Part shown: piece after piece, positions 1-40,327 of the stretch
Layout of the letters: every line of letters starts with the position of its first letter
How positions within the stretch are numbered: position 1 is the stretch's first letter
Sequence record: OZ035763.1
From: Teseptimavirus PDP351P2
Length of the DNA stretch: 40,327 nucleotides
Direction: 5' to 3' (one strand)
Notes under the pieces: generated by a model
The model's database searches: none
What the model was told of the DNA's origin: nothing
Seen by the model: the letters and a program-made list of their open reading frames with translations, nothing else
Position numbers and translations under genes: made by a program

Positions 1-29
1 TGGAAGAAAGCCAATAAGGAGTGATATGT

Positions 30-299
30 ATGGAAAAAGATAAGAGCCTCATTACGTTCTTAGAGATGTTGGATACTGCGATGGCTCAGCGTATGCTTGC
101 TGACCTTTCGGACCCTGAGCGGCGCTCTCCGCAACTCTATAACGCCATTAATAAACTGTTAGACCGCCATAAGTTCCAGATTGGTAAGTTGCAGCCGGAT
201 GTTCACATCTTGGGTGGCCTTGCTGGTGCTCTTGAAGAGTACAAAGAGAAAGTCGGTGATAACGGTCTTACGGATGACGATATTTACACATTACAGTGA
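30..299 (+). CDS. 18: DNA maturation protein / small terminase subunit (T7 gp18 homolog), 89 aa
   Basis: ORF 21..299 in track; ATG at 30 preceded by AAGGAG; protein MEKDKSLITFLEMLDTAMAQRM... matches recalled T7 gp18 nearly residue for residue. Confidence 0.9.
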   Translation: MEKDKSLITFLEMLDTAMAQRMLADLSDPERRSPQLYNAINKLLDRHKFQIGKLQPDVHILGGLAGALEEYKEKVGDNGLTDDDIYTLQ

Positions 300-302
300 T
301 AT

Positions 303-345
303 ACTCAAGGCCACTACCTATAGTGGTCTTTATGGATGTCATTGT
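303..345 (+). promoter_or_regulatory. RNase III processing hairpin (R18.5-like)
   Basis: ACTCAAGG..CCACTACCTATAGTGG..CTTTATG motif shared with other intergenic hairpins in this window. Confidence 0.4.
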
Positions 346-394
346 CTATACGAGATGCTCCTACCGTGAAATCTGAAAGTTAACGGGAGGCATT

Positions 395-838
395 ATGCTA
401 CAATTTTTACGTAAGCTAATCCCTTGGGTTCTCGCTGGGATGCTATTCGGATTGGGATGGCATCTAGGGTCGGACTCAATGGACGCTAAATGGAAACAGG
501 AGGTACAGAATGAGTACGTTAAGAGAGTTGAGGCTACGGCGAGCACTCAAAGAGCAATCAACGAAATATCGGCTAAGTATCAAGAAGACCTTGCCGCGCT
601 GGAAGGGAGCACTGATAGGATTATTTCTGATTTGCGTAGCGACAATAAGCGGTTGCGCGTCAGAGTCAAAACTACCGGAACCTCCGATGGTCAGTGTGGA
701 TTCGAGCCTGATGGTCGAGCCGAACTTGACGAGCGAGATGCTAAAAGTATTCTCGCAGTGACCCAGAAGGGTGACGCATGGATTCGTGCGTTACAGGATA
801 CTATTCGTGAACTACAACGTAAGCAGGAAATCAAGTAA
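395..838 (+). CDS. 18.5: Rz-like i-spanin (T7 gp18.5 homolog)
   Basis: 147-aa ORF with N-terminal transmembrane segment LIPWVLAGMLFGLGW; matches recalled gp18.5. Confidence 0.9.
   Translation: MLQFLRKLIPWVLAGMLFGLGWHLGSDSMDAKWKQEVQNEYVKRVEATASTQRAINEISAKYQEDLAALEGSTDRIISDLRSDNKRLRVRVKTTGTSDGQCGFEPDGRAELDERDAKSILAVTQKGDAWIRALQDTIRELQRKQEIK
510..761 (+). CDS. 18.7: Rz1-like o-spanin embedded out of frame in 18.5 (T7 gp18.7 homolog)
   Basis: 83-aa ORF nested in another frame of 18.5, same length and arrangement as T7 18.7; lipobox-like ISGCAS. Confidence 0.75.
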   Translation: MSTLRELRLRRALKEQSTKYRLSIKKTLPRWKGALIGLFLICVATISGCASESKLPEPPMVSVDSSLMVEPNLTSEMLKVFSQ

Positions 839-847
839 GGAGGCAAC

Positions 848-1330
848 GTGTCTACTCAATCCAATCGTAATGCGCTCGTAGTGGCGCAACTGAAAGGAGA
901 CTTCGTAGCGTTTTTGTTCGTCTTATGGAAGGCTCTGAACTTACCTGTACCAACTAAGTGTCAGATTGACATGGCTAAGGTACTGGCGAATGGAGACAAC
1001 AAGAAGTTCATCCTACAGGCTTTCCGTGGTATCGGTAAGTCATTCATCACATGTGCGTTCGTTGTGTGGTCCTTATGGAGAGACCCTCAGTTGAAGATAC
1101 TCATTGTATCAGCCTCTAAGGAACGTGCAGACGCTAACTCCATCTTTATTAAGAACATCATTGACCTGCTGCCGTTTCTCAGCGAGTTGAAGCCAAGACC
1201 CGGACAGCGTGACTCTGTGATTAGTTTCGACGTAGGTCCAGCTAAGCCTGACCACTCTCCTAGTGTAAAATCGGTAGGTATCACTGGTCAGTTAACTGGT
1301 AGCCGTGCTGACATTATTATTGCGGACGAT
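848..1330 (+). CDS. 19: terminase large subunit, exon 1 (codons 1-161)
   Basis: [19 protein letters not shown]... matches recalled T7 gp19 N-terminus; ATPase motif GIGKSF; frame ends ...IIIADD then GAA TAA. Confidence 0.9.
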
Positions 1331-2166
1331 GAATAACCATGTCGTCCTTAAACCCATCTAAACAGGGAAACCCGGAGCCTAACATGGTATACGGCAATCC
1401 TGTGCTAAATGAGACAGCCATAAAGAGCCTTATAGGCTCCCTAAGCGTCTCTAAATGCCAAACGACTAAGTAGTAGGGCCAAGTGGCTCGAAACGGTGGG
1501 AGAGCATTTACGGATGCTCTAAGATATAGTCTCGTCTATGGTGAGAAGCCATAGCACCATTTATTACGTAACACATAAGGAGTCTAACATGACCACTATG
1601 AAGAAAACTCGATATGAAGTAGGTTCAATCCATGAGTCCCCTAAAGGTCCGCTCAAGGTCCTCGAGTACATTCCGGGATATAAGGACCGCTCAACAGGTA
1701 AAAAAGTACATCCTCGCGTAGTAATTCGTATGATGAACACAGGGACTGTGCTCAACGTTCAAACCACGAATATACCAGATGGTAAGTTTGAGGACTATCG
1801 ACGTCCCACAGTTTACGGCATTGGGTATATAGGGTCTTCCATTAAAATCACCGCTAGAGGGACATTCATTCGGCGTGTGTATGACCTATGGGCCAACATG
1901 CTTAAGCGCGTGGTTCATGAGTATCAGGGAGTATCCGTGGACCCAAGATGGCTCAACTTTACGAATTTCTTGGCGACTATTCCTGATGTTAAGGGATATG
2001 CTGCGTGGGAGCGTGGTGAGGATGTTCATCTGGATAAAGACCTAGCTGGGAATAAACGATACTCATTGGAGAACTGTGCGTTCATTCCAGCTAAAGACAA
2101 CATTCGAGAGTCTTCGTTACGTAGGTGGCGTAAGAAATAACGAGCTTACGTTAAGATAATTATTCG
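1331..2166 (+). mobile_element. putative group I self-splicing intron interrupting gene 19
   Basis: Removing 836 bp restores a continuous 586-codon frame (ADD|VEIPSN as in T7 gp19); exon ends in T, insert ends in G; intron 1341-1347 GTCGTCC pairs with exon 1324-1330 GGACGAT giving a U-G wobble at the 5' splice site; core-like GACTAAG (1464-1470) and AAGATATAGTC (1521-1531). Confidence 0.75.
1589..2140 (+). CDS. intron-encoded putative homing endonuclease, 183 aa, degenerate HNH-like C-terminal motif
   Basis: ORF inside the insert with own SD (AAGGAG 8 nt upstream of ATG 1589); C-terminus VHLDKDLAGNKRYSLENCAFIPAKDN resembles an HNH motif; track ORF begins at upstream ATG 1538. Confidence 0.55.
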   Translation: MTTMKKTRYEVGSIHESPKGPLKVLEYIPGYKDRSTGKKVHPRVVIRMMNTGTVLNVQTTNIPDGKFEDYRRPTVYGIGYIGSSIKITARGTFIRRVYDLWANMLKRVVHEYQGVSVDPRWLNFTNFLATIPDVKGYAAWERGEDVHLDKDLAGNKRYSLENCAFIPAKDNIRESSLRRWRKK

Positions 2167-3444
2167 GTGGAAATTCCATCTAACAGTGCAACTATGGGTG
2201 CCCGTGAGAAGCTATGGACTCTCGTTCAGGAGTTCGCTGCGTTACTTAAACCGCTGCCTTCCTCTCGCGTTATCTACCTTGGTACGCCTCAGACTGAGAT
2301 GACTCTCTATAAGGAACTTGAGGATAACCGTGGGTATACCACTATCATCTGGCCCGCTCTGTACCCAAGGACTCGTGAAGAGAACCTATATTACGCACAG
2401 CGCCTTGCTCCTATGCTGCGTGCTGAGTACGATGAGAACCCTGAGGCACTCGCTGGGACTCCTACTGACCCTGTGCGCTTTGACCGTGATGACCTTCGTG
2501 AGCGTGAGTTGGAATACGGTAAGGCTGGCTTCACACTACAGTTCATGCTTAACCCGAATCTGAGTGATGCCGAGAAGTACCCTCTGAGGCTCCGTGACGC
2601 TATCGTAGCGGCCTTAGACTTAGAGAAGGCCCCAATGCATTACCAGTGGCTTCCGAACCGTCAGAACATCATTGAGGACCTTCCTAACGTTGGTCTTAAG
2701 GGTGATGACCTTCATACTTACCACGATTGCTCCAACAACTCTGGTCAGTACCAACAGAAGATTCTGGTCATTGACCCTAGTGGTCGCGGTAAGGACGAAA
2801 CAGGTTACGCTGTACTGTACACCCTGAACGGTTACATCTACCTTATGGAAGCTGGAGGTTTCCGTGATGGCTACTCCGATAAGACCCTTGAGTTGCTCGC
2901 TAAGAAAGCCAAGCAATGGGGAGTCCAGACGGTTGTCTATGAGAGTAACTTCGGTGACGGTATGTTCGGTAAGGTATTCAGTCCTATCCTTCTTAAACAC
3001 CACAACTGTGCTATGGAAGAGATTCGTGCTCGTGGTATGAAGGAAATGCGTATTTGTGATACCCTTGAGCCAGTCATGCAGACTCACCGCCTTGTCATTC
3101 GTGATGAGGTCATTAGGGCCGACTATCAGTCCGCTCGTGACGTAGACGGTAAGCATGACGTTAAGTATTCACTGTTCTACCAGATGACCCGTATCACTCG
3201 TGAGAAAGGTGCTCTGGCTCATGATGACCGATTGGATGCCCTTGCGTTAGGCATTGAGTATCTCCGTGAGTCCATGCAGTTGGATTCCGTTAAGGTAGAA
3301 GGTGAAGTGCTTGCTGACTTCCTTGAGGAGCACATGATGCGCCCTACGGTAGCTGCTACGCATATCATTGAGATGTCTGTGGGAGGAGTTGATGTGTACT
3401 CTGAGGACGATGAGGGATACGGTACGTCTTTCATTGAGTGGTGA
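2167..3444 (+). CDS. 19: terminase large subunit, exon 2 (codons 162-586)
   Basis: Frame resumes GTG GAA ATT ([17 protein letters not shown]...), collinear with recalled T7 gp19 to the C-terminus ...GYGTSFIEW. Confidence 0.9.
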
Positions 3445-3481
3445 TTTATGAGGCCAAGGAAGGCCAATTTAAGGAGGTAAT

Positions 3482-3925
3482 ATGCTAAGTAAGAAGAAGT
3501 ATGTAGTCGATAAGGAGACTGGCTGCTGGAACTTTAAGGGTTGTAAGACGAAGAGTGGCTATGGTCGTCTCCGTGTAAATGGAGTCCATTGGATGGCCCA
3601 CAGGTATTCCCTGAGTTGTCATCTAGGCAGACCGATAGCTGACGGAATGGTTGTGATGCACCTGTGCGATAACCCATCGTGTGTTAACCCTGAGCATCTT
3701 AAGGAAGGGACTCAGAAGGAGAACATAGAGGATTGTATATCAAAAGGTAGGGCGATAAAGGCTACCGGTAAACGTGATGTGTCGAGAAGAGACCCTAGCG
3801 AGGAGCGTAAGGCTATAGTTATACGGCGCTACCATAAAGGATGGACAGCAACGTCCATAGCGAGATACCATAAGCTCTCTGTAGCGTGGGTAAAGAGGGT
3901 CATCGAGGCTTACCTAAGTGATTGA
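3482..3925 (+). CDS. free-standing HNH homing endonuclease (HNH_3-like)
   Basis: Strong SD AAGGAGG; motifs GC..GYGR, HR, HLCDNPSCVNPEHL, GTQKEN; no counterpart at this position in T7. Confidence 0.85.
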   Translation: MLSKKKYVVDKETGCWNFKGCKTKSGYGRLRVNGVHWMAHRYSLSCHLGRPIADGMVVMHLCDNPSCVNPEHLKEGTQKENIEDCISKGRAIKATGKRDVSRRDPSEERKAIVIRRYHKGWTATSIARYHKLSVAWVKRVIEAYLSD

Positions 3926-3976
3926 TATTTGAAATTAGTGATACAGGTCTAAGTATATGATTCCAGACCATTATTC

Positions 3977-3999
3977 TAATTCGACTCACTATAGGGAGA
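3977..3999 (+). promoter_or_regulatory. T7 RNAP promoter phiOR-like
   Basis: TAATTCGACTCACTATAGGGAGA, 1 mismatch to the 23-bp consensus. Confidence 0.8.
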
Positions 4000-4089
4000 A
4001 GCCTACCTAAAGATAACTATAAGACTTAAAGTGTCCTATAAGGTAGGTTGTTATTATATAGATACAACCAACATAAAGGAGGGAGACTC

Positions 4090-4239
4090 ATGTTCCGCTT
4101 ATTGTTGAACCTATTGCGGCATAGAGTCACCTACCGATTTCTTGTGGTACTTTGTGCTGCCATTGGGTACGCATCTCTTAATGGAGACCTCAGTTCACTG
4201 GAGTCTGCCGTTTGCTCTATACTCACTTGTAGCGATTAG
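4090..4239 (+). CDS. 19.5: gp19.5 homolog, 49 aa
   Basis: ATG 4090 after AAGGAGGGAG; MFRLLLNLLRHRVTYRFLVVLCAA... matches recalled T7 gp19.5; track ORF 4048..4239 is an upstream extension. Confidence 0.8.
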   Translation: MFRLLLNLLRHRVTYRFLVVLCAAIGYASLNGDLSSLESAVCSILTCSD

Positions 4240-4477
4240 GTCTTCCTGACCGACTGATGGCTCACCGAGGGATTCAGCGGTATGATTGCATCACACCACT
4301 TCATCCCTATAGAGTCAAGTCCTAAGGTATACCCATAAAGAGCCTCTAATGGTCTATCCTAAGGTCTATACCTAAAGATAGGCCATCCTATCAGTGTCAC
4401 CTAAAGAGAGGCTTAGAGAGGGCCTAAGGAGTCCCTAGAGGGTCCTTTAAAATATACCATAAAAATCTGAATGACTA

Positions 4478-4626
4478 TCTCACAGTGTACGGACCCAAAG
4501 TTCCCCCATAGGGGTACCCAAAGCCCAGCCAATCACCTAAAGTCAACCTTCGGTTGGCCTTGAGGGTCCCTAAAGGGTTGGTGGTTGGTCCTTTGGGTTT
4601 ACCTTTGAGTGTCTCTTCGTGTCCCT
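4478..4626. repeat. terminal repeat of the linear genome, single copy as at a concatemer junction
   Basis: TCTCACAGTGTACGGACC...GTGTCCCT is collinear with the recalled T7 160-bp terminal repeat; genome ends map here. Confidence 0.6.
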
Positions 4627-4629
4627 ATC

Positions 4630-4800
4630 TGTTCAACATCCTAAAGTATCCTCCTAAAGTCACCTCCTAAAGTCATTCCTACCGTCTACAGCCTAAAGAC
4701 TACACTTAAAGACCCATTCAGTCAATCCCTATCTTAAAGACCATCCTAAAGACCATCCTAAAGACCATCCTAAAGACCATCCTAAAGCCTATTCCTAAAG
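4630..4800 (+). repeat. left-end CCTAAAG-type short repeat array, including 4 exact tandem copies of AAAGACCATCCT (4736-4783)
   Basis: Repeated CCTAAAG / CTTAAAG heptamers and a perfect 12-mer x4 read directly in sequence; same position as the T7 left-end repeats. Confidence 0.7.
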
Positions 4801-4844
4801 ATGCCTCGTTGTTGCCTATAAAGAGATACCTTTAATCATTGTCT

Positions 4845-4867
4845 TAATACGACTCACTATAAGGGGA
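4845..4867 (+). promoter_or_regulatory. T7 RNAP promoter phiOL-like
   Basis: TAATACGACTCACTATAAGGGGA. Confidence 0.7.
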
Positions 4868-4921
4868 TACCACTTAAAGACCCTTAAAAGAGATTAATTT
4901 GAGAATTTATTAAAAAGAGTA

Positions 4922-4955
4922 TTGACTTAAAGAGTCCTAGGGATTACTATTCATC
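4922..4955 (+). promoter_or_regulatory. host sigma70 early promoter A1-like
   Basis: TTGACT -35 at 4922-4927 in the AAAAAGAGTATTGACTTAAAG context of T7 A1; -10-like element about 17 nt downstream. Confidence 0.6.
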
Positions 4956-5045
4956 TCGTCAACGGGACAACGGCCTAAAGCCACTCCCCGAGATACCAGG
5001 GTCAACCGGATAAGTAGGCAGCCTGTAAGCCATACGAAAAACAGG

Positions 5046-5080
5046 TTGACAGCCTCCTTTAAAAGCTGTAAGATGTACCA
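5046..5080 (+). promoter_or_regulatory. host sigma70 early promoter (single A2/A3-like)
   Basis: TTGACA (5046-5051), 17-nt spacer, TAAGAT (5069-5074). Confidence 0.55.
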
Positions 5081-5149
5081 CGAAATGACGGAACAGTGAG
5101 GCGCAACACTGAAACGCGCTAGGGTCTAACGAAACCTGACCGACATGCT

Positions 5150-5245
5150 CTTTAACAATTTGGTAAATAGCTCTTGAGGTGCACGAATAGCGGATAACTC
5201 AAGGGTATCGCAAGGTGCCCTTTATGATATTCACTAATAACTGCA
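5150..5245 (+). promoter_or_regulatory. RNase III processing site R0.3-like
   Basis: Hairpin with ACTCAAGG...CCCTTTATGAT motif directly upstream of gene 0.3. Confidence 0.5.
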
Positions 5246-5259
5246 CGAGGTAACACAAG

Positions 5260-5622
5260 ATGGCTATGTCTAACATGACTTACAACAACGTTTTCGACCA
5301 CGCTTACGAAATGCTGAAAGAAAACATTCGTTATGATGACATCCGCGACACTGATGACCTGCACGATGCTATTCACATGGCTGCCGATAGCGCCGTCCCG
5401 CACTACTACAGCGACATCTTCGGTGTAATGGCAAGCGAAGGTATTGACCTTGAGTTCGAAGACTCTGGTCTTATGCCGGACACCAAGGACGTAATCCGCA
5501 TCCTGCAAGCCCGCATCTATGAGCAACTTACGATTGACCTCTGGGAAGACGCTGAGGACTTACTGAACGAGTATCTTGATGAAGTCGAGGAAGATGAAGA
5601 ATACGAAGAGGACGAAGAGTAA
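5260..5622 (+). CDS. ocr: Ocr, anti-restriction DNA mimic (T7 gp0.3 homolog)
   Basis: [22 protein letters not shown]... with acidic C-terminal tail; matches recalled T7 Ocr. Confidence 0.95.
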
Positions 5623-5774
5623 TGGCTAACAATACGCAATACGGTCTGACCGCTCAAACTGTGCTGTTCTATAGCGACATGGTGCGCTGTGGGTTTGATT
5701 GGTCGCTCGCAATGGCACACCTTAAGGAACTGTACGAAAACAATAAGGCAATAGCTTTGGAGTCTGCTGAGTGA
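5622..5774 (+). CDS. 0.4: gp0.4 homolog, 50 aa (FtsZ inhibitor in T7)
   Basis: ATG overlaps ocr stop (TAATG); [25 protein letters not shown]... read manually; too short for the ORF track. Confidence 0.8.
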   Translation: MANNTQYGLTAQTVLFYSDMVRCGFDWSLAMAHLKELYENNKAIALESAE

Positions 5775-5825
5775 TAGGCTCAAGGTCGCTCAATACGAGT
5801 GGCCTTTATGATTATCACTTTACTT
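5775..5825 (+). promoter_or_regulatory. RNase III processing site R0.5-like
   Basis: GGCTCAAGG...GTGGCCTTTATGATT hairpin motif. Confidence 0.5.
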
Positions 5826-5834
5826 ACGGGAGTA

Positions 5835-5966
5835 ATGTATATGCTTACTATCGGTCTACTCACCGCTCTGGGTCTAGCTGTAGGCGCATCCTTTGGGAAG
5901 GCTTTAGGTGTAGCTGTAGGCTCTTACTTGGTCGCTTGTATCATCACGGGAGCACTACGCAAATGA
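5835..5966 (+). CDS. 0.5: gp0.5 homolog, small membrane peptide, 43 aa
   Basis: MYMLTIGLLTALGLAVGASFGKALGVAVGSY... read manually; hydrophobic. Confidence 0.7.
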   Translation: MYMLTIGLLTALGLAVGASFGKALGVAVGSYLVACIITGALRK

Positions 5967-6274
5967 TGAAACATTACGTTATGCCTATCCACACCAAGAA
6001 CGGCGCTACAGTTTGCACACCTGATGGGTTCGCAATGAAACAGCGTATCGAACGCCTTAAGCGTGAACTACGCATCAACCACCTGAAAACCAACTACGGT
6101 ATAGATGAATCAGTGTACCGTAAGATGTATAAGGCACAACATGGGGTCTGCGCCATATGCAAACAACCTGAAAGCATTGAAGGTAGGCAACTATGTGTTG
6201 ACCATTCGCACATTACAGGAGACGTAAGGGGGACTTCTGTGCTCAAACTGCAACAGAGGAATAGGTCTGCTTAA
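5963..6274 (+). CDS. 0.6: gene 0.6 N-terminus fused to an Endonuclease VII-like domain, interrupted by +1 frameshift at a G5 run (domain continues in +1 frame to 6329)
   Basis: MMKHYVMPIHTKNGATVCTPDGFAMKQRIERLKRELRIN matches recalled T7 gp0.6; then CAICK...VDHSHITGDVRG (EndoVII-like); +1 frame after GGGGG 6228-6232 reads LLCSNCNRGIGLLKD...YLTGKL. Confidence 0.7.
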   Translation: MMKHYVMPIHTKNGATVCTPDGFAMKQRIERLKRELRINHLKTNYGIDESVYRKMYKAQHGVCAICKQPESIEGRQLCVDHSHITGDVRGTSVLKLQQRNRSA

Positions 6275-6342
6275 AGACTCACCTGAACTACTTCGCAACG
6301 CTTTCCATTATTTAACTGGTAAACTCTGAAGGACAAACTGCA

Positions 6343-7422
6343 ATGAACATTATCGACATCATGAACGCTATCGACGCAATCAAAGCACTACCAATCTGTG
6401 AACTTGACAAGCGTCAGAGTATGCTTATCGACTTACTGGTTGAGATGGTAAACAGCGAGACATGCGATGGCGAGATAACCGAACTGAATCAGGCACTTGA
6501 GCGCCAAGACTGGTGGACTACCTTGAAGTGCCTCACGGCTGACGCAGGTTTCAAGGTGCTTGGTAATGGTCACTTCTCGGCTGCTTACAGTCACCCGTTG
6601 CTGCCCAACAGAGTGATTAAGGTGGGCTTTAAGAAAGAGGACTCAGGCGCTGCGTATGCCGCATTCTGCCGCATGTATCAGGGCCGCGCTGGTATCCCTA
6701 ACGTCTACGATGTACAGCGCCACGCTGGATGCTATACGGTTGTGCTCGATGCACTGAATGACTGCGAGAGTTACGATAACGATGAGCATTATAAATACGC
6801 TGAGATTGCAAGAGACATCATTGACTACGAATCAGATGAGCACGATGGGTTGACTGGATGGGATGGCGAGTTCGTCGAGACTTGTAAGCTAATCCACAAG
6901 TTCTTTGAGGGCATCGCTTCATTCGATATGCACAGCGGGAACATTATGTTCAGTGATGATGATGTGCCCTTCATTACCGACCCTGTATCGTTCTCACAGA
7001 AGAAAGATGGCGGCTCGTTCAGTATCGACCCCGAGGAACTCATCAAGGAAGTCGAGGAAGTCGCACGACAGAAAGAAATTGACCACGCTAAGGCCCGTAA
7101 AGCACGTCATGTGGGTCGATTGGAGGCGCGCAGATTCAAGCGCCGTAACCGTAAGGCACGCAAAGCACACCAAGCGAAGCACAAGAGAATGTGCGCACAG
7201 TGGCGTATGGCTGAGCGTCAAGAACGACGTAACCATGAGGTAGCTGTAGATGTACTGGGGAAGGACAATAACGCTATGCTCTGGGTTAATATGTTCGCTG
7301 GGGACTTTAAGGCGCTTGAGGAACGAATCGCAGCGCACTGGTTCCAAGCTGACCGGAAGGCTATCGCTAATGGTCTTCCGCTTAACATCGACAAGCAACT
7401 TGACGCAATGTTAATGGGCTGA
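6343..7422 (+). CDS. 0.7: protein kinase / host shutoff protein (T7 gp0.7 homolog)
   Basis: 359 aa, collinear with recalled T7 gp0.7. Confidence 0.95.
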
Positions 7423-7424
7423 TA

Positions 7425-7490
7425 GTCTTATCTTACAGGTCATCTGCGGGTGGCCTGAAATAGATACGATTTACTAACCGGAAGAGGCAC
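7425..7490 (+). promoter_or_regulatory. RNase III processing site R1-like
   Basis: Intergenic hairpin-capable sequence between 0.7 and gene 1, same position as T7 R1. Confidence 0.4.
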
Positions 7491-7493
7491 TAA

Positions 7494-10145
7494 ATGAACA
7501 CGATTAACATCGCTAAGAACGACTTCTCTGACATCGAACTGGCCGCTATCCCGTTTAATACTCTGGCTGACCATTACGGTGAGCGTTTAGCTCGCGAACA
7601 GTTGGCCCTTGAGCATGAGTCTTACGAAATGGGTGAAGCACGCTTCCGCAAGATGTTTGAGCGTCAACTTAAAGCTGGTGAGGTCGCAGATAACGCTGCC
7701 GCCAAGCCTCTTATCACTACCCTGCTCCCTAAGATGATTGCACGCATCAACGATTGGTTTGAGGAAGTGAAAGCTAAGCGAGGCAAGCGCCCGACAGCCT
7801 TCCAGTTCCTGCAAGAAATCAAGCCGGAGGCGGTAGCTTATAGCACCATTAAGACCACTCTGGCTTGTCTAACCAGTGCAGACAATACAACCGTTCAGGC
7901 AGTAGCCAGCGCAATCGGTCGAGCCATTGAGGATGAAGCTCGCTTCGGTCGAATCCGTGACCTTGAAGCTAAGCACTTCAAGAAAAACGTTGAGGAACAA
8001 CTTAACAAGCGTGTAGGTCACGTCTATAAGAAAGCATTCATGCAAGTTGTCGAGGCTGACATGCTCTCTAAGGGTCTACTTGGTGGCGAGGCGTGGTCTT
8101 CGTGGCATAAGGAAGACTCCATTCACGTTGGGGTGCGCTGCATCGAGATGCTCATTGAGTCCACCGGAATGGTTAGCTTACATCGTCAAAATGCTGGCGT
8201 AGTAGGGCAAGACTCTGAGACTATCGAACTCACACCGGAATACGCTGAGGCTATCGCAACCCGTGCAGGTGCGCTGGCTGGTATCTCTCCGATGTTCCAA
8301 CCTTGCGTAGTTCCTCCTAAGCCGTGGACTGGTATTACTGGTGGTGGCTATTGGGCTAACGGTCGTCGCCCTCTGGCACTTGTACGTACCCACAGCAAGA
8401 AAGCACTGATGCGCTACGAAGATGTTTACATGCCTGAGGTGTACAAAGCGATTAACATTGCGCAAAACACCGCATGGAAAATCAACAAGAAAGTCCTAGC
8501 GGTCGCCAACGTAATCACCAAGTGGAAGCACTGCCCGGTCGAGGACATCCCAGCGATTGAGCGTGAAGAACTCCCGATGAAACCGGAAGACATTGACACG
8601 AATCCTGAGGCTCTCACCGCGTGGAAACGTGCCGCTGCTGCTGTGTACCGTAAAGATAAGGCTCGCAAGTCTCGCCGTATAAGCCTTGAGTTCATGCTTG
8701 AGCAAGCCAATAAGTTCGCTAACCATAAGGCCATCTGGTTCCCTTACAACATGGACTGGCGCGGTCGTGTTTACGCTGTGTCAATGTTCAACCCGCAAGG
8801 TAACGACATGACCAAAGGTCTGCTGACGCTGGCGAAAGGTAAACCAATCGGTAAAGAAGGTTACTACTGGCTGAAAATCCACGGTGCAAACTGTGCAGGA
8901 GTCGATAAGGTTCCGTTCCCTGAGCGCATCAAGTTCATTGAGGACAACCACGAGAACATCATGGCTTGCGCTAAGTCTCCTCTGGAGAACACTTGGTGGG
9001 CTGAGCAAGATTCTCCATTCTGCTTCCTTGCGTTCTGCTTTGAGTACGCTGGGGTACAGCACCACGGCCTGAGCTACAACTGCTCTCTTCCACTGGCGTT
9101 CGATGGGTCTTGCTCTGGCATTCAGCACTTCTCCGCGATGCTTCTCGACGAGGTAGGTGGTCTTGCTGTTAACCTGCTGCCTAGTGCAACCGTTCAGGAC
9201 ATCTACGGGATTGTCGCTAAGAAAGTCAATGTGATTCTGCAAGAAGACGTAATCAACGGGACCGACAACGAAGTAGTCACCGTGACTGACGAGAACACTG
9301 GTGAAATCTCTGAGAAAGTCAAGCTGGGCACCAAGGCGCTGGCTGGTCAATGGCTGGCTCACGGTGTTACTCGCAGCGTGACTAAGCGTTCGGTCATGAC
9401 GCTGGCTTACGGGTCCAAAGAGTTCGGCTTCCGTCAACAAGTGCTGGAAGATACCATTCAGCCAGCTATTGATTCCGGTAAAGGTCTGATGTTCACTCAA
9501 CCGAATCAGGCTGCTGGTTACATGGCTAAACTAATTTGGGAAGCTGTTAGCGTCACGGTGGTGGCTGCGGTTGAGGCAATGAACTGGCTCAAGTCTGCTG
9601 CTAAGCTGCTGGCTGCTGAGGTCAAAGATAAGAAGACTGGAGAGATTCTTCGCAAGCGTTGCGCTGTACACTGGGTAACTCCTGATGGCTTCCCTGTATG
9701 GCAGGAATACAAGAAGCCTATTCAGACTCGCTTGAACCTGATGTTCCTCGGTCAGTTCCGTCTACAACCGACCATTAACACCAACAAGGATAGCGAGATT
9801 GATGCACACAAGCAGGAGTCCGGTATAGCTCCTAACTTTGTGCATAGTCAAGATGGTAGCCACCTGCGTAAGACTGTAGTTTGGGCACACGAGAAGTACG
9901 GAATCGAATCGTTTGCACTGATTCACGACTCCTTCGGGACCATTCCGGCTGACGCTGCCAACCTGTTCAAAGCTGTGCGCGAAACTATGGTCGACACCTA
10001 TGAGTCTTGTGATGTACTGGCTGACTTCTACGACCAGTTCGCTGACCAGTTGCATGAGTCTCAATTGGATAAAATGCCAGCACTTCCGGCTAAGGGTAAC
10101 TTGAATCTACAAGACATCCTTAAGTCAGACTTCGCGTTTGCGTGA
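7494..10145 (+). CDS. 1: single-subunit DNA-dependent RNA polymerase (T7 RNAP homolog)
   Basis: 883 aa, MNTINIAKNDFSDIELAAIPFNTLADHYGERLAREQLALEHESYEMGEARF...; catalytic motifs DGSCSGIQH and HDSFGT. Confidence 0.98.
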   Translation: MNTINIAKNDFSDIELAAIPFNTLADHYGERLAREQLALEHESYEMGEARFRKMFERQLKAGEVADNAAAKPLITTLLPKMIARINDWFEEVKAKRGKRPTAFQFLQEIKPEAVAYSTIKTTLACLTSADNTTVQAVASAIGRAIEDEARFGRIRDLEAKHFKKNVEEQLNKRVGHVYKKAFMQVVEADMLSKGLLGGEAWSSWHKEDSIHVGVRCIEMLIESTGMVSLHRQNAGVVGQDSETIELTPEYAEAIATRAGALAGISPMFQPCVVPPKPWTGITGGGYWANGRRPLALVRTHSKKALMRYEDVYMPEVYKAINIAQNTAWKINKKVLAVANVITKWKHCPVEDIPAIEREELPMKPEDIDTNPEALTAWKRAAAAVYRKDKARKSRRISLEFMLEQANKFANHKAIWFPYNMDWRGRVYAVSMFNPQGNDMTKGLLTLAKGKPIGKEGYYWLKIHGANCAGVDKVPFPERIKFIEDNHENIMACAKSPLENTWWAEQDSPFCFLAFCFEYAGVQHHGLSYNCSLPLAFDGSCSGIQHFSAMLLDEVGGLAVNLLPSATVQDIYGIVAKKVNVILQEDVINGTDNEVVTVTDENTGEISEKVKLGTKALAGQWLAHGVTRSVTKRSVMTLAYGSKEFGFRQQVLEDTIQPAIDSGKGLMFTQPNQAAGYMAKLIWEAVSVTVVAAVEAMNWLKSAAKLLAAEVKDKKTGEILRKRCAVHWVTPDGFPVWQEYKKPIQTRLNLMFLGQFRLQPTINTNKDSEIDAHKQESGIAPNFVHSQDGSHLRKTVVWAHEKYGIESFALIHDSFGTIPADAANLFKAVRETMVDTYESCDVLADFYDQFADQLHESQLDKMPALPAKGNLNLQDILKSDFAFA

Positions 10146-10153
10146 TAGCAAAT

Positions 10154-10176
10154 TAATACGACTCACTATAGAGGGA
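10154..10176 (+). promoter_or_regulatory. T7 RNAP promoter phi1.1A
   Basis: TAATACGACTCACTATAGAGGGA. Confidence 0.85.
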
Positions 10177-10228
10177 CAAACTCAAGGTCACTTGAACGAG
10201 TGGCCTTTATGATTGACCTTCTTCCGGT

Positions 10229-10251
10229 TAATACGACTCACTATAGGAGAA
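10229..10251 (+). promoter_or_regulatory. T7 RNAP promoter phi1.1B
   Basis: TAATACGACTCACTATAGGAGAA. Confidence 0.85.
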
Positions 10252-10329
10252 CCTTAAGGTTTAACTTTAAGACCCTTAAGTGTTAATTAGAGATTTAGAT
10301 TAAAGAATTACTAAGAGAGGACTTTAAGT

Positions 10330-10458
10330 ATGCGTAACTTCGAAAAGATGACCAAACGTTCTAACCGTAACGCTCATGACTTCGAGGCAACTAAAGGTCG
10401 CAAGTTGAATAAGACTAAGCGTGACCGTTCCCACAAGCGTAGCTGGGAGGGTCAGTAA
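10330..10458 (+). CDS. 1.1: gp1.1 homolog, 42 aa basic protein
   Basis: MRNFEKMTKRSNRNAHDFEATKGRKLNKTKRDRSHKRSWEGQ read manually. Confidence 0.8.
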   Translation: MRNFEKMTKRSNRNAHDFEATKGRKLNKTKRDRSHKRSWEGQ

Positions 10459-10459
10459 G

Positions 10460-10732
10460 ATGGGACGTCTGTATAGTGGTAATCTGGCAGCATACAAAGA
10501 TATTATCAATCGTCTCAGAGAAGACCACGCTGTCGATGTGGTCGCTGAGAGTTATCGACGTGAAGACTACGCACAGCGCCGATGGGTAGCTGGTGAGACT
10601 CTTCGAGTGGTCTTACGGAATGGTGTAGAGCTAACATACAAGAGGTTCGAACACGACGACGAAGATGTACGCTGTAACGCACAGACCGAATGGTTACGCA
10701 AGGTGCATAGTGATTTGAAGCACTGGAAGTAA
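10460..10732 (+). CDS. 1.2: gp1.2 homolog (host dGTPase inhibitor in T7), 90 aa
   Basis: MGRLYSGNLAAYK... N-terminus matches recalled T7 gp1.2; track ORF 10421..10732 is an upstream extension. Confidence 0.8.
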   Translation: MGRLYSGNLAAYKDIINRLREDHAVDVVAESYRREDYAQRRWVAGETLRVVLRNGVELTYKRFEHDDEDVRCNAQTEWLRKVHSDLKHWK

Positions 10733-10752
10733 TACGACTCAGTATAGGAGGA
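10730..10752 (+). promoter_or_regulatory. T7 RNAP promoter phi1.3
   Basis: TAATACGACTCAGTATAGGAGGA, same CAGTATA variant as T7 phi1.3. Confidence 0.8.
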
Positions 10753-10756
10753 AACC

Positions 10757-11173
10757 ATGAAAGATGCCGACCGATTCAACGCAAAGACTGAACCATGCGG
10801 AGAATGTATTCGTTGGACTGGTCGAATCCAGCCTAACGGGTACGGTCAGTTCCGATTAAACGGTAAAACGCAGTATGCACACAGGGCAGCTTACACGCTG
10901 TTCCATGGAGAAATACCAGAAGGATACGTGGTTATGCACTCCTGCGATAACAGATGGTGCGTAAACCCAAGTCACCTAACTTTAGGGACACAAGCTGATA
11001 ACCTCATCGACATGACCAGAAAAGGTAGACACAGTAAGACTGTAATACCAAACGATCACATAGAGGGAATCAGGAACGATACCCGCTCTTCCTACGTAAT
11101 AGCTAGGGAGTGGGGAGTGAACCCATCAACTATCCAAAAGATTAAATCTGGAAAGAATAGGAGATTTGTATGA
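10757..11173 (+). CDS. free-standing HNH homing endonuclease (HNH_3-like) between phi1.3 and the ligase gene
   Basis: C..C...GYG..R, AHR, VVMHSCDNRWCVNPSHL, GTQADN; paralog of the ORF at 3482; in T7, phi1.3 is followed directly by gene 1.3. Confidence 0.85.
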   Translation: MKDADRFNAKTEPCGECIRWTGRIQPNGYGQFRLNGKTQYAHRAAYTLFHGEIPEGYVVMHSCDNRWCVNPSHLTLGTQADNLIDMTRKGRHSKTVIPNDHIEGIRNDTRSSYVIAREWGVNPSTIQKIKSGKNRRFV

Positions 11174-12198
11174 ACATTAAGACCAGCCCATTTAAAGCCG
11201 TGTCCTTTGTTGGGTCCGCTGTGAAGAAGGCATTAGACAACGCTGGATACCTAATCGTCGATTGTAAATATGATGGTGTACGTGGGAACATCTGCGTAGA
11301 CAACACTGCTAACAGTTGCTGGCTCTCTCGTGTTTCTAAAACGATTCCGGCACTTGAGCATTTGAACGGTTTTGACGCTCGCTGGCAACGCCTCCTTCGT
11401 GATGACCGATGCTTCTACCCTGACGGCTTCATGCTCGATGGTGAACTGATGGTCAAAGGTGTAGACTTCAACACTGGCTCCGGCCTTCTGCGCACCAAGT
11501 GGCTAAACAAGAAGAACTTTGAGTTCGACGTTGGCGGTGTACCACCACTCAAGGGGTCCAAGGTTGAGTTCGCGTTGGACACCAAACGTCTGAGTGTACG
11601 ACTATACGCTATCCTCCCTCTGCACATCGTGGAGTCTGGGGAAGACTGTGATGTCATGACGTTGCTCATGCAGGAACACGTTAAGAACATGCTGCCTCTG
11701 CTACAGGAATACTTCCCTGAAATCGAATGGCAAGCGGCTGAATCTTACGAGGTCTACGATATGGTAGAACTACAGCAACTGTATGAGAAGAAGCGTGAAG
11801 AAGGCCATGAGGGTCTCATTGTGAAAGACCCGATGTGCATCTACAAGCGAGGCAAGAAGTCAGGCTGGTGGAAAATGAAGCCAGAGAATGAGGCTGATGG
11901 TATCATTCAGGGTCTGATATGGGGGACCGAAGGTCTTGCTAATGAGGGCAAAGTGATCGGCTTTGAGGTGCTTCTTGAGAGTGGTCGTGTAGTTAACGCC
12001 ACAAACATCTCTCGCGCCTTAATGGATGAGTTTACAGCTGCATGTGATACGGACACATACCACCTTGCTGGTATAAACCCGTACCAAGGCTGGGCCTGCC
12101 AGATTAGCTACATGGAGGAAACACCTGATGGCTCTCTGCGTCACCCATCGTTCGTAATGTTCCGTGGCACAGAGGACAACCCTCAAGAGAAAATGTAA
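11170..12198 (+). CDS. 1.3: ATP-dependent DNA ligase (T7 gp1.3 homolog)
   Basis: 342 aa; MNIKTSPFKAVSFVGSAVKKALDNAGYLIVDCKYDGVRGN (adenylation motif KYDG); C-terminus ...SFVMFRGTEDNPQEKM. Confidence 0.95.
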   Translation: MNIKTSPFKAVSFVGSAVKKALDNAGYLIVDCKYDGVRGNICVDNTANSCWLSRVSKTIPALEHLNGFDARWQRLLRDDRCFYPDGFMLDGELMVKGVDFNTGSGLLRTKWLNKKNFEFDVGGVPPLKGSKVEFALDTKRLSVRLYAILPLHIVESGEDCDVMTLLMQEHVKNMLPLLQEYFPEIEWQAAESYEVYDMVELQQLYEKKREEGHEGLIVKDPMCIYKRGKKSGWWKMKPENEADGIIQGLIWGTEGLANEGKVIGFEVLLESGRVVNATNISRALMDEFTAACDTDTYHLAGINPYQGWACQISYMEETPDGSLRHPSFVMFRGTEDNPQEKM

Positions 12199-12203
12199 CA
12201 ACA

Positions 12204-12231
12204 CTGGCTCACCTTCGGGTGGGCCTTTCTG
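12204..12231 (+). terminator. early terminator TE (for host RNAP)
   Basis: GGCTCACC-TTCG-GGTGGGCC stem-loop followed by TTTCT; matches recalled T7 TE. Confidence 0.8.
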
Positions 12232-12235
12232 CGTT

Positions 12236-12258
12236 TAATACGACTCACTAAAGGAGGT
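12236..12258 (+). promoter_or_regulatory. T7 RNAP promoter phi1.5
   Basis: TAATACGACTCACTAAAGGAGGT. Confidence 0.8.
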
Positions 12259-12265
12259 ACACATC

Positions 12266-12358
12266 ATGATGTACTTAATGCCATTACTCATTGTCATTAT
12301 AGGATGCCTTGCGCTTCACTATACTGATGATGACGATATGCCAGATGGTCACGCTTGA
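12266..12358 (+). CDS. 1.5: gp1.5 homolog, 30-aa hydrophobic/acidic peptide
   Basis: MMYLMPLLIVIIGCLALHYTDDDDMPDGHA read manually; matches recalled T7 gp1.5. Confidence 0.7.
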   Translation: MMYLMPLLIVIIGCLALHYTDDDDMPDGHA

Positions 12359-12381
12359 CGACACCACTAAGGAGATACCTT

Positions 12382-12498
12382 ATGATGTACTTAATGCCAC
12401 CACTGATGCTATTCTTGGTGTCATTACTCATTCTCATCCCTGTATATGCTGTACTACGTGATGATGACGATGATGACACACAAGATGGTCACGCTTAA
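12382..12498 (+). CDS. second, divergent tandem copy of gene 1.5, 38 aa
   Basis: MMYLMPPLMLFLVSLLILIPVYAVLRDDDDDDTQDGHA; shares MMYLMP start and DGHA end with the first copy; own SD GGAGATACC. Confidence 0.6.
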   Translation: MMYLMPPLMLFLVSLLILIPVYAVLRDDDDDDTQDGHA

Positions 12499-12518
12499 TA
12501 CGACTCACTAAAGGAGAC
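12496..12518 (+). promoter_or_regulatory. T7 RNAP promoter phi1.6
   Basis: TAATACGACTCACTAAAGGAGAC. Confidence 0.8.
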
Positions 12519-12523
12519 ACTAT

Positions 12524-12784
12524 ATGTTTCGACTTCATTACAACAAAAGCATTAAGAACTTCACGGTTCGCCGTGCTGACCGTTCAATCGTATGTGCGAG
12601 CGAGCGCCGAGCTAAGTTACCTCTTATTGGTAACACAGTTCCTCTGGCACCGAGCGTCCACATCATTATCACCCGTGGTGACTTTGAGAAAGCAATAGAC
12701 AAGAAACGTCCGGTTCTTAGTGTGGCAGTGACCCGCTTCCCGTTCGTCCGTCTGTTACTCAAACGTATCAAGGAGGTGTTCTGA
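12524..12784 (+). CDS. 1.6: gp1.6 homolog
   Basis: [29 protein letters not shown]..., matches recalled T7 gp1.6. Confidence 0.85.
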
Positions 12785-13069
12785 TGGGACTGTTAGACGG
12801 TGCAGCTTGGGAAAAAGAAAATCAGCCTTCCGCTGAATCAATCGAAGGTGTCACTAAGCCTTCCCATTACATGCTGTTCGACGACATTGAGGCTATCGAA
12901 GTGATTGCCCGTTCAATGACTCGTGAGCAGTTCAAAGGGTATTGCTTAGGGAACATCCTTAAGTACCGCCTACGTGCTGGTAAGAAGTCCGAACTGGCTT
13001 ACTTAGAGAAAGACATGGCGAAAGCTGGCTTCTACGGTGAACTATATGAGAAACATAAGGATAAGTGTT

Positions 13070-13080
<11 letters not shown>
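12784..13080 (+). CDS. 1.7: gp1.7 homolog, half-length (98 aa vs about 196 in T7)
   Basis: [13 protein letters not shown] start then directly QPSAESIEGVTKPSHYMLFDDIEAIEV...; corresponds to T7 gp1.7 N-terminal 12 aa plus C-terminal half. Confidence 0.8.
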
Positions 13081-13385
<305 letters not shown>

Positions 13386-13388
<3 letters not shown>

Positions 13389-13408
13389 TACGACTCACTA
13401 TTAGGGAA
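13386..13408 (+). promoter_or_regulatory. T7 RNAP promoter phi2.5
   Basis: TAATACGACTCACTATTAGGGAA. Confidence 0.85.
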
Positions 13409-13453
13409 GACTCCCTTTGAGAAACCAAACGAAACCTAAAGGAGATTAACATT

Positions 13454-14152
13454 ATGGCTAAGAAGATTTTCACCTCTGCGCTGGGTACTGCTGAACCTTA
13501 CGCTTACATCTCTAAACCGGACTACGGTAACGAAGAGCGTGGCTTTGGGAACCCTCGTGGTGTATACAAAGTTGACCTGACTATTCCCAACAAAGACCCG
13601 CGCTGCCAGCGTATGGTCGATGAAATCGTGAAGTGTCACGAAGAGGCTTATGCTGCTGCCGTTGAGGAATACGAAGCGAATCCGCCTGCGGTAGCTCGTG
13701 GTAAGAAACCTCTGAAACCGTATGAAGGCGACATGCCATTCTTCGATAATGGCGACGGCACTACTACCTTTAAGTTCAAATGCTACGCGTCTTTCCAAGA
13801 CAAGAAGACCAAAGAGACCAAGCACATCAATCTGGTTGTTGTGGACTCCAAAGGTAAGAAGATGGAAGACGTTCCGATTATCGGTGGTGGCTCTAAACTG
13901 AAAGTCAAATACTCTCTGGTTCCGTACAAGTGGAACACCGCTGTAGGTGCGAGCGTTAAGCTGCAACTAGAATCCGTTATGCTGGTCGAACTGGCTACCT
14001 TTGGTGGCGGTGAAGACGATTGGGCTGATGAAGTCGAAGAGAACGGCTATGTTGCCTCTGGTTCTACCAAAGCGAGCAAACCACGCGACGAAGAAAGCTG
14101 GGACGAAGACGACGAAGAGTCCGATGAAGTAGACGAAGACGGAGACTTCTAA
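13454..14152 (+). CDS. 2.5: single-stranded DNA-binding protein (T7 gp2.5 homolog)
   Basis: 232 aa, acidic C-terminal tail ending ...EDGDF. Confidence 0.95.
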   Translation: MAKKIFTSALGTAEPYAYISKPDYGNEERGFGNPRGVYKVDLTIPNKDPRCQRMVDEIVKCHEEAYAAAVEEYEANPPAVARGKKPLKPYEGDMPFFDNGDGTTTFKFKCYASFQDKKTKETKHINLVVVDSKGKKMEDVPIIGGGSKLKVKYSLVPYKWNTAVGASVKLQLESVMLVELATFGGGEDDWADEVEENGYVASGSTKASKPRDEESWDEDDEESDEVDEDGDF

Positions 14153-14608
14153 GTGGCTGGCGCATATGCTGCGCGTGGTATCCGAAAGGTCGGGACATTC
14201 CGTTCCGGCCTAGAAGATAAGGTCTCTAAGCAGCTAGAGGGTAAGGGCATTCAGTTCGACTATGAACTGTGGAAAATCCCTTACGTTGTCCCTGCGAGCA
14301 ACCATATGTATACTCCAGACTTCCTGCTGCCTAACGGAATCTTTATTGAAACCAAAGGTTTATGGGAGAGTGACGACCGAAAGAAACACTTATTGATTCG
14401 CGAACAGTTTCCTGAACTGGACATCCGTCTGGTGTTCTCAAGCTCACGCACCAAGCTGTACAAAGGGTCTCCGACCAGTTATGGTGAATGGTGCGAGAAG
14501 CACGGCATTCTGTTTGCTGACAAATTAATTCCTGTAGAATGGCTCAAAGAACCCAAAAAGGAGGTGCCATTTGACAAGCTGAAACAATCGAAGGGAGGAA
14601 AGAAATAA
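14153..14608 (+). CDS. 3: endonuclease I, Holliday junction resolvase (T7 gp3 homolog)
   Basis: 151 aa; ...GIRKVGTFRSGLEDKVSKQLE...PDFLLPNGIF.ETKG; apparent GTG start directly after 2.5 stop. Confidence 0.9.
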   Translation: MAGAYAARGIRKVGTFRSGLEDKVSKQLEGKGIQFDYELWKIPYVVPASNHMYTPDFLLPNGIFIETKGLWESDDRKKHLLIREQFPELDIRLVFSSSRTKLYKGSPTSYGEWCEKHGILFADKLIPVEWLKEPKKEVPFDKLKQSKGGKK

Positions 14609-15063
14609 TGGCTCGTGTACAGTTTAAACAACGTGAATCTACTGATGCAATCTTTGTCCACTGCTCGGCTACCAAGCCAAGTCAGAATGTAGGAGTTCGC
14701 GAGATTCGACAGTGGCATAAAGAGCAAGGTTGGCTTGATGTTGGGTATCACTTTATCATCAAGCGCGATGGCACAGTAGAGGAAGGCCGAGATGAGATGG
14801 CTGTAGGCTCTCACGCTAAAGGTTATAATCACAACTCTATTGGTGTCTGCCTTGTAGGTGGTATCGACGATAGAGGTAAGTTCGACGCTAACTTTACGCC
14901 AGCCCAAATGCAATCCCTCCGCTCACTGCTTGTCACACTGCTGGCTAAGTACGAAGGCGCTGTACTTCGTGCACATCACGATGTGGCACCTAAGGCTTGC
15001 CCATCGTTCGACCTTAAGCGTTGGTGGGAAACTAATGAACTGGTCACTTCTGACCGTGGATAA
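14608..15063 (+). CDS. 3.5: lysozyme / N-acetylmuramoyl-L-alanine amidase (T7 gp3.5 homolog)
   Basis: 151 aa, MARVQFKQRESTDAIFVHCSATKPSQNVGVREIRQWHKEQGWLDVGYHF... Confidence 0.95.
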   Translation: MARVQFKQRESTDAIFVHCSATKPSQNVGVREIRQWHKEQGWLDVGYHFIIKRDGTVEEGRDEMAVGSHAKGYNHNSIGVCLVGGIDDRGKFDANFTPAQMQSLRSLLVTLLAKYEGAVLRAHHDVAPKACPSFDLKRWWETNELVTSDRG

Positions 15064-15064
15064 T

Positions 15065-15087
15065 TAATTGAACTCACTAAAGGGAGA
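15065..15087 (+). promoter_or_regulatory. T7 RNAP promoter phi3.8
   Basis: TAATTGAACTCACTAAAGGGAGA. Confidence 0.8.
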
Positions 15088-15123
15088 CCCAAGCGGTTTC
15101 CCTTTCAACACAAGGAGGAAGCT

Positions 15124-17278
<2,155 letters not shown>

Positions 17279-17296
17279 CAGGATTCTTGACGATTT

Positions 17297-17319
17297 CAAT
17301 ACGACTCACTAAAGGAGAC
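17297..17319 (+). promoter_or_regulatory. T7 RNAP promoter phi4.3
   Basis: CAATACGACTCACTAAAGGAGAC. Confidence 0.8.
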
Positions 17320-17323
17320 ACCC

Positions 17324-17536
17324 ATGTTCAAACTGATTAAGAAATTAGGCCAACTGCTAGTTCGTATGTACAACGTGGAAGCAAAACGTCTGAACGATGA
17401 GGCCCGTAAAGAGGCCACACAGTCACGCACTCTGGCTATTCGCTCCAACGAACTGGCTGATAGTGCATCCACTAAAGTTACAGAAGCCGCTCGTGTAGCA
17501 AACCAAGCTCAACAGCTTTCCAAATTCTTTGAGTAA
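17324..17536 (+). CDS. 4.3: gp4.3 homolog, 70 aa
   Basis: MFKLIKKLGQLLVRMYNVEAKRLNDEARKEATQ... Confidence 0.85.
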   Translation: MFKLIKKLGQLLVRMYNVEAKRLNDEARKEATQSRTLAIRSNELADSASTKVTEAARVANQAQQLSKFFE

Positions 17537-17555
17537 TCAAACAGGAGAAACCATT

Positions 17556-17825
17556 ATGTCTAACGTAGCTGAAACTATCCGTCTATCCGATACCGCTGAC
17601 CAGTGGAACCGTCGGGTTCACATCAACGTTCGTAACGGAAAGGCTACTATGGTCTACCGTTGGAAGGACTCTAAGTCCTCTAAGAATCACACTCAGCGTA
17701 TGACGTTGACAGATGAGCAAGCACTGCGTCTGGTCAATGCGCTTACCAAAGCTGCCGTGACAGCAATCCATGAAGCTGGTCGCGCAGATGAAGCTATGGC
17801 TATCCTCAACAAGATTGATAGCTAA
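17556..17825 (+). CDS. 4.5: gp4.5 homolog, 89 aa
   Basis: MSNVAETIRLSDTADQWNRRVHINVRNGKATMVYRWKDSK...; track ORF 17529..17825 is an upstream extension. Confidence 0.85.
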   Translation: MSNVAETIRLSDTADQWNRRVHINVRNGKATMVYRWKDSKSSKNHTQRMTLTDEQALRLVNALTKAAVTAIHEAGRADEAMAILNKIDS

Positions 17826-17868
17826 GAGTGGTATACTCAAGGCCGCCCAAGTGGTGGCCTTCATGAAT
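17826..17868 (+). promoter_or_regulatory. RNase III processing site R4.7-like
   Basis: GTATACTCAAGGCCGCCCAAGTGGTGGCCTTCATGAATACT hairpin. Confidence 0.5.
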
Positions 17869-17891
17869 ACTATTCGACTCACTATAGGAGG
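17869..17891 (+). promoter_or_regulatory. T7 RNAP promoter phi4.7
   Basis: CTATTCGACTCACTATAGGAGGT. Confidence 0.75.
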
Positions 17892-17895
17892 TGGT

Positions 17896-18333
17896 ATGAA
17901 GATTTGTTCTAAGTGTGGGAATGGAAAACCGCTCACCGAGTTCGGAAAGGCTTCCCGCATGAAGGACGGTCTCAGAACTTGGTGTAAGGAGTGCGTCCGC
18001 AAAGATAACAATGCGAGATACCATAAGCACGATTCTGAGAAGCGAGAGGCTCACAGGTGGAGTTCGCGCAAATCTCAAATCAAGAAGTATGGCCTGACAG
18101 TAGAGCAGTACGAAGAACTATGGAACTCTCAGGAAGGAAAGTGTAAGATATGTGGTGACGCTATAATGGCACACTCATCTGAGAGGCATAAGGTAGCTTG
18201 TATTGACCACGACCATTTGACTTTGAAGGTTCGTGGACTTCTATGTTGGCACTGCAATATTGGCTTAGGTAAATTCTTCGATTCTACAGATAGGTTGGAG
18301 AATGCCATAAGGTATCTTAAAGGAGAACTCTAA
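17896..18333 (+). CDS. Endonuclease VII-like (Endonuclease_7 family) protein with N-terminal Cys cluster, at the gene 4.7 position, 145 aa
   Basis: CSKCGNGKP...CKEC; KYGLTVEQYEELWNSQEGKCKICGD...ACIDHDHLTLKVRGLLCWHCNIGLGKF...YLKGEL; track ORF 17770..18333 is an upstream extension. Confidence 0.8.
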   Translation: MKICSKCGNGKPLTEFGKASRMKDGLRTWCKECVRKDNNARYHKHDSEKREAHRWSSRKSQIKKYGLTVEQYEELWNSQEGKCKICGDAIMAHSSERHKVACIDHDHLTLKVRGLLCWHCNIGLGKFFDSTDRLENAIRYLKGEL

Positions 18334-20291
18334 TGATTGTCTCAGACATTGAATCAAACGGTCTACTTGAGACCACTACCAAATTTCACTGTGCGGTTAT
18401 CTATGACTACAGTACAGGAGAGTATACCAACTATCGTCCCACAGACTTTAGTAAATACCTTGACGCATTAGAGGCTGAGGTTTCAAAGGGAGGACTGATA
18501 GTAGGGCATAACTTCACTAAATTTGATATCCCCGCGTTGACAAAACTTGCTAAGTTACAATTGAACCGAGAGTTCCACATTCCCCGTGAGAACTGTATCG
18601 ACACCCTTGTGCTGTCACGTTTGATTCACTCTAACCTAAAGGACACCGATATGGGTCTTCTGCGTTCCGGTAAGTTACCCGGCAAACGCTTTGGGTCTCA
18701 CGCTTTGGAGGCGTGGGGTTATCGCTTAGGCGAAATGAAAGGTGAATACAAAGACGACTTTAAGCGTATGCTTGAAGAGCAAGGTGAAGAATACGTTGAC
18801 GGAATGGAGTGGTGGAACTTCAACGAAGAGATGATGGACTATAACGTTCAGGACGTTGTGGTCACTAAGGCTCTCCTTGAGAAGCTACTCTCTGACAAAC
18901 ATTACTTCCCTCCTGAGATTGACTTTACGGACGTAGGTTACACTACGTTCTGGTCAGAATCCCTTGAGGCCGTTGACGTTGAACATCGCGCTGCATGGCT
19001 ACTCGCTAAGCAAGAGCGCAATGGATTCCCGTTTGACACGAAAGCAATCGAAGAGTTGTACGTAGAGTTAGCCGCTCGACGCTCTGAGTTGCTCCGTAAA
19101 TTGACCGAAACGTTCGGCTCGTGGTATCAGCCTAAAGGTGGCACCGAAATGTTCTGCCATCCGAGGACCGGTAAGCCACTACCTAAATACCCTCGCATTA
19201 AGACACCTAAAGTTGGTGGTATCTTTAAGAAGCCTAAGAACAAGGCACAGCGAGAGGGCCGTGAGCCTTGCGAACTGGATACCCGCGAGTACGTTGCTGG
19301 TGCTCCTTATACGCCAGTTGAGCACGTGGTGTTTAACCCTTCGTCTCGTGACCACATTCAGAAGAAACTCCAAGAGGCTGGGTGGGTCCCCACGAAGTAC
19401 ACCGATAAGGGTGCTCCTGTGGTGGACGATGAGGTACTCGAAGGAGTACGTGTAGATGACCCTGAGAAGCAAGCTGCTATCGACCTCATTAAAGAGTACC
19501 TGATGATTCAGAAGAGAATCGGACAGTCTGCTGAGGGAGACAAGGCATGGCTTCGTTACGTTGCTGAGGATGGTAAGATTCATGGTTCTGTTAACCCTAA
19601 TGGAGCAGTTACTGGTCGTGCGACCCATGCGTTCCCCAACCTTGCGCAAATTCCGGGTGTACGTTCTCCTTATGGAGAGCAGTGTCGCGCTGCTTTTGGC
19701 GCTGAGCACCATTTGGATGGACTGACTGGTAAGCCTTGGGTTCAGGCTGGTATCGACGCATCCGGTCTGGAGCTACGCTGCTTAGCCCACTTCATGGCTC
19801 GCTTTGATAACGGTGAGTATGCTCACGAGATTCTTAATGGCGACATCCACACTAAGAACCAGATGGCTGCTGAACTGCCTACCCGTGATAACGCTAAGAC
19901 GTTCATCTATGGGTTCCTTTATGGTGCTGGTGACGAGAAGATTGGGCAGATTGTTGGCGCTGGTAAAGAGCGCGGTAAGGAACTCAAGAAGAAATTCCTT
20001 GAGAACACCCCAGCGATTGCAGCACTCCGAGAGTCTATCCAACAGACACTTGTCGAGTCCTCTCAGTGGGTAGCTGGTGAACAGCAAGTCAAGTGGAAAC
20101 GCCGCTGGATTAAAGGTCTGGATGGTCGTAAGGTACACGTTCGTAGTCCTCACGCTGCCTTGAATACCCTACTGCAATCTGCTGGTGCTCTCATCTGCAA
20201 ACTGTGGATTATCAAGACCGAAGAGATGCTCGTAGAGAAAGGCTTGAAGCACGGCTGGGATGGGGACTTTGCGTACATGGCATGGGTGCAT
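18333..20291 (+). CDS. 5: DNA polymerase, exon 1 (codons 1-653)
   Basis: [13 protein letters not shown]...collinear with recalled T7 gp5 up to ...FAYMAWVH; track ORF runs into the intron to 20315. Confidence 0.92.
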
Positions 20292-20892
20292 AAACTATTT
20301 CATTGTGCACATTAAATCTGGTGAACTCGGTGAAACCCTAATGGGGCAATACCGAGCCAAGCCATAGGGAGGATATATGAGAGGCAAGAAGTTAATTCTT
20401 GAGGCCACTGAGACTGGCTGTATCATCCCTACGTCACACAAACTTAATGCCGATGGTTATTTCAGAAAGAAAACCAATGGCGTCTTAGAGATGTATCACA
20501 GAACGGTGTGGAAGGAGCATAACGGAGAAATACCTGAGGGCTTCGAGATAGACCATAAGTGTCGCAATAGGGCTTGCTGTAATATAGAGCATTTACAGAT
20601 GCTTGAAGGTACAGCCCACACTGTTAAGACCAACCGTGAACGCTACGCAGACAGAAAGGAAACAGCTAGGGAATACTGGCTGGAGACTGGATGTACCGGC
20701 CTAGCACTAGGTGAGAAGTTTGGTGTGTCGTTCTCTTCTGCTTGTAAGTGGATTAGAGAATGGAAGGCGTAGAGACTATCCGAAAGGAGTAGGGCCGAGG
20801 GTGAGACTCCCTCGTAACCCGAAGCGCCAGACAGTCAACTCAAAGACTGATGATATAGTCCGACACTCCTAGTAATAGGAGAATACAGAAAG
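20292..20892 (+). mobile_element. group I intron in DNA polymerase gene 5
   Basis: Removing 601 bp restores a 704-codon gp5 frame (WVH|DEIQVGCRTEE); exon ends in T, intron ends in G; intron GTGCAC (20305-20310) pairs with exon GTGCAT (20286-20291) giving U-G at the splice site; GATATAGTCC core-like element at 20853-20862. Confidence 0.8.
20377..20772 (+). CDS. intron-encoded HNH homing endonuclease, 131 aa
   Basis: SD GGGAGG; motifs YHRTVW, EIDHKCRNRACCNIEHL, H-T. Confidence 0.8.
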   Translation: MRGKKLILEATETGCIIPTSHKLNADGYFRKKTNGVLEMYHRTVWKEHNGEIPEGFEIDHKCRNRACCNIEHLQMLEGTAHTVKTNRERYADRKETAREYWLETGCTGLALGEKFGVSFSSACKWIREWKA

Positions 20893-21048
20893 GATGAAAT
20901 ACAAGTAGGTTGCCGTACCGAAGAGATTGCTCAGGTGGTCATTGAGACCGCACAAGAAGCAATGCGCTGGGTTGGAGACCACTGGAACTTCCGGTGTCTT
21001 CTGGATACCGAAGGTAAGATGGGTCCTAACTGGGCCGTATGTCATTGA
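20893..21048 (+). CDS. 5: DNA polymerase, exon 2 (codons 654-704)
   Basis: DEIQVGCRTEEIAQVVIETAQEAMRWVGDHWNFRCLLDTEGKMGPNWAVCH matches the recalled T7 gp5 C-terminus. Confidence 0.9.
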   Translation, partial: DEIQVGCRTEEIAQVVIETAQEAMRWVGDHWNFRCLLDTEGKMGPNWAVCH

Positions 21049-21067
21049 TTCTATAGGAGAAATTATT

Positions 21068-21367
21068 ATGGCTATGACAAAGAAATTTAAAGTGTCCTTC
21101 GACGTTACCGCCAAGATGTCGTCTGACGTTCAGGCAATCTTAGAGAAAGACATGCTACATCTATGCAAGCAGGTTGGCTCAGGCGCGATTGTCCCCAATG
21201 GTAAACAGAAGGAAATGATTGTCCAGTTCCTGACACACGGTATGGAAGGCTTGATGACATTCATAGTGCGTACAGCATTTCGTGAGGCCATCAAGGACAT
21301 GCACGAAGAGTATGCCGATAAGGACTCCTTCAAACTCTCTCCTGCAACTGTACGGGAGGTGTTCTGA
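21068..21367 (+). CDS. 5.5: gp5.5 homolog (H-NS-binding protein in T7), 99 aa
   Basis: MAMTKKFKVSFDVTAKMSSDVQAILEKD...; track ORF 20927..21367 is an upstream extension overlapping exon 2. Confidence 0.9.
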   Translation: MAMTKKFKVSFDVTAKMSSDVQAILEKDMLHLCKQVGSGAIVPNGKQKEMIVQFLTHGMEGLMTFIVRTAFREAIKDMHEEYADKDSFKLSPATVREVF

Positions 21368-21576
21368 TGTCTGACTACTTGAAAGTGCTGCAAGCAATCA
21401 AAGGTTGCCCTAAGACTTTCCAGTCCAACTATGTGCGTAACAATGCGAGCCTCGTAGCGGAGGCCGCTTCTCGTGGGCACATCTCGTGCCTGACCACAAG
21501 TGGACGTAACGGTGGTGCTTGGGAAATTACCGCTTCTGGTACTCGCTTTCTAAAACGAATGGGAGGTTGTGTATAA
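21367..21576 (+). CDS. 5.7: gp5.7 homolog, 69 aa
   Basis: MSDYLKVLQAIKGCPKTFQSNYVRNNASLVAEAASRGH... Confidence 0.9.
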   Translation: MSDYLKVLQAIKGCPKTFQSNYVRNNASLVAEAASRGHISCLTTSGRNGGAWEITASGTRFLKRMGGCV

Positions 21577-21734
21577 TGTCTCGTGACCTTGTGACTATTC
21601 CGCGCGATGTGTGGAACGATATGCAGGGCTACATCGACTCTCTGGAGCGTGAGAACGATAGCCTTAAGAATCAACTAATGGAAGCTGACAAATACGTGGC
21701 TGAGCTAGAGGAGAAACTTAATGGCGCTTCTTGA
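21576..21734 (+). CDS. 5.9: gp5.9 homolog (RecBCD inhibitor in T7), 52 aa
   Basis: MSRDLVTIPRDVWNDMQGYIDSLERENDSLKNQLMEADKYVAELEEKLNGAS. Confidence 0.85.
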   Translation: MSRDLVTIPRDVWNDMQGYIDSLERENDSLKNQLMEADKYVAELEEKLNGAS

Positions 21735-22623
21735 CCTTAAACAATTCTATGAGTTACGTGAAGGCTGTGACGACAAAGGTATCCTTGTTATGGATGGCGA
21801 CTGGCTGGTCTTCCAAGCGATGAGTGCTGCTGAGTTTGATGCCTCATGGGAGGAAGAGATTTGGCACCGCTGCTGCGACCACGCTAAGGCCCGTCAGATT
21901 CTTGAGGATTCCATCAAGTCCTACGAGACCCGCAAGAAGGCTTGGGTAGGTGCTCCGATTGTCCTTGCGTTCACCGATAGTGTTAACTGGCGTAAAGAAC
22001 TGGTTGACCCAAACTATAAAGCTAACCGCAAGGCCACTAAGAAACCTGTAGGTTACTTTGAGTTTCTTGACGCCCTCTTTGAGCGCGAAGAGTTCTATTG
22101 CATCCGTGAGCCTATGCTTGAGGGCGATGACGTTATGGGAGTTATTGCTTCCAATCCGTCTGCGTTTGGTGCTCGTAAGGCGGTAATCATCTCGTGCGAT
22201 AAGGACTTTAAGACCATCCCTAACTGTGACTTCCTGTGGTGTACCACTGGTAACATCCTAACTCAGACAGAAGAGTCCGCTGATTGGTGGCACCTCTTCC
22301 AGACAATCAAGGGTGACATCACTGATGGTTACTCAGGGATTGCTGGGTGGGGAGATACTGCCGAGGACTTCTTGAATAACCCGTTCATAACCGAGCCTAA
22401 AACGTCTGTGCTTAAGTCTGGCAAGAACAAAGGCCAAGAGGTTACTAAATGGGTTAAACGCGACCCTGAGCCTCATGAGACGCTTTGGGACTGCATTAAG
22501 TCCATTGGCGCTAAGGCTGGTATGACCGAAGAGGATATTATCAAGCAGGGCCAGATGGCTCGCATCCTTCGGTTCAACGAGTACAACTTTATTGACAAGG
22601 AGATTTACCTGTGGAGACCGTAG
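21721..22623 (+). CDS. 6: 5'-3' exonuclease (T7 gp6 homolog)
   Basis: 300 aa, collinear with recalled gp6. Confidence 0.95.
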   Translation: MALLDLKQFYELREGCDDKGILVMDGDWLVFQAMSAAEFDASWEEEIWHRCCDHAKARQILEDSIKSYETRKKAWVGAPIVLAFTDSVNWRKELVDPNYKANRKATKKPVGYFEFLDALFEREEFYCIREPMLEGDDVMGVIASNPSAFGARKAVIISCDKDFKTIPNCDFLWCTTGNILTQTEESADWWHLFQTIKGDITDGYSGIAGWGDTAEDFLNNPFITEPKTSVLKSGKNKGQEVTKWVKRDPEPHETLWDCIKSIGAKAGMTEEDIIKQGQMARILRFNEYNFIDKEIYLWRP

Positions 22624-22724
22624 CGTATATTGGCATTGGTATTTGTGTCCTAGGAATGGGCCTCATTGCGTGGGGCCTTTGGGACTTAGCCAGAATAATC
22701 AAGGCGTTACACGACACTAAGTGA
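22611..22724 (+). CDS. 6.3: gp6.3 homolog, small membrane peptide, about 37 aa
   Basis: Frame reads (V)ETVAYIGIGICVLGMGLIAWGLWDLARIIKALHDTK; probable GTG start after AAGGAG; start uncertain. Confidence 0.5.
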   Translation: METVAYIGIGICVLGMGLIAWGLWDLARIIKALHDTK

Positions 22725-22790
22725 TAAACTCAAGGTCCCTAAATTAATACGACTCACTATAGGGAGATAGGGGCCTTTATGATTATTACT
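22725..22790 (+). promoter_or_regulatory. RNase III site R6.5-like enclosing the phi6.5 promoter
   Basis: AAACTCAAGG...GGGGCCTTTATGATT flanks the promoter. Confidence 0.5.
22745..22767 (+). promoter_or_regulatory. T7 RNAP promoter phi6.5
   Basis: TAATACGACTCACTATAGGGAGA exact consensus. Confidence 0.9.
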
Positions 22791-22821
22791 TTAAGATTTA
22801 ACTCTAAGAGGAATCTTTATT

Positions 22822-23076
22822 ATGTTAACACCTATTAACCAATTACTTAAGAACCCTAACGATATTCCAGATGTACCTCGTGCAACCGCTGAGTATCTAC
22901 AGGTTCGATTCAACTATGCGTACCTCGAAGCGTCTGGTCATATAGGACTTATGCGTGCTAATGGTTGTAGTGAAGCCCACATCTTGGGTTTCATTCAGGG
23001 CCTACAGTATGCCTCTAACGTCATTGACGAGATTGAGCTACGCAAGGAACAACTAAGAGATGATGGGGAGGATTGA
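22822..23076 (+). CDS. 6.5: gp6.5 homolog
   Basis: 84 aa [36 protein letters not shown]... Confidence 0.9.
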
Positions 23077-23080
23077 CACT

Positions 23081-23347
23081 ATGTGTTTCTCACCGAAAAT
23101 TAAAACTCCGAAGATGGATACCAATCAGATTCGAGCCGTTGAGCCAGCGCCTCTGACCCAAGAAGTGTCAAGCGTGGAGTTCGGTGGGTCTTCTGATGAG
23201 ACGGATACCGAAGGCACCGAAGTGTCTGGACGCAAAGGCCTCAAGGTAGAACGCGATGATTCCGTAGCGAAGTCTAAAGCCAGCGGTTCTGGTTCAGCTC
23301 GTATGAAATCTTCTATCCGTAAAGCTGCCTTTGGAGGTAAGAAGTAA
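23081..23347 (+). CDS. 6.7: gp6.7 homolog (virion protein), 88 aa
   Basis: MCFSPKIKTPKMDTNQIRAVEPAP...; track ORF 23060..23347 is an upstream extension. Confidence 0.85.
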   Translation: MCFSPKIKTPKMDTNQIRAVEPAPLTQEVSSVEFGGSSDETDTEGTEVSGRKGLKVERDDSVAKSKASGSGSARMKSSIRKAAFGGKK

Positions 23348-23739
23348 TGTACGAAGTTATCGACTGTGAGAGTCGCTTTCCGGCAACCATTTGGACAGTA
23401 CGTCAGTTGGGTCTCCCTAAGGGATTCGCTGGGGAAGTAACGTATAGTCTCTACGTAGACGAAGTGATGGACGCCTCTGGTCTTGAAGAGTCCTTTGTGG
23501 TTGACTCTCAGGGTCGAAAGGTTGCGTACTTTGCGTGGAGCGTTGGCTCTGATGCGCATCATAAAGGGGACATTCTGGACCTGAACAGCGTGGTGATTAA
23601 TCCCTACGTCGAAGCTCCGGGAATCCAGAAGTTCCTGAGTAAGCACTTCAAGACGCTGGCGAAGCTGAACGATTGTGCTTGGGTGTCCCGTTGCAAACAC
23701 GAAGATGGGACTTTGAGAATTTACTTTAAGGAGGTTTAA
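23347..23739 (+). CDS. 7: gp7 homolog (virion/host-range protein)
   Basis: 130 aa MYEVIDCESRFPATIWTVRQLGLPKGFAGE... Confidence 0.85.
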   Translation: MYEVIDCESRFPATIWTVRQLGLPKGFAGEVTYSLYVDEVMDASGLEESFVVDSQGRKVAYFAWSVGSDAHHKGDILDLNSVVINPYVEAPGIQKFLSKHFKTLAKLNDCAWVSRCKHEDGTLRIYFKEV

Positions 23740-23741
23740 TC

Positions 23742-24020
23742 ATGGGTAAGGTAGTTAAGAAAGTCAAGAAGGCCGTTAAGAAAGTTGCTAAGGAAGTGAC
23801 CCGCCCGGTTAAACAGGTTGCTGGTGCGCTGGCTGGTGGTATTGGTGAAGCACAGGCAGTGGAAGCTCCGCAGGCTGCTGCACCGATTGTTGACGTACCT
23901 GAGAAAGAGGTTTCCACTGAGGACGAAGCACAGACCGAAAGCGGACGTAAGAAAGCTCGTGCTGGCGGTAAGAAGTCCTTGAGTGTGGCTCGTAGCTCCG
24001 GTGGGGGCATCAACATTTGA
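23742..24020 (+). CDS. 7.3: gp7.3 homolog (tail-associated protein)
   Basis: 92 aa lysine-rich MGKVVKKVKKAVKKVAKEVTRPVKQ... Confidence 0.85.
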   Translation: MGKVVKKVKKAVKKVAKEVTRPVKQVAGALAGGIGEAQAVEAPQAAAPIVDVPEKEVSTEDEAQTESGRKKARAGGKKSLSVARSSGGGINI

Positions 24021-24034
24021 ACAGGAGGTGACAC

Positions 24035-25645
24035 ATGGCTGAGAAACGAACAGGACTTGCGGAGGATGGCGCAAAGTCTGTATATGAGCGCTTAAAGAAC
24101 GACCGTGCTCCGTATGAGACACGCGCTCAGAATTGCGCTCAGTATACCATCCCCTCACTGTTCCCTAAGGACTCCGATAACTCCTCTACAGATTATACCA
24201 CGCCGTGGCAAGCTGTGGGCGCTCGTGGTCTAAACAATCTAGCATCTAAGCTCATGCTGGCGCTATTCCCGATGCAGACTTGGATGCGACTTACTATATC
24301 TGAATATGAAGCAAAGCAGCTACTGAGCGACCCCGATGGACTCGCTAAGGTCGATGAGGGTCTCTCGATGGTAGAGCGTATCATCATGAACTACATTGAG
24401 TCTAACAGTTACCGAGTGACTCTCTTTGAGGCTCTCAAGCAGTTAGTCGTAGCGGGTAACGTCCTGCTGTACCTACCGGAACCAGAAGGGTCAAACTATA
24501 ATCCCATGAAGCTGTACCGATTGTCTTCTTATGTGGTCCAACGAGACGCATTCGGCAACGTTCTGCAAATGGTGACTCGTGACCAGATAGCTTTTGGTGC
24601 TCTCCCTGAGGACATCCGTAAGGCTGTAGAAGGCCAAGGTGGAGAGAAGAAAGCTGATGAGACCGTTGATGTGTATACTCACATCTATCTGGATGAGGAC
24701 TCAGGTGAATACCTCCGGTACGAAGAGGTCGAGGGTATGGAAGTTCAAGGCTCCGATGGGTCTTACCCTAAAGAGGCTTGCCCATACATCCCGATTCGTA
24801 TGGTTCGTCTGGATGGCGAATCCTACGGTCGTTCGTACATTGAGGAATACTTAGGTGACTTACGGTCCCTTGAGAACCTCCAAGAGGCCATCGTTAAGAT
24901 GTCAATGATTAGCTCTAAGGTTATCGGCTTAGTGAATCCTGCTGGTATCACCCAGCCACGCCGACTGACCAAAGCTCAGACTGGTGACTTCGTTACTGGT
25001 CGTCCAGAAGACATCTCGTTCCTCCAACTGGAGAAGCAAGCAGACTTTACCGTAGCCAAGGCTGTCAGTGACGCTATCGAGGCTCGCCTTTCGTTTGCCT
25101 TTATGTTGAACTCTGCGGTTCAGCGCACAGGTGAACGAGTGACCGCCGAAGAGATTCGGTATGTCGCTTCTGAACTTGAAGATACTTTAGGTGGTGTCTA
25201 CTCTATCCTTTCTCAAGAATTACAATTGCCTCTGGTACGAGTGCTCTTGAAGCAACTACAAGCCACGCAACAGATTCCTGAGTTACCTAAGGAAGCCGTA
25301 GAGCCAACCATTAGCACAGGTCTGGAAGCAATCGGTCGAGGTCAAGACCTTGATAAGCTGGAGCGTTGTGTCGCTGCGTGGGCTGCTCTGGCTCCTATGC
25401 GTGATGACCCTGATATTAACTTGGCGATGATTAAGTTGCGCATTGCCAACGCTATCGGTATTGACACTTCTGGTATTCTACTCACCGAAGAACAGAAGCA
25501 ACAGAAGATGGCTCAACAGTCTATGCAAATGGGTATGGATAATGGTGCTGCTGCGCTGGCTCAAGGTATGGCTGCACAGGCTACAGCTTCACCTGAGGCG
25601 ATGGCTGCTGCTGCTGATTCCGTAGGTTTACAGCCGGGCATTTAA
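24035..25645 (+). CDS. 8: portal (head-tail connector) protein (T7 gp8 homolog)
   Basis: 536 aa, collinear with recalled gp8. Confidence 0.97.
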   Translation: MAEKRTGLAEDGAKSVYERLKNDRAPYETRAQNCAQYTIPSLFPKDSDNSSTDYTTPWQAVGARGLNNLASKLMLALFPMQTWMRLTISEYEAKQLLSDPDGLAKVDEGLSMVERIIMNYIESNSYRVTLFEALKQLVVAGNVLLYLPEPEGSNYNPMKLYRLSSYVVQRDAFGNVLQMVTRDQIAFGALPEDIRKAVEGQGGEKKADETVDVYTHIYLDEDSGEYLRYEEVEGMEVQGSDGSYPKEACPYIPIRMVRLDGESYGRSYIEEYLGDLRSLENLQEAIVKMSMISSKVIGLVNPAGITQPRRLTKAQTGDFVTGRPEDISFLQLEKQADFTVAKAVSDAIEARLSFAFMLNSAVQRTGERVTAEEIRYVASELEDTLGGVYSILSQELQLPLVRVLLKQLQATQQIPELPKEAVEPTISTGLEAIGRGQDLDKLERCVAAWAALAPMRDDPDINLAMIKLRIANAIGIDTSGILLTEEQKQQKMAQQSMQMGMDNGAAALAQGMAAQATASPEAMAAAADSVGLQPGI

Positions 25646-25665
25646 TACGACTCACTATAGGGAGA
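25643..25665 (+). promoter_or_regulatory. T7 RNAP promoter phi9
   Basis: TAATACGACTCACTATAGGGAGA exact consensus. Confidence 0.9.
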
Positions 25666-25744
25666 CCTCATCTTTGAAATGAGCGATGACAAGAGGTTGG
25701 AGTCCTCGGTCTTCCTGTAGTTCAACTTTAAGGAGATAATAATA

Positions 25745-26668
25745 ATGGCTGAATCTAATGCAGACGTATATGCATCTTTTGGCGTGAACTCCGCTGTGAT
25801 GTCTGGTGGTTCCGTTGAGGAACATGAGCAGAATATGCTGGCTCTTGATGTTGCTGCCCGTGATGGCGATGATGCAATCGAGTTAGCGTCCGACGAAGTG
25901 GAAACAGAACGTGACCTGTATGACAACTCTGACCCATTCGGTCAAGAGGATGACGAAGGCCGCATTCAGGTTCGTATTGGCGATGGCTCTGAGCCGACCG
26001 ATGCGGACACTGGAGAAGAAAGCGTTGAGGGCACCGAAGGTTCCGAAGAGTTTACCCCGCTGGGTGAGACTCCAGAAGAACTGGTAGCTGCCTCTGAGCA
26101 ACTTGGTGAGCACGAAGAGGGCTTCCAAGAGATGATTAACATTGCTGCCGAGCGTGGCATGAGTGCCGAGACCATCGAGGCCATCCAGCGTGAGTACGAG
26201 GAGAACGAAGAGTTGTCCGCTGAGTCCTACGCTAAGCTGGCTGAAATTGGCTACACTAAGGCTTTCATCGACTCGTACATTCGCGGTCAAGAAGCTCTGG
26301 TGGAGCAGTACGTAAACAGTATCGTTGAGTACGCTGGTGGTCGTGAGCGTTTTGACGCACTCTATAGTCACCTTGAGACGCACAATCCTGAGGCTGCACA
26401 GTCGCTGGACAATGCGTTGACCAATCGTGACTTAGCGACCGTTAAGGCCATCATCAACTTGGCTGGTGAGTCTCGCGCTAAGGCGTTTGGTCGTAAGCCA
26501 ACTCGTAGTGTGACTAATCGTGCTATTCCGGCTAAACCTCAGGCTACCAAGCGTGAAGGCTTTGCTGACCGTAGCGAGATGATTAAAGCTATGAGCGACC
26601 CTCGGTATCGCACAGATGCCAACTATCGTCGTCAAGTCGAACAGAAAGTAATCGACTCGAACTTCTGA
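25745..26668 (+). CDS. 9: capsid assembly scaffolding protein (T7 gp9 homolog)
   Basis: 307 aa, acidic, MAESNADVYASFGVNSAVMSGG... Confidence 0.95.
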   Translation: MAESNADVYASFGVNSAVMSGGSVEEHEQNMLALDVAARDGDDAIELASDEVETERDLYDNSDPFGQEDDEGRIQVRIGDGSEPTDADTGEESVEGTEGSEEFTPLGETPEELVAASEQLGEHEEGFQEMINIAAERGMSAETIEAIQREYEENEELSAESYAKLAEIGYTKAFIDSYIRGQEALVEQYVNSIVEYAGGRERFDALYSHLETHNPEAAQSLDNALTNRDLATVKAIINLAGESRAKAFGRKPTRSVTNRAIPAKPQATKREGFADRSEMIKAMSDPRYRTDANYRRQVEQKVIDSNF

Positions 26669-26681
26669 TAGACTCTGAAAT

Positions 26682-26704
26682 TAATACGACTCACTATAGG
26701 GAGA
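26682..26704 (+). promoter_or_regulatory. T7 RNAP promoter phi10
   Basis: TAATACGACTCACTATAGGGAGA followed by CCACAACGGTTTCCCTCTAGAAAT leader and strong SD AAGGAG. Confidence 0.9.
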
Positions 26705-26766
26705 CCACAACGGTTTCCCTCTAGAAATCATTCTTTGTTTAACTTTCTTAAGAAGGAGACATACAT

Positions 26767-27801
26767 ATGGCTAACATGACTGGTGGACAGCAACTGGGTA
26801 CTAACCAAGGTAAAGGCGTAAGTACGGGTTCCGATAAACTGGCGTTGTTCTTGAAGGTATTTGGCGGTGAAGTCCTTACTGCGTTCGCTCGTACCTCCGT
26901 GACCACTTCTCGCCACATGGTCCGTTCCATCTCCAGCGGTAAATCCGCTCAGTTCCCTGTTCTGGGTCGCACTCAGGCAGCGTATCTGGCTCCGGGTGAG
27001 AACCTCGACGATAAACGTAAAGACATCAAACACACCGAGAAGGTAATCACCATTGATGGTCTCCTGACTGCTGACGTTCTGATTTACGACATTGAGGACG
27101 CGATGAACCACTACGACGTTCGCTCTGAGTACACCTCTCAGTTAGGTGAATCTCTGGCGATGGCTGCGGATGGTGCGGTTCTGGCAGAGATTGCTGGCCT
27201 GTGTAACTTGGCGAGCGCATCTGATGAGAACATTGCAGGTCTGGGCACTGCCACTGTGATTGAGACCACTCAGGTCAAGACTGCACTTACCGACCAAGTT
27301 GCTCTTGGTAAGGAGATTATTGCGGCTCTGACTAAAGCTCGTGCGGCTCTGACCAAGAACTATGTACCAGCGGCTGACCGTGTGTTCTACTGCGACCCTG
27401 ATAGCTACTCTGCGATTCTGGCTGCACTGATGCCGAACGCTGCTAACTACGCTGCACTGATTGACCCTGAGCGCGGCTCTATCCGCAACGTTATGGGCTT
27501 CGAGGTGGTTGAGGTTCCACACCTGACGGCTGGTGGCGCTGGCACCTCTCGTTCTGATGCTACTGGTCAGAAACATGCCTTCCCCGAAGGCGTTGGCGGT
27601 AACAACAAGGTGTCTAAAGTCAACGTTATCGGCCTGTTCATGCATCGTTCTGCGGTTGGTACTGTGAAGCTGCGTGACTTGGCTCTGGAACGTGCTCGTC
27701 GAGCTAACTTCCAAGCGGACCAGATTATCGCTAAGTACGCAATGGGCCACGGTGGTCTGCGCCCAGAAGCTGCTGGTGCAGTGGTTTTCAAAGCGGGGTA
27801 A
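26767..27801 (+). CDS. 10A: major capsid protein 10A
   Basis: 344 aa MANMTGGQQLGTNQGKGVSTGSDKLALFLKVFGGEVLTAFAR... Confidence 0.97.
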   Translation: MANMTGGQQLGTNQGKGVSTGSDKLALFLKVFGGEVLTAFARTSVTTSRHMVRSISSGKSAQFPVLGRTQAAYLAPGENLDDKRKDIKHTEKVITIDGLLTADVLIYDIEDAMNHYDVRSEYTSQLGESLAMAADGAVLAEIAGLCNLASASDENIAGLGTATVIETTQVKTALTDQVALGKEIIAALTKARAALTKNYVPAADRVFYCDPDSYSAILAALMPNAANYAALIDPERGSIRNVMGFEVVEVPHLTAGGAGTSRSDATGQKHAFPEGVGGNNKVSKVNVIGLFMHRSAVGTVKLRDLALERARRANFQADQIIAKYAMGHGGLRPEAAGAVVFKAG

Positions 27802-27953
27802 TGCAGGAAGTGACCTCAACGGTCGCTGCTAGTCCCGAAGAGGTGAGCATTACCGCCGAAGAGAGTCTAACGCCAGCACAAAAAGCTGCCCGTACACGCG
27901 CTGCCAACAAAGCCCGAAAGGAAGCTGAATTGGCTGCTGGCACTGACGAGTAA
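26767..27953 (+). CDS. 10B: minor capsid protein 10B made by -1 ribosomal frameshift near the end of 10A
   Basis: Slippery GGTTTTC at 27783-27789; -1 frame continues QSGVMQEVTSTVAASPEEVSITAEESLTPAQKAARTRAANKARKEAELAAGTDE to TAA 27951-27953. Confidence 0.7.
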
Positions 27954-28001
27954 CTAGCATAACCCCTTGGGGCCTCTAAACGGGTCTTGAGGGGTTTTTT
28001 G
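27954..28001 (+). terminator. Tphi late terminator
   Basis: CTAGCATAACCCCTTGGGGCCTCTAAACGGGTCTTGAGGGGTTTTTTG, GC-rich hairpin plus U-tract. Confidence 0.9.
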
Positions 28002-28018
28002 CTTAAAGGAGGAACTAT

Positions 28019-28609
28019 ATGCGCTCATACGATATGAACGTTGAGACCGCTGCTGAGTTATCCGCTGTGAACGACATTCTGGCATCTATCGGAGAACCTC
28101 CGGTATCAACGCTGGAAGGTGACGCTAACGCAGATGTAGCGAACGCTCGGCGTATTCTCAATAAGATTAACCGACAGATTCAGTCTCGTGGCTGGACATT
28201 CAACATTGAGGAAGGCATAACGCTATTACCCGATGTTTACTCCAACCTGATTGTATACAGTGACGATTATTTATCCCTAATGGCTACTTCCGGTCAATCC
28301 ATCTACGTTAACCGAGGTGGCTATGTGTATGACCGAACGAGTCAATCAGACCGCTTTGACTCTGGCATTACCGTGAACATTATCCGTCTCCGAGACTACG
28401 ATGAGATGCCTGAGTGCTTCCGTTACTGGATTGTCACCAAGGCTTCCCGTCAGTTCAACAACCGATTCTTTGGGGCACCGGAAGTAGAGGGTGTACTTCA
28501 AGAAGAGGAAGATGAGGCTAGACGTCTCTGTATGGAGTACGAAGTGGACTACGGTGGGTACAATATGCTGGATGGCGATGCGTTCACTTCTGGTCTACTG
28601 ACTCGCTGA
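28019..28609 (+). CDS. 11: tail tubular protein A (T7 gp11 homolog)
   Basis: 196 aa [34 protein letters not shown]... Confidence 0.95.
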
Positions 28610-28630
28610 TTAATAAATAAGGAGGCTCTA

Positions 28631-31015
28631 ATGGCACTCATTAGCCAATCAATCAAGAACTTGAAGGGTGGTATCAGTCAACAGCCTGACATCCTTCGTT
28701 ATCCAGACCAAGGGTCACGCCAAGTTAACGGTTGGTCTTCGGAGACCGAGGGCCTCCAAAAGCGTCCACCTCTGGTTTTCCTTAAGACACTTGGAGACAA
28801 CGGTGCGTTAGGCCAAGCACCTTACATTCACCTGATAAACCGTGATGAGAACGAACAGTATTACGCTGTGTTCACCGGAACAGGAATCCGTGTGTTTGAC
28901 CTTGCTGGTAACGAGAAGCAAGTTAGGTATCCTAACGGTTCCAACTACATCCAGACCGCTCAGCCACGTAACGACCTGCGAATGGTTACTGTAGCAGACT
29001 ATACGTTCATCGTTAACCGTAACGTTGTTGTACAGAAGGACCCACTTCTTATCAACTTACCGAATTATAACCCTAAGCAAGACGGATTGATTAACGTTCG
29101 TGGTGGTCAGTATGGTAGGGAACTAATTGTACACATTAACGGTAAAGACGTTGCGAAGTATAAGATCCCAGATGGTAGTAAACCTGAACACGTAAACAAT
29201 ACGGATGCCCAATGGTTAGCCGAAGAGTTAGCCAAGCAGATGCGCGCTAACTTGTCTGATTGGACTGTAAATGTAGGGCAAGGGTACATCCATGTGACCG
29301 CACCTAGTGGTCAACAGATTGACTCCTTCACGACTAAAGATGGCTACGCAGACCAGTTGATTAACCCTGTGACCCACTACGCTCAGTCGTTCTCTAAGTT
29401 GCCACCTAACGCTCCTAACGGCTACATGGTGAAAATCGTAGGGGACGCCTCTAAGTCTGCCGACCAGTATTACGTTCGGTATGACGATGAGCGTAAAGTC
29501 TGGACTGAGACTTTAGGTTGGAACACTGAGTCCCAAGTTCAATGGAACACCATGCCACACGCTCTTGTGCGAGCCTCTGATGGTAATTTCGACTTCAAGT
29601 GGCTTGAGTGGTCTCCTAAGTCTTGTGGTGACGTTGACACCAACCCTTGGCCTTCTTTTGTTGGTTCAAGTATTAACGATGTGTTCTTCTTCCGTAACCG
29701 CTTAGGATTCCTTAGTGGGGAGAACATCATATTGAGTCGTACAGCCAAATACTTCAACTTCTACCCTGCGTCCATTGCCAACCTTAGTGATGATGACCCT
29801 ATAGACGTAGCTGTGAGTACCAACCGAATAGCAATCCTTAAGTACGCCGTTCCGTTCTCAGAAGAGTTACTCATCTGGTCCGATGAAGCACAATTCGTCC
29901 TGACTGCCTCGGGTACTCTCACATCTAAGTCGGTTGAGTTGAACCTAACGACCCAGTTTGACGTACAGGACCTAGCGAGACCTTTTGGGATTGGTCGTAA
30001 TGTCTACTTTGCTAGTCCGAGGTCCAGCTACACGTCCATCCACAGGTACTACGCCGTGCAGGATGTAAGTTCCGTTAAGAACTCTGAGGACATTACATCA
30101 CACGTTCCTAACTACATCCCTAATGGTGTGTTCAGTATTTGCGGAAGTGGTACGGAAAACTTCTGTTCGGTACTATCTCACGGGGACCCTAGTAAAATCT
30201 TCATATACAAATTCATGTACCTGAACGAAGAGTTAAGGCAACAGTCGTGGTCTCATTGGGACTTTGGGGAAAACGTACAGGTTCTAGCTTGTCAGAGTAT
30301 CAGCTCAGATATGTATGTTATTCTTCGCAATGAGTTCAATACGTTCCTAGCTAGAATCTCTTTCACTAAGAACGCCATTGACTTACAGGGAGAACCCTAT
30401 CGTGCCTTTATGGACATGAAGATTCGCTACACGATTCCTAGCGGAACATACAACGATGACACGTTCACTACCTCTATCCATATTCCAACCATTTATGGTG
30501 CAAACTTCGGGAGGGACAAAATCACCGTATTGGAGCCTGATGGTAAGATAACCGTATGTGAGCAACCAACTGGTGGGTGGAATAGTGACCCTTGGCTGAG
30601 ACTAAACGGTAACTTAGAGGGACGTGAAGTGTTCATTGGGTTCAACATACACTTCGTCTATGAGTTCTCTAAGTTCCTCATCAAGCAAACTGCCGACGAT
30701 GGGTCTACCTCCACGGAAGACATTGGTCGCTTGCAGTTACGCCGAGCGTGGGTTAACTACGAGGATTCTGGTACGTTCGACATTTACGTTGAGAACCAAT
30801 CGTCCAACTGGAAGTACACGATGGCTGGTGCCAGACTAGGCTCTAGCACTCTGAGGGCCGGTAGACTGAACTTAGGGACCGGACAATACCGATTCCCTGT
30901 GGTGGGCAACGCTAAGTTCAATACCGTATACATCGTGTCAGATGCGACTACCCCTCTGAACATCATTGGATGTGGCTGGGAAGGTAACTACTTACGGAGA
31001 AGTTCCGGTATTTAA
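28631..31015 (+). CDS. 12: tail tubular protein B (T7 gp12 homolog)
   Basis: 794 aa MALISQSIKNLKGGISQQPDILRYPDQGSRQVNGWSS... Confidence 0.97.
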   Translation: MALISQSIKNLKGGISQQPDILRYPDQGSRQVNGWSSETEGLQKRPPLVFLKTLGDNGALGQAPYIHLINRDENEQYYAVFTGTGIRVFDLAGNEKQVRYPNGSNYIQTAQPRNDLRMVTVADYTFIVNRNVVVQKDPLLINLPNYNPKQDGLINVRGGQYGRELIVHINGKDVAKYKIPDGSKPEHVNNTDAQWLAEELAKQMRANLSDWTVNVGQGYIHVTAPSGQQIDSFTTKDGYADQLINPVTHYAQSFSKLPPNAPNGYMVKIVGDASKSADQYYVRYDDERKVWTETLGWNTESQVQWNTMPHALVRASDGNFDFKWLEWSPKSCGDVDTNPWPSFVGSSINDVFFFRNRLGFLSGENIILSRTAKYFNFYPASIANLSDDDPIDVAVSTNRIAILKYAVPFSEELLIWSDEAQFVLTASGTLTSKSVELNLTTQFDVQDLARPFGIGRNVYFASPRSSYTSIHRYYAVQDVSSVKNSEDITSHVPNYIPNGVFSICGSGTENFCSVLSHGDPSKIFIYKFMYLNEELRQQSWSHWDFGENVQVLACQSISSDMYVILRNEFNTFLARISFTKNAIDLQGEPYRAFMDMKIRYTIPSGTYNDDTFTTSIHIPTIYGANFGRDKITVLEPDGKITVCEQPTGGWNSDPWLRLNGNLEGREVFIGFNIHFVYEFSKFLIKQTADDGSTSTEDIGRLQLRRAWVNYEDSGTFDIYVENQSSNWKYTMAGARLGSSTLRAGRLNLGTGQYRFPVVGNAKFNTVYIVSDATTPLNIIGCGWEGNYLRRSSGI

Positions 31016-31045
31016 TTAAATGTTCTCCCTGTGGTGGCTCGAAAT

Positions 31046-31068
31046 TAATACGACTCACTATAGGGAGA
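31046..31068 (+). promoter_or_regulatory. T7 RNAP promoter phi13
   Basis: TAATACGACTCACTATAGGGAGA exact consensus. Confidence 0.9.
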
Positions 31069-31095
31069 ACAATACGACTACGGGAGGGTTTTCTT

Positions 31096-31512
31096 ATGAT
31101 GACTATAAGACCTACTACAGAAAGTGACTTTAAGGTGTTCGTACCGTCTCACCATGACATACTTGAAGCTGAGGCTCTCGGCATTACTCCAAGTTTTCCT
31201 CCAGCGTCCGAGTGTGTTACGTTGAGCCTTTACGGGTTCCCTCTGGCTATTGGTGGAAACGTTGGAGACCGTTGTTGGCTTGTGACCAGTGATAAGGTTG
31301 AGAAGTTAAGCCTTAAAGCCAAGCTCAAGTTCCGTAAGCTGGTGATTGAGTATCGAGACCAAATGCTCGAACAGTATGAGTCATTATGGAATTTTGTTTA
31401 TATTGGTAATGAGCCACACATTAGGTTCTTAAAGTCCATCGGTGCGGAGTTCCAAGAGGAATACACCTGCGATGGTCAATTTCAACTATTTACAATAACG
31501 AAAGGAGGATAA
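31096..31512 (+). CDS. 13: internal virion protein A (T7 gp13 homolog)
   Basis: 138 aa. Confidence 0.9.
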   Translation: MMTIRPTTESDFKVFVPSHHDILEAEALGITPSFPPASECVTLSLYGFPLAIGGNVGDRCWLVTSDKVEKLSLKAKLKFRKLVIEYRDQMLEQYESLWNFVYIGNEPHIRFLKSIGAEFQEEYTCDGQFQLFTITKGG

Positions 31513-31516
31513 CCAT

Positions 31517-32107
31517 ATGTGTTGGATGGCAGCTGTGCCGATTGCCTTGGCAGGCGCTCAGGCTATCAGTGGTCAGAACGCTCAGGCCAAAATGATTGCC
31601 GCTCAGACCGAGGCTGGTCGTCGTCAAGCTATGGAAATAATGAAGCAGACGAACATTCAGAATGCTGACCTATCGCTGCAAGCTCGAAGTAAACTTGAGG
31701 AAGCATCCGCTGAGTTGACCTCACAGAACATGCAGAAGGTACAAGCTCTGGGGTCTATCCGAGCGGCTATCGGAGAGAGTATGCTCGAAGGTTCCTCAAT
31801 GGACCGCATTAAGCGAGTCACAGAAGGACAGTTCATTCGGGAAGCCAATATGGTAACTGATAACTATCGCCGTGACTACCAAGCAATCTTCGCACAGCAA
31901 CTTGGTGGCACTCAAAGTGCTGCAAGTCAGATTGACGAAATCTATAAGAGCGAACAGAAACAGAAGAGTAAGCTACAGATGGTTCTGGACCCACTGGTCG
32001 CCATGGGGTCTTCCGCTGCGAGTGCTTACGCATCCGGTGCGTTCGACTCTAAGTCCACAACTAAGGCACCTATTGTTGCCGCTAAAGGAACCAAGACGGG
32101 GAGGTAA
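31517..32107 (+). CDS. 14: internal virion protein B (T7 gp14 homolog)
   Basis: 196 aa MCWMAAVPIALAGAQAISGQNAQAKMIAAQTE... Confidence 0.92.
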   Translation: MCWMAAVPIALAGAQAISGQNAQAKMIAAQTEAGRRQAMEIMKQTNIQNADLSLQARSKLEEASAELTSQNMQKVQALGSIRAAIGESMLEGSSMDRIKRVTEGQFIREANMVTDNYRRDYQAIFAQQLGGTQSAASQIDEIYKSEQKQKSKLQMVLDPLVAMGSSAASAYASGAFDSKSTTKAPIVAAKGTKTGR

Positions 32108-32113
32108 TGCGCT

Positions 32114-34357
32114 ATGAGTAAAATTGAATCTGCCCTTCAAGCGGCACAACCGGGACTCTCTCGGTTACGTAGTGGCGCTGGTGGTATGGGCTATCGTGCA
32201 GCAACCACTCAAGCCGAACAGCCAAGGTCAAGCCTATTGGACACCATTGGTCGGTTCGCTAAGGCTGGTGCCGATATGTATACTGCTAAGGAACAACGAG
32301 CGCGAGACCTAGCTGATGAACGCTCTAACGAGATTATCCGTAAGTTGACCCCTGAGCAGCGCCGAGAGGCTCTCAACAACGGGACCCTTCTGTATCAGGA
32401 TGACCCATACGCTATGGAAGCACTGCGAGTAAAGACTGGTCGTAACGCAGCGTACCTTGTGGACGATGACGTTATGCAGAAGGTCAAAGAGGGTGTCTTC
32501 CGTACTCGCGAAGAGATGGAAGAGTATCGCCATAGTCGTCTCCAAGAGGGCGCTAAGGCATACGCTGAGCAGTTCGGGATTGACCCAGAGGACGTTGATT
32601 ATCAGCGTGGGTTCAATGGGGACATCACTGAGCGTAACATCTCGCTGTACGGTGCACACGATAACTTCTTGAGCCAGCAAGCTCAGAAGGGTGCCATCAT
32701 GAACAGCCGAGTGGAACTCAACGGTGTACTCCAAGACCCTGATATGCTGCGTCGTCCAGACTCTGCGGATTTCTTTGAGAGTTATATATCCAACGGTCTA
32801 GTAACTGGTGCTATCCCTTCCGATGCCCAAGCCACACAGCTTATAAGCCAAGCGTTCAGTGACGCTTCTAGCCGTGCTGGTGGTGCTGACTTCCTGATGC
32901 GAGTCGGTGACAAGAAGGTAACACTCAACGGGGTCACTACGACTTACCGAGAGTTGATGGGTGAGGAACAGTGGAATGCTCTAATGGTGACAGCACAACG
33001 CTCTCAGTTTGAGACTGACGCTAAGCTGAACGAGCAGTATCGCTTGAAGATTAACTCTGCGCTGAACCAAGAGGACCCTCGTACTGCGTGGGAGATGCTT
33101 CAAGGTATCAAGGCAGAACTCGATAAGGTTCAACCTGATGAGCAGATGACACCACAACGCGAGTGGTTAATCTCAGCACAGGAGCAAGTTCAGAATCAGA
33201 TGAACGCATGGACGAAAGCTCAGGCCAAGGCTCTGGATGACTCCATGAAGTCTATGAACAAACTTGACGTAATCGACAAGCAATTCCAGAAGCGAATCAA
33301 CGGTGAGTGGGTCTCAACTGACTTCAAGGATATGCCAGTCAACGAGAACACTGGTGAGTTCAAGCATAGTGATATGGTTAACTACGCCAATAAGAAGCTC
33401 GCTGAGATTGACAGTATGGACATCCCAGATAGCGCCAAGGACGTGATGAAGTTGAAGTATCTTCAAGCTGACTCTAAGGACGGGGCATTCCGTACAGCAA
33501 TCGGAACTATGGTGACTGACGCTGGTCAAGAGTGGTCTGCCGCTGTGATTAACGGTAAGTTACCAGAACGAACCCCAGCTCTGGATGCTCTACGTAGAAT
33601 CCGTAATGCCGACCCTCAGTTGATTGCTGCGCTATACCCAGACCAAGCTGAGCTATTCCTGACGATGGACATGATGGACAAGCAGGGTATCGACCCTCAG
33701 GTTATTCTTGACGCTGACCGACTGACTGTCAAAAGGTCCAAAGAGCAACGCTTTGAGGACGATAAAGCATTCGAGTCTGCACTTAATGCGTCTAAGGCTC
33801 CTGAGATTGCCCGTATGCCAGCGTCACTGCGCGAATCTGCACGTAAGATTTATGACTCCGTTAAGTATCGCTCAGGGAACGAAAGCATGGCTATGGAGCA
33901 GATGACCAAGTTCCTTCAGGAATCTACCTACACGTTCACTGGTGACGATGTTGACGGTGATACTGTTGGCGTAATTCCGAAGAACATGATGCAGGTTAAC
34001 TCTGACCCGAAATCATGGGAGCAAGGTCGTGATATTCTGGAGGAAGCACGTAAGGGAATCATTGCGGGCAACCAGTGGATAACCAATAAGCAACTGACTA
34101 TGTATTCTCAAGGTGATTCCATTTACCTTATGGATACCACTGGGCAAGTCCGAGTCCGATACGACAAAGAGTTACTCTCGAAGGTCTGGAGTGAGAACCA
34201 GAAGAAACTCGAAGAGAAAGCTCGTGAGAAGGCTCTGGCTGATGTGAACAAGCGAGCACCTATCGTTGCCGCAACGAAGGCCCGTGAAGCTGCTGCTAAA
34301 CGAGTACGAGATAAACGTAAACAGACTCCTAAGTTCATCTACGGACGTAAGGAGTAA
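32114..34357 (+). CDS. 15: internal virion protein C (T7 gp15 homolog)
   Basis: 747 aa. Confidence 0.95.
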   Translation: MSKIESALQAAQPGLSRLRSGAGGMGYRAATTQAEQPRSSLLDTIGRFAKAGADMYTAKEQRARDLADERSNEIIRKLTPEQRREALNNGTLLYQDDPYAMEALRVKTGRNAAYLVDDDVMQKVKEGVFRTREEMEEYRHSRLQEGAKAYAEQFGIDPEDVDYQRGFNGDITERNISLYGAHDNFLSQQAQKGAIMNSRVELNGVLQDPDMLRRPDSADFFESYISNGLVTGAIPSDAQATQLISQAFSDASSRAGGADFLMRVGDKKVTLNGVTTTYRELMGEEQWNALMVTAQRSQFETDAKLNEQYRLKINSALNQEDPRTAWEMLQGIKAELDKVQPDEQMTPQREWLISAQEQVQNQMNAWTKAQAKALDDSMKSMNKLDVIDKQFQKRINGEWVSTDFKDMPVNENTGEFKHSDMVNYANKKLAEIDSMDIPDSAKDVMKLKYLQADSKDGAFRTAIGTMVTDAGQEWSAAVINGKLPERTPALDALRRIRNADPQLIAALYPDQAELFLTMDMMDKQGIDPQVILDADRLTVKRSKEQRFEDDKAFESALNASKAPEIARMPASLRESARKIYDSVKYRSGNESMAMEQMTKFLQESTYTFTGDDVDGDTVGVIPKNMMQVNSDPKSWEQGRDILEEARKGIIAGNQWITNKQLTMYSQGDSIYLMDTTGQVRVRYDKELLSKVWSENQKKLEEKAREKALADVNKRAPIVAATKAREAAAKRVRDKRKQTPKFIYGRKE

Positions 34358-34383
34358 CTAAAGGCTACATAAGGAGGCCCTAA

Positions 34384-37300
34384 ATGGATAAGTACGATAA
34401 GAACGTACCAAGTGATTATGATGGTCTGTTCCAAAAGGCGGCTGATGCCAACGGGGTCTCTTATGACCTTTTACGTAAAGTCGCTTGGACAGAATCACGA
34501 TTTGTACCTACAGCGAAATCTAAGACTGGACCATTAGGCATGATGCAATTCACCAAGGAAACCGCTAAGGCCCTTGGTCTGCGAGCTACCGATGGTCCAG
34601 ACGATGACCGACTGAACCCTGAGTTAGCCATCAATGCTGCCGCTAAGCACCTTGCAGGTCTGGTAGGGAAGTTTGATGGCGATGAACTCAAAGCTGCCCT
34701 TGCGTACAACCAAGGCGAGGGACGCTTGGGTAATCCACAACTTGAGGCGTACTCCAAGGGAGACTTCGCGTCCATCTCTGAGGAAGGACGTAATTACATG
34801 CGTAACCTTCTGGATGTCGCTAAGTCACCTATGGCTGGGCAGTTGGAAACTTTTGGTGGTATCACCCCAAAGGGTAAAGGAATTCCGGCTGAGGTAGGAT
34901 TGGCTGGAATTGGTCACAAGCAGAAAGTAACACAGGAACTTCCTGAGTCAACAAGTTTTGACGTTAAGGGTATAGAACAGGAGGCTCCGGCGAAACCATT
35001 CGCCAAGGACTTTTGGGAGACCCACGGAGAAACACTTGACGAGTACAACAGTCGTTCAACCTTCTTCGGATTCAAAGACGCTGCCGAAGCTGAACTCTCC
35101 AACTCAGTCGCTGGAATGGCTTTCCGTGCTGGTCGTCTCGATAATGGTTTTGATGTGTTTAAAGACACCATTACGCCGACTCGCTGGAACTCTCACATCT
35201 GGACTCCAGAAGAGTTAGAGAAGATTCGAACTGAGGTTAAGAACCCAGCGTACATCAACGTGGTAACTGGTGGTTCCCCTGAGAATCTTGACGACCTCAT
35301 TAAGCTGGCTAACGATAACTTTGAGAATGACTCCCGCGCTGCCGAAGCTGGCCTAGGTGCCAAACTGAGTGCTGGTATTATTGGTGCTGGTGTGGACCCA
35401 CTTAGCTATGTTCCTATGGTCGGTGTCACTGGTAAGGGCTTTAAGTTAATCAATAAGGCTCTTGTAGTTGGTGCAGAAAGTGCTGCGCTGAACGTTGCAT
35501 CCGAAGGTCTACGTACCTCCGTAGCTGGTGGTGACGCGGACTATGCAGGTGCTGCTTTAGGTGGCTTTGTGTTTGGTGCTGGTATGTCTGCAATCAGTGA
35601 CGCTGTAGCTGCTGGTCTGAAACGTAGCAAACCAGAAGCTGAGTTCGATAATGAGTTCATTGGCCCTATGATGCGGATGGAAGCCCGTGAGACAGCACGT
35701 AACGCCAACTCTGCGGACCTCTCGCGGATGAACACTGAGAACATGAAGTTTGAAGGTGAACATAATGGTGTCCCTTATGAGGACTTACCGACAGAGAAAG
35801 GTGCCGTGGTGTTGCATGATGGCTCCGTTCTGAGTGCAAGCAACCCAATCAACCCTAAGACTCTAAAAGAGTTCTCCGAGGTTGACCCTGAGAAGGCTGC
35901 GCGAGGAATCAAACTTGCTGGGTTCACCGAGATTGGCTTGAAGACCTTGGGGTCTGACGATGCTGACATTCGTAGAGTAGCTATTGACCTCGTTCGCTCT
36001 CCTACTGGTATGCAGTCTGGTGCCTCAGGTAAGTTTGGTGCAACAGCTTCTGACATCCATGAGAGGCTTCACGGTACTGACCAGCGTACTTATAATGACT
36101 TGTATAAGGCAATGTCTGACGCTATGAAAGACCCTGAGTTCTCTACTGGTGGCGCTAAGATGTCCCGTGAAGAAACTCGCTACACTATCTACCGTAGAGC
36201 GGCACTGGCTATTGAGCGTCCAGAGTTACAGAAGGCACTCACTCCGTCTGAGAGAATCGTTATGGACATCATTAAGCGTCACTTTGACACCAAGCGTGAA
36301 CTTATGGAGAACCCAGCAATCTTCGGTAATACGAAGGCTGTTAGTATCTTCCCTGAGAGTCGTCATAAGGGAACCTACGTTCCTCACGTATACGACCGTC
36401 ACGCCAAGGCGCTGATGATTCAACGCTACGGTGCCGAAGGTTTACAGGAAGGTATTGCTCGTTCGTGGATGAACAGCTACGTCTCCAGACCTGAGGTCAA
36501 GGCCAGAGTCGATGAGATGCTTAAGGAAGTACACGGGGTGAAGGAAGTAACGCCAGAGATGGTAGAGAAGTACGCTATGGATAAGGCTTACGGTATCTCC
36601 CACTCAGACCAGTTCACCAACAGTTCCATAATCGAAGAGAACATTGAGGGCTTAGTAGGTATCGAGAACAACTCATTCCTTGAGGCACGTAACTTGTTTG
36701 ATTCGGACCTATCCATCACTATGCCAGACGGACAGCAATTCTCAGTGAACGACCTAAGGGACTTCGATATGTTCCGCATCATGCCAGCATATGACCGCCG
36801 TATCAATGGTGACATCGCCATCATGGGGTCTACTGGGAAAACCACTAAGGAACTTAAGGATGAGATTTTGGCTCTCAAAGCGAAAGCTGAGGGTGACGGT
36901 AAGAAGACTGGCGAGGTTCATGCTCTTATGGATACCGTTAAGATTCTTACTGGTCGTGCTCGACGTAATCAGGACACTGTGTGGGAAACCTCACTGCGTT
37001 CCATCAATGACCTAGGGTTCTTCGCTAAGAACGCCTATATGGGTGCACAGAACATTACGGAGATTGCTGGGATGATTGTCACTGGTAACGTTCGTACTCT
37101 CAGTCACGGTATCCCAATTCTACGTGACACCCTCTACAAGTCTAAACCAGTTTCCGCTAAGGAACTCAAGGAACTCCATGCGTCTCTGTTCGGGAAGGAG
37201 GTTGACCAGTTGATTCGCCCTAAACGTGCTGACATTGTGCAGCGCCTAAGGGAAGCAACTGATACCGGACCTGCTGTGGCGAACATCGTAGGGACCTTGA

Positions 37301-38340
37301 AGTATTCCACACAGGAACTGGCTGCTCGCTCTCCGTGGACTAAGCTGCTGAACGGAACCACTAACTACCTTCTGGATGCTGCGCGTCAAGGTATGCTTGG
37401 GGACGTTATTAGTGCCACCCTAACAGGTAAGACTACCCGCTGGGAGAAAGAAGGATTCCTTCGGGGTGCCTCAGTAACTCCTGAGCAGATGGCTGGAATC
37501 AAGGCTCTCATCAAGGAACATATGGTACGTGGTGAGGACGGGAAGTTTACAGTTAAGGACAAGCAAGCGTTCTCTATGGACCCTCGTGCTATGGACTTAT
37601 GGAGACTGGCTGACAAGGTAGCTGATGAGGCAATGCTACGTCCACATAAGGTGTCCTTACAGGATTCCCATGCGTTCGGAGCACTAGGTAAGATGGTTAT
37701 GCAGTTTAAGACTTTCACTATCAAGTCCCTTAACTCTAAGTTCCTGCGAACCTTCTACGATGGATACAAGAACAACCGAGCGATTGACGCTGCGCTGAGC
37801 ATTATCACCTCTATGGGCCTAGCTGGTGGTTTCTACGCTATGGCTGCTCACGTCAAAGCATACGCTCTTCCTAAGGAGAAACGTAAGGAGTACTTGGAGC
37901 GTGCACTGGACCCAACCATGATTGCCCACGCTGCGTTGTCTCGTAGTTCTCACTTGGGTGCTCCTTTGGCTATGGTTGACCTAGTTGGTGGTGCCTTAGG
38001 GCTCGAGTCCTCCAAGATGGCTCGCTCTACGATTCTACCTAAGGACACCATGAAGGAACGTGACCCAAACAAACCGTACACCTCTAGAGAGGTAATGGGA
38101 GCTATTGGTTCGAACCTTCTGGAGCAGATGCCTTCCGCTGGCTTTGTGGCTAACGTAGGGGCTACCTTAATGAATGCTGCTGGCGTGGTAAACTCACCTA
38201 ACAAAGCAACCGAGCAGGACTTCATGACTGGCTTGATGAACTCTACCAAGGAGTTAGTACCTAACGACCCATTGACTCAACAGCTTGTGTTGAAGATTTA
38301 TGAGGCGAACGGTGTTAACTTGAGGGAGCGTAGGAAATAA
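34384..38340 (+). CDS. 16: internal virion protein D with N-terminal lytic transglycosylase domain (T7 gp16 homolog)
   Basis: 1318 aa; N-terminus ...VAWTESRFVPTAKSKTGPLGMMQFT... (SLT-type motif). Confidence 0.97.
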   Translation: MDKYDKNVPSDYDGLFQKAADANGVSYDLLRKVAWTESRFVPTAKSKTGPLGMMQFTKETAKALGLRATDGPDDDRLNPELAINAAAKHLAGLVGKFDGDELKAALAYNQGEGRLGNPQLEAYSKGDFASISEEGRNYMRNLLDVAKSPMAGQLETFGGITPKGKGIPAEVGLAGIGHKQKVTQELPESTSFDVKGIEQEAPAKPFAKDFWETHGETLDEYNSRSTFFGFKDAAEAELSNSVAGMAFRAGRLDNGFDVFKDTITPTRWNSHIWTPEELEKIRTEVKNPAYINVVTGGSPENLDDLIKLANDNFENDSRAAEAGLGAKLSAGIIGAGVDPLSYVPMVGVTGKGFKLINKALVVGAESAALNVASEGLRTSVAGGDADYAGAALGGFVFGAGMSAISDAVAAGLKRSKPEAEFDNEFIGPMMRMEARETARNANSADLSRMNTENMKFEGEHNGVPYEDLPTEKGAVVLHDGSVLSASNPINPKTLKEFSEVDPEKAARGIKLAGFTEIGLKTLGSDDADIRRVAIDLVRSPTGMQSGASGKFGATASDIHERLHGTDQRTYNDLYKAMSDAMKDPEFSTGGAKMSREETRYTIYRRAALAIERPELQKALTPSERIVMDIIKRHFDTKRELMENPAIFGNTKAVSIFPESRHKGTYVPHVYDRHAKALMIQRYGAEGLQEGIARSWMNSYVSRPEVKARVDEMLKEVHGVKEVTPEMVEKYAMDKAYGISHSDQFTNSSIIEENIEGLVGIENNSFLEARNLFDSDLSITMPDGQQFSVNDLRDFDMFRIMPAYDRRINGDIAIMGSTGKTTKELKDEILALKAKAEGDGKKTGEVHALMDTVKILTGRARRNQDTVWETSLRSINDLGFFAKNAYMGAQNITEIAGMIVTGNVRTLSHGIPILRDTLYKSKPVSAKELKELHASLFGKEVDQLIRPKRADIVQRLREATDTGPAVANIVGTLKYSTQELAARSPWTKLLNGTTNYLLDAARQGMLGDVISATLTGKTTRWEKEGFLRGASVTPEQMAGIKALIKEHMVRGEDGKFTVKDKQAFSMDPRAMDLWRLADKVADEAMLRPHKVSLQDSHAFGALGKMVMQFKTFTIKSLNSKFLRTFYDGYKNNRAIDAALSIITSMGLAGGFYAMAAHVKAYALPKEKRKEYLERALDPTMIAHAALSRSSHLGAPLAMVDLVGGALGLESSKMARSTILPKDTMKERDPNKPYTSREVMGAIGSNLLEQMPSAGFVANVGATLMNAAGVVNSPNKATEQDFMTGLMNSTKELVPNDPLTQQLVLKIYEANGVNLRERRK

Positions 38341-38360
38341 TACGACTCACTATAGGGAGA
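38338..38360 (+). promoter_or_regulatory. T7 RNAP promoter phi17
   Basis: TAATACGACTCACTATAGGGAGA exact consensus. Confidence 0.9.
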
Positions 38361-38412
38361 GGCGAAATAATCTTCTCCCTGTAGTCTCTTAGATTTACTT
38401 TAAGGAGGTCAA

Positions 38413-40089
38413 ATGGCTAACGCAATTAAAACAGTTTTGACTTACCAGTTAGATGGCTCCAATCGTGATTTTAATATCCCGTTTGAGTATCTAGCCCGTA
38501 AGTTCGTAGTGGTAACTCTTATTGGTGTAGACCGAAAGGTCCTTACGATTAATACAGACTATCGCTTTGCTACGCGTACTACCATCTCACTGACCAAGGC
38601 TTGGGGTCCAGCGGATGGCTATACTACCATCGAGTTACGTCGAGTAACCTCCACAACCGACCGCTTGGTTGACTTTACGGACGGCTCAATCCTCCGTGCG
38701 TATGACCTTAACGTCGCTCAGATTCAAACGATGCATGTAGCAGAAGAGGCCCGTGACCTAACTGCCGATACTATCGGTGTCAATAATGATGGTCACTTGG
38801 ATGCGCGTGGTCGTCGAATTGTGAACCTAGCGAACGCCGTGGATGACCGTGACGCTGTTCCGCTTGGTCAACTAAAGACGATGAACCAGAGCTCTTGGCA
38901 AGCTCGCAATGAGGCTCTACAGTTCCGTAATGAGGCTGAGACTTTCAGAAATCAAGCGGAGGGCTTTAAGAACGAGTCCAGTACCAACGCTACGAACACA
39001 AAGCAGTGGCGTGATGAGGCTAAGGGGTTCCGAGATGAAGCTGAGCAGTTCAAGAATACGGCTGGTCAATATGCCACATCTGCTGGTAACTCTGCGGCTG
39101 CTGCTCATCAATCTGAGGTAAATGCTGGGAACTCTGCTACAGCATCTACTAACTCTGCGCATTTGGCAGAACAACACGCAGACCGTGCGGAACGCGAAGC
39201 AGACAAGCTGGGGAATTTTAACGGACTAGCTGGCGCAATTGACAGGGTGGATGGAACCAATGTGTACTGGAAAGGAGGTATCCATGCGAACGGACGCCTT
39301 TACCTTACCTCAGATGGTTTTGACTGTGGTCAGTATCAACAGTTCTTTGGTGGTGGCACTAATAGTTATTCTATCATGGAGTGGGGAGATGATAACGGAT
39401 GGCTGATGCATGTTCAACGTAGAGAGGGGACAACAGCGATAGGCGGTAACATCCAGTTAGTAGTAAACGGACAGATCATCACCCAAGGTGGAGCCATGAC
39501 CGGTCAGCTAAAATTGCAGAATGGGCATGTTCTTCAATTAGAGTCCGCATCCGACAAGGCTCACTATATTCTATCTAAAGATGGTAACAGGAATAACTGG
39601 TACATTGGTAGAGGGTCAGATAACAACAATGACTGTACCTTCCACTCCTATGTACATGGTACGACCTTAACACTCAAGCAGGACTATGCAGTAGTTAACA
39701 AACACTTCCACGTAGGTCAGGCCGTTGTGTCCACTGATGGTAATATTCAAGGTACTAAGTGGGGAGGTAAGTGGCTTGATGTTTACCTAAACGATACTTA
39801 CGTTAAGAAGACAATGGCTTGGACTCAAGTATGGGCTGCTGATAGTGGTAGGTTCCTGCCAGGAGGTTCTCAGACTGGTACTCTCCCACAGGACTTGCGA
39901 TTCCGCAACATATGGATTAGGACCAAACACAACTATTGGAACTTCTTCCGAACTGGTCCTGATGGTATCTACTTCCTTTCAGCCGAGGGCGGTTGGCTAA
40001 AATTCCAGATACACTCTAATGGCAGGGTATTTAAGAACATAGAGGATAGAGATGCGCCTCCAACAGCAATAGCCGTAGAGGACGTGTAA
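38413..40089 (+). CDS. 17: tail fiber protein (T7 gp17 homolog) with divergent C-terminal tip
   Basis: 558 aa; N-terminal two thirds near-identical to recalled T7 gp17; distal roughly 100 aa differ. Confidence 0.95.
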   Translation: MANAIKTVLTYQLDGSNRDFNIPFEYLARKFVVVTLIGVDRKVLTINTDYRFATRTTISLTKAWGPADGYTTIELRRVTSTTDRLVDFTDGSILRAYDLNVAQIQTMHVAEEARDLTADTIGVNNDGHLDARGRRIVNLANAVDDRDAVPLGQLKTMNQSSWQARNEALQFRNEAETFRNQAEGFKNESSTNATNTKQWRDEAKGFRDEAEQFKNTAGQYATSAGNSAAAAHQSEVNAGNSATASTNSAHLAEQHADRAEREADKLGNFNGLAGAIDRVDGTNVYWKGGIHANGRLYLTSDGFDCGQYQQFFGGGTNSYSIMEWGDDNGWLMHVQRREGTTAIGGNIQLVVNGQIITQGGAMTGQLKLQNGHVLQLESASDKAHYILSKDGNRNNWYIGRGSDNNNDCTFHSYVHGTTLTLKQDYAVVNKHFHVGQAVVSTDGNIQGTKWGGKWLDVYLNDTYVKKTMAWTQVWAADSGRFLPGGSQTGTLPQDLRFRNIWIRTKHNYWNFFRTGPDGIYFLSAEGGWLKFQIHSNGRVFKNIEDRDAPPTAIAVEDV

Positions 40090-40147
40090 TAAGCATCAAA
40101 GGAACTACTTTAAGTCCACGGATGGACTATCACACTAAGGAGGACAC

Positions 40148-40327
40148 ATGTTGTCATTGGACTTTAACAACGAACTAATTAAAGCGGCACCGATTGTAGG
40201 TACAGGTGTTGCGGATGTTAGTGCAAGACTGTTCTTCGGGCTAAGCCTTAATGAATGGTTCTATGTGGCTGCTATCGCCTACACAGTGGTTCAGATTGGT
40301 GCCAAGGTAGTCGATAAGATGATTGAC
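40148..40327 (+). CDS. 17.5: holin (T7 gp17.5 homolog), 3' end truncated by the window edge
   Basis: MLSLDFNNELIKAAPIVGTGVADVSARLFFGLSLNEWFYVAAIAYTVVQIGAKVVDKMID; remainder wraps to window positions 1-20. Confidence 0.85.
   Translation, partial: MLSLDFNNELIKAAPIVGTGVADVSARLFFGLSLNEWFYVAAIAYTVVQIGAKVVDKMID

Follow-up and report, generated by a model that had tools for sequence, protein, structure and literature searches.

A probable mobile group I intron in the large-terminase gene of a T7-like phage

Gene 19 is split by an 836-nt insert

The window analysed here is the entire 40,327-nt stretch of Teseptimavirus PDP351P2 DNA (OZ035763.1), in which gene 19, encoding the terminase large subunit, appears as two reading frames on either side of a third ORF (Table 1). 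As an earlier reading of the sequence (the original prediction) had claimed, the frame opened at position 848 runs through ...IIIADD into GAA TAA (1331-1336) and reopens at GTG 2167, with the insert 1331-2166 separating codons 161 and 162. Deletion of the insert yields the uninterrupted frame that had been expected, 1761 nt or 586 codons, collinear with T7 gp19. The spliced product differs from phage 13a gp19 at one residue and matches the nuclease domain Pfam PF22530 with an E value of 6e-40. A comparison with intron-less gene 19, proposed at the outset as a check, gave alignments of the spliced product free of gaps at the junction for the solved terminase large-subunit chains 4BIJ and 8DGC. 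The predicted exon junction reads ...GCGGACGAU joined to GUGGAAAUU..., and the predicted junction-spanning gp19 peptide is ...IIIADDVEIPSN...; around the insertion site, intron-less gene 19 DNA such as that of T7 or 13a reads GCGGATGACGTTGAGATTCC. The spliced 80-nt junction was found contiguous in 698 phage records.

Table 1. Coordinates of gene 19, the insert and its predicted RNA and protein features in the window
Feature	Position	Strand	Description
Gene 19 (terminase large subunit) exon 1	848..1330	+	Codons 1-161, ending ...ADIIIADD; ORF list
Gene 19 exon 2	2167..3444	+	Codons 162-586, starting VEIPSN..., including T7-type RNase H-like nuclease domain
Group I intron (predicted), subgroup IA-like	1331..2166	+	836 nt, from first base after U1330 to terminal G2166; RF00028, model R1
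P1	1324..1347	+	Exon 1324-1330 and G1331 with 1340-1347; internal guide GUCGUCC; MFE fold
P10 guide CCAU	1337..1340	+	Directly 5' of P1 guide; partner exon 2 2167-2170 (GUGG)
P3	1353..1500	+	1353-1358 with 1495-1500; encloses P4-P6, P7 5' strand and P7.2
P4, P5, P5a	1362..1403	+	1362-1367/1398-1403; 1372-1374/1392-1394; 1377-1379/1386-1388
P6, P6a extension	1404..1458	+	1404-1405/1457-1458; 1411-1418/1445-1451, inner hairpin 1425-1430/1434-1439
P7 pseudoknot	1464..1531	+	GACUA 1464-1468 with UAGUC 1527-1531; Rfam alignment
Elements within P7 span			P7.2 1476-1480/1485-1489; P3 3' strand; P8 1501-1508/1513-1520; J8/7 AAGAUA
P9 hairpin	1534..1557	+	1534-1542/1548-1557
Intron ORF, 183 aa	1576..2140	+	ATG 1589, stop 2138-2140; Shine-Dalgarno TAAGGAG 1576-1582; putative homing endonuclease
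3'-terminal hairpin	2129..2150	+	CGUAAG 2129-2134 / CUUACG 2145-2150
Terminal guanosine (omega-G)	2166	+	G as last intron base in 15/15 copies

The exact boundary carries a 1-nt ambiguity, as G1331 and G2167 are identical. We prefer the ends given in the original prediction, with T1330 as the last exon base and G2166 as the last base of the insert, because the rule of a U before and a G at the end of a group I intron settles this ambiguity. The break falls within the motif ADD-VE (hyphen, junction), which from its pattern appears to be Walker-B-like.

The insert matches group I intron models

A covariance-model search, which had also been suggested as a check, aligned the window to RF00028 over the full length of the model (positions 1-253) with 49.0 bits and an E value of 3e-11. 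This lies 1 bit under the curated gathering cut-off of 50 bits, a curation device rather than a biological criterion. An Rfam scan of the whole window at the gathering threshold gave no match, and the intron was seen only with permissive filters. Six metagenomic copies at the same gene position score 76.9, 75.6, 71.5, 69.1, 66.5 and 65.2 bits, with lower values for the copies of Salmonella phage Vi06 (45.1), an Edwardsiella phage (40.8) and the Yersinia fPS phages (26.5). Our own covariance model, R1, scores the window intron at 288.5 bits. Precise excision restores the host frame in silico for the Edwardsiella copy as well. We consider it highly probable, at about 0.92, that 1331-2166 is a mobile group I intron of IA-like subgroup, which interrupts the large-terminase gene of this T7-like phage between the ...IIIADD and VEIPSN... 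codons.

Foldability into a group I core, on which the original prediction had staked itself, was borne out by an unconstrained MFE fold that recovered P1, P3, P4, P5, P6/6a, P7.2, P8 and P9. All core helices are present in canonical order, comprising the two domains P3-P8 and P4-P6 as well as the P7 pseudoknot. Both pairings named in the original prediction were recovered: GGACGAT (1324-1330) pairs with GTCGTCC (1341-1347) to form P1, with the wobble pair U1330.G1341 marking the 5' splice site, and the Rfam alignment assigns GACTA and TAGTC to the two strands of P7. The P1 loop (1332-1339) contains the in-frame stop TAA (1334-1336). At the other end of the insert, the last codons of the ORF supply the 5' strand of the 3'-terminal hairpin and its stop codon lies in the loop. 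This local hairpin is conserved, unlike the partner in a long-range pairing of UUACGUAA (1564-1571) with the 3' tail that would have enclosed the ORF as a loop; that pairing was rejected, its upstream partner being deleted in fPS.

Peripheral elements vary among copies. P6/P6a differs in length and is shorter in the fPS, Edwardsiella and metagenomic copies. The window copy has a single hairpin (1476-1489) between P7 and the P3 3' strand and lacks P7.1, while the relatives L009, L014, L015, L016 and L019 have both P7.1 and P7.2, for example UCCC-GAAA-GGGA followed by GGACC-AAGU-GGUCC. P2 was identified in none of the copies. We do not regard the 44-aa ORF at 1339-1473 as a gene, although CHRF records list it as a hypothetical protein: it matches no known family and runs across P1-P6.

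Base pairs covary within the core and across the splice sites

When 15 copies were aligned to R1, 97.0% of the proposed base pairs held, as opposed to 35-45% for slid pairings. Double-sided changes were found in 36 of 62 pairs (168 cells) versus 7-13 pairs (8-23 cells) when slid, and none of 500 shuffles reached the observed covariation. This alignment is fitted to the structure of the model and so favours pairing, but plain MAFFT alignments agree: among five distinct close copies, 98.5% of pairs held and 10 were compensatory, compared with 0-1 when slid. The MAFFT alignment that included the Edwardsiella copy, misaligned across P6-P7 because of an extra P7.1 hairpin, was replaced by a manual helix table and the covariance-model alignment. 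The manual table, covering four lineages, shows compensatory changes at 21 of 59 positions.

Individual helices follow the same pattern in the 15 copies. P3 has double-sided changes in all six pairs (95.6% of cells paired), P4 is 100% paired with three compensatory pairs, and P5 and P5a are 93-97% paired with two compensatory pairs each. Compensatory pairs number 5/5 in P7.2, 6/6 in P8 and 7/9 in P9. Both P7 strands are invariant, and P7 is therefore uninformative for covariation, though compatible. For the 3'-terminal hairpin, plain MAFFT alignment of 12 copies gave 6/6 compensatory pairs and 97.2% pairing, against 20-56% when slid.

Covariation also extends from the intron into the exons. 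P1 is paired in 100% of cells with U.G in 15/15 copies, and an exon-terminal U together with an intron-terminal G is likewise found in every copy. The outermost P1 pair is AU in nine copies, GC in four, CG in one and UA in one; its exon base, the synonymous third position of the Ala/Ser codon, thus changes together with its intron partner. On the 3' side, P10 covaries with the first codon of exon 2. A 4-bp P10 occurs in 12 of the 15 copies, in the variants GUGG/CCAU, GUGG/UCAU, GUUG/UAAU, AUUG/CAAU, GUGG/CUAU, GUAG/CUAU and GUUG/CAAU; L016, L018 and L019 have either none or an unclear one. Overall, the sequence evidence supports the group I intron reading.

The intron occupies one codon junction across diverse phages

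The same intron at the same codon junction, [A/S]DD-[V/I/L]E, was found in Vi06 and its relatives CHRF_10025, CHRF_10027 and Sal_R1S, in 18 Yersinia fPS records (including fPS-9 and fPS-53), in the Edwardsiella phage and in 9/9 sampled metagenomic contigs. The insertion point is common to the window and 14 other loci. Diverse copies were gathered through a protein search with the endonuclease; scanning IMG/VR for a 33-nt core pattern gave no copy other than that of Vi06. Relatives of the intron ORF form 59 endonuclease clusters, and every context examined showed the insertion at this one codon junction. The terminase intron is thus an old, widespread lineage, and its spread is patchy, with about 23 carriers versus 698 uninterrupted records. 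Flanking the insert, informative sites at -4, -1, +2, +11 and +23 are all Vi06-like, while gene 19 outside this tract is approximately 78% 13a-like. This short co-conversion tract, from -4 to +23, indicates past mobility.

The intron ORF encodes a putative nuclease

The original prediction of an endonuclease-like ORF with its own ribosome-binding site holds in part: TAAGGAG and the ORF (1589-2140) are present, but the product has no recognised HNH domain. The endonuclease label derives from a match to PHROG 2081 (labelled 'HNH endonuclease', E 2e-44) and a weak fold resemblance. Searches returned no Pfam family at E ≤ 1, no NCBIfam match and no PDB sequence match better than E ~1. Assignment as a divergent ββα-Me/HNH-like nuclease is accordingly putative and uncertain. 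The candidate catalytic His147 is a His in 31 of 45 homologs, and a dN/dS of 0.065-0.08 reveals strong purifying selection. Instead of an active homing enzyme, the ORF could encode a maturase or a relic without activity.

An L-D-K-D...Y...F...N signature is invariant across the intron-ORF family, for which neither Pfam nor NCBIfam has a model. More tentatively, and on balance we doubt it, the 183-aa protein might found an uncharacterised family of homing endonucleases, in which an SH3/Tudor-like barrel is combined with a divergent ββα fold, the signature replaces the HNH His, and the target is the ADD-VE site of T7-type terminase genes in many Autographiviridae lineages. If so, the intron protein would disable a competitor's packaging gene in mixed infection, acting as an inter-phage weapon and not as a neutral passenger.

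Alternative explanations for the split gene

The window score (49.0) under the Rfam cut-off, the lower scores of Vi06, Edwardsiella and fPS, the missing P7.1 of the window copy and the incomplete conservation of His147 would all fit a former group I intron that has lost splicing or become dependent on host or phage helper factors, with the ORF serving as a maturase. Some Bastillevirinae introns are indeed spliced in vivo and not in vitro (PMC11878797). Decay is harder to reconcile with core helices that remain 94-100% paired in the low-scoring copies, and the co-conversion tract points to past mobility. Furthermore, the large terminase is essential for packaging, and Vi06 and the fPS and Edwardsiella phages are propagated isolates that carry the split gene, which must therefore be expressed. 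We regard decay as improbable.

Considerably less probable still is a gene in pieces, in which an endonuclease cassette has entered gene 19 and the terminase consists of two assembling polypeptides (161 aa and ~425 aa) made without RNA splicing. Pipeline annotation in GenBank gives CHRF_10027, Sal_R1S and fPS two separate 'terminase large subunit' CDSs apiece, and exon 2 of the window begins with GTG, a possible start codon. In other copies, however, exon 2 begins with GTT, ATT, ATC, GTA or CTA and has no upstream Shine-Dalgarno sequence, leaving no conserved restart. A functional split gene has published precedent: nrdA of Aeromonas phage Aeh1 is split by the mobE homing endonuclease gene (Friedrich et al. 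2007, cited in PMC8351571). There, too, an essential gene forms two ORFs around an endonuclease gene and automatic annotation looks identical, but Aeh1 has no ribozyme and its two polypeptides assemble, whereas the terminase intron has a covarying group I core and a guide. Two polypeptides would leave unexplained why 260 nt of non-coding RNA are conserved and form a group I core in which 36 pairs show compensatory changes, as well as the P1/P10 exon-intron covariation and the U/G rule in 15/15 copies. The break also lies within the ...ADD-VE... motif and not between domains.

An intein, a group II intron or translational bypass as in T4 gene 60 can each interrupt an essential phage gene yet keep its function, but we give them almost no credence here: an intein is excluded because a stop (TAA 1334-1336) directly follows the junction and no frame is open through the insert, group II introns give no Rfam match even at a permissive threshold and no reverse-transcriptase ORF is present, and 836 nt far exceeds any known bypass gap.

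Proposed mechanism

For the favoured group I intron, the anatomy suggests how gene 19 transcripts would be processed. The guide at 1337-1347 would pair with the end of exon 1 (P1, U1330.G1341) and the start of exon 2 (P10), and the catalytic core would consist of the P3-P8 and P4-P6 domains with the P7 pseudoknot. An external guanosine would attack after U1330, and the freed 3'-OH of U1330 would then attack after the terminal G2166, joining GAU to GUG in an uninterrupted 586-codon terminase mRNA. Ribosomes translating exon 1 would meet the in-frame stop at the second intron codon and be released ahead of the core. The 183-aa ORF, 3' of P9 with its own ribosome-binding site, most likely encodes a homing endonuclease that would cut gene 19 in co-infecting relatives lacking the intron. 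Repair templated by the intron-bearing allele would then spread the intron, carrying a few tens of neighbouring exon bases with it.

Novelty and relation to known introns

The suggestion that this intron location might be undescribed stands for the literature and fails for the databases. Literature searches on a T7-group gene 19 intron (Vi06, Teseptimavirus, T7-like terminase) found nothing specific, but the intron is already in database records, and the Vi06 entry deposited in 2010 annotates gene 19 as a join. Gene 19 becomes a second intron site for the T7 group, beside the one already known in the DNA polymerase gene. The finding leaves current views of group I introns and terminases unchanged. 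For Vi06-type Salmonella Typhi, Yersinia fPS, Edwardsiella and many metagenomic T7-like records, in which the terminase appears as two genes or a pseudogene plus a 'hypothetical protein', a single spliced CDS should be annotated instead; this affects pangenome and phylogeny pipelines in which TerL serves as the marker. T7-group phages are also widely engineered and used therapeutically, and if the intron encodes an active endonuclease against gene 19, it would skew the outcome of recombination and of phage cocktails.

The mobile element is of a well-known kind, and group I introns have been described in terminase genes outside the T7 group and, within it, in DNA polymerase genes. Lactobacillus phage LL-H carries a group I intron in its terminase large-subunit gene. 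Splicing of terminase-gene introns has been shown in Bastillevirinae such as SIOphi (PMC11878797) and in Vibrio phage ICP1 (PMC10448857), by RT-PCR or RNA-seq, while the T7-type intron is known here from sequence. These introns are similarly of self-splicing type, lie within terL and are linked to homing endonuclease genes. In contrast, their terminase lineages and insertion sites are unrelated to those described here, and the endonuclease families differ, being VSR-like or HNH in Bastillevirinae and encoded by a neighbouring T5orf172 gene in ICP1.

The T4 td intron (IA2, I-TevI) shares with the terminase intron an IA-type core, the J8/7-P7 sequence AAGAUAUAGUC and an in-frame stop shortly past the 5' splice site, and the fuller relatives of the terminase intron have both P7.1 and P7.2. 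The P7-P3'-P8 region also shows weak direct nucleotide similarity to the td introns of T4-like Salmonella phages. Unlike td, the window copy has one of the two hairpins and no identified P2, and the terminase-intron ORF lies 3' of P9, not in the P6 loop, and is not GIY-YIG.

The closest comparison within the same phage group is the T7-group DNA polymerase intron, likewise group I with a U.G pair in P1, a terminal G and an endonuclease ORF. It too interrupts a catalytic motif of an essential enzyme (...AWVH-DEIQ in the polymerase) and is patchy among close relatives (39 records). Its host gene differs, its ORF is a canonical Pfam HNH_3, and that ORF precedes P7, whereas the terminase-intron ORF follows P9. 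The covariance model of the terminase intron gave no match to the polymerase intron, and the two are therefore separate intron lineages. The window phage carries the DNA polymerase intron too, so both introns occur in one phage.

Gene 19 resumes beyond an 836-nt insert

At 40.3 kb, the window covers all or nearly all of the genome of a T7-like phage (Teseptimavirus). Escherichia phages AV103 and 64795_ec1 are ~92% identical to it over 20 kb, and no identical record occurs among the sequence-database matches. The original prediction placed a group I intron at 1331-2166 in gene 19, encoding the large terminase subunit gp19, and its statements about the sequence were correct throughout. The reading frames bear out a split with GAA TAA at its start and a frame reopening at GTG (see table). 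In silico deletion of 1331-2166 leaves 1761 nt, the 586 codons foreseen, and the product is identical, but for one residue, to the gp19 of phage 13a, which lacks this intron. Joined gp19 aligns without a break over the junction to the solved chain 4BIJ (near-identical over 476 aa) and likewise to the terminase large-subunit chain 8DGC (586 aa). Comparison with intron-less gene 19 was suggested with the prediction: an 80-nt 'spliced' junction query matched 698 phage records in one unbroken stretch, with T7 itself (92.5% identity) among them; the insert is present in ~23. The boundary is ambiguous by 1 nt (G1331 = G2167), and the rule of a U-ending exon and a G-ending intron selects the coordinates used here.

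The junction follows a hydrophobic-run-plus-acidic motif, ADIIIADD, ~100 residues past the GIGKS P-loop and within the Pfam Terminase_6N match (residues 60-181). Its flanks, [A/S]DD and [V/I/L]E, are conserved even in the divergent terminases of an Edwardsiella phage and of L018, a metagenomic contig. Motif pattern and conservation fit the proposed Walker B-like segment, a structural assignment that we infer from sequence.

Features of the two introns and their surroundings (window positions)
Feature	Position	Strand	Remarks
Gene 19 frame, first part	start 848	+	interrupted by GAA TAA 1331-1336
P1	1324-1331/1340-1347	+	MFE fold; U1330.G1341 at splice site
P10 guide	1337-1340	+	CCAU, directly 5' of P1 guide; can pair with GUGG 2167-2170 (first four bases of exon 2)
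P3	1353-1358/1495-1500	+	MFE fold
P4	1362-1367/1398-1403	+	MFE fold
P5 and P5a		+	MFE fold
P6 and P6a		+	MFE fold
P7 strands	1464-1468, 1527-1531	+	GACUA, UAGUC; pseudoknot
Single hairpin 3' of P7	1476-1489	+	MFE fold
P8	1501-1508/1513-1520	+	MFE fold
P9	1534-1557	+	MFE fold
Intron ORF	1589-2140	+	183 aa; downstream of conserved TAAGGAG
3'-terminal hairpin	2129-2134/2145-2150	+	6/6 pairs compensatory, plain alignment
Gene 19 frame, second part	GTG 2167 to 3444	+	reopened reading frame
Free-standing endonuclease gene	3482-3925	+	147 aa; Pfam HNH_3 + helix-turn-helix; PHROG 6254
Second group I intron	20292-20892	+	601 nt; RF00028 44.9 bits; DNA polymerase gene 5, between ...AWVH and DEIQ
Polymerase-intron ORF	20377-20772	+	canonical HNH_3

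Ribozyme architecture and subgroup

The covariance-model search proposed with the prediction returned no hit to the Rfam group I model RF00028 (Intron_gpI) in the window at the default gathering threshold; under permissive filters, the whole model (positions 1-253) matched 1291-1554 at 49.0 bits (E = 3e-11), 1 bit below the curated cut-off. Six of nine fetched contexts of the homologous locus scored 65.2-76.9 bits, above that threshold, so the intron family qualifies by Rfam's own criterion, with the window copy as a lower-scoring member. An unconstrained MFE fold of 1316-1565 produced the canonical helices in canonical order, recovering the predicted P1 and its U-G wobble at the splice site. 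The two core-like elements previously singled out are the strands of P7, a pseudoknot beyond what MFE folding can draw. P10 is expected directly 5' of the P1 guide, where a suitable sequence is found.

Two hairpins lie between P7 and the P3 3' strand in the Edwardsiella copy and in four other fetched copies (L014, L015, L016 and L019), and such a P7.1/P7.2 pair marks subgroup IA2. Only the second hairpin is left in the copies from the window, Vi06 and fPS. The P7-P3'-P8 region shows weak direct nucleotide similarity to td introns from T4-like Salmonella phages. Given these two-hairpin relatives and the td similarity, but no P2 helix identified in the intron structure, we would call the intron IA-like only.

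Covariation extends into the exons

A plain MAFFT alignment of five distinct close copies had 98.5% of cells paired, with double-sided change in 10 pairs versus 0-1 slid and 3.0 ± 1.5 shuffled (0/500 shuffles reached ten). A covariance model built from these copies gave exactly one full-length match at each of 15 loci (81-301 bits). The resulting alignment, which is fitted to the model and hence biased to pairing, had 97.0% of 766 cells paired (35-45% slid). Double-sided changes affect 36 of its 62 pairs (7-13 slid) and 168 cells (8-23 slid), with none of 500 shuffles matching any observed measure; plain alignments give the same answer. In a manual helix table covering four lineages, 21 of 59 positions were compensatory, and both P7 strands were invariant across aligned copies. 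The 5' strand of the 3'-terminal hairpin lies within the last ORF codons, with the stop codon in the loop. In L017 (~3060-3100), a 1-nt deletion in this loop removes the usual stop codon, and the endonuclease ORF extends 5 nt into terminase exon 2.

Most telling is the covariation between exons and intron. At the outer end of P1, the last pair is A-U in nine copies, G-C in four, and C-G and U-A in one each; its exon side is the third base of the preceding Ala/Ser codon, a synonymous position. P10, found in 12 of 15 copies, follows the first codon of exon 2 (GUGG/CCAU, GUGG/UCAU, GUUG/UAAU, GUUG/CAAU, AUUG/CAAU, GUGG/CUAU and GUAG/CUAU). In every copy, U precedes the 5' splice site and the intron ends in G. 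Together with the RF00028 match and the canonical fold, these patterns uphold the group I reading, and 1331-2166 is very probably a splicing group I intron (probability roughly 0.92).

The sole serious alternative, a terminase made as 'genes in pieces' as in Aeh1 NrdA, is highly improbable: it leaves the ribozyme and guide-sequence covariation unexplained, and exon 2 is without any conserved restart. The intron may instead be decayed or helper-dependent, but its carriers are viable isolates needing terminase, and core helices are intact in every copy. A protein-only 'split gene' accounts for neither the covariation, the U/G splice rule nor the 3' hairpin. Intein, group II intron and translational bypass are excluded by sequence.

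Distribution and prior annotation

The same insert occupies the same place in Salmonella phages Vi06, CHRF_10025, CHRF_10027 and Sal_R1S (837 nt, ~89-92% identity) and in 18 Yersinia fPS phage records (genus Helsettvirus; 788 nt, ~72-75% identity). With the intron ORF as tblastn query, Edwardsiella phage vB_EtA_WAG25P1 yielded a far more distant copy, which splits the terminase between ...LILADD and IES.... A protein search gave 59 homolog clusters at identities of 41-99%, and contigs of 36-46 kb carry many of them. In eight of the nine fetched contexts, a small terminase is followed by a ~165-aa ORF, an endonuclease and a ~420-aa T7-type terminase nuclease domain, in that order. Gene order is unchanged in L018, the remaining context, where neither flanking ORF has a Pfam match. 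The [A/S]DD-[V/I/L]E codon junction is common to all nine. The L018 ribozyme is the metagenomic copy closest to that of the window (161.7 bits, model from close copies), and since its terminase lacks a Pfam match, the intron lineage reaches beyond terminases recognisable as T7-type. In L018 (1724-4120), the junction is ADD-LVIPEN, with a portal gene directly after. In L014 (1807-2448; human oral metagenome), the exon 1 frame is open across the entire ribozyme as a 213-aa gene call, and translation could proceed into the catalytic core; in other copies, a stop codon comes 0-7 codons after the 5' splice site.

Carriers are patchy, comprising Salmonella Vi06-type, Yersinia fPS and Edwardsiella phages plus the 13a-like backbone of the window. 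At gene 19 sites differing between 13a and Vi06, the window matches intron-less 13a at ~78%, and the five informative sites closest to the intron (-4, -1, +2, +11, +23) are all Vi06-like. Selection for pairing could account for the three of these that fall in P1 or P10; +11 and +23, outside both helices, fit a short co-conversion tract from homing.

Splicing of terminase introns has been shown for Bastillevirinae (PMC11878797) and for ICP1 (PMC10448857), and a Studiervirinae pangenome study gives the polymerase interruption only (PMC8351571). Targeted literature searches, with the Vi06 paper outside their coverage, found no description of a T7-group gene 19 intron. To that extent the suggestion of an undescribed location stands, but the split itself was noticed by depositors, as the 2010 Vi06 GenBank record gives gene 19 as a two-piece join with a pseudogene flag. 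The CHRF_10025 and CHRF_10027 records list the exons as separate 'terminase large subunit' CDSs and a short ORF across P1-P6 (1339-1473, + strand; L002 2042-2149) as a 'hypothetical protein'; these look like annotation artefacts. The chief value of the analysis lies in annotation correction, in one intron lineage widespread at a single terminase site across T7-like phages, and in an endonuclease family absent from the domain libraries.

The intron ORF and neighbouring mobile elements

Phages are a classic setting for group I introns that carry endonuclease genes. The predicted endonuclease-like ORF does have its own ribosome-binding site and matches PHROG 2081, labelled 'HNH endonuclease' (E 2e-44); no sequence match was found in Pfam, NCBIfam or PDB. 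Across 45 homologs, L148, K150, D151, Y158, F165 and N171 never vary and D149 is kept in all but one, and only 31 have His at position 147, the candidate general base. With His147 variable and no domain-library match, we do not assign the ORF to the HNH family; it is a putative, divergent homing endonuclease, possibly of ββα-Me type, from a family covered by no domain library. A dN/dS of 0.065-0.08, from comparing the window with the Vi06 group, indicates that it is clearly maintained.

Intron 20292-20892 is the published T7-group polymerase intron (Bonocora & Shub 2004, as cited in PMC11878797 and PMC8351571). Its in silico removal leaves an uninterrupted 704-aa polymerase; 39 phage records, 13a among them, share this insert, and the terminase-intron covariance model gave no match to it. 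The free-standing endonuclease gene directly downstream of gene 19 has counterparts in 13a (gene 19.4) and in Vi06 (the 'gene 7.7-like' gene), and gene 19 is therefore both interrupted and flanked by mobile nuclease genes. Yersinia fPS phages carry an extra homing-endonuclease gene (g045/g047; L003 1092-1487, L005 1092-1487) directly upstream of terminase exon 1 and overlapping its start; the fPS genome paper calls g045/g047 unusual and leaves the intron unmentioned (PMC5923468). On two metagenomic contigs (L013 1-1133; L012 334-993), NrdD, an anaerobic ribonucleotide reductase, lies upstream of the packaging genes and is called as two pieces (668 + 60 aa) or adjoins a LAGLIDADG ORF; these may be further mobile elements.

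Follow-up and report, generated by a model that had tools for sequence, protein, structure and literature searches.

What does a free-standing HNH endonuclease gene do between the terminase gene (gene 19) and the phiOR promoter of a T7-like phage, and which DNA is it directed at? Several optional HNH genes are known in T7-like phages, and a preliminary description of this one proposed that it was connected with the intron-bearing gene 19 next to it. Here, we examine the gene, its relatives, and its surroundings in the window, i.e., the whole 40,327-nt stretch of DNA from Teseptimavirus PDP351P2 (OZ035763.1). The window represents the genome of a T7-like phage (Teseptimavirus) in circularly permuted form; its first 20 kb are 90-93% identical to JeanTinguely, CICC 80001, and 3A_8767, and no record is identical to it.

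An endonuclease gene between gene 19 and phiOR

The basic features given in the preliminary description proved correct. The ORF, the Pfam and PHROG matches, and the ribosome-binding site all support a 147-aa HNH_3-type protein with a strong Shine-Dalgarno sequence; the gene does lie between the gene 19 stop codon (3442-3444) and phiOR (Table 1); and T7 (NC_001604) indeed has no such gene here, only a 75-nt spacer. Gene 19.5 follows at 4090-4239. The endonuclease gene is thus intergenic, has its own ribosome-binding site, and is outside any intron or intein. Full-length copies in 31 phage records and a dN/dS of 0.02-0.10 indicate that the ORF is not a product of chance.

The promoter equivalent to the downstream one is labelled phiOR in the 13a and T7 records. 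In a promoter consensus scan, the exact 18-nt core was found at phiOR and at five other sites in the window, and no phage promoter was found in the interval from gene 19 to the ORF. Near the gene, predicted sigma-70 promoters and terminators were no more frequent than expected by chance. The Shine-Dalgarno sequence is mostly unpaired in the predicted RNA fold, in which the segment 3452-3465 forms a hairpin. We considered whether this upstream hairpin might hide the ribosome-binding site from translation and rejected the idea, as the RNA fold does not predict it.

Table 1. Features of the endonuclease locus (positions in the window)
Feature	Position	Strand	Details
Endonuclease ORF	3482-3925	+	147 aa, ATG start; gene 19.4 ortholog, predicted free-standing HNH_3 + HTH endonuclease
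Shine-Dalgarno AAGGAGGT	3471-3478	+	4 nt 5' of the ATG; read from sequence
HNH_3 (His-Me finger) nuclease core	3596-3724 (aa 39-81)	+	Pfam PF13392, E = 9.4e-9
C-terminal helix-turn-helix	3791-3916 (aa 104-145)	+	Pfam HTH_23, E = 2.1e-6; variable module, type A
phiOR promoter TAATTCGACTCACTATAGGGAGA	3977-3999	+	transcription start G3994; 18-nt core matches the consensus exactly
Variant leader, 67 nt	4000-4066	+	from phiOR to the gene 19.5 ribosome-binding site
GGCC-AAGGAA-GGCC hairpin	3452-3465	+	remnant of the second hairpin of the spacer
Haplotype block	~3451-4066	+	endonuclease gene, phiOR, and variant leader

The predicted protein

Both domains of the protein score above their Pfam cut-offs: 35.2 bits for HNH_3 (cut-off 24.8) and 27.8 bits for HTH_23 (cut-off 24.6). 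The full length matches PHROG 6254, "HNH endonuclease" (E = 3.6e-59), and the PADLOC "homing endonuclease" model also matches (E = 3e-8); the NCBIfam search of the protein gave no meaningful family. A search of a large protein collection returned 107 homologs, of which 38 were aligned. Residues C15, G26, H40, R41, H60, C62, D63, C67, N69, P70, H72, L73, and N81 are invariant in all 38, and the window protein has every one of them, including H60, N69/H72/N81, and C15/C62/C67. Based on these homologs, the conserved set is predicted to cover the catalytic His, the Asn/His metal ligands, and a Cys/His cluster.

An AF2 model built from the alignment (mean pLDDT 89) has a compact, beta-rich N-terminal domain, a disordered linker (aa 96-103), and three C-terminal helices (105-118, 123-130, and 134-146). 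In the N-terminal domain, strands 57-60 and 73-76 and helix 78-87 form a predicted beta-beta-alpha-metal fold. The top fold match in the PDB is I-HmuI, 1u3e (Foldseek E = 2.6e-3, probability 1.00, 25% identity over 103 columns), followed by I-PpoI and SMAD MH1 domains, all of which have His-Me finger folds; for the C-terminal part, the resemblance is to the HTH domains of Fis and resolvases. The likeness to I-HmuI comes from fold comparison only, the sequence search of the PDB having yielded no match at E ≤ 1. I-HmuI is the HNH homing endonuclease of the DNA polymerase intron of Bacillus phage SPO1 (PDB 1U3E). Like the modelled window protein, it joins an N-terminal His-Me finger nuclease to a C-terminal helix-turn-helix; unlike the window protein, it is encoded in an intron, lacks the cysteine cluster, and has an extra DNA-binding module.

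Close alleles of the endonuclease have a dN/dS of 0.02-0.10 at a dS of 0.25-0.6, and gene 19 of the same genomes has a dN/dS of 0.006-0.05 at a dS of 0.24-0.56. These similar values suggest that the endonuclease gene has been under selection for roughly as long as the phages have diverged. Altogether, the locus holds an intact, conserved nuclease gene under purifying selection, for which DNA cleavage is the predicted activity.

Orthologs and distribution

The gene has counterparts that are already annotated. Phage 13a (EU734174) has gene 19.4, "HNH endonuclease" in RefSeq, in the corresponding position, with phiOR and 19.5 after it, and the 13a 19.4 group agrees with the window gene in site, strand, and architecture. 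The closest copy, also labelled "HNH endonuclease" and at the same place, is that of Yersinia phage vB_YpYeO9 (98.6% aa and 95% nt identity). Amino acid identity to the window protein is 92-95% for the N30 group, 79% for the more distant Yersinia phage Rambo, 70% for 13a gp19.4 (aa 1-146), and 65% for Vi06, whose gene shares 74% nt identity with that of the window. Further orthologs occur in Yanou and IME390, and the JeanTinguely copy is annotated as "putative homing endonuclease." The distance from the gene 19 stop to the HNH gene is 40-43 nt in the window, 13a, vB_YpYeO9, N30, Vi06, and others. By these comparisons, 3482-3925 is the ortholog of 13a gene 19.4, a known, ordinary, and already annotated putative selfish nuclease gene. 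The gene 19.4 or "putative homing endonuclease" label stands in more than 20 genomes, and the identification brings little new biology. The name "gp19.4" occurred in no paper of the literature searched, which covered T7-like phages, Teseptimavirus, and free-standing homing endonucleases and contained no study of the gene or a close homolog. The paper on the fPS phages remarks only that a homing endonuclease is unusual among late genes (PMC5923468).

Counting as carriers those records in which at least 80% of the segment 3451-3976 is present, the cassette is found in 31 phage records, and 149-156 records have the T7-type empty site, T7 laboratory derivatives making up more than 100 of them. In a separate IMG/VR sampling, queried with the C-terminal part of gp19, the listed loci with gp19 at least 96% identical divide into seven carriers and eight non-carriers (n = 15), and a homolog with 49-52% aa identity occupies the same site in 4 of the 65 more distant loci listed. 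The gene is thus present in roughly a third to half of natural T7 relatives. That near-identical phages differ in having the gene is in keeping with a homing or marker-exclusion element. Incomplete or chimeric copies exist elsewhere, in AKS2022HT100GU_phi (aa 6-89 only) and fPS-53 (aa 48-139); for the Yep-phi/Berlin type, the match covers just 57% of the query.

The copies are not uniform along their length. The nuclease half of the window gene is 93% identical to 13a at the nucleotide level, whereas the HTH half (3701-3900) is only 69-71% identical to 13a (L001) and Vi06 (L018). Two C-terminal types can be distinguished among phages with the gene at this same site: type A in the window, vB_YpYeO9, the N30 group, and Rambo, and type B in 13a and Vi06. 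The unequal identity of the two halves looks like an exchange of the putative DNA-binding module.

The cassette replaces a T7-type spacer

To the right of gene 19, homology between T7 and the window ends 6 nt past the stop codon (3450) and resumes at about 4067; in between, the two share only the 23-nt promoter. The same break points appear against all eight close HNH-less loci, each of which has a T7-type 75-nt spacer and, after phiOR, a T7-type 130-nt leader. The window's leader (4000-4066) is found in exactly those 31 records that have the full cassette, so the unit of inheritance here is about 3451-4066. A distant lineage (L029 versus L030 and L032) differs in this respect: its ~529-nt cassette swaps out only an ~80-nt spacer, and 92% homology resumes at phiOR, which leaves the leader outside the block.

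The replaced spacer has two small hairpins, TGCATAGGGATGCA and GACCACGGATGGTC, and can be recognised in loci that lack the HNH gene, whether their promoters are of the T7, T3, or another type. It lies at 3138-3212 in the T7 locus (L003) and is also present in L019, L022, L025, L041, and L046; across loci, the hairpin motifs are TGCATAAGGATGCA-like for one and GACCACGGATGGTC or GGCCACGGAAGGCC for the other. The T7 spacer has no match in Rfam, and the stability of its hairpins is not unusual (fold z = -0.85). A trace of the spacer survives in the window, where AGGCCAAGGAAGGCCA has 15 of the 16 bases of AGGCCACGGAAGGCCA in the HNH-less loci L019, L041, and L046, and where the remnant of hairpin 2, GGCCAAGGAAGGCC (3452-3465), stands just 5' of the ribosome-binding site. 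The 15/16-base remnant points to an original insertion immediately 3' of hairpin 2, followed by the loss of hairpin 1.

We also compared 10 carriers with 8 non-carriers for linked differences outside the block. Not one near-fixed difference was found among the 1,758 nt of spliced gene 19, of which 427 columns are polymorphic, and the 420 nt that follow the block on its right had none either. This leaves no carrier-specific "immunity" substitutions in either gene 19 or the right flank; only the replaced segment sets carriers and non-carriers apart. The lack of linked differences in the flanks implies that a target that discriminates between alleles should lie in the replaced T7-type segment rather than in gene 19 or 19.5. 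Because two divergent lineages both replace the spacer, this conserved spacer would be the most likely homing site.

The gene 19 intron

Gene 19 is interrupted in the window. Alignment with T7 gp19 places exon 1 up to 1330 and exon 2 from 2167, with an intron at 1331-2166 that matches Rfam Intron_gpI at 49 bits (E = 3.5e-11), 1 bit below the gathering score. The last base of exon 1 is the U of GGACGAU, a motif able to pair with GUCGUCC at 1342-1348, and the intron ends with G2166. Relatives of the intron were found only in the Vi06 group (88-89% nt identity) and in Yersinia fPS phages (69%). Its ORF, 1538-2140, encodes an intact predicted nuclease of 200 aa (PHROG 2081, E = 5e-45; 90.5% aa identity to Vi06). 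The intron interrupts the coding sequence of the terminase ATPase at the codons for IIADD|VE. The intron-bearing alleles (window and Vi06) have three silent changes at the junction, GCGGACGAT|GTGGA in place of the GCGGATGAC|GTTGA of all 16 intron-less sequences; the U at the 5' splice site and a 7-bp P1 pairing with GUCGUCC both result from these changes.

Given this neighbor, the preliminary description suggested that gp19.4 may cut intron-less or variant gene 19 or right-end alleles in mixed infections; in a collaborative reading, it would thereby mobilise the intron in trans. Such collaborative homing has published precedents in MobE, which helps the I-TevIII intron of T4, and in F-CphI, which acts at the psbA intron site (PMC2790892, PMC6083498). 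Moreover, an HNH gene occupies the 19.4 site in every intron-bearing record seen (the Vi06 group, fPS, and the window). However, gene 19 is uninterrupted in most carriers (13a, vB_YpYeO9, N30, IME390, HZ2R8, and others), fPS-59 (L058) has the HNH gene without the intron, and the nearest relatives of the two elements differ, the window HNH gene being closest to intron-less vB_YpYeO9 and the window intron to the Vi06 group. The window combines a type-A C-terminus with a Vi06-type intron, whereas 13a and Vi06 are both type B. As the closest HNH alleles are in intron-less phages in each of three lineages, the co-occurrence of intron and HNH gene is better read as clade background, and the claimed link between the endonuclease gene and the intron-bearing gene 19 was not borne out.

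The proposed cleavage of gene 19 fares no better. Intron-less carriers have essentially the same insertion site, GCGGATGAC|GTTGAG, as non-carriers, so an enzyme that cut it would also attack the genome that encodes it; with none of the 1,758 positions linked to carriage, gene 19 is not supported as the target. The intron has its own intact and conserved nuclease ORF, and the two elements are 1.3 kb apart. The exon flanking the intron is 83-86% identical to Vi06, compared with 89-97% to most other close relatives. We also looked for a co-conversion tract from a Vi06-like donor; none is visible, exon identity to Vi06 beside the intron being lower than that to most of these other relatives. Thus, it is very unlikely that gp19.4 mobilises the intron. 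The intron and the 19.4 gene appear to have separate histories, and cooperation between them is not supported, which removes the tempting story of a partnership with the terminase intron.

A probable homing element and its candidate target

Our preferred reading, to which we assign a probability of about 0.7, is that the window carries a free-standing homing-type endonuclease gene, orthologous to 13a 19.4, that targets rival T7-type alleles and spreads via repair. Most probably, the putative homing or marker-exclusion element is directed at the T7-type spacer that it replaced. In this scheme, the gene, without a promoter of its own, would be expressed late from class III transcripts running through gene 19 and translated from its own strong ribosome-binding site. 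The protein would consist of an N-terminal His-Me finger nuclease and, beyond a flexible linker, a C-terminal HTH that reads DNA sequence. On co-infection with a gene-less T7-type phage, the enzyme would nick or cut the DNA of the rival, and recombinational repair off the carrier genome would copy the cassette and nearby markers into it. The discriminating target would most likely be the 75-80-nt two-hairpin spacer, and possibly the T7-type leader as well. Cleavage, the cut site, and biased inheritance are what we infer from these comparisons. The predicted target is thereby narrowed to a conserved ~80-nt spacer in T7, the best-developed phage genetic system.

This reading has parallels in other phages. 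MobE, SegB, SegF, SegG, and F-CphI are, like gene 19.4, intergenic and optional among close relatives, and such enzymes are expected to cut the gene-less allele nearby and to spread with flanking markers (PMC2790892, PMC2330249, PMC6083498). The families differ: the Seg proteins belong to the GIY-YIG enzymes and F-CphI resembles EndoVII, in contrast to the HNH_3 of gp19.4. Furthermore, cleavage and biased inheritance have been demonstrated for the Mob, Seg, and F-CphI enzymes, whereas for gp19.4 both are predicted.

Three observations weigh against the preferred reading. The block is old, with a dS equal to or above that of gene 19, and its presence or absence could thus be an ancient polymorphism that ordinary recombination has reshuffled, with no drive from the endonuclease. 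In addition, strong purifying selection together with a prevalence of a third to half could mean that the gene benefits the phage. The third point is the ordinary folding stability of the T7 spacer hairpins (z = -0.85). Nor is the argument that the target lies in the replaced segment compelling by itself. I-HmuI nicks one strand, and it cuts both carrier and non-carrier DNA; discrimination between alleles is therefore not guaranteed.

A benefit to the phage is the reading that we rank second, and we consider it rather improbable. The gene would then encode a domesticated nuclease, for example a weapon against unrelated co-infecting phages or host DNA, or a DNA-binding regulator that acts close to phiOR and to the origin and packaging region at the right end. 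Its low dN/dS (0.02-0.10) holds across alleles that have diverged as far as those of gene 19, it is common among natural isolates, and it is fully linked to the variant phiOR leader in the window's lineage. However, that leader is not part of the block in the distant lineage, and 8 of the 15 close relatives, T7 among them, do well without the gene. The retention of the catalytic residues argues against a purely regulatory job, and the recurrence of divergent alleles at one intergenic site is characteristic of homing elements. That the gene is a decaying, inactive relic of a past invasion is hardly credible: the incomplete or chimeric copies in other phages would suit such a history, but the copy in the window is complete, lacks none of the invariant residues, and evolves under strong purifying selection.

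The least probable reading is an accessory packaging function, in which the HNH protein would work with the terminase like HK97 gp74. Here, the argument is one of position, as the gene directly follows that for the large terminase subunit and the right-end region is ~0.5 kb away, and a small HNH gene adjoining the terminase gene near a genome end is indeed what gene 19.4 shares with the HK97 gp74 type. The proteins themselves are dissimilar (BLASTP E = 26); gp74 belongs to PF01844 and the gp74 type lacks an HTH, whereas the window protein combines PF13392 with an HTH. The gp74-type genes are conserved and required in cos phages, whereas gene 19.4 is optional, being missing from 8 of 15 relatives, including T7, with a terminase at least 96% identical. 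T7-type phages are not known to need such an HNH factor to package their terminally redundant DNA.

Within the preferred reading of a homing-type endonuclease, one more specific version can be put forward tentatively, although we consider it doubtful in full. Here, the gene would be a right-end exclusion element: gp19.4 would cut the two-hairpin spacer or the T7-type phiOR leader, carriers would be immune by virtue of the swapped segment, the right end of the rival genome would be converted or excluded, and HTH types A and B would track variants of the target.

Other endonuclease genes and a second intron

The window has six further endonuclease-type ORFs, at 1538-2140, 5771-6274, 10757-11173, 15124-15606, 17770-18333, and 20377-20772, comprising three of the HNH_3 type, two of the Endonuclease VII type, and the gene 19 intron ORF. 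The HNH_3 paralog at 10757-11173 is 40% identical to the 19.4 protein over aa 15-116, and T7 gp2.8 (gene 2.8) is an HNH_3 paralog with 36% identity; both have an HTH-like C-terminal tail. At this level of identity, the two are seen as old, distant paralogs of the 19.4 protein, not recent duplicates. ORF 10757-11173 also differs from 19.4 in its locus and in having its own promoter-like site (10735-10752).

That site is one of three promoter-like sites with three mismatches each to the phage RNA polymerase consensus, the others being 15070-15087 and 17875-17892. The first two lie just 5' of HNH_3 ORFs, and the last is inside the Endonuclease VII-type ORF 17770-18333, which occupies the position of T7 gene 4.7. 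No homologs of T7 gp4.7 or gp5.3 were found in the window.

The DNA polymerase gene 5 (18333-21045) is split by a second group I intron of the window, at 20292-20892. T7 gp5 aa 1-653 align with 18333-20291 and aa 654-704 with 20893-21045, which places the split between H653 and D654, a catalytic motif. The insert matches Rfam Intron_gpI at 44.9 bits (E = 4.4e-10), below the gathering score of 50. It carries the HNH_3 ORF 20377-20772; exon 1 ends with U and the insert with G.

Follow-up and report, generated by a model that had tools for sequence, protein, structure and literature searches.

Known relatives of the endonuclease and of gene 0.6

The use of the Endonuclease VII (Endo VII) motif by homing endonucleases was established with F-CphI, and the roles assigned below to the catalytic residues of this motif are taken from that work (PMC6083498). 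The C61S and N62D mutants of T4 Endo VII are inactive, as are the corresponding mutants of F-CphI (PMC6083498). T4 Endo VII (gp49; 1EN7, 1E7D, 2QNC) is a dimeric Holliday-junction resolvase, with the catalytic domain at the N-terminus and a dimerisation domain after it. Hpy99I (3FC3) is a type II restriction enzyme that belongs to a cellular restriction-modification system. Genes named 'endonuclease VII' are also carried by the Autographiviridae, e.g., WX1 UXQ90238, HZP2 YP_009820202 and gene 13.5 of phiYeO3-12; these genes and the F-CphI family were compared as the closest systems to the gene described here.

In T7, gene 0.6 is represented by the pair 0.6A/0.6B, where the annotation of 0.6B continues 0.6A in the +1 frame (joined CDS of 337 nt). 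Gp0.6 has been reported to target MreB (PMC6965359), and deletions between short repeats have been documented in the dispensable 0.3-0.7 region of T7 (PMC8923235). The life cycle of homing endonucleases has been described as a succession of invasion, fixation, degeneration and loss (PMC13405050).

A gene 0.6 N-terminus fused to an interrupted Endonuclease VII domain

The stretch of DNA analysed here, referred to as the window, is the 40,327-nt sequence of Teseptimavirus PDP351P2 (OZ035763.1). It is a circularly permuted genome of a T7-like phage of the Teseptimavirus group, and its nearest database relatives are ~92% identical. In the early region (Table 1), an ORF of 103 codons (P0001) extends in frame 0 from the ATG at 5963, which overlaps the stop codon of gene 0.5 (ATGA), to the TAA at 6272-6274. 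The first-pass annotation had recognised the N-terminus of T7 gp0.6 in the ORF that starts at 5963, and the comparison agrees: residues 1-39 are identical to T7 gp0.6A at 38 of 39 positions and to the 0.6 protein of CQ615 at all 39; phrog_8393 (the 0.6 family) matches residues 1-45 with an E value of 1.4e-25; and P0001 has a precomputed assignment to PF26851 (Phage_T7_0_6), homology with the N-terminal module of T7 Gp0.6 being evident.

Table 1. Features of the early region and of the fused gene, with positions in the window.
Feature	Position	Strand	Basis or remark
ocr	5260-5622		early-gene order
gene 0.4	5622-5774		early-gene order
gene 0.5-like small membrane protein ORF	5799..5966	+	upstream neighbour; gene order as in L046, L048
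gene 0.6 codons 1-39 (MMKHYVMPIHTKNGATVCTPDGFAMKQRIERLKRELRIN)	5963..6079	+	T7 gp0.6A 38/39 identical; phrog_8393; PF26851
deletion junction, sole leftover CAACC copy	6076..6080	+	alignment with L016, 258 bp absent
Endo VII catalytic domain, first half, H40-G90, in frame with 0.6	6080..6232	+	PF02945 positions 3-54
C63/C66 (CAIC)	6149-6160	+	alignment to T4 Endo VII
D80-H81-S82-H83	6200-6211	+	alignment to T4 Endo VII
R89	6227-6229	+	alignment to T4 Endo VII
G5 run, G4→G5 expansion within Arg-Gly codons	6228..6232	+	L016/WX1 comparison
+1-frame endonuclease remainder, begins GGA 6231-6233, stop TGA 6327-6329	6231..6329	+	repaired protein PF02945 3-81/82
out-of-frame tail of frame-0 product (TSVLKLQQRNRSA) with stop TAA 6272-6274	6233..6274	+	
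second zinc-ligand pair, +1 frame	TGC 6240-6242 and TGC 6249-6251	+	
metal-binding Asn, +1 frame	AAC 6252-6254	+	
kinase gene 0.7 (serine/threonine protein kinase)	6343..7422	+	downstream neighbour
RNA polymerase	7494-10145		early-gene order

The interrupted Endo VII-like domain that had been noticed behind the 0.6 part is also present. Residues 40-90 of the frame-0 product correspond to positions 3-54 of the 82 in the Pfam Endonuclease_7 model (PF02945; 45.2 bits, E 9e-12), and when one G is deleted the reading gives a 121-aa protein that covers positions 3-81 (85.9 bits, E 1.8e-24); both scores exceed the gathering score of 23.6 bits. Matches were also obtained with phrog_2633 and other Endo VII families, and the PDB sequence matches were Hpy99I and T4 Endo VII. 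The break had been placed at GGGGG (6228-6232), with the +1 frame completing the motif, and these coordinates proved exact: the +1-frame protein reads GLLCSNCNRGIGLLKD...YLTGKL from 6231 and ends at 6327-6329. At the break the frame-0 peptide is DVRGTSVLK, and that of the shifted product is DVRGLLCSNCNR. The +1-frame part is 100% identical in amino acids to both L016 and WX1. In its own frame this remainder is closed on the 5' side by a TAA (6225-6227), after which there is no ATG, GTG or TTG; therefore, independent initiation was ruled out and the remainder can be reached only by a +1 shift within 6228-6271. A search of Rfam at the gathering threshold gave no match in the region.

In the alignment with T4 Endo VII, counterparts of C23, C26, D40, H41, H43 and R54 are present in frame 0, whereas those of the zinc ligands C58 and C61 and of N62, a catalytic metal ligand, are missing. 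The Endo VII constellation (CX2-4C, D-H-x-H, Arg, CX2C, Asn) is therefore incomplete in any one frame, with the CSNC-N segment lying in the +1 frame, and becomes complete only after removing one G. Since the 103-aa product is devoid of the equivalents of C58, C61 and N62, it should have no nuclease activity, judging from the mutagenesis of T4 Endo VII and F-CphI.

A search of 5.8 billion proteins and clusters revealed an intact homologue of 151 residues (P0002; 96% identical). Its AlphaFold model (pLDDT 88.8) shows a β-rich N-terminal CxxC...CxxC region (residues 5-34) followed by two long helices (35-75) and, in the ββα core, strands at 108-111 (CVDH) and 118-122 (VRGLL); the extra G of the window falls in the second β-strand of this ββα-Me core. 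With Foldseek, the best match of the model was 3FC3 (E 8e-5), and 2QNF, 1E7L and 1EN7 were matched with probabilities of 0.99-1.0; the global TM-scores are low (0.25-0.30) because only the catalytic half aligns. The predicted structure thus has the ββα-Me fold of the Endo VII type, resembling Endo VII and Hpy99I. In the N-terminal segment Pfam gave only sub-threshold zinc-finger-like matches (Stc1 with 17.5 bits, the cut-off being 24.8), for which reason it is described here simply as a CxxC...CxxC zinc-ribbon-like region; its cysteines are conserved in at least 90% of the family.

The repaired window copy has the arrangement CX2C...DH-H...R...CX2C-N found in F-CphI and in the Autographiviridae genes, and like them it belongs to a free-standing family, patchily distributed and inserted at more than one position in close relatives, whose catalytic domain is C-terminal to a separate N-terminal region. 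Unlike them, the window copy has lost the N-terminal 69 residues together with its own start codon and ribosome-binding site, is joined to gene 0.6, and goes out of frame ahead of the second CX2C-N. With T4 Endo VII it shares the zinc-binding ββα-Me core, where C23, C26, D40, H41, H43, R54, C58, C61 and N62 align; however, the window domain is C-terminal and the dimerisation part is absent, and T7-like phages have a resolvase of their own, the gene 3 endonuclease I (window 14153-14605). Hpy99I is the best PDB match of the catalytic half in both sequence and fold, including the C-terminal helix (...GLLKDSPELLRNAFHYL), in contrast with its different N-terminal domains and its role in restriction.

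Origin of the fusion

The closest relative of the locus is the contig that carries P0002 (L016, a Logan assembly of SRR24556873), whose DNA is 95% identical to the window. Here gene 0.6 (178-318, 46 codons) and an intact endonuclease gene (346-801, 151 codons) are separate and in the same frame. The two genes are also separate in CQ615, WX1, WX2, L046, L047 and L048; in the Escherichia phage CQ615 and the Yersinia phages WX1 and WX2, a 46-codon 0.6 is followed by endonuclease VII, directly 5' of gene 0.7. Compared with L016, the window lacks exactly 258 bp, which comprise codons 40-46 and the stop codon of 0.6, the spacer, and codons 1-69 of the endonuclease gene. Two direct repeats, CAACC, are found in L016 at 291 and 549, i.e., exactly 258 bp apart. 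With the deletion, the zinc-ribbon region is gone and so is most of the linker. The frame is kept and the end point coincides exactly with the boundary of the Pfam catalytic domain, which could be due to chance (1 in 3 for the frame) or to selection.

At the break site L016 reads GTA AGG GGA CTT, with four Gs and in frame, and the window reads GTAAGGGGGACTT, with five. The expectation that one fewer G would give VRGLLC in frame is thereby borne out, since L016 has exactly one G fewer (AGG GGA CTT), and the comparison with homologous loci, which had been set beforehand as a check, is answered by L016 with separate genes and G4. In WX1 the site is GTA AGG GGG CTT, also in frame; with WX1 alone the change could be read as an A inserted after G5, a reading that was dropped since the closer relative L016 shows G4 followed by A. 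Base by base, the alignments demonstrate the two lesions and their exact ancestral states, as well as the non-conservation of the shift described below.

In the retained domain the window and L016 differ by nine synonymous and two nonsynonymous changes, and downstream of the shift by three and none, respectively. The reading frame has no defect other than the extra G, and the frameshift lesion is, by this comparison, young. A frame that is still translated, or an artefact, would look the same as a young lesion.

No other fusion of 0.6 to an endonuclease was found among the 5.8 billion proteins and clusters, where the 103-aa product of the window is a singleton, and neither the fusion junction nor the shifted site has an exact match in viral contigs. 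Several candidates were discarded. A scan for the G4 and G5 alleles returned one viral and 26 metagenome loci, none homologous by blastn, which are chance matches; a match of the junction in an alphaproteobacterial MAG was alike over only 20 nt, with 1.08 chance matches expected in genome contigs; and N30, C5, NC-A and 04922B, which cover ~50% of the span, carry ordinary T7-type 0.6A/0.6B. Homologues of 83-97 aa that consist of the catalytic domain only do exist (P0045, P0061, P0096), hence the loss of the zinc ribbon by itself need not abolish activity.

Distribution of the endonuclease gene

Sporadic presence and more than one insertion site, as is characteristic of free-standing homing endonucleases, were found for this gene. 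It is present in WX1, WX2, CQ615, HZP2, HZ2R8, L016 and in members of Teetrevirus and Przondovirus, and absent from T7, JeanTinguely, N30, NC-A and 04922B. It lies downstream of 0.6 in L016, WX1 and CQ615, and upstream of 0.6 in HZP2 and HZ2R8; in the contexts examined, all close homologues sit immediately upstream of the kinase gene 0.7, and homologues of ~40% identity are located elsewhere in T7-like genomes, e.g., as gene 13.5 or in the vicinity of the terminase. The family therefore shows, in sequence and distribution, the hallmarks of a free-standing homing endonuclease, with cleavage and homing as putative activities. The window is rich in elements of this kind, with ORF-bearing group I introns in the terminase and DNA polymerase genes and further HNH-like ORFs.

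Conservation of the reading frame

The first-pass annotation had proposed, as one possibility, a nuclease regulated by frameshifting, and had drawn an analogy with T7 0.6B. The two loci do have N-terminal 39 residues identical at 38 positions and a second product in the +1 frame, and 0.6B is likewise annotated as a continuation in that frame. However, the +1 continuation of T7 opens after approximately codon 45 of 0.6A, and the window keeps codons 1-39 only, so the T7 shift site belongs to the deleted part. The 3' region of 0.6A and the 0.6B coding sequence, which such a pair would retain, are both absent; the downstream frame of the window encodes Endo VII, unrelated to 0.6B; the 0.6 gene of this clade is a simple 46-codon gene; and the phages with a true 0.6B (N30, NC-A, 04922B) have no endonuclease. 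That frameshifting of the 0.6A/0.6B type operates in the window is thus a notion with a negligible probability, which the comparison of sequences has refuted.

A programmed shift of another kind was examined in 12 copies of the endonuclease compared base by base, from a total of ~27 close homologues. Nine of the 12 are in frame (WX1, WX2, HZP2, HZ2R8, ESh12, Klebsiella phage 31, vB8388, VR4605 and GXKP01) and three are broken (the window, CQ615 and KpV92). In CQ615 the same run is shortened from G4 to G3 (AGG G-T CTT) in comparison with its intact, near-identical relatives L046 and L047; in KpV92 the next AGGGG run, ten codons downstream, is expanded from G4 to G5 (AGG GGG CAT versus AGG GGC ATA in GXKP01). 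In all the other records with at least 60% identity, tblastn aligned the gene in one full-length piece, and the four Logan copies are intact; altogether, ~24 of the 27 close homologues are in frame. The window would need a +1 shift, CQ615 a -1 shift, and KpV92 a +1 shift at a different site; therefore, no recoding signal is conserved, and neither the two-frame arrangement nor its site is maintained, contrary to what would be expected of programmed +1 frameshifting.

A recognised shift-prone site accompanied by a stimulator was not detected either. The site GUA AGG GGG ACU has no stop codon, and no stimulatory RNA structure was found downstream of it, the fold being no better than that of shuffled sequences (z 0.49). 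AGGGGG resembles the Shine-Dalgarno (SD)-like stimulator of prfB, which precedes the shift site of that gene, CUU UGA, at the proper spacing; in the window the string overlaps the shift site rather than being spaced upstream of it, and it is found in frame in the intact WX1, hence it simply encodes Arg-Gly. AGG is a rare codon in this phage, with 5.6% of the Arg codons, and GGG and GGA are also rare. From these comparisons a regulated frameshift of the nuclease is not supported, and ordinary gene decay would be the explanation instead: most homologues are in frame, and the other broken copies differ in the direction or the site of the change.

A weaker form of this idea is that the G5 allele is functional, either because infrequent +1 slippage at AGG GGG A restores VRGLLC and yields a small and tolerable dose of active 0.6::nuclease, or because the G-run acts as a reversible switch. 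In the first case the peptidyl-tRNA-Arg would re-pair from AGG to GGG, and GGA would then be read. Both frames are open over 6228-6271, and shifting at AGG-G would recreate the canonical motif exactly; the codons involved are, as mentioned, rare; and indels in G-runs recur in three of ~27 copies. Precedents are also available, such as the 'savior indel' of the herpesvirus thymidine kinase, where indels in a G-run are accompanied by low-level frameshifting (PMC5009743), and a +1-nt mutation of rpoB that is intrinsically suppressed at a level of 5% (PMC7022156). Against these points, the homologues do not maintain the shifted state, and no single shift would restore all three broken copies; there is no stop codon in the A site and no known slippery pattern; the intact WX1 has AGGGGG in frame; no structure follows; and the fusion is unique to the window genome. 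We consider this reading improbable, and equally so a contingency switch in which slippage at the AGG GGN runs of the catalytic motif would turn the nuclease off (as in the window, CQ615 and KpV92) and potentially on again, while the off state may leak a trace of active fusion protein by +1 slippage. A leaky or reversible arrangement of this sort is conceivable, although without positive support. It is also conceivable that some spontaneous +1 read-through takes place, since tRNA-Arg(CCU) could pair anew with the +1-frame GGG.

Mutation or sequencing error

The main alternative explanation of the extra G is an error of homopolymer sequencing or polishing, in which case the phage would have G4 and an intact, in-frame fusion of 121 aa between Gp0.6(1-39) and the Endo VII catalytic domain. 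Homopolymer miscalls are a classic error of several sequencing platforms. The difference from the nearest relative, L016, is purely one of homopolymer length; secondary lesions are absent, as are nonsynonymous changes downstream of the shift; and similar changes are present in two other deposited genomes. All three indels are changes of homopolymer length, a signature of replication slippage and of sequencing error alike.

Reading frames were therefore audited by comparing the window with all the proteins of JeanTinguely and with the DNA polymerase of CQ615, and CQ615 and KpV92 were also audited. The window has 75 G/C runs of at least four, among them only three G5 runs and none longer; despite these, the genes shared with JeanTinguely or CQ615 are frame-intact, including both intron-split genes, i.e., the two interrupted window genes, which are explained by group I introns. 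No other frame-split gene was found among the audited shared genes of the window, CQ615 or KpV92. If errors fell uniformly on G/C runs, at a rate based on three indels in ~27 copies of a gene with approximately two such runs, the audited parts of the three genomes together should contain ~11 more errors, and none was seen (P ~1.6e-5); the random-error model is rejected by this for the three genomes jointly, with the caveats that essential genes were possibly corrected by hand by the submitters and that the audit spans shared genes only. The exact 103-aa product is also listed from both NCBI and Logan sources, a listing that is not independent proof.

The absence of any other frame-split gene in the three genomes favours real, tolerated mutations over random sequencing error. 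The sequencing error that had been put forward at first is thus possible for a single record, but it is disfavoured by the concentration of indels in this gene, and we regard it as unlikely; the extra G is probably a real mutation. Persistence of such mutations would be favoured by a gene that appears to be dispensable and, in the window, already truncated. Should the error nevertheless be the explanation, the 258-bp deletion, as aligned with L016, is still real, and the hidden in-frame fusion could be active, given that there are homologues with the catalytic domain only.

Probable degeneration of the endonuclease gene

The reading that we favour, with a probability of roughly 0.7, is that the locus contains a pseudogenised copy of a free-standing, zinc-containing, homing-endonuclease-like gene of the Endo VII type (ββα-Me), in the degeneration phase and fused to gene 0.6. 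The ancestor would have had the organization of L016, WX1, WX2 and the relatives of CQ615, with a 46-codon 0.6, a separate 151-codon endonuclease gene in the same frame, and then 0.7; in the ancestral endonuclease, a basic helical linker would have connected a CxxC...CxxC zinc ribbon at the N-terminus to the Endo VII catalytic domain at the C-terminus. The 258 bp would have been lost by slippage from one CAACC repeat to the other, or by illegitimate recombination of the two, and with them the end of 0.6, the ribosome-binding region and the first 69 codons of the endonuclease, so that codons 1-39 of 0.6 were joined in frame to the catalytic domain. The other lesion, before or after the deletion, would be the change to G5 of the G4 run that the codons AGG GGA, for Arg-Gly, form in the catalytic core. 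Standard translation would then give the 103-aa product, in which the conserved N-terminal module of Gp0.6 is followed by half of a nuclease domain and by 13 nonsense residues, and we infer that whatever function remains resides in the N-terminal part derived from Gp0.6. The first-pass annotation had envisaged a homing endonuclease that was inserted in place of the 3' part of 0.6 and then decayed; the decay holds, whereas the fusion is better attributed to the deletion between CAACC repeats than to an insertion.

This course of events agrees with the homing endonuclease life cycle (PMC13405050), in that a dispensable selfish gene has acquired inactivating indels and a partial deletion, and with the repeat-mediated deletions of the T7 early region, whose end points also lie in a short direct repeat. 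With respect to these precedents, the only oddity is the coincidental in-frame fusion with the neighbour gene.

The window gene would be a degenerate additional member of a known family, and as such it probably adds little that is new. The chief use of these results is in annotation, where the ORF should be described as a fusion of gene 0.6 with an endonuclease VII pseudogene; neither 'novel fusion nuclease' nor 'recoded gene' would be an appropriate label. A leaky or reversible G-run switch, if it existed, would allow a phage to keep a potentially harmful nuclease in check by simple means; no data presented here require such a switch. The locus offers a base-resolved snapshot of two steps of degeneration, i.e., a repeat-mediated deletion and homopolymer slippage, and the Arg-Gly codons of the catalytic motif appear as a recurrent indel hotspot in three independent phages.

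Introns and selfish nuclease genes

Selfish nuclease genes are unusually abundant in the genome of PDP351P2 (see table), whose genes were audited with the protein set of JeanTinguely, a related phage that lacks the endonuclease VII gene. The terminase large-subunit gene is split by an insert of ~830 bp, with exon 1 ending at about 1333 (...IIIADD) and exon 2 beginning at about 2167, at (V) followed by ten residues not shown here; positions 1291-1554 of the insert are a full-length match to the group I intron model (Rfam RF00028, E 3e-11) with 49 bits, the gathering score of this model being 50. The ORF within this insert gave no hit in a Pfam search, and its counterparts in the Salmonella phages Vi06, CHRF_10027 and Sal_R1S (88-90% identical) are named 'HNH endonuclease'. 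In the DNA polymerase gene, an insert of about 600 bp follows residue 653 and also matches RF00028 (44.9 bits, E 6.6e-10); the ORF inside it is 87% identical to one annotated within the JeanTinguely polymerase gene.

Features located in the window
Feature	Position	Intron	Search
Split terminase large-subunit gene	848-3444	about 1291-2166	
200-aa ORF inside terminase insert	1538-2140		
HNH/homing-endonuclease-like ORF	3482-3922		tblastn, JeanTinguely 'putative homing endonuclease' proteins
HNH/homing-endonuclease-like ORF	about 10805-11041		as above
HNH/homing-endonuclease-like ORF	about 15154-15552		as above
Interrupted DNA polymerase gene	18333-21045	about 20282-20892	
Homing-endonuclease-like ORF within polymerase insert	20377-20769		
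Tail-fibre gene	38413-40080		

Endonuclease VII gene and its surroundings in related phages

Single-base indels in a G run are found in the copies of the endonuclease gene carried by the phages CQ615 (L001/L049, 2055-2190) and KpV92 (L014/L050, 1019-1145), and truncated 'endonuclease VII' proteins of 129 and 134 aa, respectively, are annotated in them. The remaining 'putative homing endonuclease' ORFs of CQ615 are likewise short (90 and 76 aa). In the window, the endonuclease VII-type remnant fused to gene 0.6 holds the only in-frame AGG-GGN dicodon noted; none occurs in 18 major conserved genes (8,397 codons), an absence that is not significant, since codon frequencies predict about 2.

Several records of related phages carry wrong or missing product names. 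The intact endonuclease VII of WX2 is called 'protein kinase', that of HZ2R8 (L013, about 701-1144) has no annotation at all, and the gene 0.7 kinase of WX1 is called 'DNA-directed RNA polymerase'. In Klebsiella phage vB8388 (L011) two ORFs (1203-1349, and from 1372) are annotated for the gene 0.7 kinase within 1203-1838, which suggests that another dispensable early gene is disrupted there.

Record ends and tail fibre

At one end of the record the holin-like ORF (40148-40327) is cut off by the window boundary, and at the other the terminase small subunit begins at position 30; therefore, the record is a circularly permuted assembly, and its first base is not the physical end of the genome. 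Most structural genes are 92-98% identical to those of JeanTinguely, the closest overall relative, whereas the tail-fibre protein is only about 42% identical, which suggests the exchange of a host-range module.

Follow-up and report, generated by a model that had tools for sequence, protein, structure and literature searches.

A putative homing endonuclease gene of the HNH family in place of the leader between promoter phi1.3 and the DNA ligase gene of a T7-like phage

The junction between gene 1.2 and the DNA ligase gene

The window, by which we mean the whole stretch of 40,327 nucleotides analysed here, is a complete genome of a T7-like phage (Teseptimavirus) in circularly permuted form. Its top GenBank relatives by coverage, JeanTinguely, Bas103 and Bas104, are about 92% identical to it over 84-87% of its first 25 kb, and phages Yanou, 64795_ec1 and JeanTinguely are collinear with it except for a handful of insertions. 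An open reading frame on the + strand, beginning with ATG and encoding 138 aa (10757..11173), matches the HNH_3 family of Pfam (PF13392, E=3.4e-16, 59 bits against a cut-off of 24.8) and the PHROG family phrog_59, 'HNH endonuclease' (E=1.6e-36); Pfam also gives a sub-threshold match to zf-His_Me_endon, the zinc-binding His-Me endonuclease loop. An earlier note on this DNA had described a 138-aa HNH_3 protein at exactly these coordinates, and the Pfam match bears it out. The 5′ neighbour, also on the + strand, is gene 1.2 (10460..10732), coding for the inhibitor of the host dGTPase (Pfam T7-like_gp12, E=1.6e-12); its counterpart, a 273-nt CDS, is annotated at the equivalent position in Yanou and Bas104. 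The 3′ neighbour is gene 1.3 (11170..12198, + strand), which encodes an ATP-dependent DNA ligase (Pfam DNA_ligase_A_M and DNA_ligase_C). The earlier note called this an essential gene, which is too strong: gene 1.3 of T7 is dispensable on ligase-proficient hosts, and the neighbour is thus better described as conserved than as essential.

Transcripts from phi1.3 would start very close to the first HNH codon. A scan for the consensus of T7 promoters that tolerated as many as 3 mismatches gave 10 matches in the window and 0 in shuffled sequences. One of them, TAATACGACTCAGTATAGGAGGA (10730-10752, + strand), is phi1.3, confirming the position immediately 5′ of the HNH gene that the earlier note had given it. 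Its initial 3 bases are the TAA stop of gene 1.2, and it is identical to phi1.3 of T7 from -17 through +2. If the promoter is written as TAATACGACTCAGTATA|GGAGGA, with +1 inferred at G10747, the HNH ATG follows the start site at a distance of 10 nt. The GGAGG at promoter positions +1 to +5 (10747..10751, + strand), 5 nt 5′ of this ATG, would act as the HNH Shine-Dalgarno sequence; the leader of the phi1.3 mRNA would then be only 10 nt long and would begin with the Shine-Dalgarno itself. Because this places it at the extreme 5′ end of the transcript, expression of the HNH gene from phi1.3 may be poor. In the Teetrevirus-type loci L011 and L024-L026 an equivalent layout, CAGGAGAAACGAA ATG, is seen behind the T3-type promoter.

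At the other end, the ligase ATG (11170-11172) overlaps the HNH stop codon TGA (11171-11173) in the tetranucleotide ATGA (11170-11173), as the earlier note had also seen. The ligase Shine-Dalgarno sequence AGGAGA (11159..11164, + strand) lies within the final HNH codons and moves with the HNH gene across genera: the 3′ end AA[TC]AGGAGAT[TA][TC]GTAT recurs in the Teetrevirus-type loci L024-L026 and in the Minipunavirus phiA020. The ligase ribosome binding site (RBS) of a T3-like backbone without the HNH gene differs from the HNH-borne one. Given this difference and the conservation of the 3′ end, the HNH element appears to supply its own signal for coupling to the ligase. Scans of positions 10100-12500 for sigma-70 promoters and intrinsic terminators gave nothing above shuffled expectation, and no terminator was found between the HNH gene and the ligase gene. 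Beyond the ligase gene, two small adjacent ORFs (12266..12358 and 12355..12498) encode similar peptides (MMYLMP...DDDD..DGHA), and BLAST maps positions 12236-12384 and 12465-12789 to overlapping coordinates in relatives, which suggests a short local tandem duplication at 12235-12500.

The limits of the inserted DNA can be drawn precisely. Alignment with the empty site of pO111, with T7 and across 19 Teseptimavirus junctions defines a segment of 421 bp (10749..11169, + strand), answering the comparison of ligase loci that the earlier note had proposed as a check. HNH-less relatives have in common with the window the promoter through TATAGG and the ligase gene from ATGAACATTAAG, and the leader between these shared boundaries measures 65 nt in pO111 and 67 nt in T7. 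The segment thus occupies the place of the 65-67-nt phi1.3-ligase leader found in the HNH-less T7, pO111 and JeanTinguely, its left junction falling within the initially transcribed bases of the promoter. Here the earlier note has to be corrected: it had phi1.3 followed directly by the ligase gene in T7, whereas T7 has, from the phi1.3 start site to the ligase ATG, a 66-nt leader bearing the R1.3 hairpin. The HNH segment is therefore a replacement of this leader rather than an addition to an empty junction.

The displaced leader folds into a hairpin, AAGGTCGCTC...GAGTGGCCTT, with a predicted energy of -19.5 to -23 kcal/mol and z scores of -3.0 to -3.6 in T7 and pO111; in T7 this hairpin is R1.3, a site of RNase III processing. 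It is conserved at loci without the HNH gene in several T7-like lineages, behind T7-type, T3-type and other promoters, and no comparable fold was found in the 421-bp segment of the window. A motif search for its core, AAGGTC[AG]CT...AGTGGCCTT, located only two copies in the window, at 5782-5806 and 10184-10207, which by their positions are presumably the equivalents of R0.5 and R1.1.

The HNH protein and the other nuclease genes of the genome

Three parts can be recognised in the HNH protein: an N-terminal beta region bearing C14 and C17 (residues ~1-40), a beta-beta-alpha-Me core containing H61, N70, H73 and N82 as well as C63 and C68 (residues ~58-88), and a three-helix HTH (residues ~99-130). 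Residues H42, R43, H61, C63, C68, H73 and N82 are invariant in 66 of 66 homologues, C17, W20, G28-G30, D64, N65, N70 and P71 are nearly so in the same set, and the copy in the window retains every invariant residue. A sequence search of the PDB gave 0 matches at E≤1, and an exact-sequence lookup returned no record of the protein, the nearest clusters being 95-98% identical. The AlphaFold (AF2) model (pLDDT 92.7) comprises N-terminal beta hairpins, a beta-beta-alpha unit (58-61, 74-77 and 79-88) and three C-terminal helices. Foldseek matched this model best to I-HmuI (1u3e, probability 1.00), with I-PpoI next. In the predicted fold the putative catalytic His ends beta1 and the putative metal-binding Asn or His lies in the helix, the arrangement of a beta-beta-alpha-metal nuclease.

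Sequence comparison points to purifying selection on the gene. The dN/dS ratio is 0.15 when the gene is compared with that of 64795_ec1 and 0.11-0.12 for the Teetrevirus-type copy of E-2 (locus L026), in comparisons that cover dS values of 0.1-1.9 between orthologues, and all copies compared are 137-138 aa long. A copy of the Bas104 type on a Logan contig (ERR9710127; L065, 3001-3414) carries the substitutions D64A and D81G at positions that are otherwise near-invariant or conserved, with a dN/dS of 0.68 against Bas104, and may be inactivated or decaying.

The genome holds at least five HNH-type genes, including two intron ORFs. The gene for the large terminase subunit is split into ORFs 848..1336 and 2167..3444, in different frames, by an insertion of ~838 bp (1291-2167) that Yanou, 64795_ec1 and JeanTinguely lack. 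This insertion matches the group I intron family RF00028 (49 bits, gathering score 50, E=3e-11) and contains an ORF of 200 aa (1538..2140) with no Pfam match and a match to phrog_2081, 'HNH endonuclease' (E=5e-45); gene 19 probably contains a mobile group I intron. A second group I intron (20282-20893; RF00028, 44.9 bits, E=4e-10) interrupts the DNA polymerase gene, and the intron ORF (20377..20772) encodes a 131-aa HNH_3 protein; JeanTinguely has the same layout, annotated as a joined CDS and a homing endonuclease, and the intron is missing from Yanou and 64795_ec1. A free-standing HNH_3 gene with HNH_3 and HTH_23 domains follows the terminase gene (3482-3925) and has counterparts in Yanou and JeanTinguely. 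The earlier note rightly named this ORF (3482..3925) as a paralogue of the ligase-linked one (40% identity over 102 aa, E=3e-20). Another free-standing HNH_3 gene (15124-15606) sits in a variable stretch (~15063-15754) of the lysozyme-primase interval, at the position of T7 gene 3.8. A 187-aa ORF immediately 5′ of the DNA polymerase gene (17770-18333) ends in an Endonuclease_7 domain (E=2.7e-20).

Two other kinds of phage HNH gene were considered for the ligase-linked ORF and set aside. It is not the ORF of a group I intron: it stands between two complete genes, and Rfam found no match around it (10400-11400) at the gathering threshold or even at E≤1, against E~1e-10 for the two real introns of the window. 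HNH packaging factors of the HK97 gp74 kind lie next to terminase or portal genes and are needed for packaging; the present ORF belongs to the early/class II region, where gene 1.2 and the ligase gene flank it, and most relatives do without it.

Distribution among relatives and signs of movement

The HNH gene is scattered among close relatives. By megablast, a near-identical gene is present in only 3 of 236 phage records matching the flanks, and these represent two phages. By tblastn, orthologues with aa identities of 60% or more are present in about 23 GenBank phage records, and the matches that follow drop under 50%. The orthologues span 60-98% aa identity and at least three genera of the Studiervirinae, and can be sorted into three sub-lineages: one 95-98% identical to the window protein (Yanou, 64795_ec1), a second at 70-75% (Teetrevirus-type phages of Klebsiella, Enterobacter and Shigella, together with the Minipunavirus phiA020) and a third at 60-62% (Bas104, ESh1, ESh3 and Yersinia phage WW2). 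Metagenome assemblies add eight more clusters at 95-98%, the inspected contigs sharing the gene order, and 4 of 47 ligase loci from IMG/VR contain an orthologue.

In every case inspected the orthologue adjoins the ligase start, in backbones as distinct as Teseptimavirus, Teetrevirus, Minipunavirus and an unclassified Yersinia phage. What lies 5′ of it varies between promoters of the T7 and T3 types and a small ORF without a phage promoter. According to the earlier note, presence at this place in all close relatives, together with a lack of nuclease activity, would have refuted its reading; most Teseptimavirus genomes in fact lack the gene. It is missing from 15 of 24 aligned Teseptimavirus-type loci, as well as from T7, pO111 and JeanTinguely, and is found in the window, Yanou, 64795_ec1, four metagenomic contigs, Bas104 and L065. 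Presence and absence are thus sporadic, at a fixed site, in otherwise closely related genomes. A distinct HNH gene (38-40% identity) lies directly 5′ of the ligase gene in the Przondovirus-like loci L040, L043 and L059 (2576-2983), 3′ of a retained hairpin of the RNase III type, and represents a separate colonisation of this intergenic region. Other putative homing endonuclease genes are located at the 3′ end of the ligase gene in JeanTinguely (L007, 11089-11559) and Patroon (L068, 3034-3333), so that nuclease genes adjoin either side of the ligase in different relatives.

The comparative evidence and the I-HmuI-like predicted fold fit a free-standing homing endonuclease linked to the ligase. 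What lies at 10757..11173 is an intact and conserved gene with exact boundaries, which recurs across genera at this one site and is linked to its flanks. We consider it likely that this gene encodes a free-standing homing endonuclease of the HNH_3 / His-Me finger type; catalysis, target, strand specificity and homing are what we infer from these features. The ORF is real and intact, and its product is probably an active enzyme of this kind, judging from the sequences compared.

Homing would be expected to leave traces in the flanking DNA. Yanou, which has the HNH gene, and JeanTinguely, which lacks it, are mostly 97-100% identical in gene 1, with a single dip to 92%; in the ligase gene, identity is 72-83% over the first ~400 bp and ≥95% thereafter. 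A similar step is seen on a T3-like backbone between E-2 (with the gene) and L034 (without): identity upstream is mostly 97-100%, with a single dip to 91%, and in the ligase gene it is 58-93% over the first ~450 bp, then 95-99%. Between the window and Bas104 identity next to the gene climbs back to 100% in a gradient (0.64-0.69, 0.8-0.87, 0.9-0.96 and 1.0). Independent genomes with the HNH gene are one another's nearest neighbours only at 10450-10729 and 11176-11325; elsewhere the nearest genome is often one without it. On the left, the linked flank (10450..10729, + strand) has an HNH-bearing nearest neighbour for the window, Yanou, 64795_ec1 and L062, and at 10600-10729 the minimum identity inside the HNH-bearing group (0.892) exceeds the maximum to any HNH-less genome (0.877). 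On the right, identity profiles link the first ~150-450 bp of the ligase gene to the presence of the HNH gene. The gene 1.2 allele of the window is of the JeanTinguely, or non-T7, type, with 38-50% aa identity to T7-type gp1.2 and 77-79% to the alleles of four more distant T7-like contigs, and every HNH-bearing Teseptimavirus compared carries an allele of this type.

As a control, the gp1.2-ligase region was found to be mosaic among HNH-less genomes also, their mean pairwise identity being 0.70-0.75 in gp1.2 and 0.75-0.90 in the 5′ part of the ligase gene, and pO111, which lacks the HNH gene, has nearly the window's 5′ ligase allele (0.92-0.99). The identity steps are therefore not specific proof of conversion driven by an endonuclease, and we regard the evidence for co-conversion from these alignments as suggestive rather than conclusive.

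The same mosaicism, which makes the region a general hot spot of recombination even where the HNH gene is absent, could be read in another way: the gene may be an accessory nuclease kept for the benefit of the phage, attacking the genomes of co-infecting competitors or host DNA, or processing phage DNA, with its patchy distribution due to ordinary modular recombination of the early region. Purifying selection would be expected for such a gene, and the unrelated nuclease genes at both ligase ends in other T7-like phages agree with it as well. We nonetheless think this explanation unlikely. The gene is dispensable, most close relatives including T7 managing without it, and the recurrence of a single ligase junction despite different promoters fits site-specific insertion or repair better than free shuffling of modules. 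Exclusion of competitors, moreover, is compatible with homing, both requiring the same site-specific cleavage.

Pairwise identities, from which we read the incongruence in place of a formal tree test, indicate that the phylogeny of the HNH gene conflicts with that of the backbone. The HNH protein of the window is 74-75% identical to those of Patroon and E-2 (Teetrevirus-type) and 70% identical to the Minipunavirus copy, phages whose RNA polymerase C-termini are 89% and 78% identical, respectively, to that of the window. Bas104 and WW2 have RNA polymerase C-termini that are 98-99% identical to it and HNH proteins that are only 60-62% identical. Inheritance from a common ancestor of the Studiervirinae, followed by repeated loss of a gene that never moved between genomes, would account for its equal position relative to the ligase gene in several genera and for its constant association, within the Teetrevirus-type group, with T3-like backbones. 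It would not produce HNH proteins more divergent (60-62%) where the polymerases are nearly identical than where they are 78-89% identical (70-75%), and every loss would have had to bring back the native R1.3 leader exactly, which requires recombination with an HNH-less genome; this makes the scenario very improbable. Least probable is an inactive relic, a once-mobile HNH gene now carried as a passenger for the ligase RBS and start context in its 3′ end: the location of these signals inside the ORF does constrain clean deletion, and the L065 copy, with D64A, D81G and its raised dN/dS, indicates that decay occurs in the lineage, but the window copy has every invariant residue, dN/dS stays at 0.11-0.15 across large synonymous distances, copy length is conserved throughout, and ligase translation needs just the last ~15 nt, which leaves the 138 codons unconstrained thereby.

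A proposed homing cycle and its relation to known systems

If the gene is a free-standing homing endonuclease, its life in the phage could be as follows. It would be transcribed together with gene 1.3 from phi1.3 and also on upstream early and class II transcripts, its translation would begin at the Shine-Dalgarno sequence formed by the promoter's first transcribed bases, and ribosomes would be passed on to the ligase gene via the ATGA overlap and the RBS inside the HNH 3′ end. Thanks to this overlap and the embedded RBS, ligase expression could persist although the native leader with its R1.3 site is gone. In a mixed infection the enzyme would recognise one specific site close to the gp1.2-ligase junction of an HNH-less genome, most probably within, or just 5′ of, the 5′ part of the ligase gene, and nick or cut it. 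Recombinational repair of the T7 type, templated by the HNH-bearing genome, would then copy the gene with a few hundred bp of flank, and inheritance of the locus would be biased toward the HNH-bearing parent. A single-strand nick would be the likeliest chemistry, by analogy with the HNH homing endonucleases I-HmuI, I-BasI and I-PfoP3I, which nick one strand (PMC3428280), and from the single active site of the 138-aa monomer.

The position of the target was approached by contrasting the ligase 5′ sequences of 32 HNH-less and 9 HNH-bearing loci in 24-nt windows. No block (0) was both highly conserved in the former and consistently altered in the latter; the best (11245-11257) was 0.83-0.87 conserved and 0.26-0.31 different, which is unconvincing. 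The displaced R1.3 hairpin was an attractive candidate, being conserved across genera and deleted in HNH-bearing phages, yet this possibility is weakened: the hairpin core alone is an unlikely target because the phage's own genome has two further copies, and cleavage there would be self-destructive.

The locus offers a cleanly delimited example of a probable homing endonuclease gene settling in a compact T7-like genome, where the first transcribed bases of the promoter would double as an RBS, an RNase III site is replaced and the downstream RBS is carried inside the element. The gp1.2-ligase junction appears as a recurrent landing place for nuclease genes, and for that reason the stretch should serve neither as a neutral marker nor as a site for insertions. 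Should it turn out to be site-specific, the enzyme would provide a new nicking or cleaving specificity, and could be a tool or a hazard in mixed cocktails of T7-type phages. It seems doubtful to us that a ligase-linked HNH cassette homes across Studiervirinae genera and rewrites its neighbourhood in three ways with each move; if it did, the R1.3 RNase III site would be erased, ligase translation would become dependent on the element, and the 3′ part of gene 1.2 and the 5′ third of the ligase gene would be carried along. The gp1.2 allele type determines sensitivity to exclusion by PifA of the F plasmid (PMC8594841), and a selfish nuclease of this sort would drive the exchange of alleles at a locus that matters for host range and defence.

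Elements of this kind are well known, and close orthologues are already deposited as 'HNH endonuclease' or 'endonuclease'; a ligase-linked HNH gene is in itself fairly ordinary and raises no new question for the field. In the literature we found no paper on this ligase-linked lineage, on an element at the 1.2/1.3 junction or on the loss of R1.3. In its predicted architecture, with an N-terminal beta region, a core and a C-terminal HTH, the protein resembles I-HmuI of phage SPO1 (PDB 1U3E), relatives of which, I-HmuII, I-BasI, I-TslI and I-PfoP3I, are likewise HNH homing endonucleases that nick one strand. The seg and mob genes of T-even phages are free-standing homing endonucleases that spread by 'intronless homing'. 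Like these and cyanophage F-CphI, which lies next to psbA, the HNH gene is intergenic, sits beside a conserved gene and occurs sporadically, and the T-even and cyanophage genes also have co-converted flanks. These enzymes differ in belonging mostly to the GIY-YIG family (Seg) or to other HNH subfamilies, in other phage families, and in that their cleavage and homing have been demonstrated, whereas the present protein is known by sequence and predicted fold. The concept of intronless homing by free-standing phage endonucleases is cited in PMC3428280.

Nearer to the present case, the T7-like genome of Hafnia phage Ca (Autographiviridae) contains a small HNH gene that overlaps the ORF on either side and that some members of one phage population carry and others lack; unlike ours, it lies 5′ of the large terminase subunit gene and not the ligase gene, and belongs to a different HNH lineage (PMC8861465). 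The HNH_3 ORFs of T7 gene 7.7, of the gene 3.8 position and of the window at 3482..3925 share Pfam family and size with the ligase-linked protein (identity to both T7 gp7.7 and the 3482 ORF is about 40%) and are also free-standing, sporadic and on the same strand, but occupy other loci with neighbours of their own, whereas the present lineage is tied to the ligase start. Closest of all are ORF12 of the Cedecea phage Yanou (UTQ78047.1, 'HNH endonuclease', 138 aa, 97.8% aa identity) and gp06 of Escherichia phage 64795_ec1 (YP_009291484.1, 'endonuclease', 138 aa, 94.9% aa identity). Annotated by similarity, both differ from the HNH protein of the window by few substitutions, and their genes lie as in the window between gene 1.2/phi1.3 and the ligase gene, with an equal 4-nt overlap.

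Follow-up and report, generated by a model that had tools for sequence, protein, structure and literature searches.

Probable tandem duplication of the gene 1.5 cassette and divergence of one copy in a T7-group phage

Are the two small open reading frames (ORFs) that stand side by side upstream of gene 1.6 in Teseptimavirus PDP351P2 (record OZ035763.1) unrelated genes or copies of one gene, and, if copies, how did the second arise and is it still a gene? A first-pass annotation, made from the letters of the window (the whole stretch of 40,327 nucleotides analysed here), had reported adjacent ORFs of 30 and 38 amino acids, which were found at exactly the positions that it gave, and had proposed that promoter and gene were duplicated together and then diverged. 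The locus reads, on the plus strand, phi1.5, copy 1, a promoter relic, copy 2, phi1.6 and gene 1.6 (Table 1). Whole-length homology of the copies, a chimeric junction, a dead relic between them and the situation in related phages support the proposal. The locus most probably reflects a tandem duplication of a cassette made of a class II T7 promoter, a ribosome-binding site and gene 1.5, with later decay of the promoter and divergence of copy 2, giving two putative membrane peptides. It is an ordinary, lineage-restricted gene duplication and no new kind of system, and provides a clean, small natural example of how new genes are made in T7-group genomes.

Table 1. Features of the two-copy gene 1.5 locus, in coordinates of the window.
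Feature	Position	Strand	Sequence or size	Basis or remark
Early terminator TE of host RNA polymerase	12206..12236	+	hairpin GGCTCACC-TTCG-GGTGGGCC then TTTCTGCGTTT	
phi1.5, T7-RNA-polymerase promoter (-17 to +6)	12236..12258	+	TAATACGACTCACTAAAGGAGGT	identical over 23 bases to T7's annotated phi1.5
Copy 1, gene 1.5	12266..12358	+	30 aa, MMYLMPLLIVIIGCLALHYTDDDDMPDGHA	ORF list; tblastn; phrog_12128 match
Relic T7 promoter	12354..12375	+	CTTGACGACACCACTAAGGAGA (TTGACGACACCACTAAGGAGA = 12355-12375)	gapped alignment to phi1.6/phi1.5; PWM
Copy 2 Shine-Dalgarno	12369..12374	+	AAGGAG, 7 nt before ATG	read from sequence
Copy 2, diverged gene 1.5 paralogue	12382..12498	+	38 aa, MMYLMPPLMLFLVSLLILIPVYAVLRDDDDDDTQDGHA	alignment to copy 1; custom HMM
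Internal tandem duplicate of copy 2 codons 1-8	12406..12429	+	24 nt	repeats 12382-12405
phi1.6, T7-RNA-polymerase promoter	12496..12518	+	TAATACGACTCACTAAAGGAGAC	identical to T7's annotated phi1.6
Gene 1.6	12524..12784	+	86 aa	ORF list; near-identical to T7 gp1.6; downstream boundary of duplicated cassette

The flanks of the locus are those of T7. The hairpin and tail of TE are identical to the T7 stretch that holds the annotated TE (V01146, position 7588), and T3 has an annotated TE at the equivalent place; a simple terminator scan missed the site in the window because its T run is interrupted. Gene 1.4 is absent from this phage, so that TE directly adjoins phi1.5. This promoter is one of 16 promoter-like sites found on the plus strand of the window in a PWM scan, and its 3′ part doubles as the Shine-Dalgarno sequence of copy 1 (AGGAGGT, 7 nt before ATG). 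The same promoter had been noted on either side of the gene pair; indeed, the sites at 12236 and 12496 score like the genome's other promoters against the 23-bp consensus, but the upstream one continues GGAGGT and not GGAGA. Together, phi1.5 and phi1.6 form a 25-nt direct repeat (96% identical in a repeat search), and the first three bases of phi1.6 serve as the TAA stop codon of copy 2. Both copies lie between the two promoters with (A)AGGAG 7 nt before their ATG, as is expected by position for the gp1.5 family.

Copy 1 is gene 1.5. Its product is 100% identical to gp1.5 of phage 13a (tblastn) and 87% identical to that of T7, finds 172 phage records with at least 80% of the query covered in tblastn, and matches phrog_12128 over the full length of the family (E = 1.2e-20, residues 1-30 on profile positions 1-29 of 29). 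It is a member of the family of T7 gp1.5, a class II peptide of 29-30 residues, and occupies the same position between phi1.5 and phi1.6. With a dN/dS of about 0.05-0.15 among its orthologues, gene 1.5 stands out as a real gene under selection (dN/dS about 0.1). T3 carries a positional orthologue (NP_523306, 25 residues, MWLILFAIVATLGLMVADDNIWPDC) that follows TE and phi1.5 and precedes gene 1.6; it likewise has a hydrophobic N terminus from residue 1 followed by DD..PD, but lacks MMYLMP, DGHA and the Cys of the lipobox discussed below.

Copy 2 escapes protein family profiles. It has no match to phrog_12128 at E ≤ 1, and hence none over the full length of that family; its best PHROG matches are unrelated families of unknown function (for example, phrog_7843, E = 2.3e-5), and a Pfam search gave no meaningful match. 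A gp1.5 HMM built here scores copy 2 at 9-11 bits, with residues 9-38 spanning the entire profile and residues 1-7 matching a second time. Descent from gene 1.5 shows instead in the DNA. Once a single 24-nt gap is allowed, the coding sequences of copy 1 and copy 2 are identical at 68 of 93 nt (z = 9.5 relative to codon shuffles), and their global DNA alignment scores 99 versus 33 ± 7 for codon shuffles, of which none in 5,000 reached 99. The agreement extends beyond the identical ends of 18 nt and 14 nt, since the middle part taken without them still matches at 35 of 58 positions, a value that none of 20,000 shuffles equalled. BLASTP aligns the two peptides with 19/38 identities and one 8-residue gap, the first six and last four residues being common to both. 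This similarity is far beyond chance, and the two units are homologous over their whole length.

What had been described as a different hydrophobic core in copy 2 resolves into a 24-nt internal tandem duplication of codons 1-8, plus substitutions. The repeat search detects the internal repeat at a spacing of 24, the duplicated unit is identical to the start of copy 1 at 18 of 24 positions (reached by none of 200,000 shuffles), and the best single-gap alignments of the copies open the gap 16-18 nt into the ORF. In the duplicate, MMYLMPLL has become MLFLVSLL through conservative hydrophobic exchanges (M to L, Y to F, M to V and P to S). The difference in length between the copies is this one 8-codon duplication, a micro-duplication within the new copy that reshapes the peptide. 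Downstream of the insert, 12 of 22 residues are replaced and the invariant Cys14 is lost. Copy 2 resembles T7 gp1.5 in leader, position and the layout of a hydrophobic helix followed by an acidic tail; it differs by eight additional residues, the missing Cys14, and the presence of R26 and of a longer acidic run with six Asp, the last as the first-pass annotation had pointed out.

The segment between the copies overlaps copy 1 in its last codon and its stop codon, and it holds the Shine-Dalgarno sequence of copy 2, which matches that of gene 1.6 in motif and spacing. That it is a decayed copy of the flanking promoters, as first suggested from inspection, is borne out. In its best register it scores -16.2 bits on the promoter PWM versus 31-40 bits for the 14 training promoters, and 240 positions of the window score as high or higher, so that it no longer scores as a promoter. 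Its core resembles that of phi1.6 at about p = 0.005 (94-123 of 20,000 controls). In comparison with the T7 class II promoters phi1.5 and phi1.6, the relic keeps CGAC..CACTA..GGAGA and both flanking contexts, but has lost 2 nt from the AT-rich -17..-13 region, has A in place of T at -8 and, in gapped alignment to phi1.6/phi1.5, carries one insertion and one deletion. Could this segment still work, either as a weak T7-RNA-polymerase promoter or as a new sigma-70 promoter with TTGACG as its -35 element? ACGAC at -13..-9 does stand in register with the GGAGA start region; in that register, however, positions -17..-14, -8 and -6..-3 are all wrong, and the PWM score of -16 bits lies about 47-56 bits under those of real promoters. 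TTGACG fits the -35 consensus at five of six positions and a sigma-70 scan reports one 9-of-12 site (12358-12386), but 1.4 such sites are expected by chance, the -10 partner of TTGACG at 17-nt spacing is CCTTAT (3/6), and the transcript would begin at the ATG of copy 2 or beyond it, leaving out the Shine-Dalgarno sequence. The sigma-70 site was rejected as a chance-level match, and a working promoter of either kind is very improbable. Judged by the PWM and by the known contacts of T7 promoters, the middle promoter is very probably dead.

The contexts of the relic point to its source. A chimera of the sequence upstream of phi1.6 and the sequence downstream of phi1.5 fits it best (29 versus 15-19 for either promoter context alone), as a junction left by unequal crossing-over of the 25-nt promoter repeats should look: direct repeats flank the unit, and the context of the downstream repeat is joined to that of the upstream one. 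The leader of copy 2, 13/14 identical to the phi1.5 leader of the N30 type, agrees with such a junction. Among the seven two-copy genomes described below, the relic is the most variable segment, and phi1.5 is unchanged in all seven.

A route to this arrangement can be proposed from its anatomy. Phages with one copy, T7 for instance, have near-identical promoters on both sides of gene 1.5, namely phi1.5 and phi1.6, spaced by about 117 bp. If phi1.6 of one genome recombined unequally with phi1.5 of a second genome, the product would be phi1.5, gene 1.5, a hybrid promoter, gene 1.5 and phi1.6. As the present sequence shows, the middle promoter then lost 2 nt in -17..-13 and acquired small indels, with its Shine-Dalgarno part kept, and copy 2 tandemly duplicated its first eight codons, diverged, lost Cys14 and lengthened its Asp run. 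Repeated promoter modules would thus act as recombination substrates, and the redundant promoter would be silenced with its ribosome-binding site retained. Masker and colleagues have reportedly studied how T7 deletes and duplicates sequence between short direct repeats; the present locus is alike in having a unit flanked by a 25-nt direct repeat and the chimeric junction contexts that are expected, but it is a natural, fixed and since diverged product and not a laboratory event. T3 has no promoter between genes 1.5 and 1.6, and the repeat substrate for such a duplication is therefore missing there.

The same recombination might instead have brought in, during a mixed infection, a gene 1.5 allele that had already diverged in another T7-group phage. 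The leader of copy 2 is nearest to the N30-type phi1.5 leader (13/14 identical versus 10-11/14 for the resident type), and the dS between the paralogues, about 0.9, is comparable to the deepest value between alleles (window versus N30, 1.24). The flanks of the locus are mosaic among these phages, with gene 1.4 or a homing endonuclease present or absent and with hybrid phi1.6 leaders, and two-copy genomes interleave with single-copy genomes on gene 1.6. The coding part of copy 2, however, stands at 0.71-0.83 to all alleles, N30 being no nearer than the rest, and a copy-2-type gene on its own occurs in no phage among 50,697 phage records, IMG/VR, JGI metagenomes and 1.84 billion protein representatives. 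We regard a foreign allele as unlikely; it would change only the source of the divergence and leave the architecture of a tandem duplication as it is.

The duplication is confirmed, but the arrangement is not unique to this phage. It recurs in five GenBank phages (Bas64, Bas65, Bas103, Bas104 and SYGE1), the four Bas phages being isolates of the BASEL collection, and in one Logan contig; no other instance was found in the 50,697 phage records, IMG/VR and the JGI metagenomes. Phages T7, 13a, N30, phiA1122 and others have a single gene 1.5. No related phage has two unrelated genes at this place, which would have spoken against a duplication: the T7 group has either one gene 1.5 or the same paralogue pair. 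Where GenBank records annotate the two ORFs, both are named 'hypothetical protein'; copy 2 bears this name in four of the five GenBank relatives and is a truncated ORF in SYGE1. Searches revealed no outside source for copy 2. An exhaustive phmmer search of the 1.84 billion protein representatives returned only the Logan copy of the same locus, a protein homologue search with the 47-residue TTG-extended ORF of copy 2 returned one protein, and tblastn of copy 2 against the phage collection gave no match, probably owing to masking of the peptide by the low-complexity filter. A scan of IMG/VR for the shared start motif gave 55 loci, mostly chance matches and none with two copies, and scans of IMG/VR and JGI metagenomes specific for copy 2 and for the relic added no instance; the 20 sequences that the relic pattern matched in metagenomes were all rejected as unrelated and lacking T7 promoters. 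Literature searches found no paper describing a duplication of gene 1.5. On gene 1.6, the only gene used for distances (gene 1.7 was left out because of large indels between genomes), the two-copy genomes do not form a clean clade, with T7, 64795_ec1 and phiA1122 interleaved. Recombination or repeated loss thus forms part of the history of the locus, and the sequences give no date for the duplication.

Is copy 2 a gene or a remnant? It could be a duplicate on its way out that has no function of its own, is transcribed because of its position between phi1.5 and gene 1.6, and persists only because promoter decay and divergence removed the long repeats that would otherwise delete it. Several observations agree with this. 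The two-copy state was found, besides in the window, in six public sequences only and is absent from single-copy relatives that include T7, 13a, N30 and phiA1122, so that copy 2 is clearly dispensable. In SYGE1 a premature stop removes the last five residues, and in the Logan contig two residues of the acidic run are changed non-conservatively (Asp to Tyr and Asp to Gly); at least the tail of copy 2 therefore tolerates damage. Protein change between the paralogues is accelerated, their dN of 0.235 being 2.5-4 times that of any orthologue pair (0.10 or less), with a dS of 0.9 inside the orthologue range (up to 1.2). Against this, the pN/pS of copy 2 among seven related genomes is 0.24, equal to that of its bona fide neighbour gene 1.6 and compared with 0.12 for copy 1, on a base of about 20-25 synonymous sites. 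The frame of copy 2 is intact in six of the seven genomes and the single stop costs only five residues, codons 9-25, which encode the hydrophobic core, are nearly invariant, and all seven genomes have the same Shine-Dalgarno sequence despite the variable relic around it. A decaying duplicate is therefore rather improbable, and copy 2 has the substitution pattern of a maintained coding gene under purifying selection.

Conservation at the level of nucleic acid was also considered, in the form of an RNA hairpin for stability or processing in which the stretch coding for Ile, Val and Leu pairs with that coding for Asp and the ORFs are incidental. Predicted folds reach -21.3 kcal/mol in copy 1 (z = -1.5) and -29.5 kcal/mol in copy 2 (z = -2.1), where both arms are longer, and the whole 348-nt RNA has z = -2.8. 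Gene 1.5 of T7 and N30, however, shows no excess stability (z = 0.07 and -0.32), the insertion in Bas104 and the substitutions in Logan change one arm without compensation, and the dN/dS of the orthologues given above indicates strong purifying selection at the protein level. Some pairing also comes free, as GAY (Asp) is the reverse complement of ATC and GTC (Ile and Val) codons. Neither conserved in T7 or N30 nor compensated, the hairpin was rejected as what is conserved here; its probability is minimal.

With copy 2 read as a maintained paralogue, the products of the locus can be compared. The hydrophobic or uncharged run that begins at residue 1 spans 17 residues in copy 1 and 25 in copy 2, the lengthening being due to the internal 8-codon duplicate. 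AlphaFold2 models place a helix at residues 4-22 of copy 1, with an unstructured tail, and at residues 5-26 of copy 2, with a disordered tail. The two different peptides would thus share a plan of N-terminal hydrophobic helix and short, unstructured, strongly acidic tail. Both ORFs are presumably carried on one RNA from phi1.5 and promoters further upstream, and both appear to be translated, each with a strong ribosome-binding site of its own, spaced by 7 nt. Our best guess, with insertion and topology deduced from composition, is that the copies encode co-transcribed small membrane peptides.

Whether copy 1 is in addition a lipoprotein is doubtful. The lipobox string of PROSITE PS51257, {DERK}(6)-[LIVMFWSTAG](2)-[LIVMFYSTAGCQ]-[AGS]-C, comes with side rules, namely a Lys or Arg among residues 1-7 and the Cys between positions 15 and 35; phage lipoproteins with a lipobox include Llp of phage T5 and Cor of phi80 and N15. 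The first-pass annotation was right that copy 1 has such a string and that copy 2, which contains no Cys anywhere, does not: by eye, residues 4-14 of copy 1 (LMPLLI-VI-I-G-C) fit, as does ...VIIG/C with [LVI][ASTVI][GAS]C, and Cys14 is invariant in 14/14 T7-type alleles. The canonical side rules, however, fail in all 14 alleles, in which MMYLMPL has no Lys or Arg and the Cys stands at position 14. Unlike in lipoprotein signal peptides, the n-region of copy 1 lacks Lys and Arg and the mature part would count only 17 residues (16 in T7); the Cys is also absent from T3 gp1.5.

As class II (early-middle) products inserted in the membrane, both peptides may act on host physiology. This would agree with the report that T7 gp1.5 is conditionally toxic: it is so in minimal medium, and stringent-like RNA polymerase alleles suppress its toxicity (PMC13483052). 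Copy 2 would then be sub- or neo-functionalised, its transmembrane segment being of full length. More tentatively, and with a low probability, copy 2 could be a neo-functionalised partner of gp1.5 and not a spare, the 8-codon duplication having turned a lipobox-like peptide into a true single-pass membrane peptide and the conserved ends, MMYLMP and the acidic D..HA tail, allowing the two peptides to act together, for example as a hetero-oligomer. If so, copy 2 would extend or tune the effect on host physiology that for T7 gp1.5 is genetically linked to the stringent response. The two copies offer a natural variant pair for following up that link between gp1.5 and stringent-response physiology (PMC13483052). 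In T7 evolved on an altered RNA polymerase, phi1.5 was the fastest-changing promoter and changed in four of four lines (PMC6171733).

The relic is not the only promoter-less copy of this leader module at the locus; the leader of T7 gene 1.4 is a second such case. The 33 nt before and into that gene can be aligned with the phi1.6 leader if one gap is allowed, and what this gap takes out is the promoter core; the parts AAGGAGACAC..ATGTTT are nearly identical (score reached by none of 5,000 shuffles). Unlike in the relic, the core is cleanly absent there and not decayed, and genes 1.4 and 1.6 of T7 themselves have only ATGTTT in common.

The window carries the genome of a T7-group phage of the genus Teseptimavirus, with 16 T7-type promoter sites on the + strand; the best matches to its first 25 kb are JeanTinguely/Bas64, Bas103 and Bas104 (~92% identity, 84-87% of the query). 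The table lists the features around gene 1.5, whose two copies lie between two T7-RNA-polymerase promoters, phi1.5 and phi1.6. Gene 1.4 (51 aa in T7 and Bas104), which in T7 lies between the early terminator TE of the host RNA polymerase and phi1.5, is missing, and the T tract of TE directly abuts phi1.5 (CTGCGTTTAATACG; 12198-12236). The same direct junction occurs in SYGE1, Bas65, phiA1122, N30 and the Logan contig.

Features of the gene 1.5 locus in the window
Feature	Position	Remark
DNA ligase gene (1.3)	end at 12198	
TE early terminator hairpin	12206-12236	hairpin and tail identical to the T7 stretch with annotated TE
phi1.5 promoter	12236-12258	
Copy 1 (gene 1.5)	12266-12358	30-aa ORF
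Promoter-like remnant	12354-12375	
Copy 2	12382-12498	38-aa ORF
phi1.6 promoter	12496-12518	
Gene 1.6	12524-12784	
Gene 1.6 codons 9-13	12549-12563	GCATTAAGAACTTCA, 87% complementary to TGATGTACTTAATGC

The first-pass annotation described two ORFs of these lengths with a common MMYLMP start and DGHA end, as we find them, and read them as a promoter-plus-gene duplication followed by divergence. That reading is correct, being supported by homology of the copies and by a chimeric junction between them. Copy 1 has the same amino-acid sequence as gp1.5 of phage 13a (100% identity), shares 87% identity with T7 gp1.5, and matches phrog_12128 over its full length (E = 1.2e-20). The coding DNA of the two copies is identical at 68/93 positions with a single 24-nt gap, an alignment scoring 9.5 standard deviations over codon shuffles; with the identical ends excluded, the middle 58 nt still agree at 35 positions (0/20000 shuffles as high). 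The 24 extra nucleotides of copy 2 are a diverged tandem repeat of its first eight codons (MMYLMPLL to MLFLVSLL), the repeat unit agreeing with the start of copy 1 at 18/24 positions (0/200000 shuffles as high). A gp1.5 HMM built here from 14 alleles aligns residues 9-38 of copy 2 to the whole profile and residues 1-7 to the profile start again; hence 38 = 30 + 8 residues, and the peptides are gap-free downstream of the insert.

Between the copies, the string TTGACGACACCACTAAGGAGA (12355-12375), which had been taken for a degenerated promoter, is present, and gapped alignment shows it to be homologous to phi1.5 and phi1.6. Two nucleotides are lost from -17..-13, and one insertion and one compensating deletion follow further on; taken by itself, the core is similar to phi1.6 at about p = 0.005. 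To the left of this relic lies phi1.6 upstream context (GGTCACGCT); to its right lies a leader of the phi1.5 type (GGAGATACCTTATGATG), most similar to the N30 allele (13/14). A chimera of phi1.6 upstream and phi1.5 downstream sequence aligns to the relic with a score of 29; each promoter context on its own gives 15-19. Judged from the sequence, such a junction is what out-of-register recombination between the phi1.5 and phi1.6 repeats (25 nt, 96% identical) would be predicted to leave.

It is very improbable that the relic is still an active promoter. A weight matrix trained on 14 promoters of the window genome gives true promoters 31-40 bits and the best register of the relic -16 bits, a value equalled or exceeded at 240 other window positions; a sigma-70 scan of the relic revealed no convincing replacement promoter. 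In its best register the relic is wrong at -17..-14, -8 and -6..-3. Both -8 and the AT-rich upstream part are positions contacted in T7 promoter recognition. phi1.5 is invariant in the seven two-copy genomes, and in T7 evolved on an altered RNA polymerase it was the fastest-changing promoter, changed in 4/4 lines (PMC6171733). We read the latter as indicating that the live promoter matters, in which case a second one 116 bp downstream would be redundant.

The copy 2 ORF is intact in six of the seven genomes; in SYGE1, a CAA to TAA change removes five residues. Together with changes in the Logan copy, this stop could point to a functionless, decaying duplicate, but such a fate is fairly improbable given selection on copy 2 and its Shine-Dalgarno sequence, AAGGAG, which is invariant in all seven genomes, the remaining relic being variable. 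With few sites and related genomes behind every rate, mean pairwise pN/pS over the seven genomes is 0.12 in copy 1 and 0.24 in both copy 2 and gene 1.6; dN/dS among gene 1.5 orthologues across the genus is about 0.05-0.15, so that gene 1.5 itself is clearly coding; and the paralogues show a dS of ~0.9, inside the orthologue range (up to 1.2), with a dN of 0.235 versus <=0.10 in any orthologue pair, an excess at ordinary dS indicating that the copy 2 protein evolved 2.5-4x faster than any orthologue, still under constraint. That an RNA hairpin is what is conserved, the ORFs being incidental, is extremely unlikely, as neither T7 nor N30 conserves the hairpin. In Bas103 (locus L060, 612-704 and 728-844), Met2 is mutated independently in both copies, to ATA (Ile) in copy 1 and ACG (Thr) in copy 2, which points to the first ATG as the start and to Met2 as dispensable.

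Five GenBank phages (JeanTinguely/Bas64, JacobBurckhardt/Bas65, EmilieLinder/Bas103, AnnaIndermaur/Bas104 and vB_EcoP_SYGE1) and Logan assembly ERR9710127 share the two-copy locus, relic and internal duplication included; T7, 13a, N30, phiA1122, 64795_ec1, NC-A and others have a single gene 1.5. When 1.84 billion representative proteins were searched exhaustively with phmmer, the Logan peptide was the sole copy-2-like protein to turn up elsewhere, and scanning IMG/VR and JGI metagenomes for exact patterns yielded no relevant match for copy 2. Import of copy 2 as a divergent allele from another phage would account for the resemblance of the leader to N30 and for the high dS, but no donor was found, and we consider it unlikely. 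On gene 1.6 the two-copy genomes form no clean clade, so the locus has been moved by recombination, repeatedly lost, or both. Its flanks are mosaic, with gene 1.4 or a homing endonuclease variably present upstream and some hybrid phi1.6 leaders; the putative endonuclease ORF overlaps the ligase 3' end in Bas64 (L059, 130-600) and Bas65 (L061, 56-547) and is absent from the window. The 3' end of copy 2 in the window (12484-12495) is GATGGTCACGCT (DGHA), as in copy 1, and GATGACCAYGCY (DDHA) in the six other two-copy genomes, a difference that arose by gene conversion, with copy 1 or a single-copy phage as the source, or else marks an ancestral state kept in the window. Among two-copy genomes, only the window has CCA (Pro) at codon 7, too.

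Duplication and divergence are thus sharpened by the chimeric junction, the internal eight-codon duplication and the occurrence in six other sequences. The mechanism is ordinary and the gene family known, copy 2 being a diverged member. Annotated public versions of these ORFs are labelled 'hypothetical protein', including both copies in all four BASEL records; the SYGE1 record annotates only the truncated copy 2, leaving copy 1 unannotated. Our literature search found no paper on a gene 1.5 duplication.

The copy 1 peptide has an uncharged run of 17 residues from Met1, then HYTDDDDMPDGHA; that of copy 2 has a run of 25, then RDDDDDDTQDGHA. Single-sequence AlphaFold2 models (modest mean pLDDT, 74-77) show one helix each (4-22; 5-26) and an unstructured tail. 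T3 gp1.5 (MWLILFAIVATLGLMVADDNIWPDC) has the same layout and position. Copy 2 lacks Cys14 and with it the lipobox, as first noted. The IIGC proposed as lipobox-like in copy 1 does fit the lipobox string, but its n-region has no Lys/Arg and the Cys lies at position 14. This Cys is invariant in 14/14 T7-type alleles seen, unlike T3 gp1.5 and copy 2; lipoprotein processing is therefore no more than a possibility for copy 1 and is not family-wide. Toxicity of T7 gp1.5 in minimal medium is relieved by stringent-like RNA polymerase alleles, and two-hybrid assays against RelA, SpoT and RpoZ gave no consistent interaction (2026 study, PMC13483052). We propose that the phi1.5 transcript would carry both ORFs, each translated from its own ribosome-binding site; both peptides may insert into the inner membrane. 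Copy 2 would have been sub- or neo-functionalised and would have a transmembrane segment of full length.

The T7 gene 1.4 leader (TCTGCGTTTATAAGGAGACACTTTATGTTT; L002, 457-489) aligns to that of phi1.6 across a single gap, which takes out the promoter core (0/5000 shuffles as high), ATGTTT starts both gene 1.4 and gene 1.6, and the entire 1.4-1.6 region looks built of repeated leader modules. The 15 nt after the start-codon A of both copies (TGATGTACTTAATGC; 12267-12281, 12383-12397) are 87% complementary to codons 9-13 of gene 1.6; the copy 2 pairing appears in the predicted minimum-energy transcript fold, and the complementarity may be chance. Two T7-like IMG/VR contigs differ right after gene 1.5: 3300045988_000100 (L037) carries a partial promoter duplication (GCTTAATACTTCTAATACGACTCACTAAAGG), another small rearrangement within phi1.6, and 3300045988_001011 (L006) lacks phi1.6 (GCTTAAGGAGGCACTATGTGG...) and has a different gene next. 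The gene 1.7 homologue of the window (12784-13080) has only 98 aa, keeping residues 1-15 and 111-195 of T7 gp1.7 (196 aa) after an in-frame internal deletion of the middle; in Bas104 and Bas103 the protein is 179 aa long and carries the annotation nucleotide kinase.

Follow-up and report, generated by a model that had tools for sequence, protein, structure and literature searches.

The genome of Teseptimavirus PDP351P2 (OZ035763.1), analysed here over its whole 40,327-nt stretch (hereafter, the window), raises the question of how a T7-like phage would produce an intact DNA polymerase when its gene 5 is broken by 601 bases within the catalytic motif C. An initial, sequence-only reading had proposed that the interruption is a group I intron carrying an HNH endonuclease. 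Our analysis points in the same direction and allows a more precise naming: with a probability of about 95%, positions 20292-20892 would be a mobile, self-splicing group I intron of subgroup IA2, devoid of P2, and the same element as the I-TslI intron of phages PhiI and W31. All features of the gene and of the intron described below are located on the plus strand of the window. The window itself is a complete, circularly permuted T7-like genome, in which positions 1-4626 correspond to the right end of T7 (36524-39937); the T7 left end begins near 4478, and the overlap at 4478-4626 corresponds to the terminal repeat.

Interruption of gene 5 and the restored polymerase

Gene 5 starts at position 18333. 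Its first exon (18333-20291; 653 codons) was delimited from the list of open reading frames, from colinearity with T7 and from the 704-aa spliced product, and ends with AYMAWVH, the codon of His653 being CAU. The second exon (20893-21048; 51 codons and a stop) is colinear with T7 16312-16468 and opens with the catalytic Asp654-Glu655 (DEIQVGC). Blastn comparison with T7 aligned window positions 18321-20291 to T7 14340-16311, and window positions 20893-21049 to T7 16312-16468. Since the two segments abut on T7, the 601-base insert lies exactly between two adjacent T7 bases. At its boundaries the window reads ..GCATGGGTGCAT/AAACTATTT...ACAGAAAG/GATGAAATA, with T20291 as the last base of exon 1 and G20892 as the last base of the insert, both as previously reported, and the spliced junction of gene 5 would read ..GGGUGCAU-GAUGAAAU.. 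The exon join is CAU/GAU, i.e. His653/Asp654 of motif C (HDE), so the break falls between the His and the Asp, as had been claimed. Asp654 of the T7 DNA polymerase is one of its two metal-binding aspartates, and His653-Asp654 correspond to His881-Asp882 in E. coli (Klenow fragment numbering).

Joining 18333-20291 to 20893-21048 yields an open reading frame of 704 aa, identical to T7 gp5 at 681 of 704 positions and to the intron-less gp5 of Yersinia phage YpsP-G at 682 of 704. Removal of the 601 bp does therefore restore a polymerase of T7 length, as the sequence-only reading had it. The delineation of the intron at 20292-20892 (601 nt, IA2-type, with omega-G at 20892) combines this gap relative to the intron-less T7 and YpsP-G with the match to Rfam family RF00028 and with the covariation described below.

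An insertion of this kind could in principle encode an intein or some other in-frame protein segment excised post-translationally, catalytic polymerase motifs being typical intein sites too. The reading frames are incompatible with such an origin: the unspliced frame of gene 5 encounters a stop at 20313-20315, 7 codons past exon 1, the length of 601 nt is not a multiple of three, and the ORF carried by the insert is in another frame and has its own start. We consequently discarded this explanation.

Another scenario is that no splicing takes place: gene 5 would give rise to a truncated polymerase or to one made of two polypeptides, and a free-standing endonuclease gene would separate its halves. 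In the records of several relatives the polymerase is indeed annotated as split, for instance as 'DNA-directed DNA polymerase (x2)', and exon 2 of phage SU7 is annotated as a coding sequence of its own, with a ribosome-binding site. In the window, however, the frame of exon 2 contains a stop at 20851 and then no ATG, GTG or TTG until the GTG at 20935, so that the catalytic Asp654-Glu655 would be missing from a product translated separately. Furthermore, the RNA flanking the endonuclease gene is a conserved, covarying ribozyme, and the near-identical introns of PhiI and W31 are cited as self-splicing, to go by the title of Bonocora and Shub (2004) as it appears in PMC3428280. An unspliced, two-piece polymerase is thus very improbable, and a spliced gene 5 is the reading pursued here.

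Fold and conservation of the intron RNA

Helices were assigned by hand from the cmscan alignment together with the conserved R and S elements. P1 is formed by the end of the exon (20286-20291, GUGCAU) and the internal guide sequence at 20305-20310 (GUGCAC); it comprises 6 bp, among them U20291·G20305, with the 5' splice site after U20291. The same 6-bp helix with its U-G wobble had been proposed from the sequence alone, and it was recovered both in the cmscan alignment and in the pair list. The 5' part of the guide sequence (20297-20304, AUUUCAUU) pairs over 8 bp with the very beginning of exon 2 (20893-20900, GAUGAAAU), forming P10. The ribozyme core is divided into a 5' half (20317-20365), which extends from the 5' strand of P3 to the 5' strand of P6a, and a 3' half (20760-20892), which extends from P6a' to omega-G at 20892, the 3' end of the intron. 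The core contains P3 (20317-20323 with 20825-20831), P4 (20327-20332 with 20350-20355), P5 (20336-20339 with 20343-20346), P6 (20356-20358 with 20766-20768), P6a (20362-20365 with 20760-20763) and P7 (20774-20778 with 20856-20860), as well as P8 (20833-20848), J8/7 (20849-20855) and P9 (20866-20881). The 3' strand of P7 lies inside GAUAUAGUCC at 20852-20861. In this respect the sequence-only reading was one base off, for it had placed the motif at 20853-20862 and GATATAGTCC occupies 20852-20861.

P2 is absent from the intron and is deleted in the cmscan alignment. Between P7 and the 3' strand of P3 we found P7.1 (20779-20788) and P7.2 (20792-20820), joined by a GUA linker (20789-20791). Subgroup IA2 is distinguished by additional helices P7.1 and P7.2 with G-U-A between them (PMC3428280), and the intron is assigned to this subgroup.

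Searched in E-value mode, the Rfam model Intron_gpI (RF00028) aligns over its full length to positions 20282-20882 with a score of 44.9 bits, corresponding to an E-value of 4.4e-10 for a search of 801 nt and of 2.2e-8 for the whole window. When Rfam was scanned at the gathering threshold (50 bits), no match was returned, as 44.9 bits falls below it. The covariance-model search that had been proposed as a check is thus favourable as far as the E-value is concerned, and falls short at the gathering score. The shortfall of ~5 bits is probably due to the ORF of ~400 nt, which is carried as one insertion, and to the missing P2. In a relative in which the ORF is reduced to 65 codons (L034), Intron_gpI reaches 51.6 bits, above the gathering score.

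In order to evaluate the fold thermodynamically, the ORF was replaced by a GAAA loop. Both the minimum free energy and the centroid structures of this ORF-less construct consist of exactly P3-P6a, P7.1, P7.2, P8 and P9, with an energy of -66.7 kcal/mol as compared to -47.1 ± 4.8 kcal/mol for shuffled sequences (z = -4.1). P7 is missing from the minimum free energy fold because it is a pseudoknot.

Homologous introns were collected from IMG/VR loci found via the ORF and from the GenBank phages 13a, K1F, SU7, PAS59 and Vp_R1. Every locus kept in the alignment showed the two halves of the core; the locus of Aeromonas phage MQM1 (L040) was excluded from the RNA alignment, its 5' match being located in a different, upstream intron. 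Covariation was assessed on 15 ORF-less intron versions. In these 15 homologues, 93.2% of the alignment cells assigned to helices are paired, as opposed to 37-43% in slid controls, whose 3' partners are displaced by 1-3 columns; both sides have changed in 26 of 65 pairs (6-12 in the slid controls). The covariation score is 0.316, compared to 0.05-0.08 for the slid controls and 0.137 for shuffles, and none of 500 shuffles reaches 0.316. Compensation is strongest in P3 (6 of 7 pairs) and P7.1 (3 of 3), followed by P9, P8 and P7.2; P4, P5, P6 and P6a show one or two compensatory pairs each. P7 and most of P4 are invariant and therefore uninformative for covariation. Taken with P1, P3-P10, omega-G and the Rfam E-value of 2.2e-8, covariation above the controls upholds the initial identification of the insert as a group I intron.

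The helices involving the exons are likewise maintained. P1 is paired in 97.8% of cells, and the U·G at the 5' splice site is kept in all 15 homologues. The outermost pair of P1 displays covariation between exon and intron, being G-C in T7-like phages and A-U in SU7, PAS59 and Vp_R1. P10 is paired in 87% of cells across the 15 homologues. In SU7 and PAS59, exon 1 ends in ..GACATGCAT and exon 2 begins with GATGAAGG, which again corresponds to His/Asp-Glu, and the guide sequence is altered to match. The last six bases of the exon are (G/A)TGCAT in 15 of 15 intron-bearing alleles, whereas all four Val codons and both His codons occur among 120 sampled intron-less alleles, of which only 21 carry GTGCAT. 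This pattern, drawn from 15 related sequences, is suggestive of, and fits, a constraint that P1 may impose on the wobble positions of the exon.

The intron-borne endonuclease and its relatives

The loop of P6a accommodates a 396-nt ORF (20377-20772, 131 aa), for which the sequence-only reading had indicated an HNH endonuclease. Its product matches Pfam HNH_3 (PF13392) with an E-value of 3.5e-16 and a score of 59 bits (cut-off, 24.8), which substantiates that indication, and is identical to I-TslI of phage PhiI (AAV53690.1) at 129 of 131 positions, the two differences being the conservative substitutions E51D and E54D. The entry AAV53690.1, 'I-TslI [Phage PhiI]', is also a member of the 86%-identity cluster to which the ORF belongs. 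An HNH_3 domain is present in all of the relatives listed, at least 120 of the 207 found. A Shine-Dalgarno-like GGGAGG (20367-20372), read from the sequence, precedes the ATG of the ORF by 4 nt and may serve in its translation. No phage promoter was found inside the intron, the nearest upstream matches being at 17297 and 17870. Separate transcription of the ORF was accordingly not supported, and its messenger would instead be either the gene 5 transcript or the excised intron. At its other end, the final codons of the ORF (UGG AAG GCG UAG) double as the 3' strands of P6a and P6 and as J6/7, the stop being one base away from P7; this overlap with the catalytic core is of modest interest and is not established as new. 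The predicted fold of the protein may resemble that of I-HmuI, an HNH (beta-beta-alpha-metal) homing endonuclease and the best structural match to the model, and may include a helix-turn-helix region at the C-terminus. Comparison of the ORF sequence with solved structures produced only a chance match to a GroEL-like protein (E 0.13).

It might be supposed that the intron splices and has lost its mobility, its HNH ORF being inactive or decaying and its inheritance purely vertical. The two substitutions relative to I-TslI would be compatible with such a state, and decay of the ORF is seen in relatives from IMG/VR (L033, L034 and L035). The ORF of the window is nevertheless of full length, and both of its substitutions are conservative. 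All 26 columns that are invariant in an alignment of 34 relatives are retained in it, including Cys15, His21, Asn24, DGYFR (26-30), His41, His60, Cys62, Cys67, His72, His81 and Asn86; among relatives, His60, Asn69, His72 and the Cys residues vary little or not at all. In addition, dN/dS is ~0.07 relative to the copies of 13a and K1F, and the protein is therefore under purifying selection. Loss of mobility appears unlikely in view of these data, and we retain the reading of a mobile intron.

Synonymous divergence from 13a is 1.2 for the ORF and 0.37 for exon 1 of gp5, i.e. ~3 times higher for the ORF, and among relatives conservation is far higher in the ribozyme parts than in the ORF. The ~3-fold difference in dS suggests that the history of the ORF is partly separate from that of its host gene; the ORF, or the intron as a whole, may have been exchanged independently of gene 5.

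Elements of this type have been described in other phages. Bonocora and Shub are said to have placed the introns of PhiI and W31 in subgroup IA2 in 2004 and, in 2009, to have reported that mobility of the PhiI intron depends on I-TslI, which cleaves or nicks the intron-less allele and thereby drives transfer in one direction. The DNA polymerase introns of PhiI and W31 have been tabulated as 601 nt long with a 131-aa HNH ORF, I-TslI (AY769989, AY769990; PMC1995217). First described by Bonocora and Shub in 2004, they are inserted at site 881 (E. coli Pol I numbering), with the ORF located in P6a, and the Pf-WMP3 intron, assigned to IA2, was modelled on them (PMC3428280). I-TslI is listed among the intron-encoded nicking homing endonucleases (PMC8845596). 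The intron of the window agrees with those of PhiI and W31 in its length of 601 nt, its 131-aa ORF, its insertion at site 881 (His/Asp of motif C), the location of the ORF in P6a and the lack of P2, a likeness that draws on ORF identity, tabulated lengths and the cited site. It differs by the two substitutions in the ORF and by its carrier, another T7-like phage whose closest relatives, LNA7 and Bas102, are ~98% identical over the region. The suspicion that the insert belongs to a known class of gene 5 introns was therefore justified: the ORF is 98% identical to I-TslI, and in the comparison with published gene 5 introns, which had been recommended, intron size, ORF length and site all agree with PhiI and W31.

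Introns of the same architecture occupy the same site in phages 13a (EU734174), K1F (DQ111067) and Bas102 (PQ850620), where gp5 is annotated as joined and with an internal endonuclease gene. Their identity to the intron of the window is 87%, 81% and 98%, respectively; across these introns, the ORF is much more diverged than either the ribozyme or the exons. More distant counterparts are found in SPO1, SP82, Bastille and Pf-WMP3, which also harbor group I introns with HNH endonucleases in family A DNA polymerase genes. The enzymes concerned (I-HmuI, I-HmuII and I-BasI of SPO1, SP82 and Bastille, and I-PfoP3I of Pf-WMP3) nick one strand (PMC3428280). These introns are inserted at site 674, as opposed to 881 here (E. 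coli numbering), and their endonucleases are larger (161-188 aa).

Gene 5.3, which in T7 follows gene 5, had been noted as missing from this genome. Only 19 nt separate the gp5 stop (21048) from the start of gene 5.5 (21068), neither the T7 nor the T3 version of gene 5.3 is present, and T7 16469-16833, which holds gene 5.3, has no counterpart in the window. Absence of the T7 gene thus stands, although T7 was the wrong relative to consider, the intron HNH protein being related to T3 gene 5.3. We rejected T7 gp5.3 as a relative of the intron ORF: it is a PD-(D/E)XK protein (PF11645, PDDEXK_5) and gives a blastp E-value of 4.3. T3 gp5.3, on the other hand, matches HNH_3 and shares 48% identity with the intron ORF over residues 6-94 of the latter (E 2e-31). 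The T3 gene differs from the intron ORF in that it is free-standing, between genes 5 and 5.5, and has no equivalent of the 37 C-terminal residues that make up the modelled helix-turn-helix region. Bonocora and Shub (2009) reportedly found T3 gene 5.3 to be a free-standing homologue, with cleavage of intron-less polymerase genes at the position of I-TslI. Our literature search for F-TslI, or for gene 5.3 as a homing endonuclease, found no publication. The 5.3 genes of T7 (L042 16483-16839) and T3 (L163 2366-2671) occupy the same slot after gene 5 and belong to unrelated families; two endonuclease families (PD-(D/E)XK and HNH_3) have settled at one intergenic site. A proposal from 2009, outlined in PMC2988022, holds that a free-standing endonuclease already aimed at an intron insertion site recombines into an endonuclease-less intron and thereby creates a mobile intron.

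Proposed splicing and homing of the element, and its distribution

The anatomy of the intron suggests the following steps of splicing. Gene 5 would be transcribed by the phage RNA polymerase within a longer transcript, in which the exon GUGCAU would pair with the guide sequence to form P1, and a free guanosine bound at P7 would attack after U20291. The guide sequence would then hold exon 2 through the 8-bp P10, and the freed 3'-OH of exon 1 would attack after omega-G20892. Ligation would produce CAU-GAU, rebuilding motif C (His653-Asp654-Glu655) and with it the full 704-aa polymerase.

For mobility, the steps are drawn from published work on PhiI as well as from homology. The ORF in the P6a loop, of 131 aa, would be translated from its own ribosome-binding site. 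Near the insertion site, its product would nick or cut intron-less copies of gene 5 carried by co-infecting relatives; the intron, along with adjacent exon bases, would then be copied into the recipient by recombinational repair. The carrier would be protected, its target site being interrupted by the intron.

At least 80% of the intron is present in 54 phage records of the phage collection. Carriers include members of Teseptimavirus and Kayfunavirus and, more partially, Aeromonas phage MQM1. Among close relatives the insertion site is polymorphic: it is empty in T7 and YpsP-G, and filled in 13a, K1F, Bas102 and others, where the gene is annotated as spliced. The spread across phage families is of modest interest and is not established as new.

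Several variants of the element were encountered among the relatives. In the IMG/VR loci L033, L034 and L035, internal deletions have left 78, 65 and 36 codons of the ORF, in introns of 434, 396 and 382 nt, respectively, and the ribozyme halves are unchanged despite these deletions. From their sequences, this looks like decay of the endonuclease after fixation, an expected later stage of the homing cycle. A group of IMG/VR phages of ~43 kb with a 57-58% identical intron ORF possesses a second group I intron in the polymerase gene, ~470 nt upstream; it is seen in L033 (680-950; Rfam 68.7 bits) and also in L011, L019, L020 and L029 near 917. The polymerase of Aeromonas phage MQM1 is annotated in three pieces. 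In SU7 (L037, ~2098-2104), L007, L008, L027 and L039, the intron ends in ..AAUG, which creates an in-frame ATG directly before exon 2 (ATG/GAT GAA..); the intron of the window ends in ..AAAG/GAT and does not have the ATG of the SU7-type relatives.

Gene 5 is not the only interrupted gene of this genome. Gene 19, which encodes the large terminase subunit, contains a second group I intron at 1331-2166, where the alignment with T7 breaks between T7 37851 and 37853. Intron_gpI scores 49.0 bits at 1291-1554 (gathering score, 50; E 1.3e-9). Splicing at GAT/GAATAA...TTATTCG/GTGGAA (U1330, G2166) would produce a gp19 of 586 aa that hardly differs from the T7 protein (..IIIADD/VEIP..). A 200-aa ORF (1538-2140) without a Pfam match lies 3' of the core. 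Similar inserts, with 88-90% identity, were found in the Salmonella phages Vi06, CHRF_10027 and Sal_R1S, and none reached 95% or more.

Free-standing endonuclease-type genes are also present. A 187-aa ORF with an Endonuclease VII domain (17770-18333; PF02945, E 2.7e-20) is located where T7 has gene 4.7, and its end coincides with the start of gene 5. Four further ORFs absent from T7 (3482-3925, 10757-11173, 15124-15606 and 6017-6274) comprise three HNH_3 proteins (147 aa with HTH_23, 138 aa and 160 aa) and one short Endonuclease VII-like protein. Including the two intron ORFs, the genome harbors approximately seven endonuclease-type genes.

The element in gene 5 is an already known one, an I-TslI-type IA2 intron described in 2004 and 2009, so that the find is real but ordinary, and it makes no open question newly testable. 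It comes with a set of sequences for comparison, made up of at least 15 diverse copies together with intron-less alleles and naturally occurring variants whose ORF has decayed. For annotation, its value is that the polymerase of this phage is to be recorded as one spliced 704-aa protein and not as two fragments (many related GenBank records still show the polymerase gene as split), and that the 131-aa ORF is to be called an I-TslI ortholog and not a generic 'HNH endonuclease'. The intron also exemplifies a published idea, according to which one conserved polymerase site is the target of free-standing and intron-borne endonucleases alike.

Follow-up and report, generated by a model that had tools for sequence, protein, structure and literature searches.

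Gene 10 of the T7-like phage Teseptimavirus PDP351P2 very probably gives rise to two capsid proteins, the major protein 10A and a C-terminally extended form, 10B, the latter through a -1 ribosomal frameshift at the heptamer GGTTTTC, close to the end of the 10A reading frame. The feature is already known, being the orthologue of a textbook recoding site, the programmed -1 frameshift of T7 gene 10A/10B reportedly described by Condron, Atkins and Gesteland in 1991. Its significance is a matter of annotation only, as it adds one more orthologue and no new mechanism. The part with some research value is a comparative hint that a local RNA hairpin may take part in the stimulation of the shift from the 3' side.

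The window (the whole stretch of 40,327 nucleotides in record OZ035763.1) is the complete genome of the phage in a circularly permuted form, which begins in the holin/terminase region, and is approximately 94% identical to phage 13a, and 93.5% identical to T7, over 25 kb. An open reading frame (ORF) of 883 amino acids at 7494-10145 has the length and the position of the T7 RNA polymerase gene, and is presumably its counterpart, while the last ORF of the window, with 558 amino acids (38413-40089), is taken to be the tail-fibre gene on the basis of its position. The features of the gene 10 region are listed in Table 1. The phi10 promoter is placed here as is the annotated phi10 of 13a and T7. 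The identity of the 10A protein is clear from the match of residues 62-340 to the Pfam family PF21703 (Gp10A-like, E 3.6e-111), and from the alignment of residues 1-342 to the 10A chains of T7 in the Protein Data Bank (PDB 2xvr/3j7v, E 2e-200).

Table 1. Features of the gene 10 region, with positions in the whole window.
Feature	Position	Strand	Basis
phi10 class III T7 RNA polymerase promoter, drives gene 10	26682..26704	+	exact match to TAATACGACTCACTATAGGGAGA
gene 10A, major capsid protein, 344 aa	26767..27801	+	ORF list and translation; ATG 26767, TAA 27799-27801
slippery heptamer G GUU UUC, the -1 shift site (putative)	27783..27789	+	sequence, phase
-1 frame segment of 10B, 54 codons and TAA (predicted)	27789..27953	+	translation QSGVMQEVTSTVAASPEEVSITAEESLTPAQKAARTRAANKARKEAELAAGTDE
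predicted RNA stem-loop, candidate local stimulator	27794..27858	+	fold prediction; starts 4 nt past the heptamer
conserved basic core of the 10B tail, LTPAQKAARTRAANKA	27867..27914	+	kept across several genera, third codon positions vary
Tphi transcription terminator, 15-bp stem, 6-nt loop, U-run	27961..28000	+	terminator scan

Read in the 10A frame, the heptamer falls as G GTT TTC, in which the two triplets encode Val340 and Phe341, 16 nt ahead of the 10A stop codon. The -1 frame is free of stop codons from 27735 to 27950, and 10B would correspond to join(26767..27789, 27789..27953), a protein of 395 amino acids, which is 51 longer than 10A. The predicted junction peptide of this product is ...AAGAVVF-QSGVMQEVTSTVAASPEEVSITAEESLTPAQK, and the predicted peptide spanning the 10A/tail junction reads ...GAVVFQSGVMQEVTSTVAASPEEVSITAEESLTPAQK. 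The stem-loop of the terminator (27961-27996), which is followed by a T-run, begins 8 nt past the -1 stop codon, and folds at -26.7 kcal/mol (z -4.9). Its sequence is identical to that of the T7 Tphi, with CCCC at 27963-27966 in the 5' arm, and the pattern ACCCCTTGGG(G)...GAGGGG plus a T-run recurs across the lineages, with few deviating loci.

The first-pass annotation of this DNA had placed the heptamer at 27783-27789, with a -1 frame that stays open as far as the TAA at 27951-27953, just ahead of Tphi, and the sequence agrees with it on each of these points. The observation is thus confirmed, apart from a miscount of the codons, which were put at 53 beyond the 10A stop, whereas the -1 frame contains 56 codons when counted from the GGT at 27783, of which 54 (27789-27950) come after the slipped Phe codon and 50 are situated entirely beyond the 10A stop. 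As 53 is the difference between the two T7 proteins (398 vs 345 amino acids), the figure seems to have been taken from T7. The further reading of the locus as a T7-type 10A/10B arrangement is supported by the homology of gp10A, the identical heptamer in the identical phase, the homologous tail, and the identical Tphi. This anatomy of the sequence, its conservation, and the signs of coding in the tail are direct results of the present analysis.

The locus was compared with 80 related loci from IMG/VR. In 71 of these, GGTTTTC is found 13-25 nt ahead of the 10A stop codon, and its position in T7, 13a, and phiA1122 is the same as that observed here. Four other relatives have A/C-GTTTTC in place of GGTTTTC, while five T3-like loci (L062, L070, L074, L076, and L077) have C CCA AAG at the equivalent place. 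The heptamer of the phage Ebrios has C as its first base, and the variation of this base, both here and in the four IMG/VR relatives, indicates that strict tandem slippage is not needed everywhere. The -1 frame remains open for 38-93 codons beyond the stop in 79 of the 80 relatives (the exception, L079, has a premature TAG), and the +1 frame is shut within 17 codons in the 80 relatives. The -1 frame is also invariably open backwards over the heptamer in the relatives, for at least 10 codons before the stop.

The relatives have tails of two kinds, one of 96 residues and the other of 44-58 residues, and the window belongs to the latter group. The 96-residue tails presumably correspond to the Ig-like extension that PMC5009743 describes for T3. 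The tails of 44-58 residues share a core, LTP(A/Q)QKAA(R/I)TRA(A/R)NKA, which is common to several genera. The tail of the present phage is homologous to the 10B tails of T7, 13a, and phiA1122, and matches PHROG 12582 (E 3e-25). The NCBIfam search returned nothing for 10B, the Pfam search found no domain in the 54-residue tail, and the PDB matches were with chains of 10A length, none of them covering the tail. Natural variants of the tail are found in L079, in which it is truncated, and L008, in which it has an internal deletion.

These comparisons bear directly on the possibility that the tail is encoded by a small free gene, a 50-codon ORF at 27801-27953 that would be translated by termination-reinitiation at the ATG of a TAATG overlap, to produce a separate 5-kDa "head protein". 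The ATG at 27801 does overlap the TAA at 27799-27801, in a classic coupling arrangement, and TAATG is invariant in all 15 sequences of the T7 group. Many database records annotate exactly such an ORF, and PHROG 12582 was itself built from those calls. The invariance of TAATG may also be explained, however, by the double coding constraint and the predicted helix GUAAUGC/GCAUUAC, and the Met is not found in the remaining GGTTTTC lineages with a homologous tail, in which Leu or other residues take its place. As the ATG is not kept in these lineages, the fused product is the conserved feature. The constantly open -1 frame over the heptamer also argues against an independent start, and a GGGG that stops 2 nt short of the ATG is the sole run resembling a Shine-Dalgarno sequence, with no properly spaced ribosome-binding site, so that neither a conserved start codon nor a ribosome-binding site of its own was found for this ORF. 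The fused 10B is, moreover, established experimentally in T7 and in Kvp1. A free gene is very unlikely on this evidence, and the separate-CDS annotations of the tail are regarded as artefacts of the pipelines; low-level reinitiation at TAATG could nevertheless take place alongside the frameshifting.

A different possibility is that no recoding occurs at all, and that an untranslated 3' region lacks -1 stop codons by chance, behind an equally fortuitous heptamer. Neither the open frame nor the heptamer exceeds chance expectation, or reaches significance, by itself. The probability of 54 codons without a stop is 0.14 given the local base composition, and 0.06 given that of the window, while GGTTTTC occurs three times in the window (at 27783, 28774, and 31087), where approximately two copies are expected from the base composition. 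The copy at 28774 belongs to gene 12 and shares the codon phase, but has no -1 extension, given that the -1 frame reaches a stop after a single codon. This gene 12 heptamer provides a useful internal negative control. The combination of the heptamer with a long -1 frame is found only in gene 10 among the 36 genes of the window, and no other in-phase slippery heptamer followed by more than five open -1 codons was found in these genes. A gene-by-gene comparison of the number of codons open past the stop was discarded, as it is confounded by the downstream genes in compact phage genomes.

Given that the length of the open frame and the number of heptamers are insufficient, the support for recoding comes from the comparison with the relatives. 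The Nei-Gojobori counts in the -1 frame returned a pN/pS of 0.025 for the core motif in the T7 group, and 0.15 in 33 unique sequences, while the tail as a whole has a value of 0.27 in the T7 group, and synonymous third-position changes are abundant in the tail motif. Judging from these counts, purifying selection acts on the -1 reading of the tail, which is the signature of a translated frame. A chance open frame is excluded by these values and by the conservation, that is, by a -1 frame that is open in 79 of the 80 relatives while the +1 frame closes quickly, and by a tail peptide that is kept across genera. With the experimental precedents of T7 and Kvp1 added to this, an absence of recoding is scarcely credible.

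Phage RNA polymerases slip on long homopolymer runs, and the four T of the heptamer might thus lead a T7-type RNA polymerase to make mRNAs one base shorter or longer, from which 10B would be translated, but the run is just 4 nt long, whereas a much longer one, typically of eight or more, is required for productive transcriptional slippage, and the T3-type relatives have C CCA AAG, a classic ribosomal tandem-slip site, in the same place. The literature on T7 also assigns the event to the ribosome (PMC1635266, PMC5009743), and transcriptional slippage has next to no probability here.

In the preferred reading, that of a -1 shift by the ribosome, a single gene 10 mRNA would yield the two capsid proteins. 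Most ribosomes would read 26767-27801 and terminate, producing 10A, while a minority would slip backward by one base on the heptamer. The tRNA-Phe would re-pair fully in this slip, from UUC to UUU, and the tRNA-Val imperfectly, from GUU to GGU, with two of the three positions paired. From 27789 onwards, the slipped ribosomes would translate the -1 frame until they reach the TAA at 27951-27953. The resulting 10B would be composed of residues 1-341 of 10A and the 54-residue tail, in which an acidic, probably disordered linker would be followed by the conserved basic segment LTPAQKAARTRAANKARKEAELAA. This 10B would be a minor subunit, co-assembling into the capsid shell.

We infer the shift itself, its level (approximately 10% in T7), the incorporation of 10B into the virion, and the roles of the 3' elements from the experiments in T7 and Kvp1. 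The heptamer GGTTTTC is the shift site of T7 gene 10 (PMC1635266, PMC5009743), where the -1 shift occurs in approximately 10% of translations (PMC1635266), and G_GU is accepted as an imperfect X_XX part of the tandem-slip motif X_XXY_YYZ (PMC5009743). MS/MS has proven the 10B of Kvp1, a phage that shares this heptamer and the core motif of the tail (PMC2579914). The protein is dispensable in T7 (PMC3276506, PMC5592923).

The efficiency of the shift is probably set by the 3' RNA context, in which the candidate elements are a stem-loop 4-8 nt past the heptamer and/or the 5' arm of Tphi, approximately 170 nt downstream. When the heptamer and a few native downstream nucleotides were followed by EYFP in place of the native tail, shifting was below 1% (PMC1635266), and the comparison with the level of approximately 10% in wild-type T7 indicates that some 3' context is needed, while leaving the hairpin and the terminator unseparated. 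The CCCC of the terminator, located over 200 nt to the 3' side of the T7 site, is reported to stimulate gene 10 frameshifting, in a manner left unexplained in a 2016 review (PMC5009743). The pairing of this CCCC with a G-run 3' of the slip site was considered and set aside, as a GGGG is found here at 27795-27798, but none is present in phiA1122 or in the KP32-like and Berlinvirus groups. The full-length fold places the G-run region and the terminator in separate local structures. An upstream Shine-Dalgarno stimulator of the dnaX type was also rejected; the only candidate, found by reading the sequence by eye, is GGTG at 27775-27778, 4 nt ahead of the heptamer, a distance unsuited to -1 stimulation, and its bases are accounted for by the codons of Ala-Gly-Ala.

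The local stem-loop is predicted to have an outer helix, between 27794-27804 and 27847-27858, in which CGGGGUAAUGC pairs with GCAUUACC-G-CCG, and an inner hairpin at 27809-27827 (AGUGACC-ucaac-GGUCGCU). The minimum free energy of the structure is -28.8 kcal/mol, with z-scores of -3.2 in an 81-nt fold and -3.3 in a 70-nt fold, while a 90-nt fold from the same start has the same structure with a z-score of only -1.8, and 10 of the 200 shuffles fold as well. The 70 nt that follow the heptamer are the most structured of 29 such segments across gene 10. Among 11 representatives whose slip site contains GTTTTC, preceded by A in two cases, the same segment ranks first in six, and third or better in nine. 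The L023 and L031 groups and the T3-like phages do not show this top rank, and the local stem-loop itself is missing from some of the GGTTTTC lineages, namely the L023, L031, and L037 groups. The consensus fold of the T7 group retains the helix GUAAUGC/G(C/U)(A/G)UUAC, with one compensatory pair, and the spacer between the heptamer and the structure is 7 nt in this consensus, compared with 4 nt in the present phage and 5-9 nt in the canonical X XXY YYZ cassette. The Rfam search of 26600-28100 (E<=1) returned no family.

A hairpin with a 5-nt loop, located 17-26 nt past GGTTTTC, is found in Teseptimavirus, Berlinvirus, Helsettvirus, and other lineages of the Studiervirinae. In the Berlinvirus, Helsettvirus, L066, and L020 lineages, it comprises 9 bp and a 5-nt loop, and its offset is constant, at +26 to +48 nt. 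The stems of this fixed-offset hairpin differ in sequence, with compensating changes, and 53 of the 54 cells pair, compared with 48-58% when the 3' partner is slid, with double changes in five of the nine pairs. In an alignment of 13 sequences that includes the T7 group, 90.6% of the positions are paired, compared with 33-65% when slid, although this alignment is loop-centred, and biased towards structure. As read from these alignments, the structure of the hairpin is conserved over several genera, whereas its sequence is not.

It is possible, if doubtful, that the predicted stem-loop is a functional and under-appreciated local stimulator of gene 10 frameshifting, and it could act alone or jointly with the CCCC element of the terminator. 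If this were true, a local stimulator would explain the linker half of the tail, in which the protein is free to vary while the RNA is still structured.

The database records of the relatives describe the tail in more than one way. The T7 (NC_001604) and phiA1122 records have the same joined CDS, with the remark "translated via frameshift" (the 10B of NC_001604 is given as join 22967..23989, 23989..24162), and that of 13a states that it "may be translated via slippery sequence". The tail ORF is a separate CDS in vB_YenP_WW2, which is the closest record (95.5% identical in the gene 10 stretch), and in Ebrios, fPS-54-ocr, and many of the RefSeq re-annotations. The correct annotation of the present genome would be 10A at 26767..27801 and 10B as join(26767..27789, 27789..27953), and not a capsid gene accompanied by a free 50-codon "head protein".

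Among the known systems, the closest is that of T7. The heptamer of T7, G GUU UUC, is identical in sequence and phase, and likewise precedes the 10A stop by 16 nt, while the 10A of the present phage can be aligned to that of T7 over the full length (E 2e-200). The phi10 promoter and the leader are also shared, Tphi is identical, and the tail is homologous, with the core LTPAQ(K/E)AARTRAANKARKEAELAA. The two phages differ in the length of the tail, with 54 residues here and 56 after Phe341 in T7, and in that of 10B (395 vs 398 amino acids). One codon is deleted here in the acidic linker (SITA-EES, compared with SVTSTEET in T7), and the C-terminus is AAGTDE, rather than AAATAEQ. The sequence that follows the heptamer is AAAGCGGGG here, and AAAGTGGAG in T7, a difference that results in a longer predicted outer helix in the present phage. 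The phages phiA1122, 13a, and Kvp1 share both the GGTTTTC shift site and the core motif of the tail, although the tail is shorter (45-48 residues) in Kvp1 and the Berlinvirus group, where the linker and the hairpin sequence are also different.

In T3 and phiYeO3-12, a -1 shift towards the end of the homologous capsid gene also leads to a minor, C-terminally extended subunit, with a terminator just downstream. The slip site of the T3 type is C CCA AAG (Lys), however, and its 86-residue extension, described as Ig-like in PMC5009743, is unrelated to the tail found here; the T7 tail, unlike that of T3, is not Ig-like (PMC5009743). The window, with its G GTT TTC and a 54-residue tail that has no Pfam domain, falls outside the T3 type. 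The X XXY YYZ cassettes of dnaX and the retroviruses share the logic of the tandem-slippage heptamer, and a predicted 3' stem-loop at a short spacer, but the first triplet here is G GU, rather than X XX, and the re-pairing in the P site would be imperfect. The dnaX cassette also differs in its upstream Shine-Dalgarno, which has no counterpart at a dnaX-like spacing in the present sequence, as read by eye, while T7 is distinguished from both the dnaX and the retroviral cassettes by the distal element in the terminator that is reported to matter for its frameshifting (PMC5009743).

The G GTT TTC heptamer at which ribosomes reading the capsid gene 10A would slip into the -1 frame is not diagnostic by itself, as shown by another copy in gene 12, which has the same codon phase as the gene 10 site. 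The -1 frame reaches a stop one codon after this copy, so that slippage there would merely truncate the protein. The heptamer also varies at its first base: five related phages (L004, L017, L018, L031, and L085), all of which retain the open -1 tail, carry A or C in place of G at the gene 10 site (A GTT TTC or C GTT TTC). Re-pairing in the P-site is expected to be poorer in these variants, suggesting that slippage of a single tRNA (Phe) can suffice.

Downstream of the slip site in gene 10, a stem-loop is predicted (see the table), with an inner hairpin whose 5-nt loop recurs in relatives. This hairpin is predicted 17-26 nt 3' of the slip site, in L047 and L087 and likewise in L089, L066, L020, L018, and L021. 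In Teseptimavirus, Berlinvirus, Helsettvirus, and further lineages, the structure of the slip-site hairpin is conserved, while its sequence is not, and the stems vary between lineages with compensatory changes. The hairpin is missing from the L023, L031, and L037 groups, and from the T3-like phages, which slip on C CCA AAG at the homologous place. Where it is predicted, this structure may act as a local stimulator of frameshifting.

Coordinates of the features
Feature	Position	Location or strand
Predicted stem-loop	window 27794-27858; inner hairpin 27809-27827	3' of gene 10 slip site
Hairpin, L047/L087	+26 to +48 nt past heptamer	
In-phase G GTT TTC copy	window 28774-28780	gene 12 (28631-31015), tail tubular protein B
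Tail as separate CDS	L084 1402-1554	vB_YenP_WW2
Tail as separate CDS	L085 252-410	Ebrios
Tail as separate CDS	L089 246-371	fPS-54-ocr
T7-type promoter matches (ten)	3977, 4845, 10154, 10229, 10730, 22745, 25643, 26682, 31046, 38338	+

The two ends of the window (1-5200 and 38413-40327) show that it is a T7-like genome in circular permutation. It opens with genes for a holin, the small terminase, an Rz-like spanin, an HNH/homing endonuclease, and the large terminase. The 558-aa ORF at its other end is, judged by position, the tail-fibre gene. With regard to a terminal repeat, no direct repeat of at least 60 nt is present in two copies in the window. Ten T7-type promoter matches were recovered on the + strand. 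Five of them reproduce the class III consensus, TAATACGACTCACTATAGGGAGA, without a mismatch, and chance would give none.

Two naturally occurring tail variants fit with a dispensable 10B. In L079 (IMGVR_UViG_2700988866), an early TAG follows 19 tail codons, approximately 57 nt past the heptamer, and the tail-coding sequence is still recognisable beyond it, while an internal deletion has removed most of the basic segment of the L008 tail. Among the nearest relatives in the databases, and in numerous RefSeq re-annotations, the 10B tail is presented as its own CDS of 41-52 codons, unjoined to 10A, starting at the ATG within TAATG and named “head protein” or “capsid and scaffold”. This separate CDS is a recurrent annotation artefact, which has given rise to a PHROG family, PHROG 12582.

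Follow-up and report, generated by a model that had tools for sequence, protein, structure and literature searches.

A T7-like tail fibre with a T3/13a-class tip in Teseptimavirus PDP351P2: mosaic gene structure and probable LPS-core specificity

The tip domain is an established host-range determinant in the tail fibres of T7-group phages. A fibre gene that follows T7 over most of its length and departs from it at the tip raises the question of whether that tip is new, how it was acquired, and what it would recognize at the cell surface. We addressed this question for gene 17 of Teseptimavirus PDP351P2, using the whole stretch of DNA deposited as record OZ035763.1 (40,327 nucleotides), hereafter referred to as the window.

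Gene 17 and the architecture of its product

The open reading frame (ORF) at 38413..40089 is identified by its sequence as the gp17 tail fibre gene of a T7-like (Teseptimavirus-type) phage, with a tip of a known class. All the gp17 peptides quoted in an earlier note on this DNA were found in its translation. The gene lies in the canonical T7 slot, in the order gene 16, phi17 promoter, gene 17, and holin gene 17.5, with the following elements:

38338..38360, + strand: phi17 late promoter, an exact 23-bp T7 RNA polymerase consensus, TAATACGACTCACTATAGGGAGA (exact-match scan)
38401..38409, + strand: Shine-Dalgarno sequence (ribosome-binding site), TAAGGAGGT, 3 nt before the gene 17 ATG
38413..40089, + strand: gene 17, tail fibre protein gp17, 558 aa (ORF with ATG start and TAA stop)
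40149..40327, continuing at window 1-24, + strand: holin gene 17.5, split by the window end (gene order)

The promoter lies 52 nt 5' of gene 17 and overlaps the stop codon of gene 16, which encodes a 1318-aa product. It is one of five exact copies of this 23-bp sequence in the whole window, and an identical promoter is annotated as phi17 in the records of 13a and T7. Because the last 7 codons and the stop codon of the holin gene occupy positions 1-24, the window represents a circular permutation of a complete T7-like genome of ~40.3 kb; gene 18 follows the holin gene, and genes 18 to 19.5 and the genome ends sit at the window start instead of 3' of gene 17. The exact gp17 protein, in matching gene order, was also found on a Logan assembly contig from a single sequencing run (ERR12949605), which may be the same data set and so does not independently confirm the substitutions private to this allele.

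When the complete window was compared with the phage collection, identities over long stretches did not rise above approximately 95%. JeanTinguely came closest over the first 25 kb (about 92% identity across 87% of that length) and 13a over the last 15 kb (94.6%), and the genome looks, from these comparisons, like a distinct Teseptimavirus-level lineage of mosaic ancestry. A separate feature was observed in gene 19 (terminase large subunit, 848..3444). An insertion of ~850 bp at 1291-2165 breaks this gene into two ORFs, 848..1336 (162 aa) and 2167..3444 (425 aa), and has no counterpart in T7, T3, or 13a. Positions 1291-1554 match the Rfam family Intron_gpI with 49 bits, just under the gathering score of 50 (E = 3.7e-11). 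The insertion also holds a 200-aa ORF at 1538..2140, for which no Pfam match was found and which is probably an intron-encoded homing endonuclease. The Salmonella phages Vi06, Sal_R1S, and CHRF_10027 share the insertion, under the annotation HNH endonuclease, at 88-90% identity, and the Yersinia fPS phages share it at about 71%.

The gp17 protein carries the domains PF03906, PF20744, and PF12604 in the same order as T7, and was divided as follows:

38413..38898, + strand: N-terminal tail-attachment domain, aa 1-162 (Pfam PF03906, Phage_T7_tail, E = 1.6e-73)
38899..39522, + strand: shaft, aa 163-370 (AF2 secondary structure, of low confidence there)
39523..39801, + strand: pyramid (trimerisation) domain, aa 371-463 (Pfam PF20744, E = 1e-37; aligns to PDB 4A0T/4A0U)
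39802..40086, + strand: predicted receptor-binding tip domain, aa 464-558 (Pfam PF12604, 30.8 bits against a cutoff of 22.5)

The PF03906 match spans profile positions 1-157 of 157, and this domain aligns with the cryo-EM chains 8E4G/8DSP. A phmmer search of the PDB returned T7 gp17 at the top (7BOZ/7EY9, E = 0; 4A0T/4A0U, E ~1e-97, with 7.5e-98 for 4A0T). The full-length AF2 monomer was weak outside the tip (mean pLDDT of 63, pTM of 0.26), and the tip part alone was used. In the shaft this single-chain, non-trimeric model places helices at residues 151-203 and 214-275 with pLDDT of roughly 40 to 65, and a β-rich distal part beyond residue ~275, also with low confidence. The structure prediction proposed in the earlier note bore out a T7-like tip: with 25 homologues in the input, the expected strands of a β-sandwich were modelled confidently over residues 471-558 (pLDDT 86-95), and Foldseek gave 4A0U/4A0T as the first matches (E = 2e-27). 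The PF03906 domain, the pyramid and β-sandwich tip, and the gene position all place the protein in the T7-group gp17 family.

By analogy with the solved T7 homologue, and given an identity of 88-95% to the T7, T3, and 13a proteins, gp17 would form a homotrimer present as six fibres per virion. The N-terminal domain would dock the fibre onto the tail, and the coiled-coil and β shaft would hold out the pyramid domain and the C-terminal β-sandwich tip. The BC, DE, FG, and HI loops, which face outward from the tip, would then touch the lipopolysaccharide (LPS) core first, and reversibly, before irreversible adsorption, as is established for T7 and T3 (10.1101/699090, PMC8043750, PMC8594841).

Class of the tip and mosaic structure of the gene

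Compared with T7 gp17 (NP_042005.1; PDB 4A0T/4A0U, 7EY9), the PDP351P2 protein has the same architecture and fold, with identities of 97.5% over aa 1-162, 90.4% over aa 163-370, 94.6% over aa 371-463, and 58.9% over aa 464-558. The earlier note had described the N-terminal two thirds as T7-like and roughly the last 100 residues as divergent. The second statement was accurate, the divergent block comprising ~103 residues (aa 456-558) with 58.3% identity to T7 and a 5-residue insertion; the first was right in kind, since aa 1-455 are 94.5% identical to T7, but understated the conserved share, which is about four fifths. The insertion follows T7 residue A478 and lies in BC, the first outward loop. 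The outward DE and HI loops differ from T7 as well, with CANNS in T7 against TKHNY in PDP351P2 for DE and ADSRSV against EDRDAP for HI.

This divergent tip belongs to a class that is already known. Over aa 456-558, it is 94.2% identical to 13a, 91.3% to AH67C600_Q5, 89.3% to T3 and T7M, and 84.5-88.3% to the Y. pestis phages phiA1122, YpP-Y, YpP-R, YpsP-G, and vB_YpYeO9; for the tip domain proper (aa 464-558), the values are 93.7% to 13a and 89.5% to T3. The BC loop longer by five residues than in T7 is common to all the T3-class tips compared, and the 558-aa length of the PDP351P2 protein also agrees with that class. A tblastn search of 50,697 phage records with the tip separated two classes, one at ≥85% identity (the T3 class, 21 records) and the other at ≤65% (T7 and others), and the PDP351P2 tip falls in the first by its identities of at least ~85% to T3-class tips and of ~60% to T7-class tips. 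The exact gp17 protein falls in a 90% cluster that holds the T3, 13a, and phiA1122 proteins. No tip closer than that of 13a was found in GenBank phages, IMG/VR, and metagenome contigs, with 17 further members of the 90% cluster, which may include a closer unpublished allele, lying outside the comparison, and bacterial genome contigs yielded no relatives. A protein search of a word-indexed database with the tip alone returned a single 59% fragment.

Among the deposited relatives, a contig of 5837 bp (IMGVR_UViG_2898447996_000002) carries a T3-type gp17 under the label “phage tail protein” of Xylella fastidiosa, and the other Xylella-labelled gp17 entries are partial, on contigs of 338-575 bp. 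These entries most likely reflect contamination of assemblies with a T3-like phage and not a Xylella gene.

On these alignments, the tip differs from T7 yet is not new, being assigned to the T3/13a/phiA1122 class. The alignment with T7, T3, and Yersinia phage gp17 suggested in the earlier note thus upheld the divergence from T7 and placed the tip in a known class, which the note had missed. A new receptor-binding module, directed at a receptor that differs from the ones known for the T7 group, could be argued from the 58% identity to T7, the indel in an outward loop, and six residues private to this tip. Against it stand the 94% and 89% identities to 13a and T3, the equal loop lengths, the T7 fold, and the shared cluster, and we regard this reading as extremely unlikely and as effectively refuted by the alignments.

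The closest known fibre is gp17 of 13a (YP_002003979.1), which is likewise 558 aa long, is 95.0% identical overall and 100% identical in the pyramid domain, and combines a largely T7-like shaft with a T3-class tip behind the same phi17 promoter and in the same gene order. It differs in that the PDP351P2 allele has a T3/phiA1122-like patch at codons ~250-300, that the 5' 900 nt are far more diverged, and that the PDP351P2 shaft carries private changes, W339G among them. Six substitutions separate the tips: K480R, Y481F, D489G, R505K, N506H, and S544E. Gp17 of T3 (NP_523342.1) and its counterparts in phiA1122, YpP-Y, YpP-R, and YpsP-G share the tip class and the loop lengths, whereas the pyramid domain of T3 and the Y. 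pestis phages is just 90% identical to that of PDP351P2. Eleven tip residues differ from T3, including D477, P483, and R503 of PDP351P2 in addition to the six private ones.

The DNA revealed how the two parts of the gene are joined. Relative to T7, only 2 mismatches occur across 39428-39770 (343 nt), and about 165 (~33%) occur across 39771-40267 (~500 nt), a zone that covers the tip and the noncoding spacer, reaches two thirds of the way into the holin gene, and includes synonymous sites. Identity to T7 recovers at about 40270-40320. These mismatch positions delimit one feature:

39771-40320, + strand: T3/13a-type recombination cassette relative to T7, ~550 bp, running from ~10 codons before the end of the pyramid domain through the tip and the intergenic spacer into holin gene 17.5, most of which it includes

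The cassette is near-identical in 13a and T3. Along the gene, sliding DNA identity was 99% to T7 over nt 1-150; 97% to T3/phiA1122, against 84-87% to T7 and 13a, over nt 751-900 (codons ~250-300); 98-100% to both T7 and 13a over nt 976-1350 (about 99% to T7 over nt ~1016-1358); and 96-100% to 13a, against 61-68% to T7, over nt 1359-1677. Gene 17 is therefore a multi-parent recombination mosaic, in which the last ~105 codons form a T3/13a/phiA1122-type cassette together with the spacer and the larger part of the holin gene. The N-terminal part that the earlier note likened to T7 does match it at the protein level, but at the DNA level it is a patchwork of T7, T3/phiA1122, and 13a-like stretches.

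Synonymous divergence (dS) from 13a is 0.31-0.54 in codons 1-300 and 0.015-0.04 in codons 301-558. The 13a DNA shows 15 mismatches over 39428-40320, and mismatches are dense from 40321, across the wrap, to window position ~180. The low dS and the near-identity up to 40320 indicate that the distal half, from about nt 1000 of the gene, shares very recent ancestry with 13a. In experiments, T3 and T7 have been shown to exchange parts of gene 17 at microhomologies (Lin et al., PMC3276506). An unused T7 promoter is noted ahead of gene 17 in the T3 record, which suggests that T7-like phages are the native carriers of the “T3-type” fibre.

Tips generally evolve fast among tail fibre parts, and the difference from T7 might on that ground have arisen by gradual divergence in place. 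The jump in T7 mismatches at 39771 is, however, far beyond chance, rising from 2 in 343 nt to ~33% over 500 nt with synonymous sites, spacer, and holin gene affected alike; low divergence from T7 returns after the cassette, and the cassette is near-identical in 13a and T3. In-place divergence is contradicted by this abrupt step and by the cassette shared with 13a and T3, and we give it almost no credence compared with a cassette exchange.

Private residues and the outward loops of the tip

Although the tip is of a known class, it carries substitutions of its own. In a comparison with 14 proteins, 15 residues of gp17 were private to PDP351P2, six of them in the tip (R480, F481, G489, K505, H506, and E544); those in the shaft include G315, S318, I321, and G339. 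The last, W339G at codon 339 (39427-39429) of the distal shaft, adjoins the other three. Tryptophan occupies this position in 13 of the 14 compared proteins, and in AH67C600_Q5 a threonine is aligned there, with its own tryptophan shifted by one residue. W339G may be genuine or may stem from an error in sequencing.

The tip residues were placed relative to the following loops, whose bounds combine the secondary structure of the AF2 monomer, not a trimer, with the outward or inward status of homologous T7 residues (PMC8043750, 10.1101/699090):

39838..39873, + strand: outward BC loop, aa 476-487 (alignments; AF2 loop at 476-485; orientation per the T7 papers PMC8043750 and 10.1101/699090)
39925..39936, + strand: outward DE loop, aa 505-508, with K505 and H506 (alignment and AF2)
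40042..40059, + strand: end of strand H and outward HI loop, aa 544-549 (alignment and AF2)

In T7, the outward residues are G476, G479, N501, S519-G522, and D540-V544, and the inward residues are D489, R491, R493, G510, D512, and G532 (PMC8043750). R480 and F481 lie inside the BC loop, and G489 lies two residues past it. H506 aligns with T7 N501, a host-discriminating position at which the set of tolerated residues changes sharply from one E. coli host to another (PMC8043750). E544, which is an alanine in T3 and a serine in 13a and phiA1122, lies one residue before the HI loop. D547 is unchanged in PDP351P2; D547G, a host-range mutation of T3 (10.1101/699090), occurs naturally in two members of the cluster.

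Each of the six private tip residues is at most two positions away from an outward loop (hypergeometric P = 0.005), and four are strictly inside one (P = 0.04), residues 489 and 544 being loop-adjacent; these loop-clustering tests are partly post hoc. The same holds for the variable sites among T3-class tips in general, 20 of 22 of which fall within this distance (P = 2e-7).

The nucleotide changes follow a similar pattern. In tip codons 456-558 there are 8 nucleotide differences from 13a, 7 of which are nonsynonymous, compared with 18 nonsynonymous and 66 synonymous differences in codons 1-300 (Fisher P = 4e-4 against the 7:1 of the tip). Since the split from 13a, the tip has thus changed almost only at the protein level, as would be expected from either selection or relaxed constraint on a receptor contact. 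The 7:1 ratio, based on only 8 events, is not distinct from the neutral expectation (P = 0.45), and positive selection in the tip is consequently not demonstrated. The data show a loss of purifying constraint at the loops, with which positive selection is compatible but unproven.

Two readings of the six substitutions were weighed. They may be neutral drift, or artefacts of sequencing or passage, on a fibre functionally equal to 13a gp17. The fit of the 7:1 ratio to neutrality agrees with this, as do the conservative nature of K480R, Y481F, and R505K and the tolerance of many outward-loop positions of T7 to substitution in deep mutational scanning (PMC8043750); moreover, a second independent isolate with this allele was not found among GenBank phages, IMG/VR, and metagenome and bacterial contigs. 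However, single loop substitutions in T3 and T7 repeatedly shift plating on LPS variants (10.1101/699090, PMC8043750), and N506H, D489G, and S544E alter the charge at receptor-facing positions. With regard to artefacts in particular, random sequencing errors would neither spare synonymous sites nor cluster near loops (P = 0.005). We hold drift or artefact to be a serious possibility, if one that falls short of an even chance. The other reading is that the substitutions are a recent adaptive change that gives PDP351P2 an LPS-core or host specificity absent from 13a, T3, and T7, a proposal that we put forward tentatively and consider rather unlikely. By analogy with the loop mutants of T3 and T7, the six private residues in or beside the loops may nevertheless fine-tune which LPS core variants are bound.

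Receptor specificity and host range

The consequences of exchanging such tips have been studied with engineered phages. T7 carrying the C-terminal part of gp17 from either T3 or 13a gains plating on E. coli ECOR16 (Ando et al., 10.1101/020891). With the T3-type tip, plaquing on K-12 is more than 10^5-fold worse, whereas the 13a tip keeps K-12 (10.1101/020891). PDP351P2 gp17 is a natural counterpart of the T7 phage engineered to carry the 13a C-terminal part (Ando et al. 2015, 10.1101/020891), in that both join a T7-type proximal fibre to a 13a-type tip, and that construct plated on ECOR16, on which T7 does not plate, with K-12 retained (10.1101/020891). The engineered fibre differs in being synthetic and codon optimised, with a designed junction and with the 13a loop residues in place of the six private ones.

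Within the class, the T3 loop mutations E525G and D547G and libraries in the BC and HI loops alter plating on waaG and waaC mutants (10.1101/699090), and tips of the T3/13a/phiA1122 class still bind the LPS core (Yehl et al., 10.1101/699090; Maffei et al., PMC8594841). The phenotypes attributed to the class, such as ECOR16 plating and dependence on outer-core glucose, come from T3 and 13a only (10.1101/020891, 10.1101/699090).

The earlier note had proposed a different LPS or receptor specificity, and hence a host range unlike that of T7. The published tip swaps with T3 and 13a, which change the host range of T7, make the latter plausible for PDP351P2. A different kind of receptor, on the other hand, is not what the class suggests, since its known members bind the LPS core; the fine specificity would be altered and the class of receptor would stay the same. 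As the tip is of the 13a/T3 class, its specificity should resemble that of 13a and not that of T7, and by this analogy the fibre most likely has a 13a/T3-like LPS-core specificity instead of a T7-like one.

The tip is not the sole determinant of plating. The N-terminal part of 13a gp17 also affected it (Ando et al., 10.1101/020891), which means that the tip alone does not fix the host range, and factors besides gp17 also shape it. It could then be that the host range differs from that of T7 mainly through such factors (gp11/gp12, gp7.3, and anti-defence genes), with the tip in a minor role. Exclusion systems and other genes do shape the plating of T3 and T7 (Lin et al., PMC3276506; Maffei et al., PMC8594841), and the remainder of the PDP351P2 genome reaches only about 90-94% identity with any of the listed phages. 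However, tip swaps alone suffice to move ECOR16 and K-12 plating among T7, T3, and 13a scaffolds (10.1101/020891), and a minor role for the tip seems to us improbable. The explanation that best accounts for the observations as a whole, and in which we have considerable confidence, is that of a mosaic T7-like gp17 with a tip and LPS-core specificity of the 13a/T3 class and with loops that are possibly fine-tuned.

For PDP351P2 itself, the class of the tip predicts that the phage would type with 13a/T3-like hosts and not with T7-like ones. The allele adds a further natural combination of loops to the T3/13a scaffold, usable for host-range engineering and otherwise of little import beyond annotation; if the adaptive reading of the six substitutions were true, it would be a natural equivalent of the engineered loop-mutant “phagebodies.” For the group, the cassette is another case of T7-group phages trading tip, spacer, and holin gene and then varying the outward loops of the tip, a logic of swapping and then varying loops that has already been put to use in tail fibre engineering.
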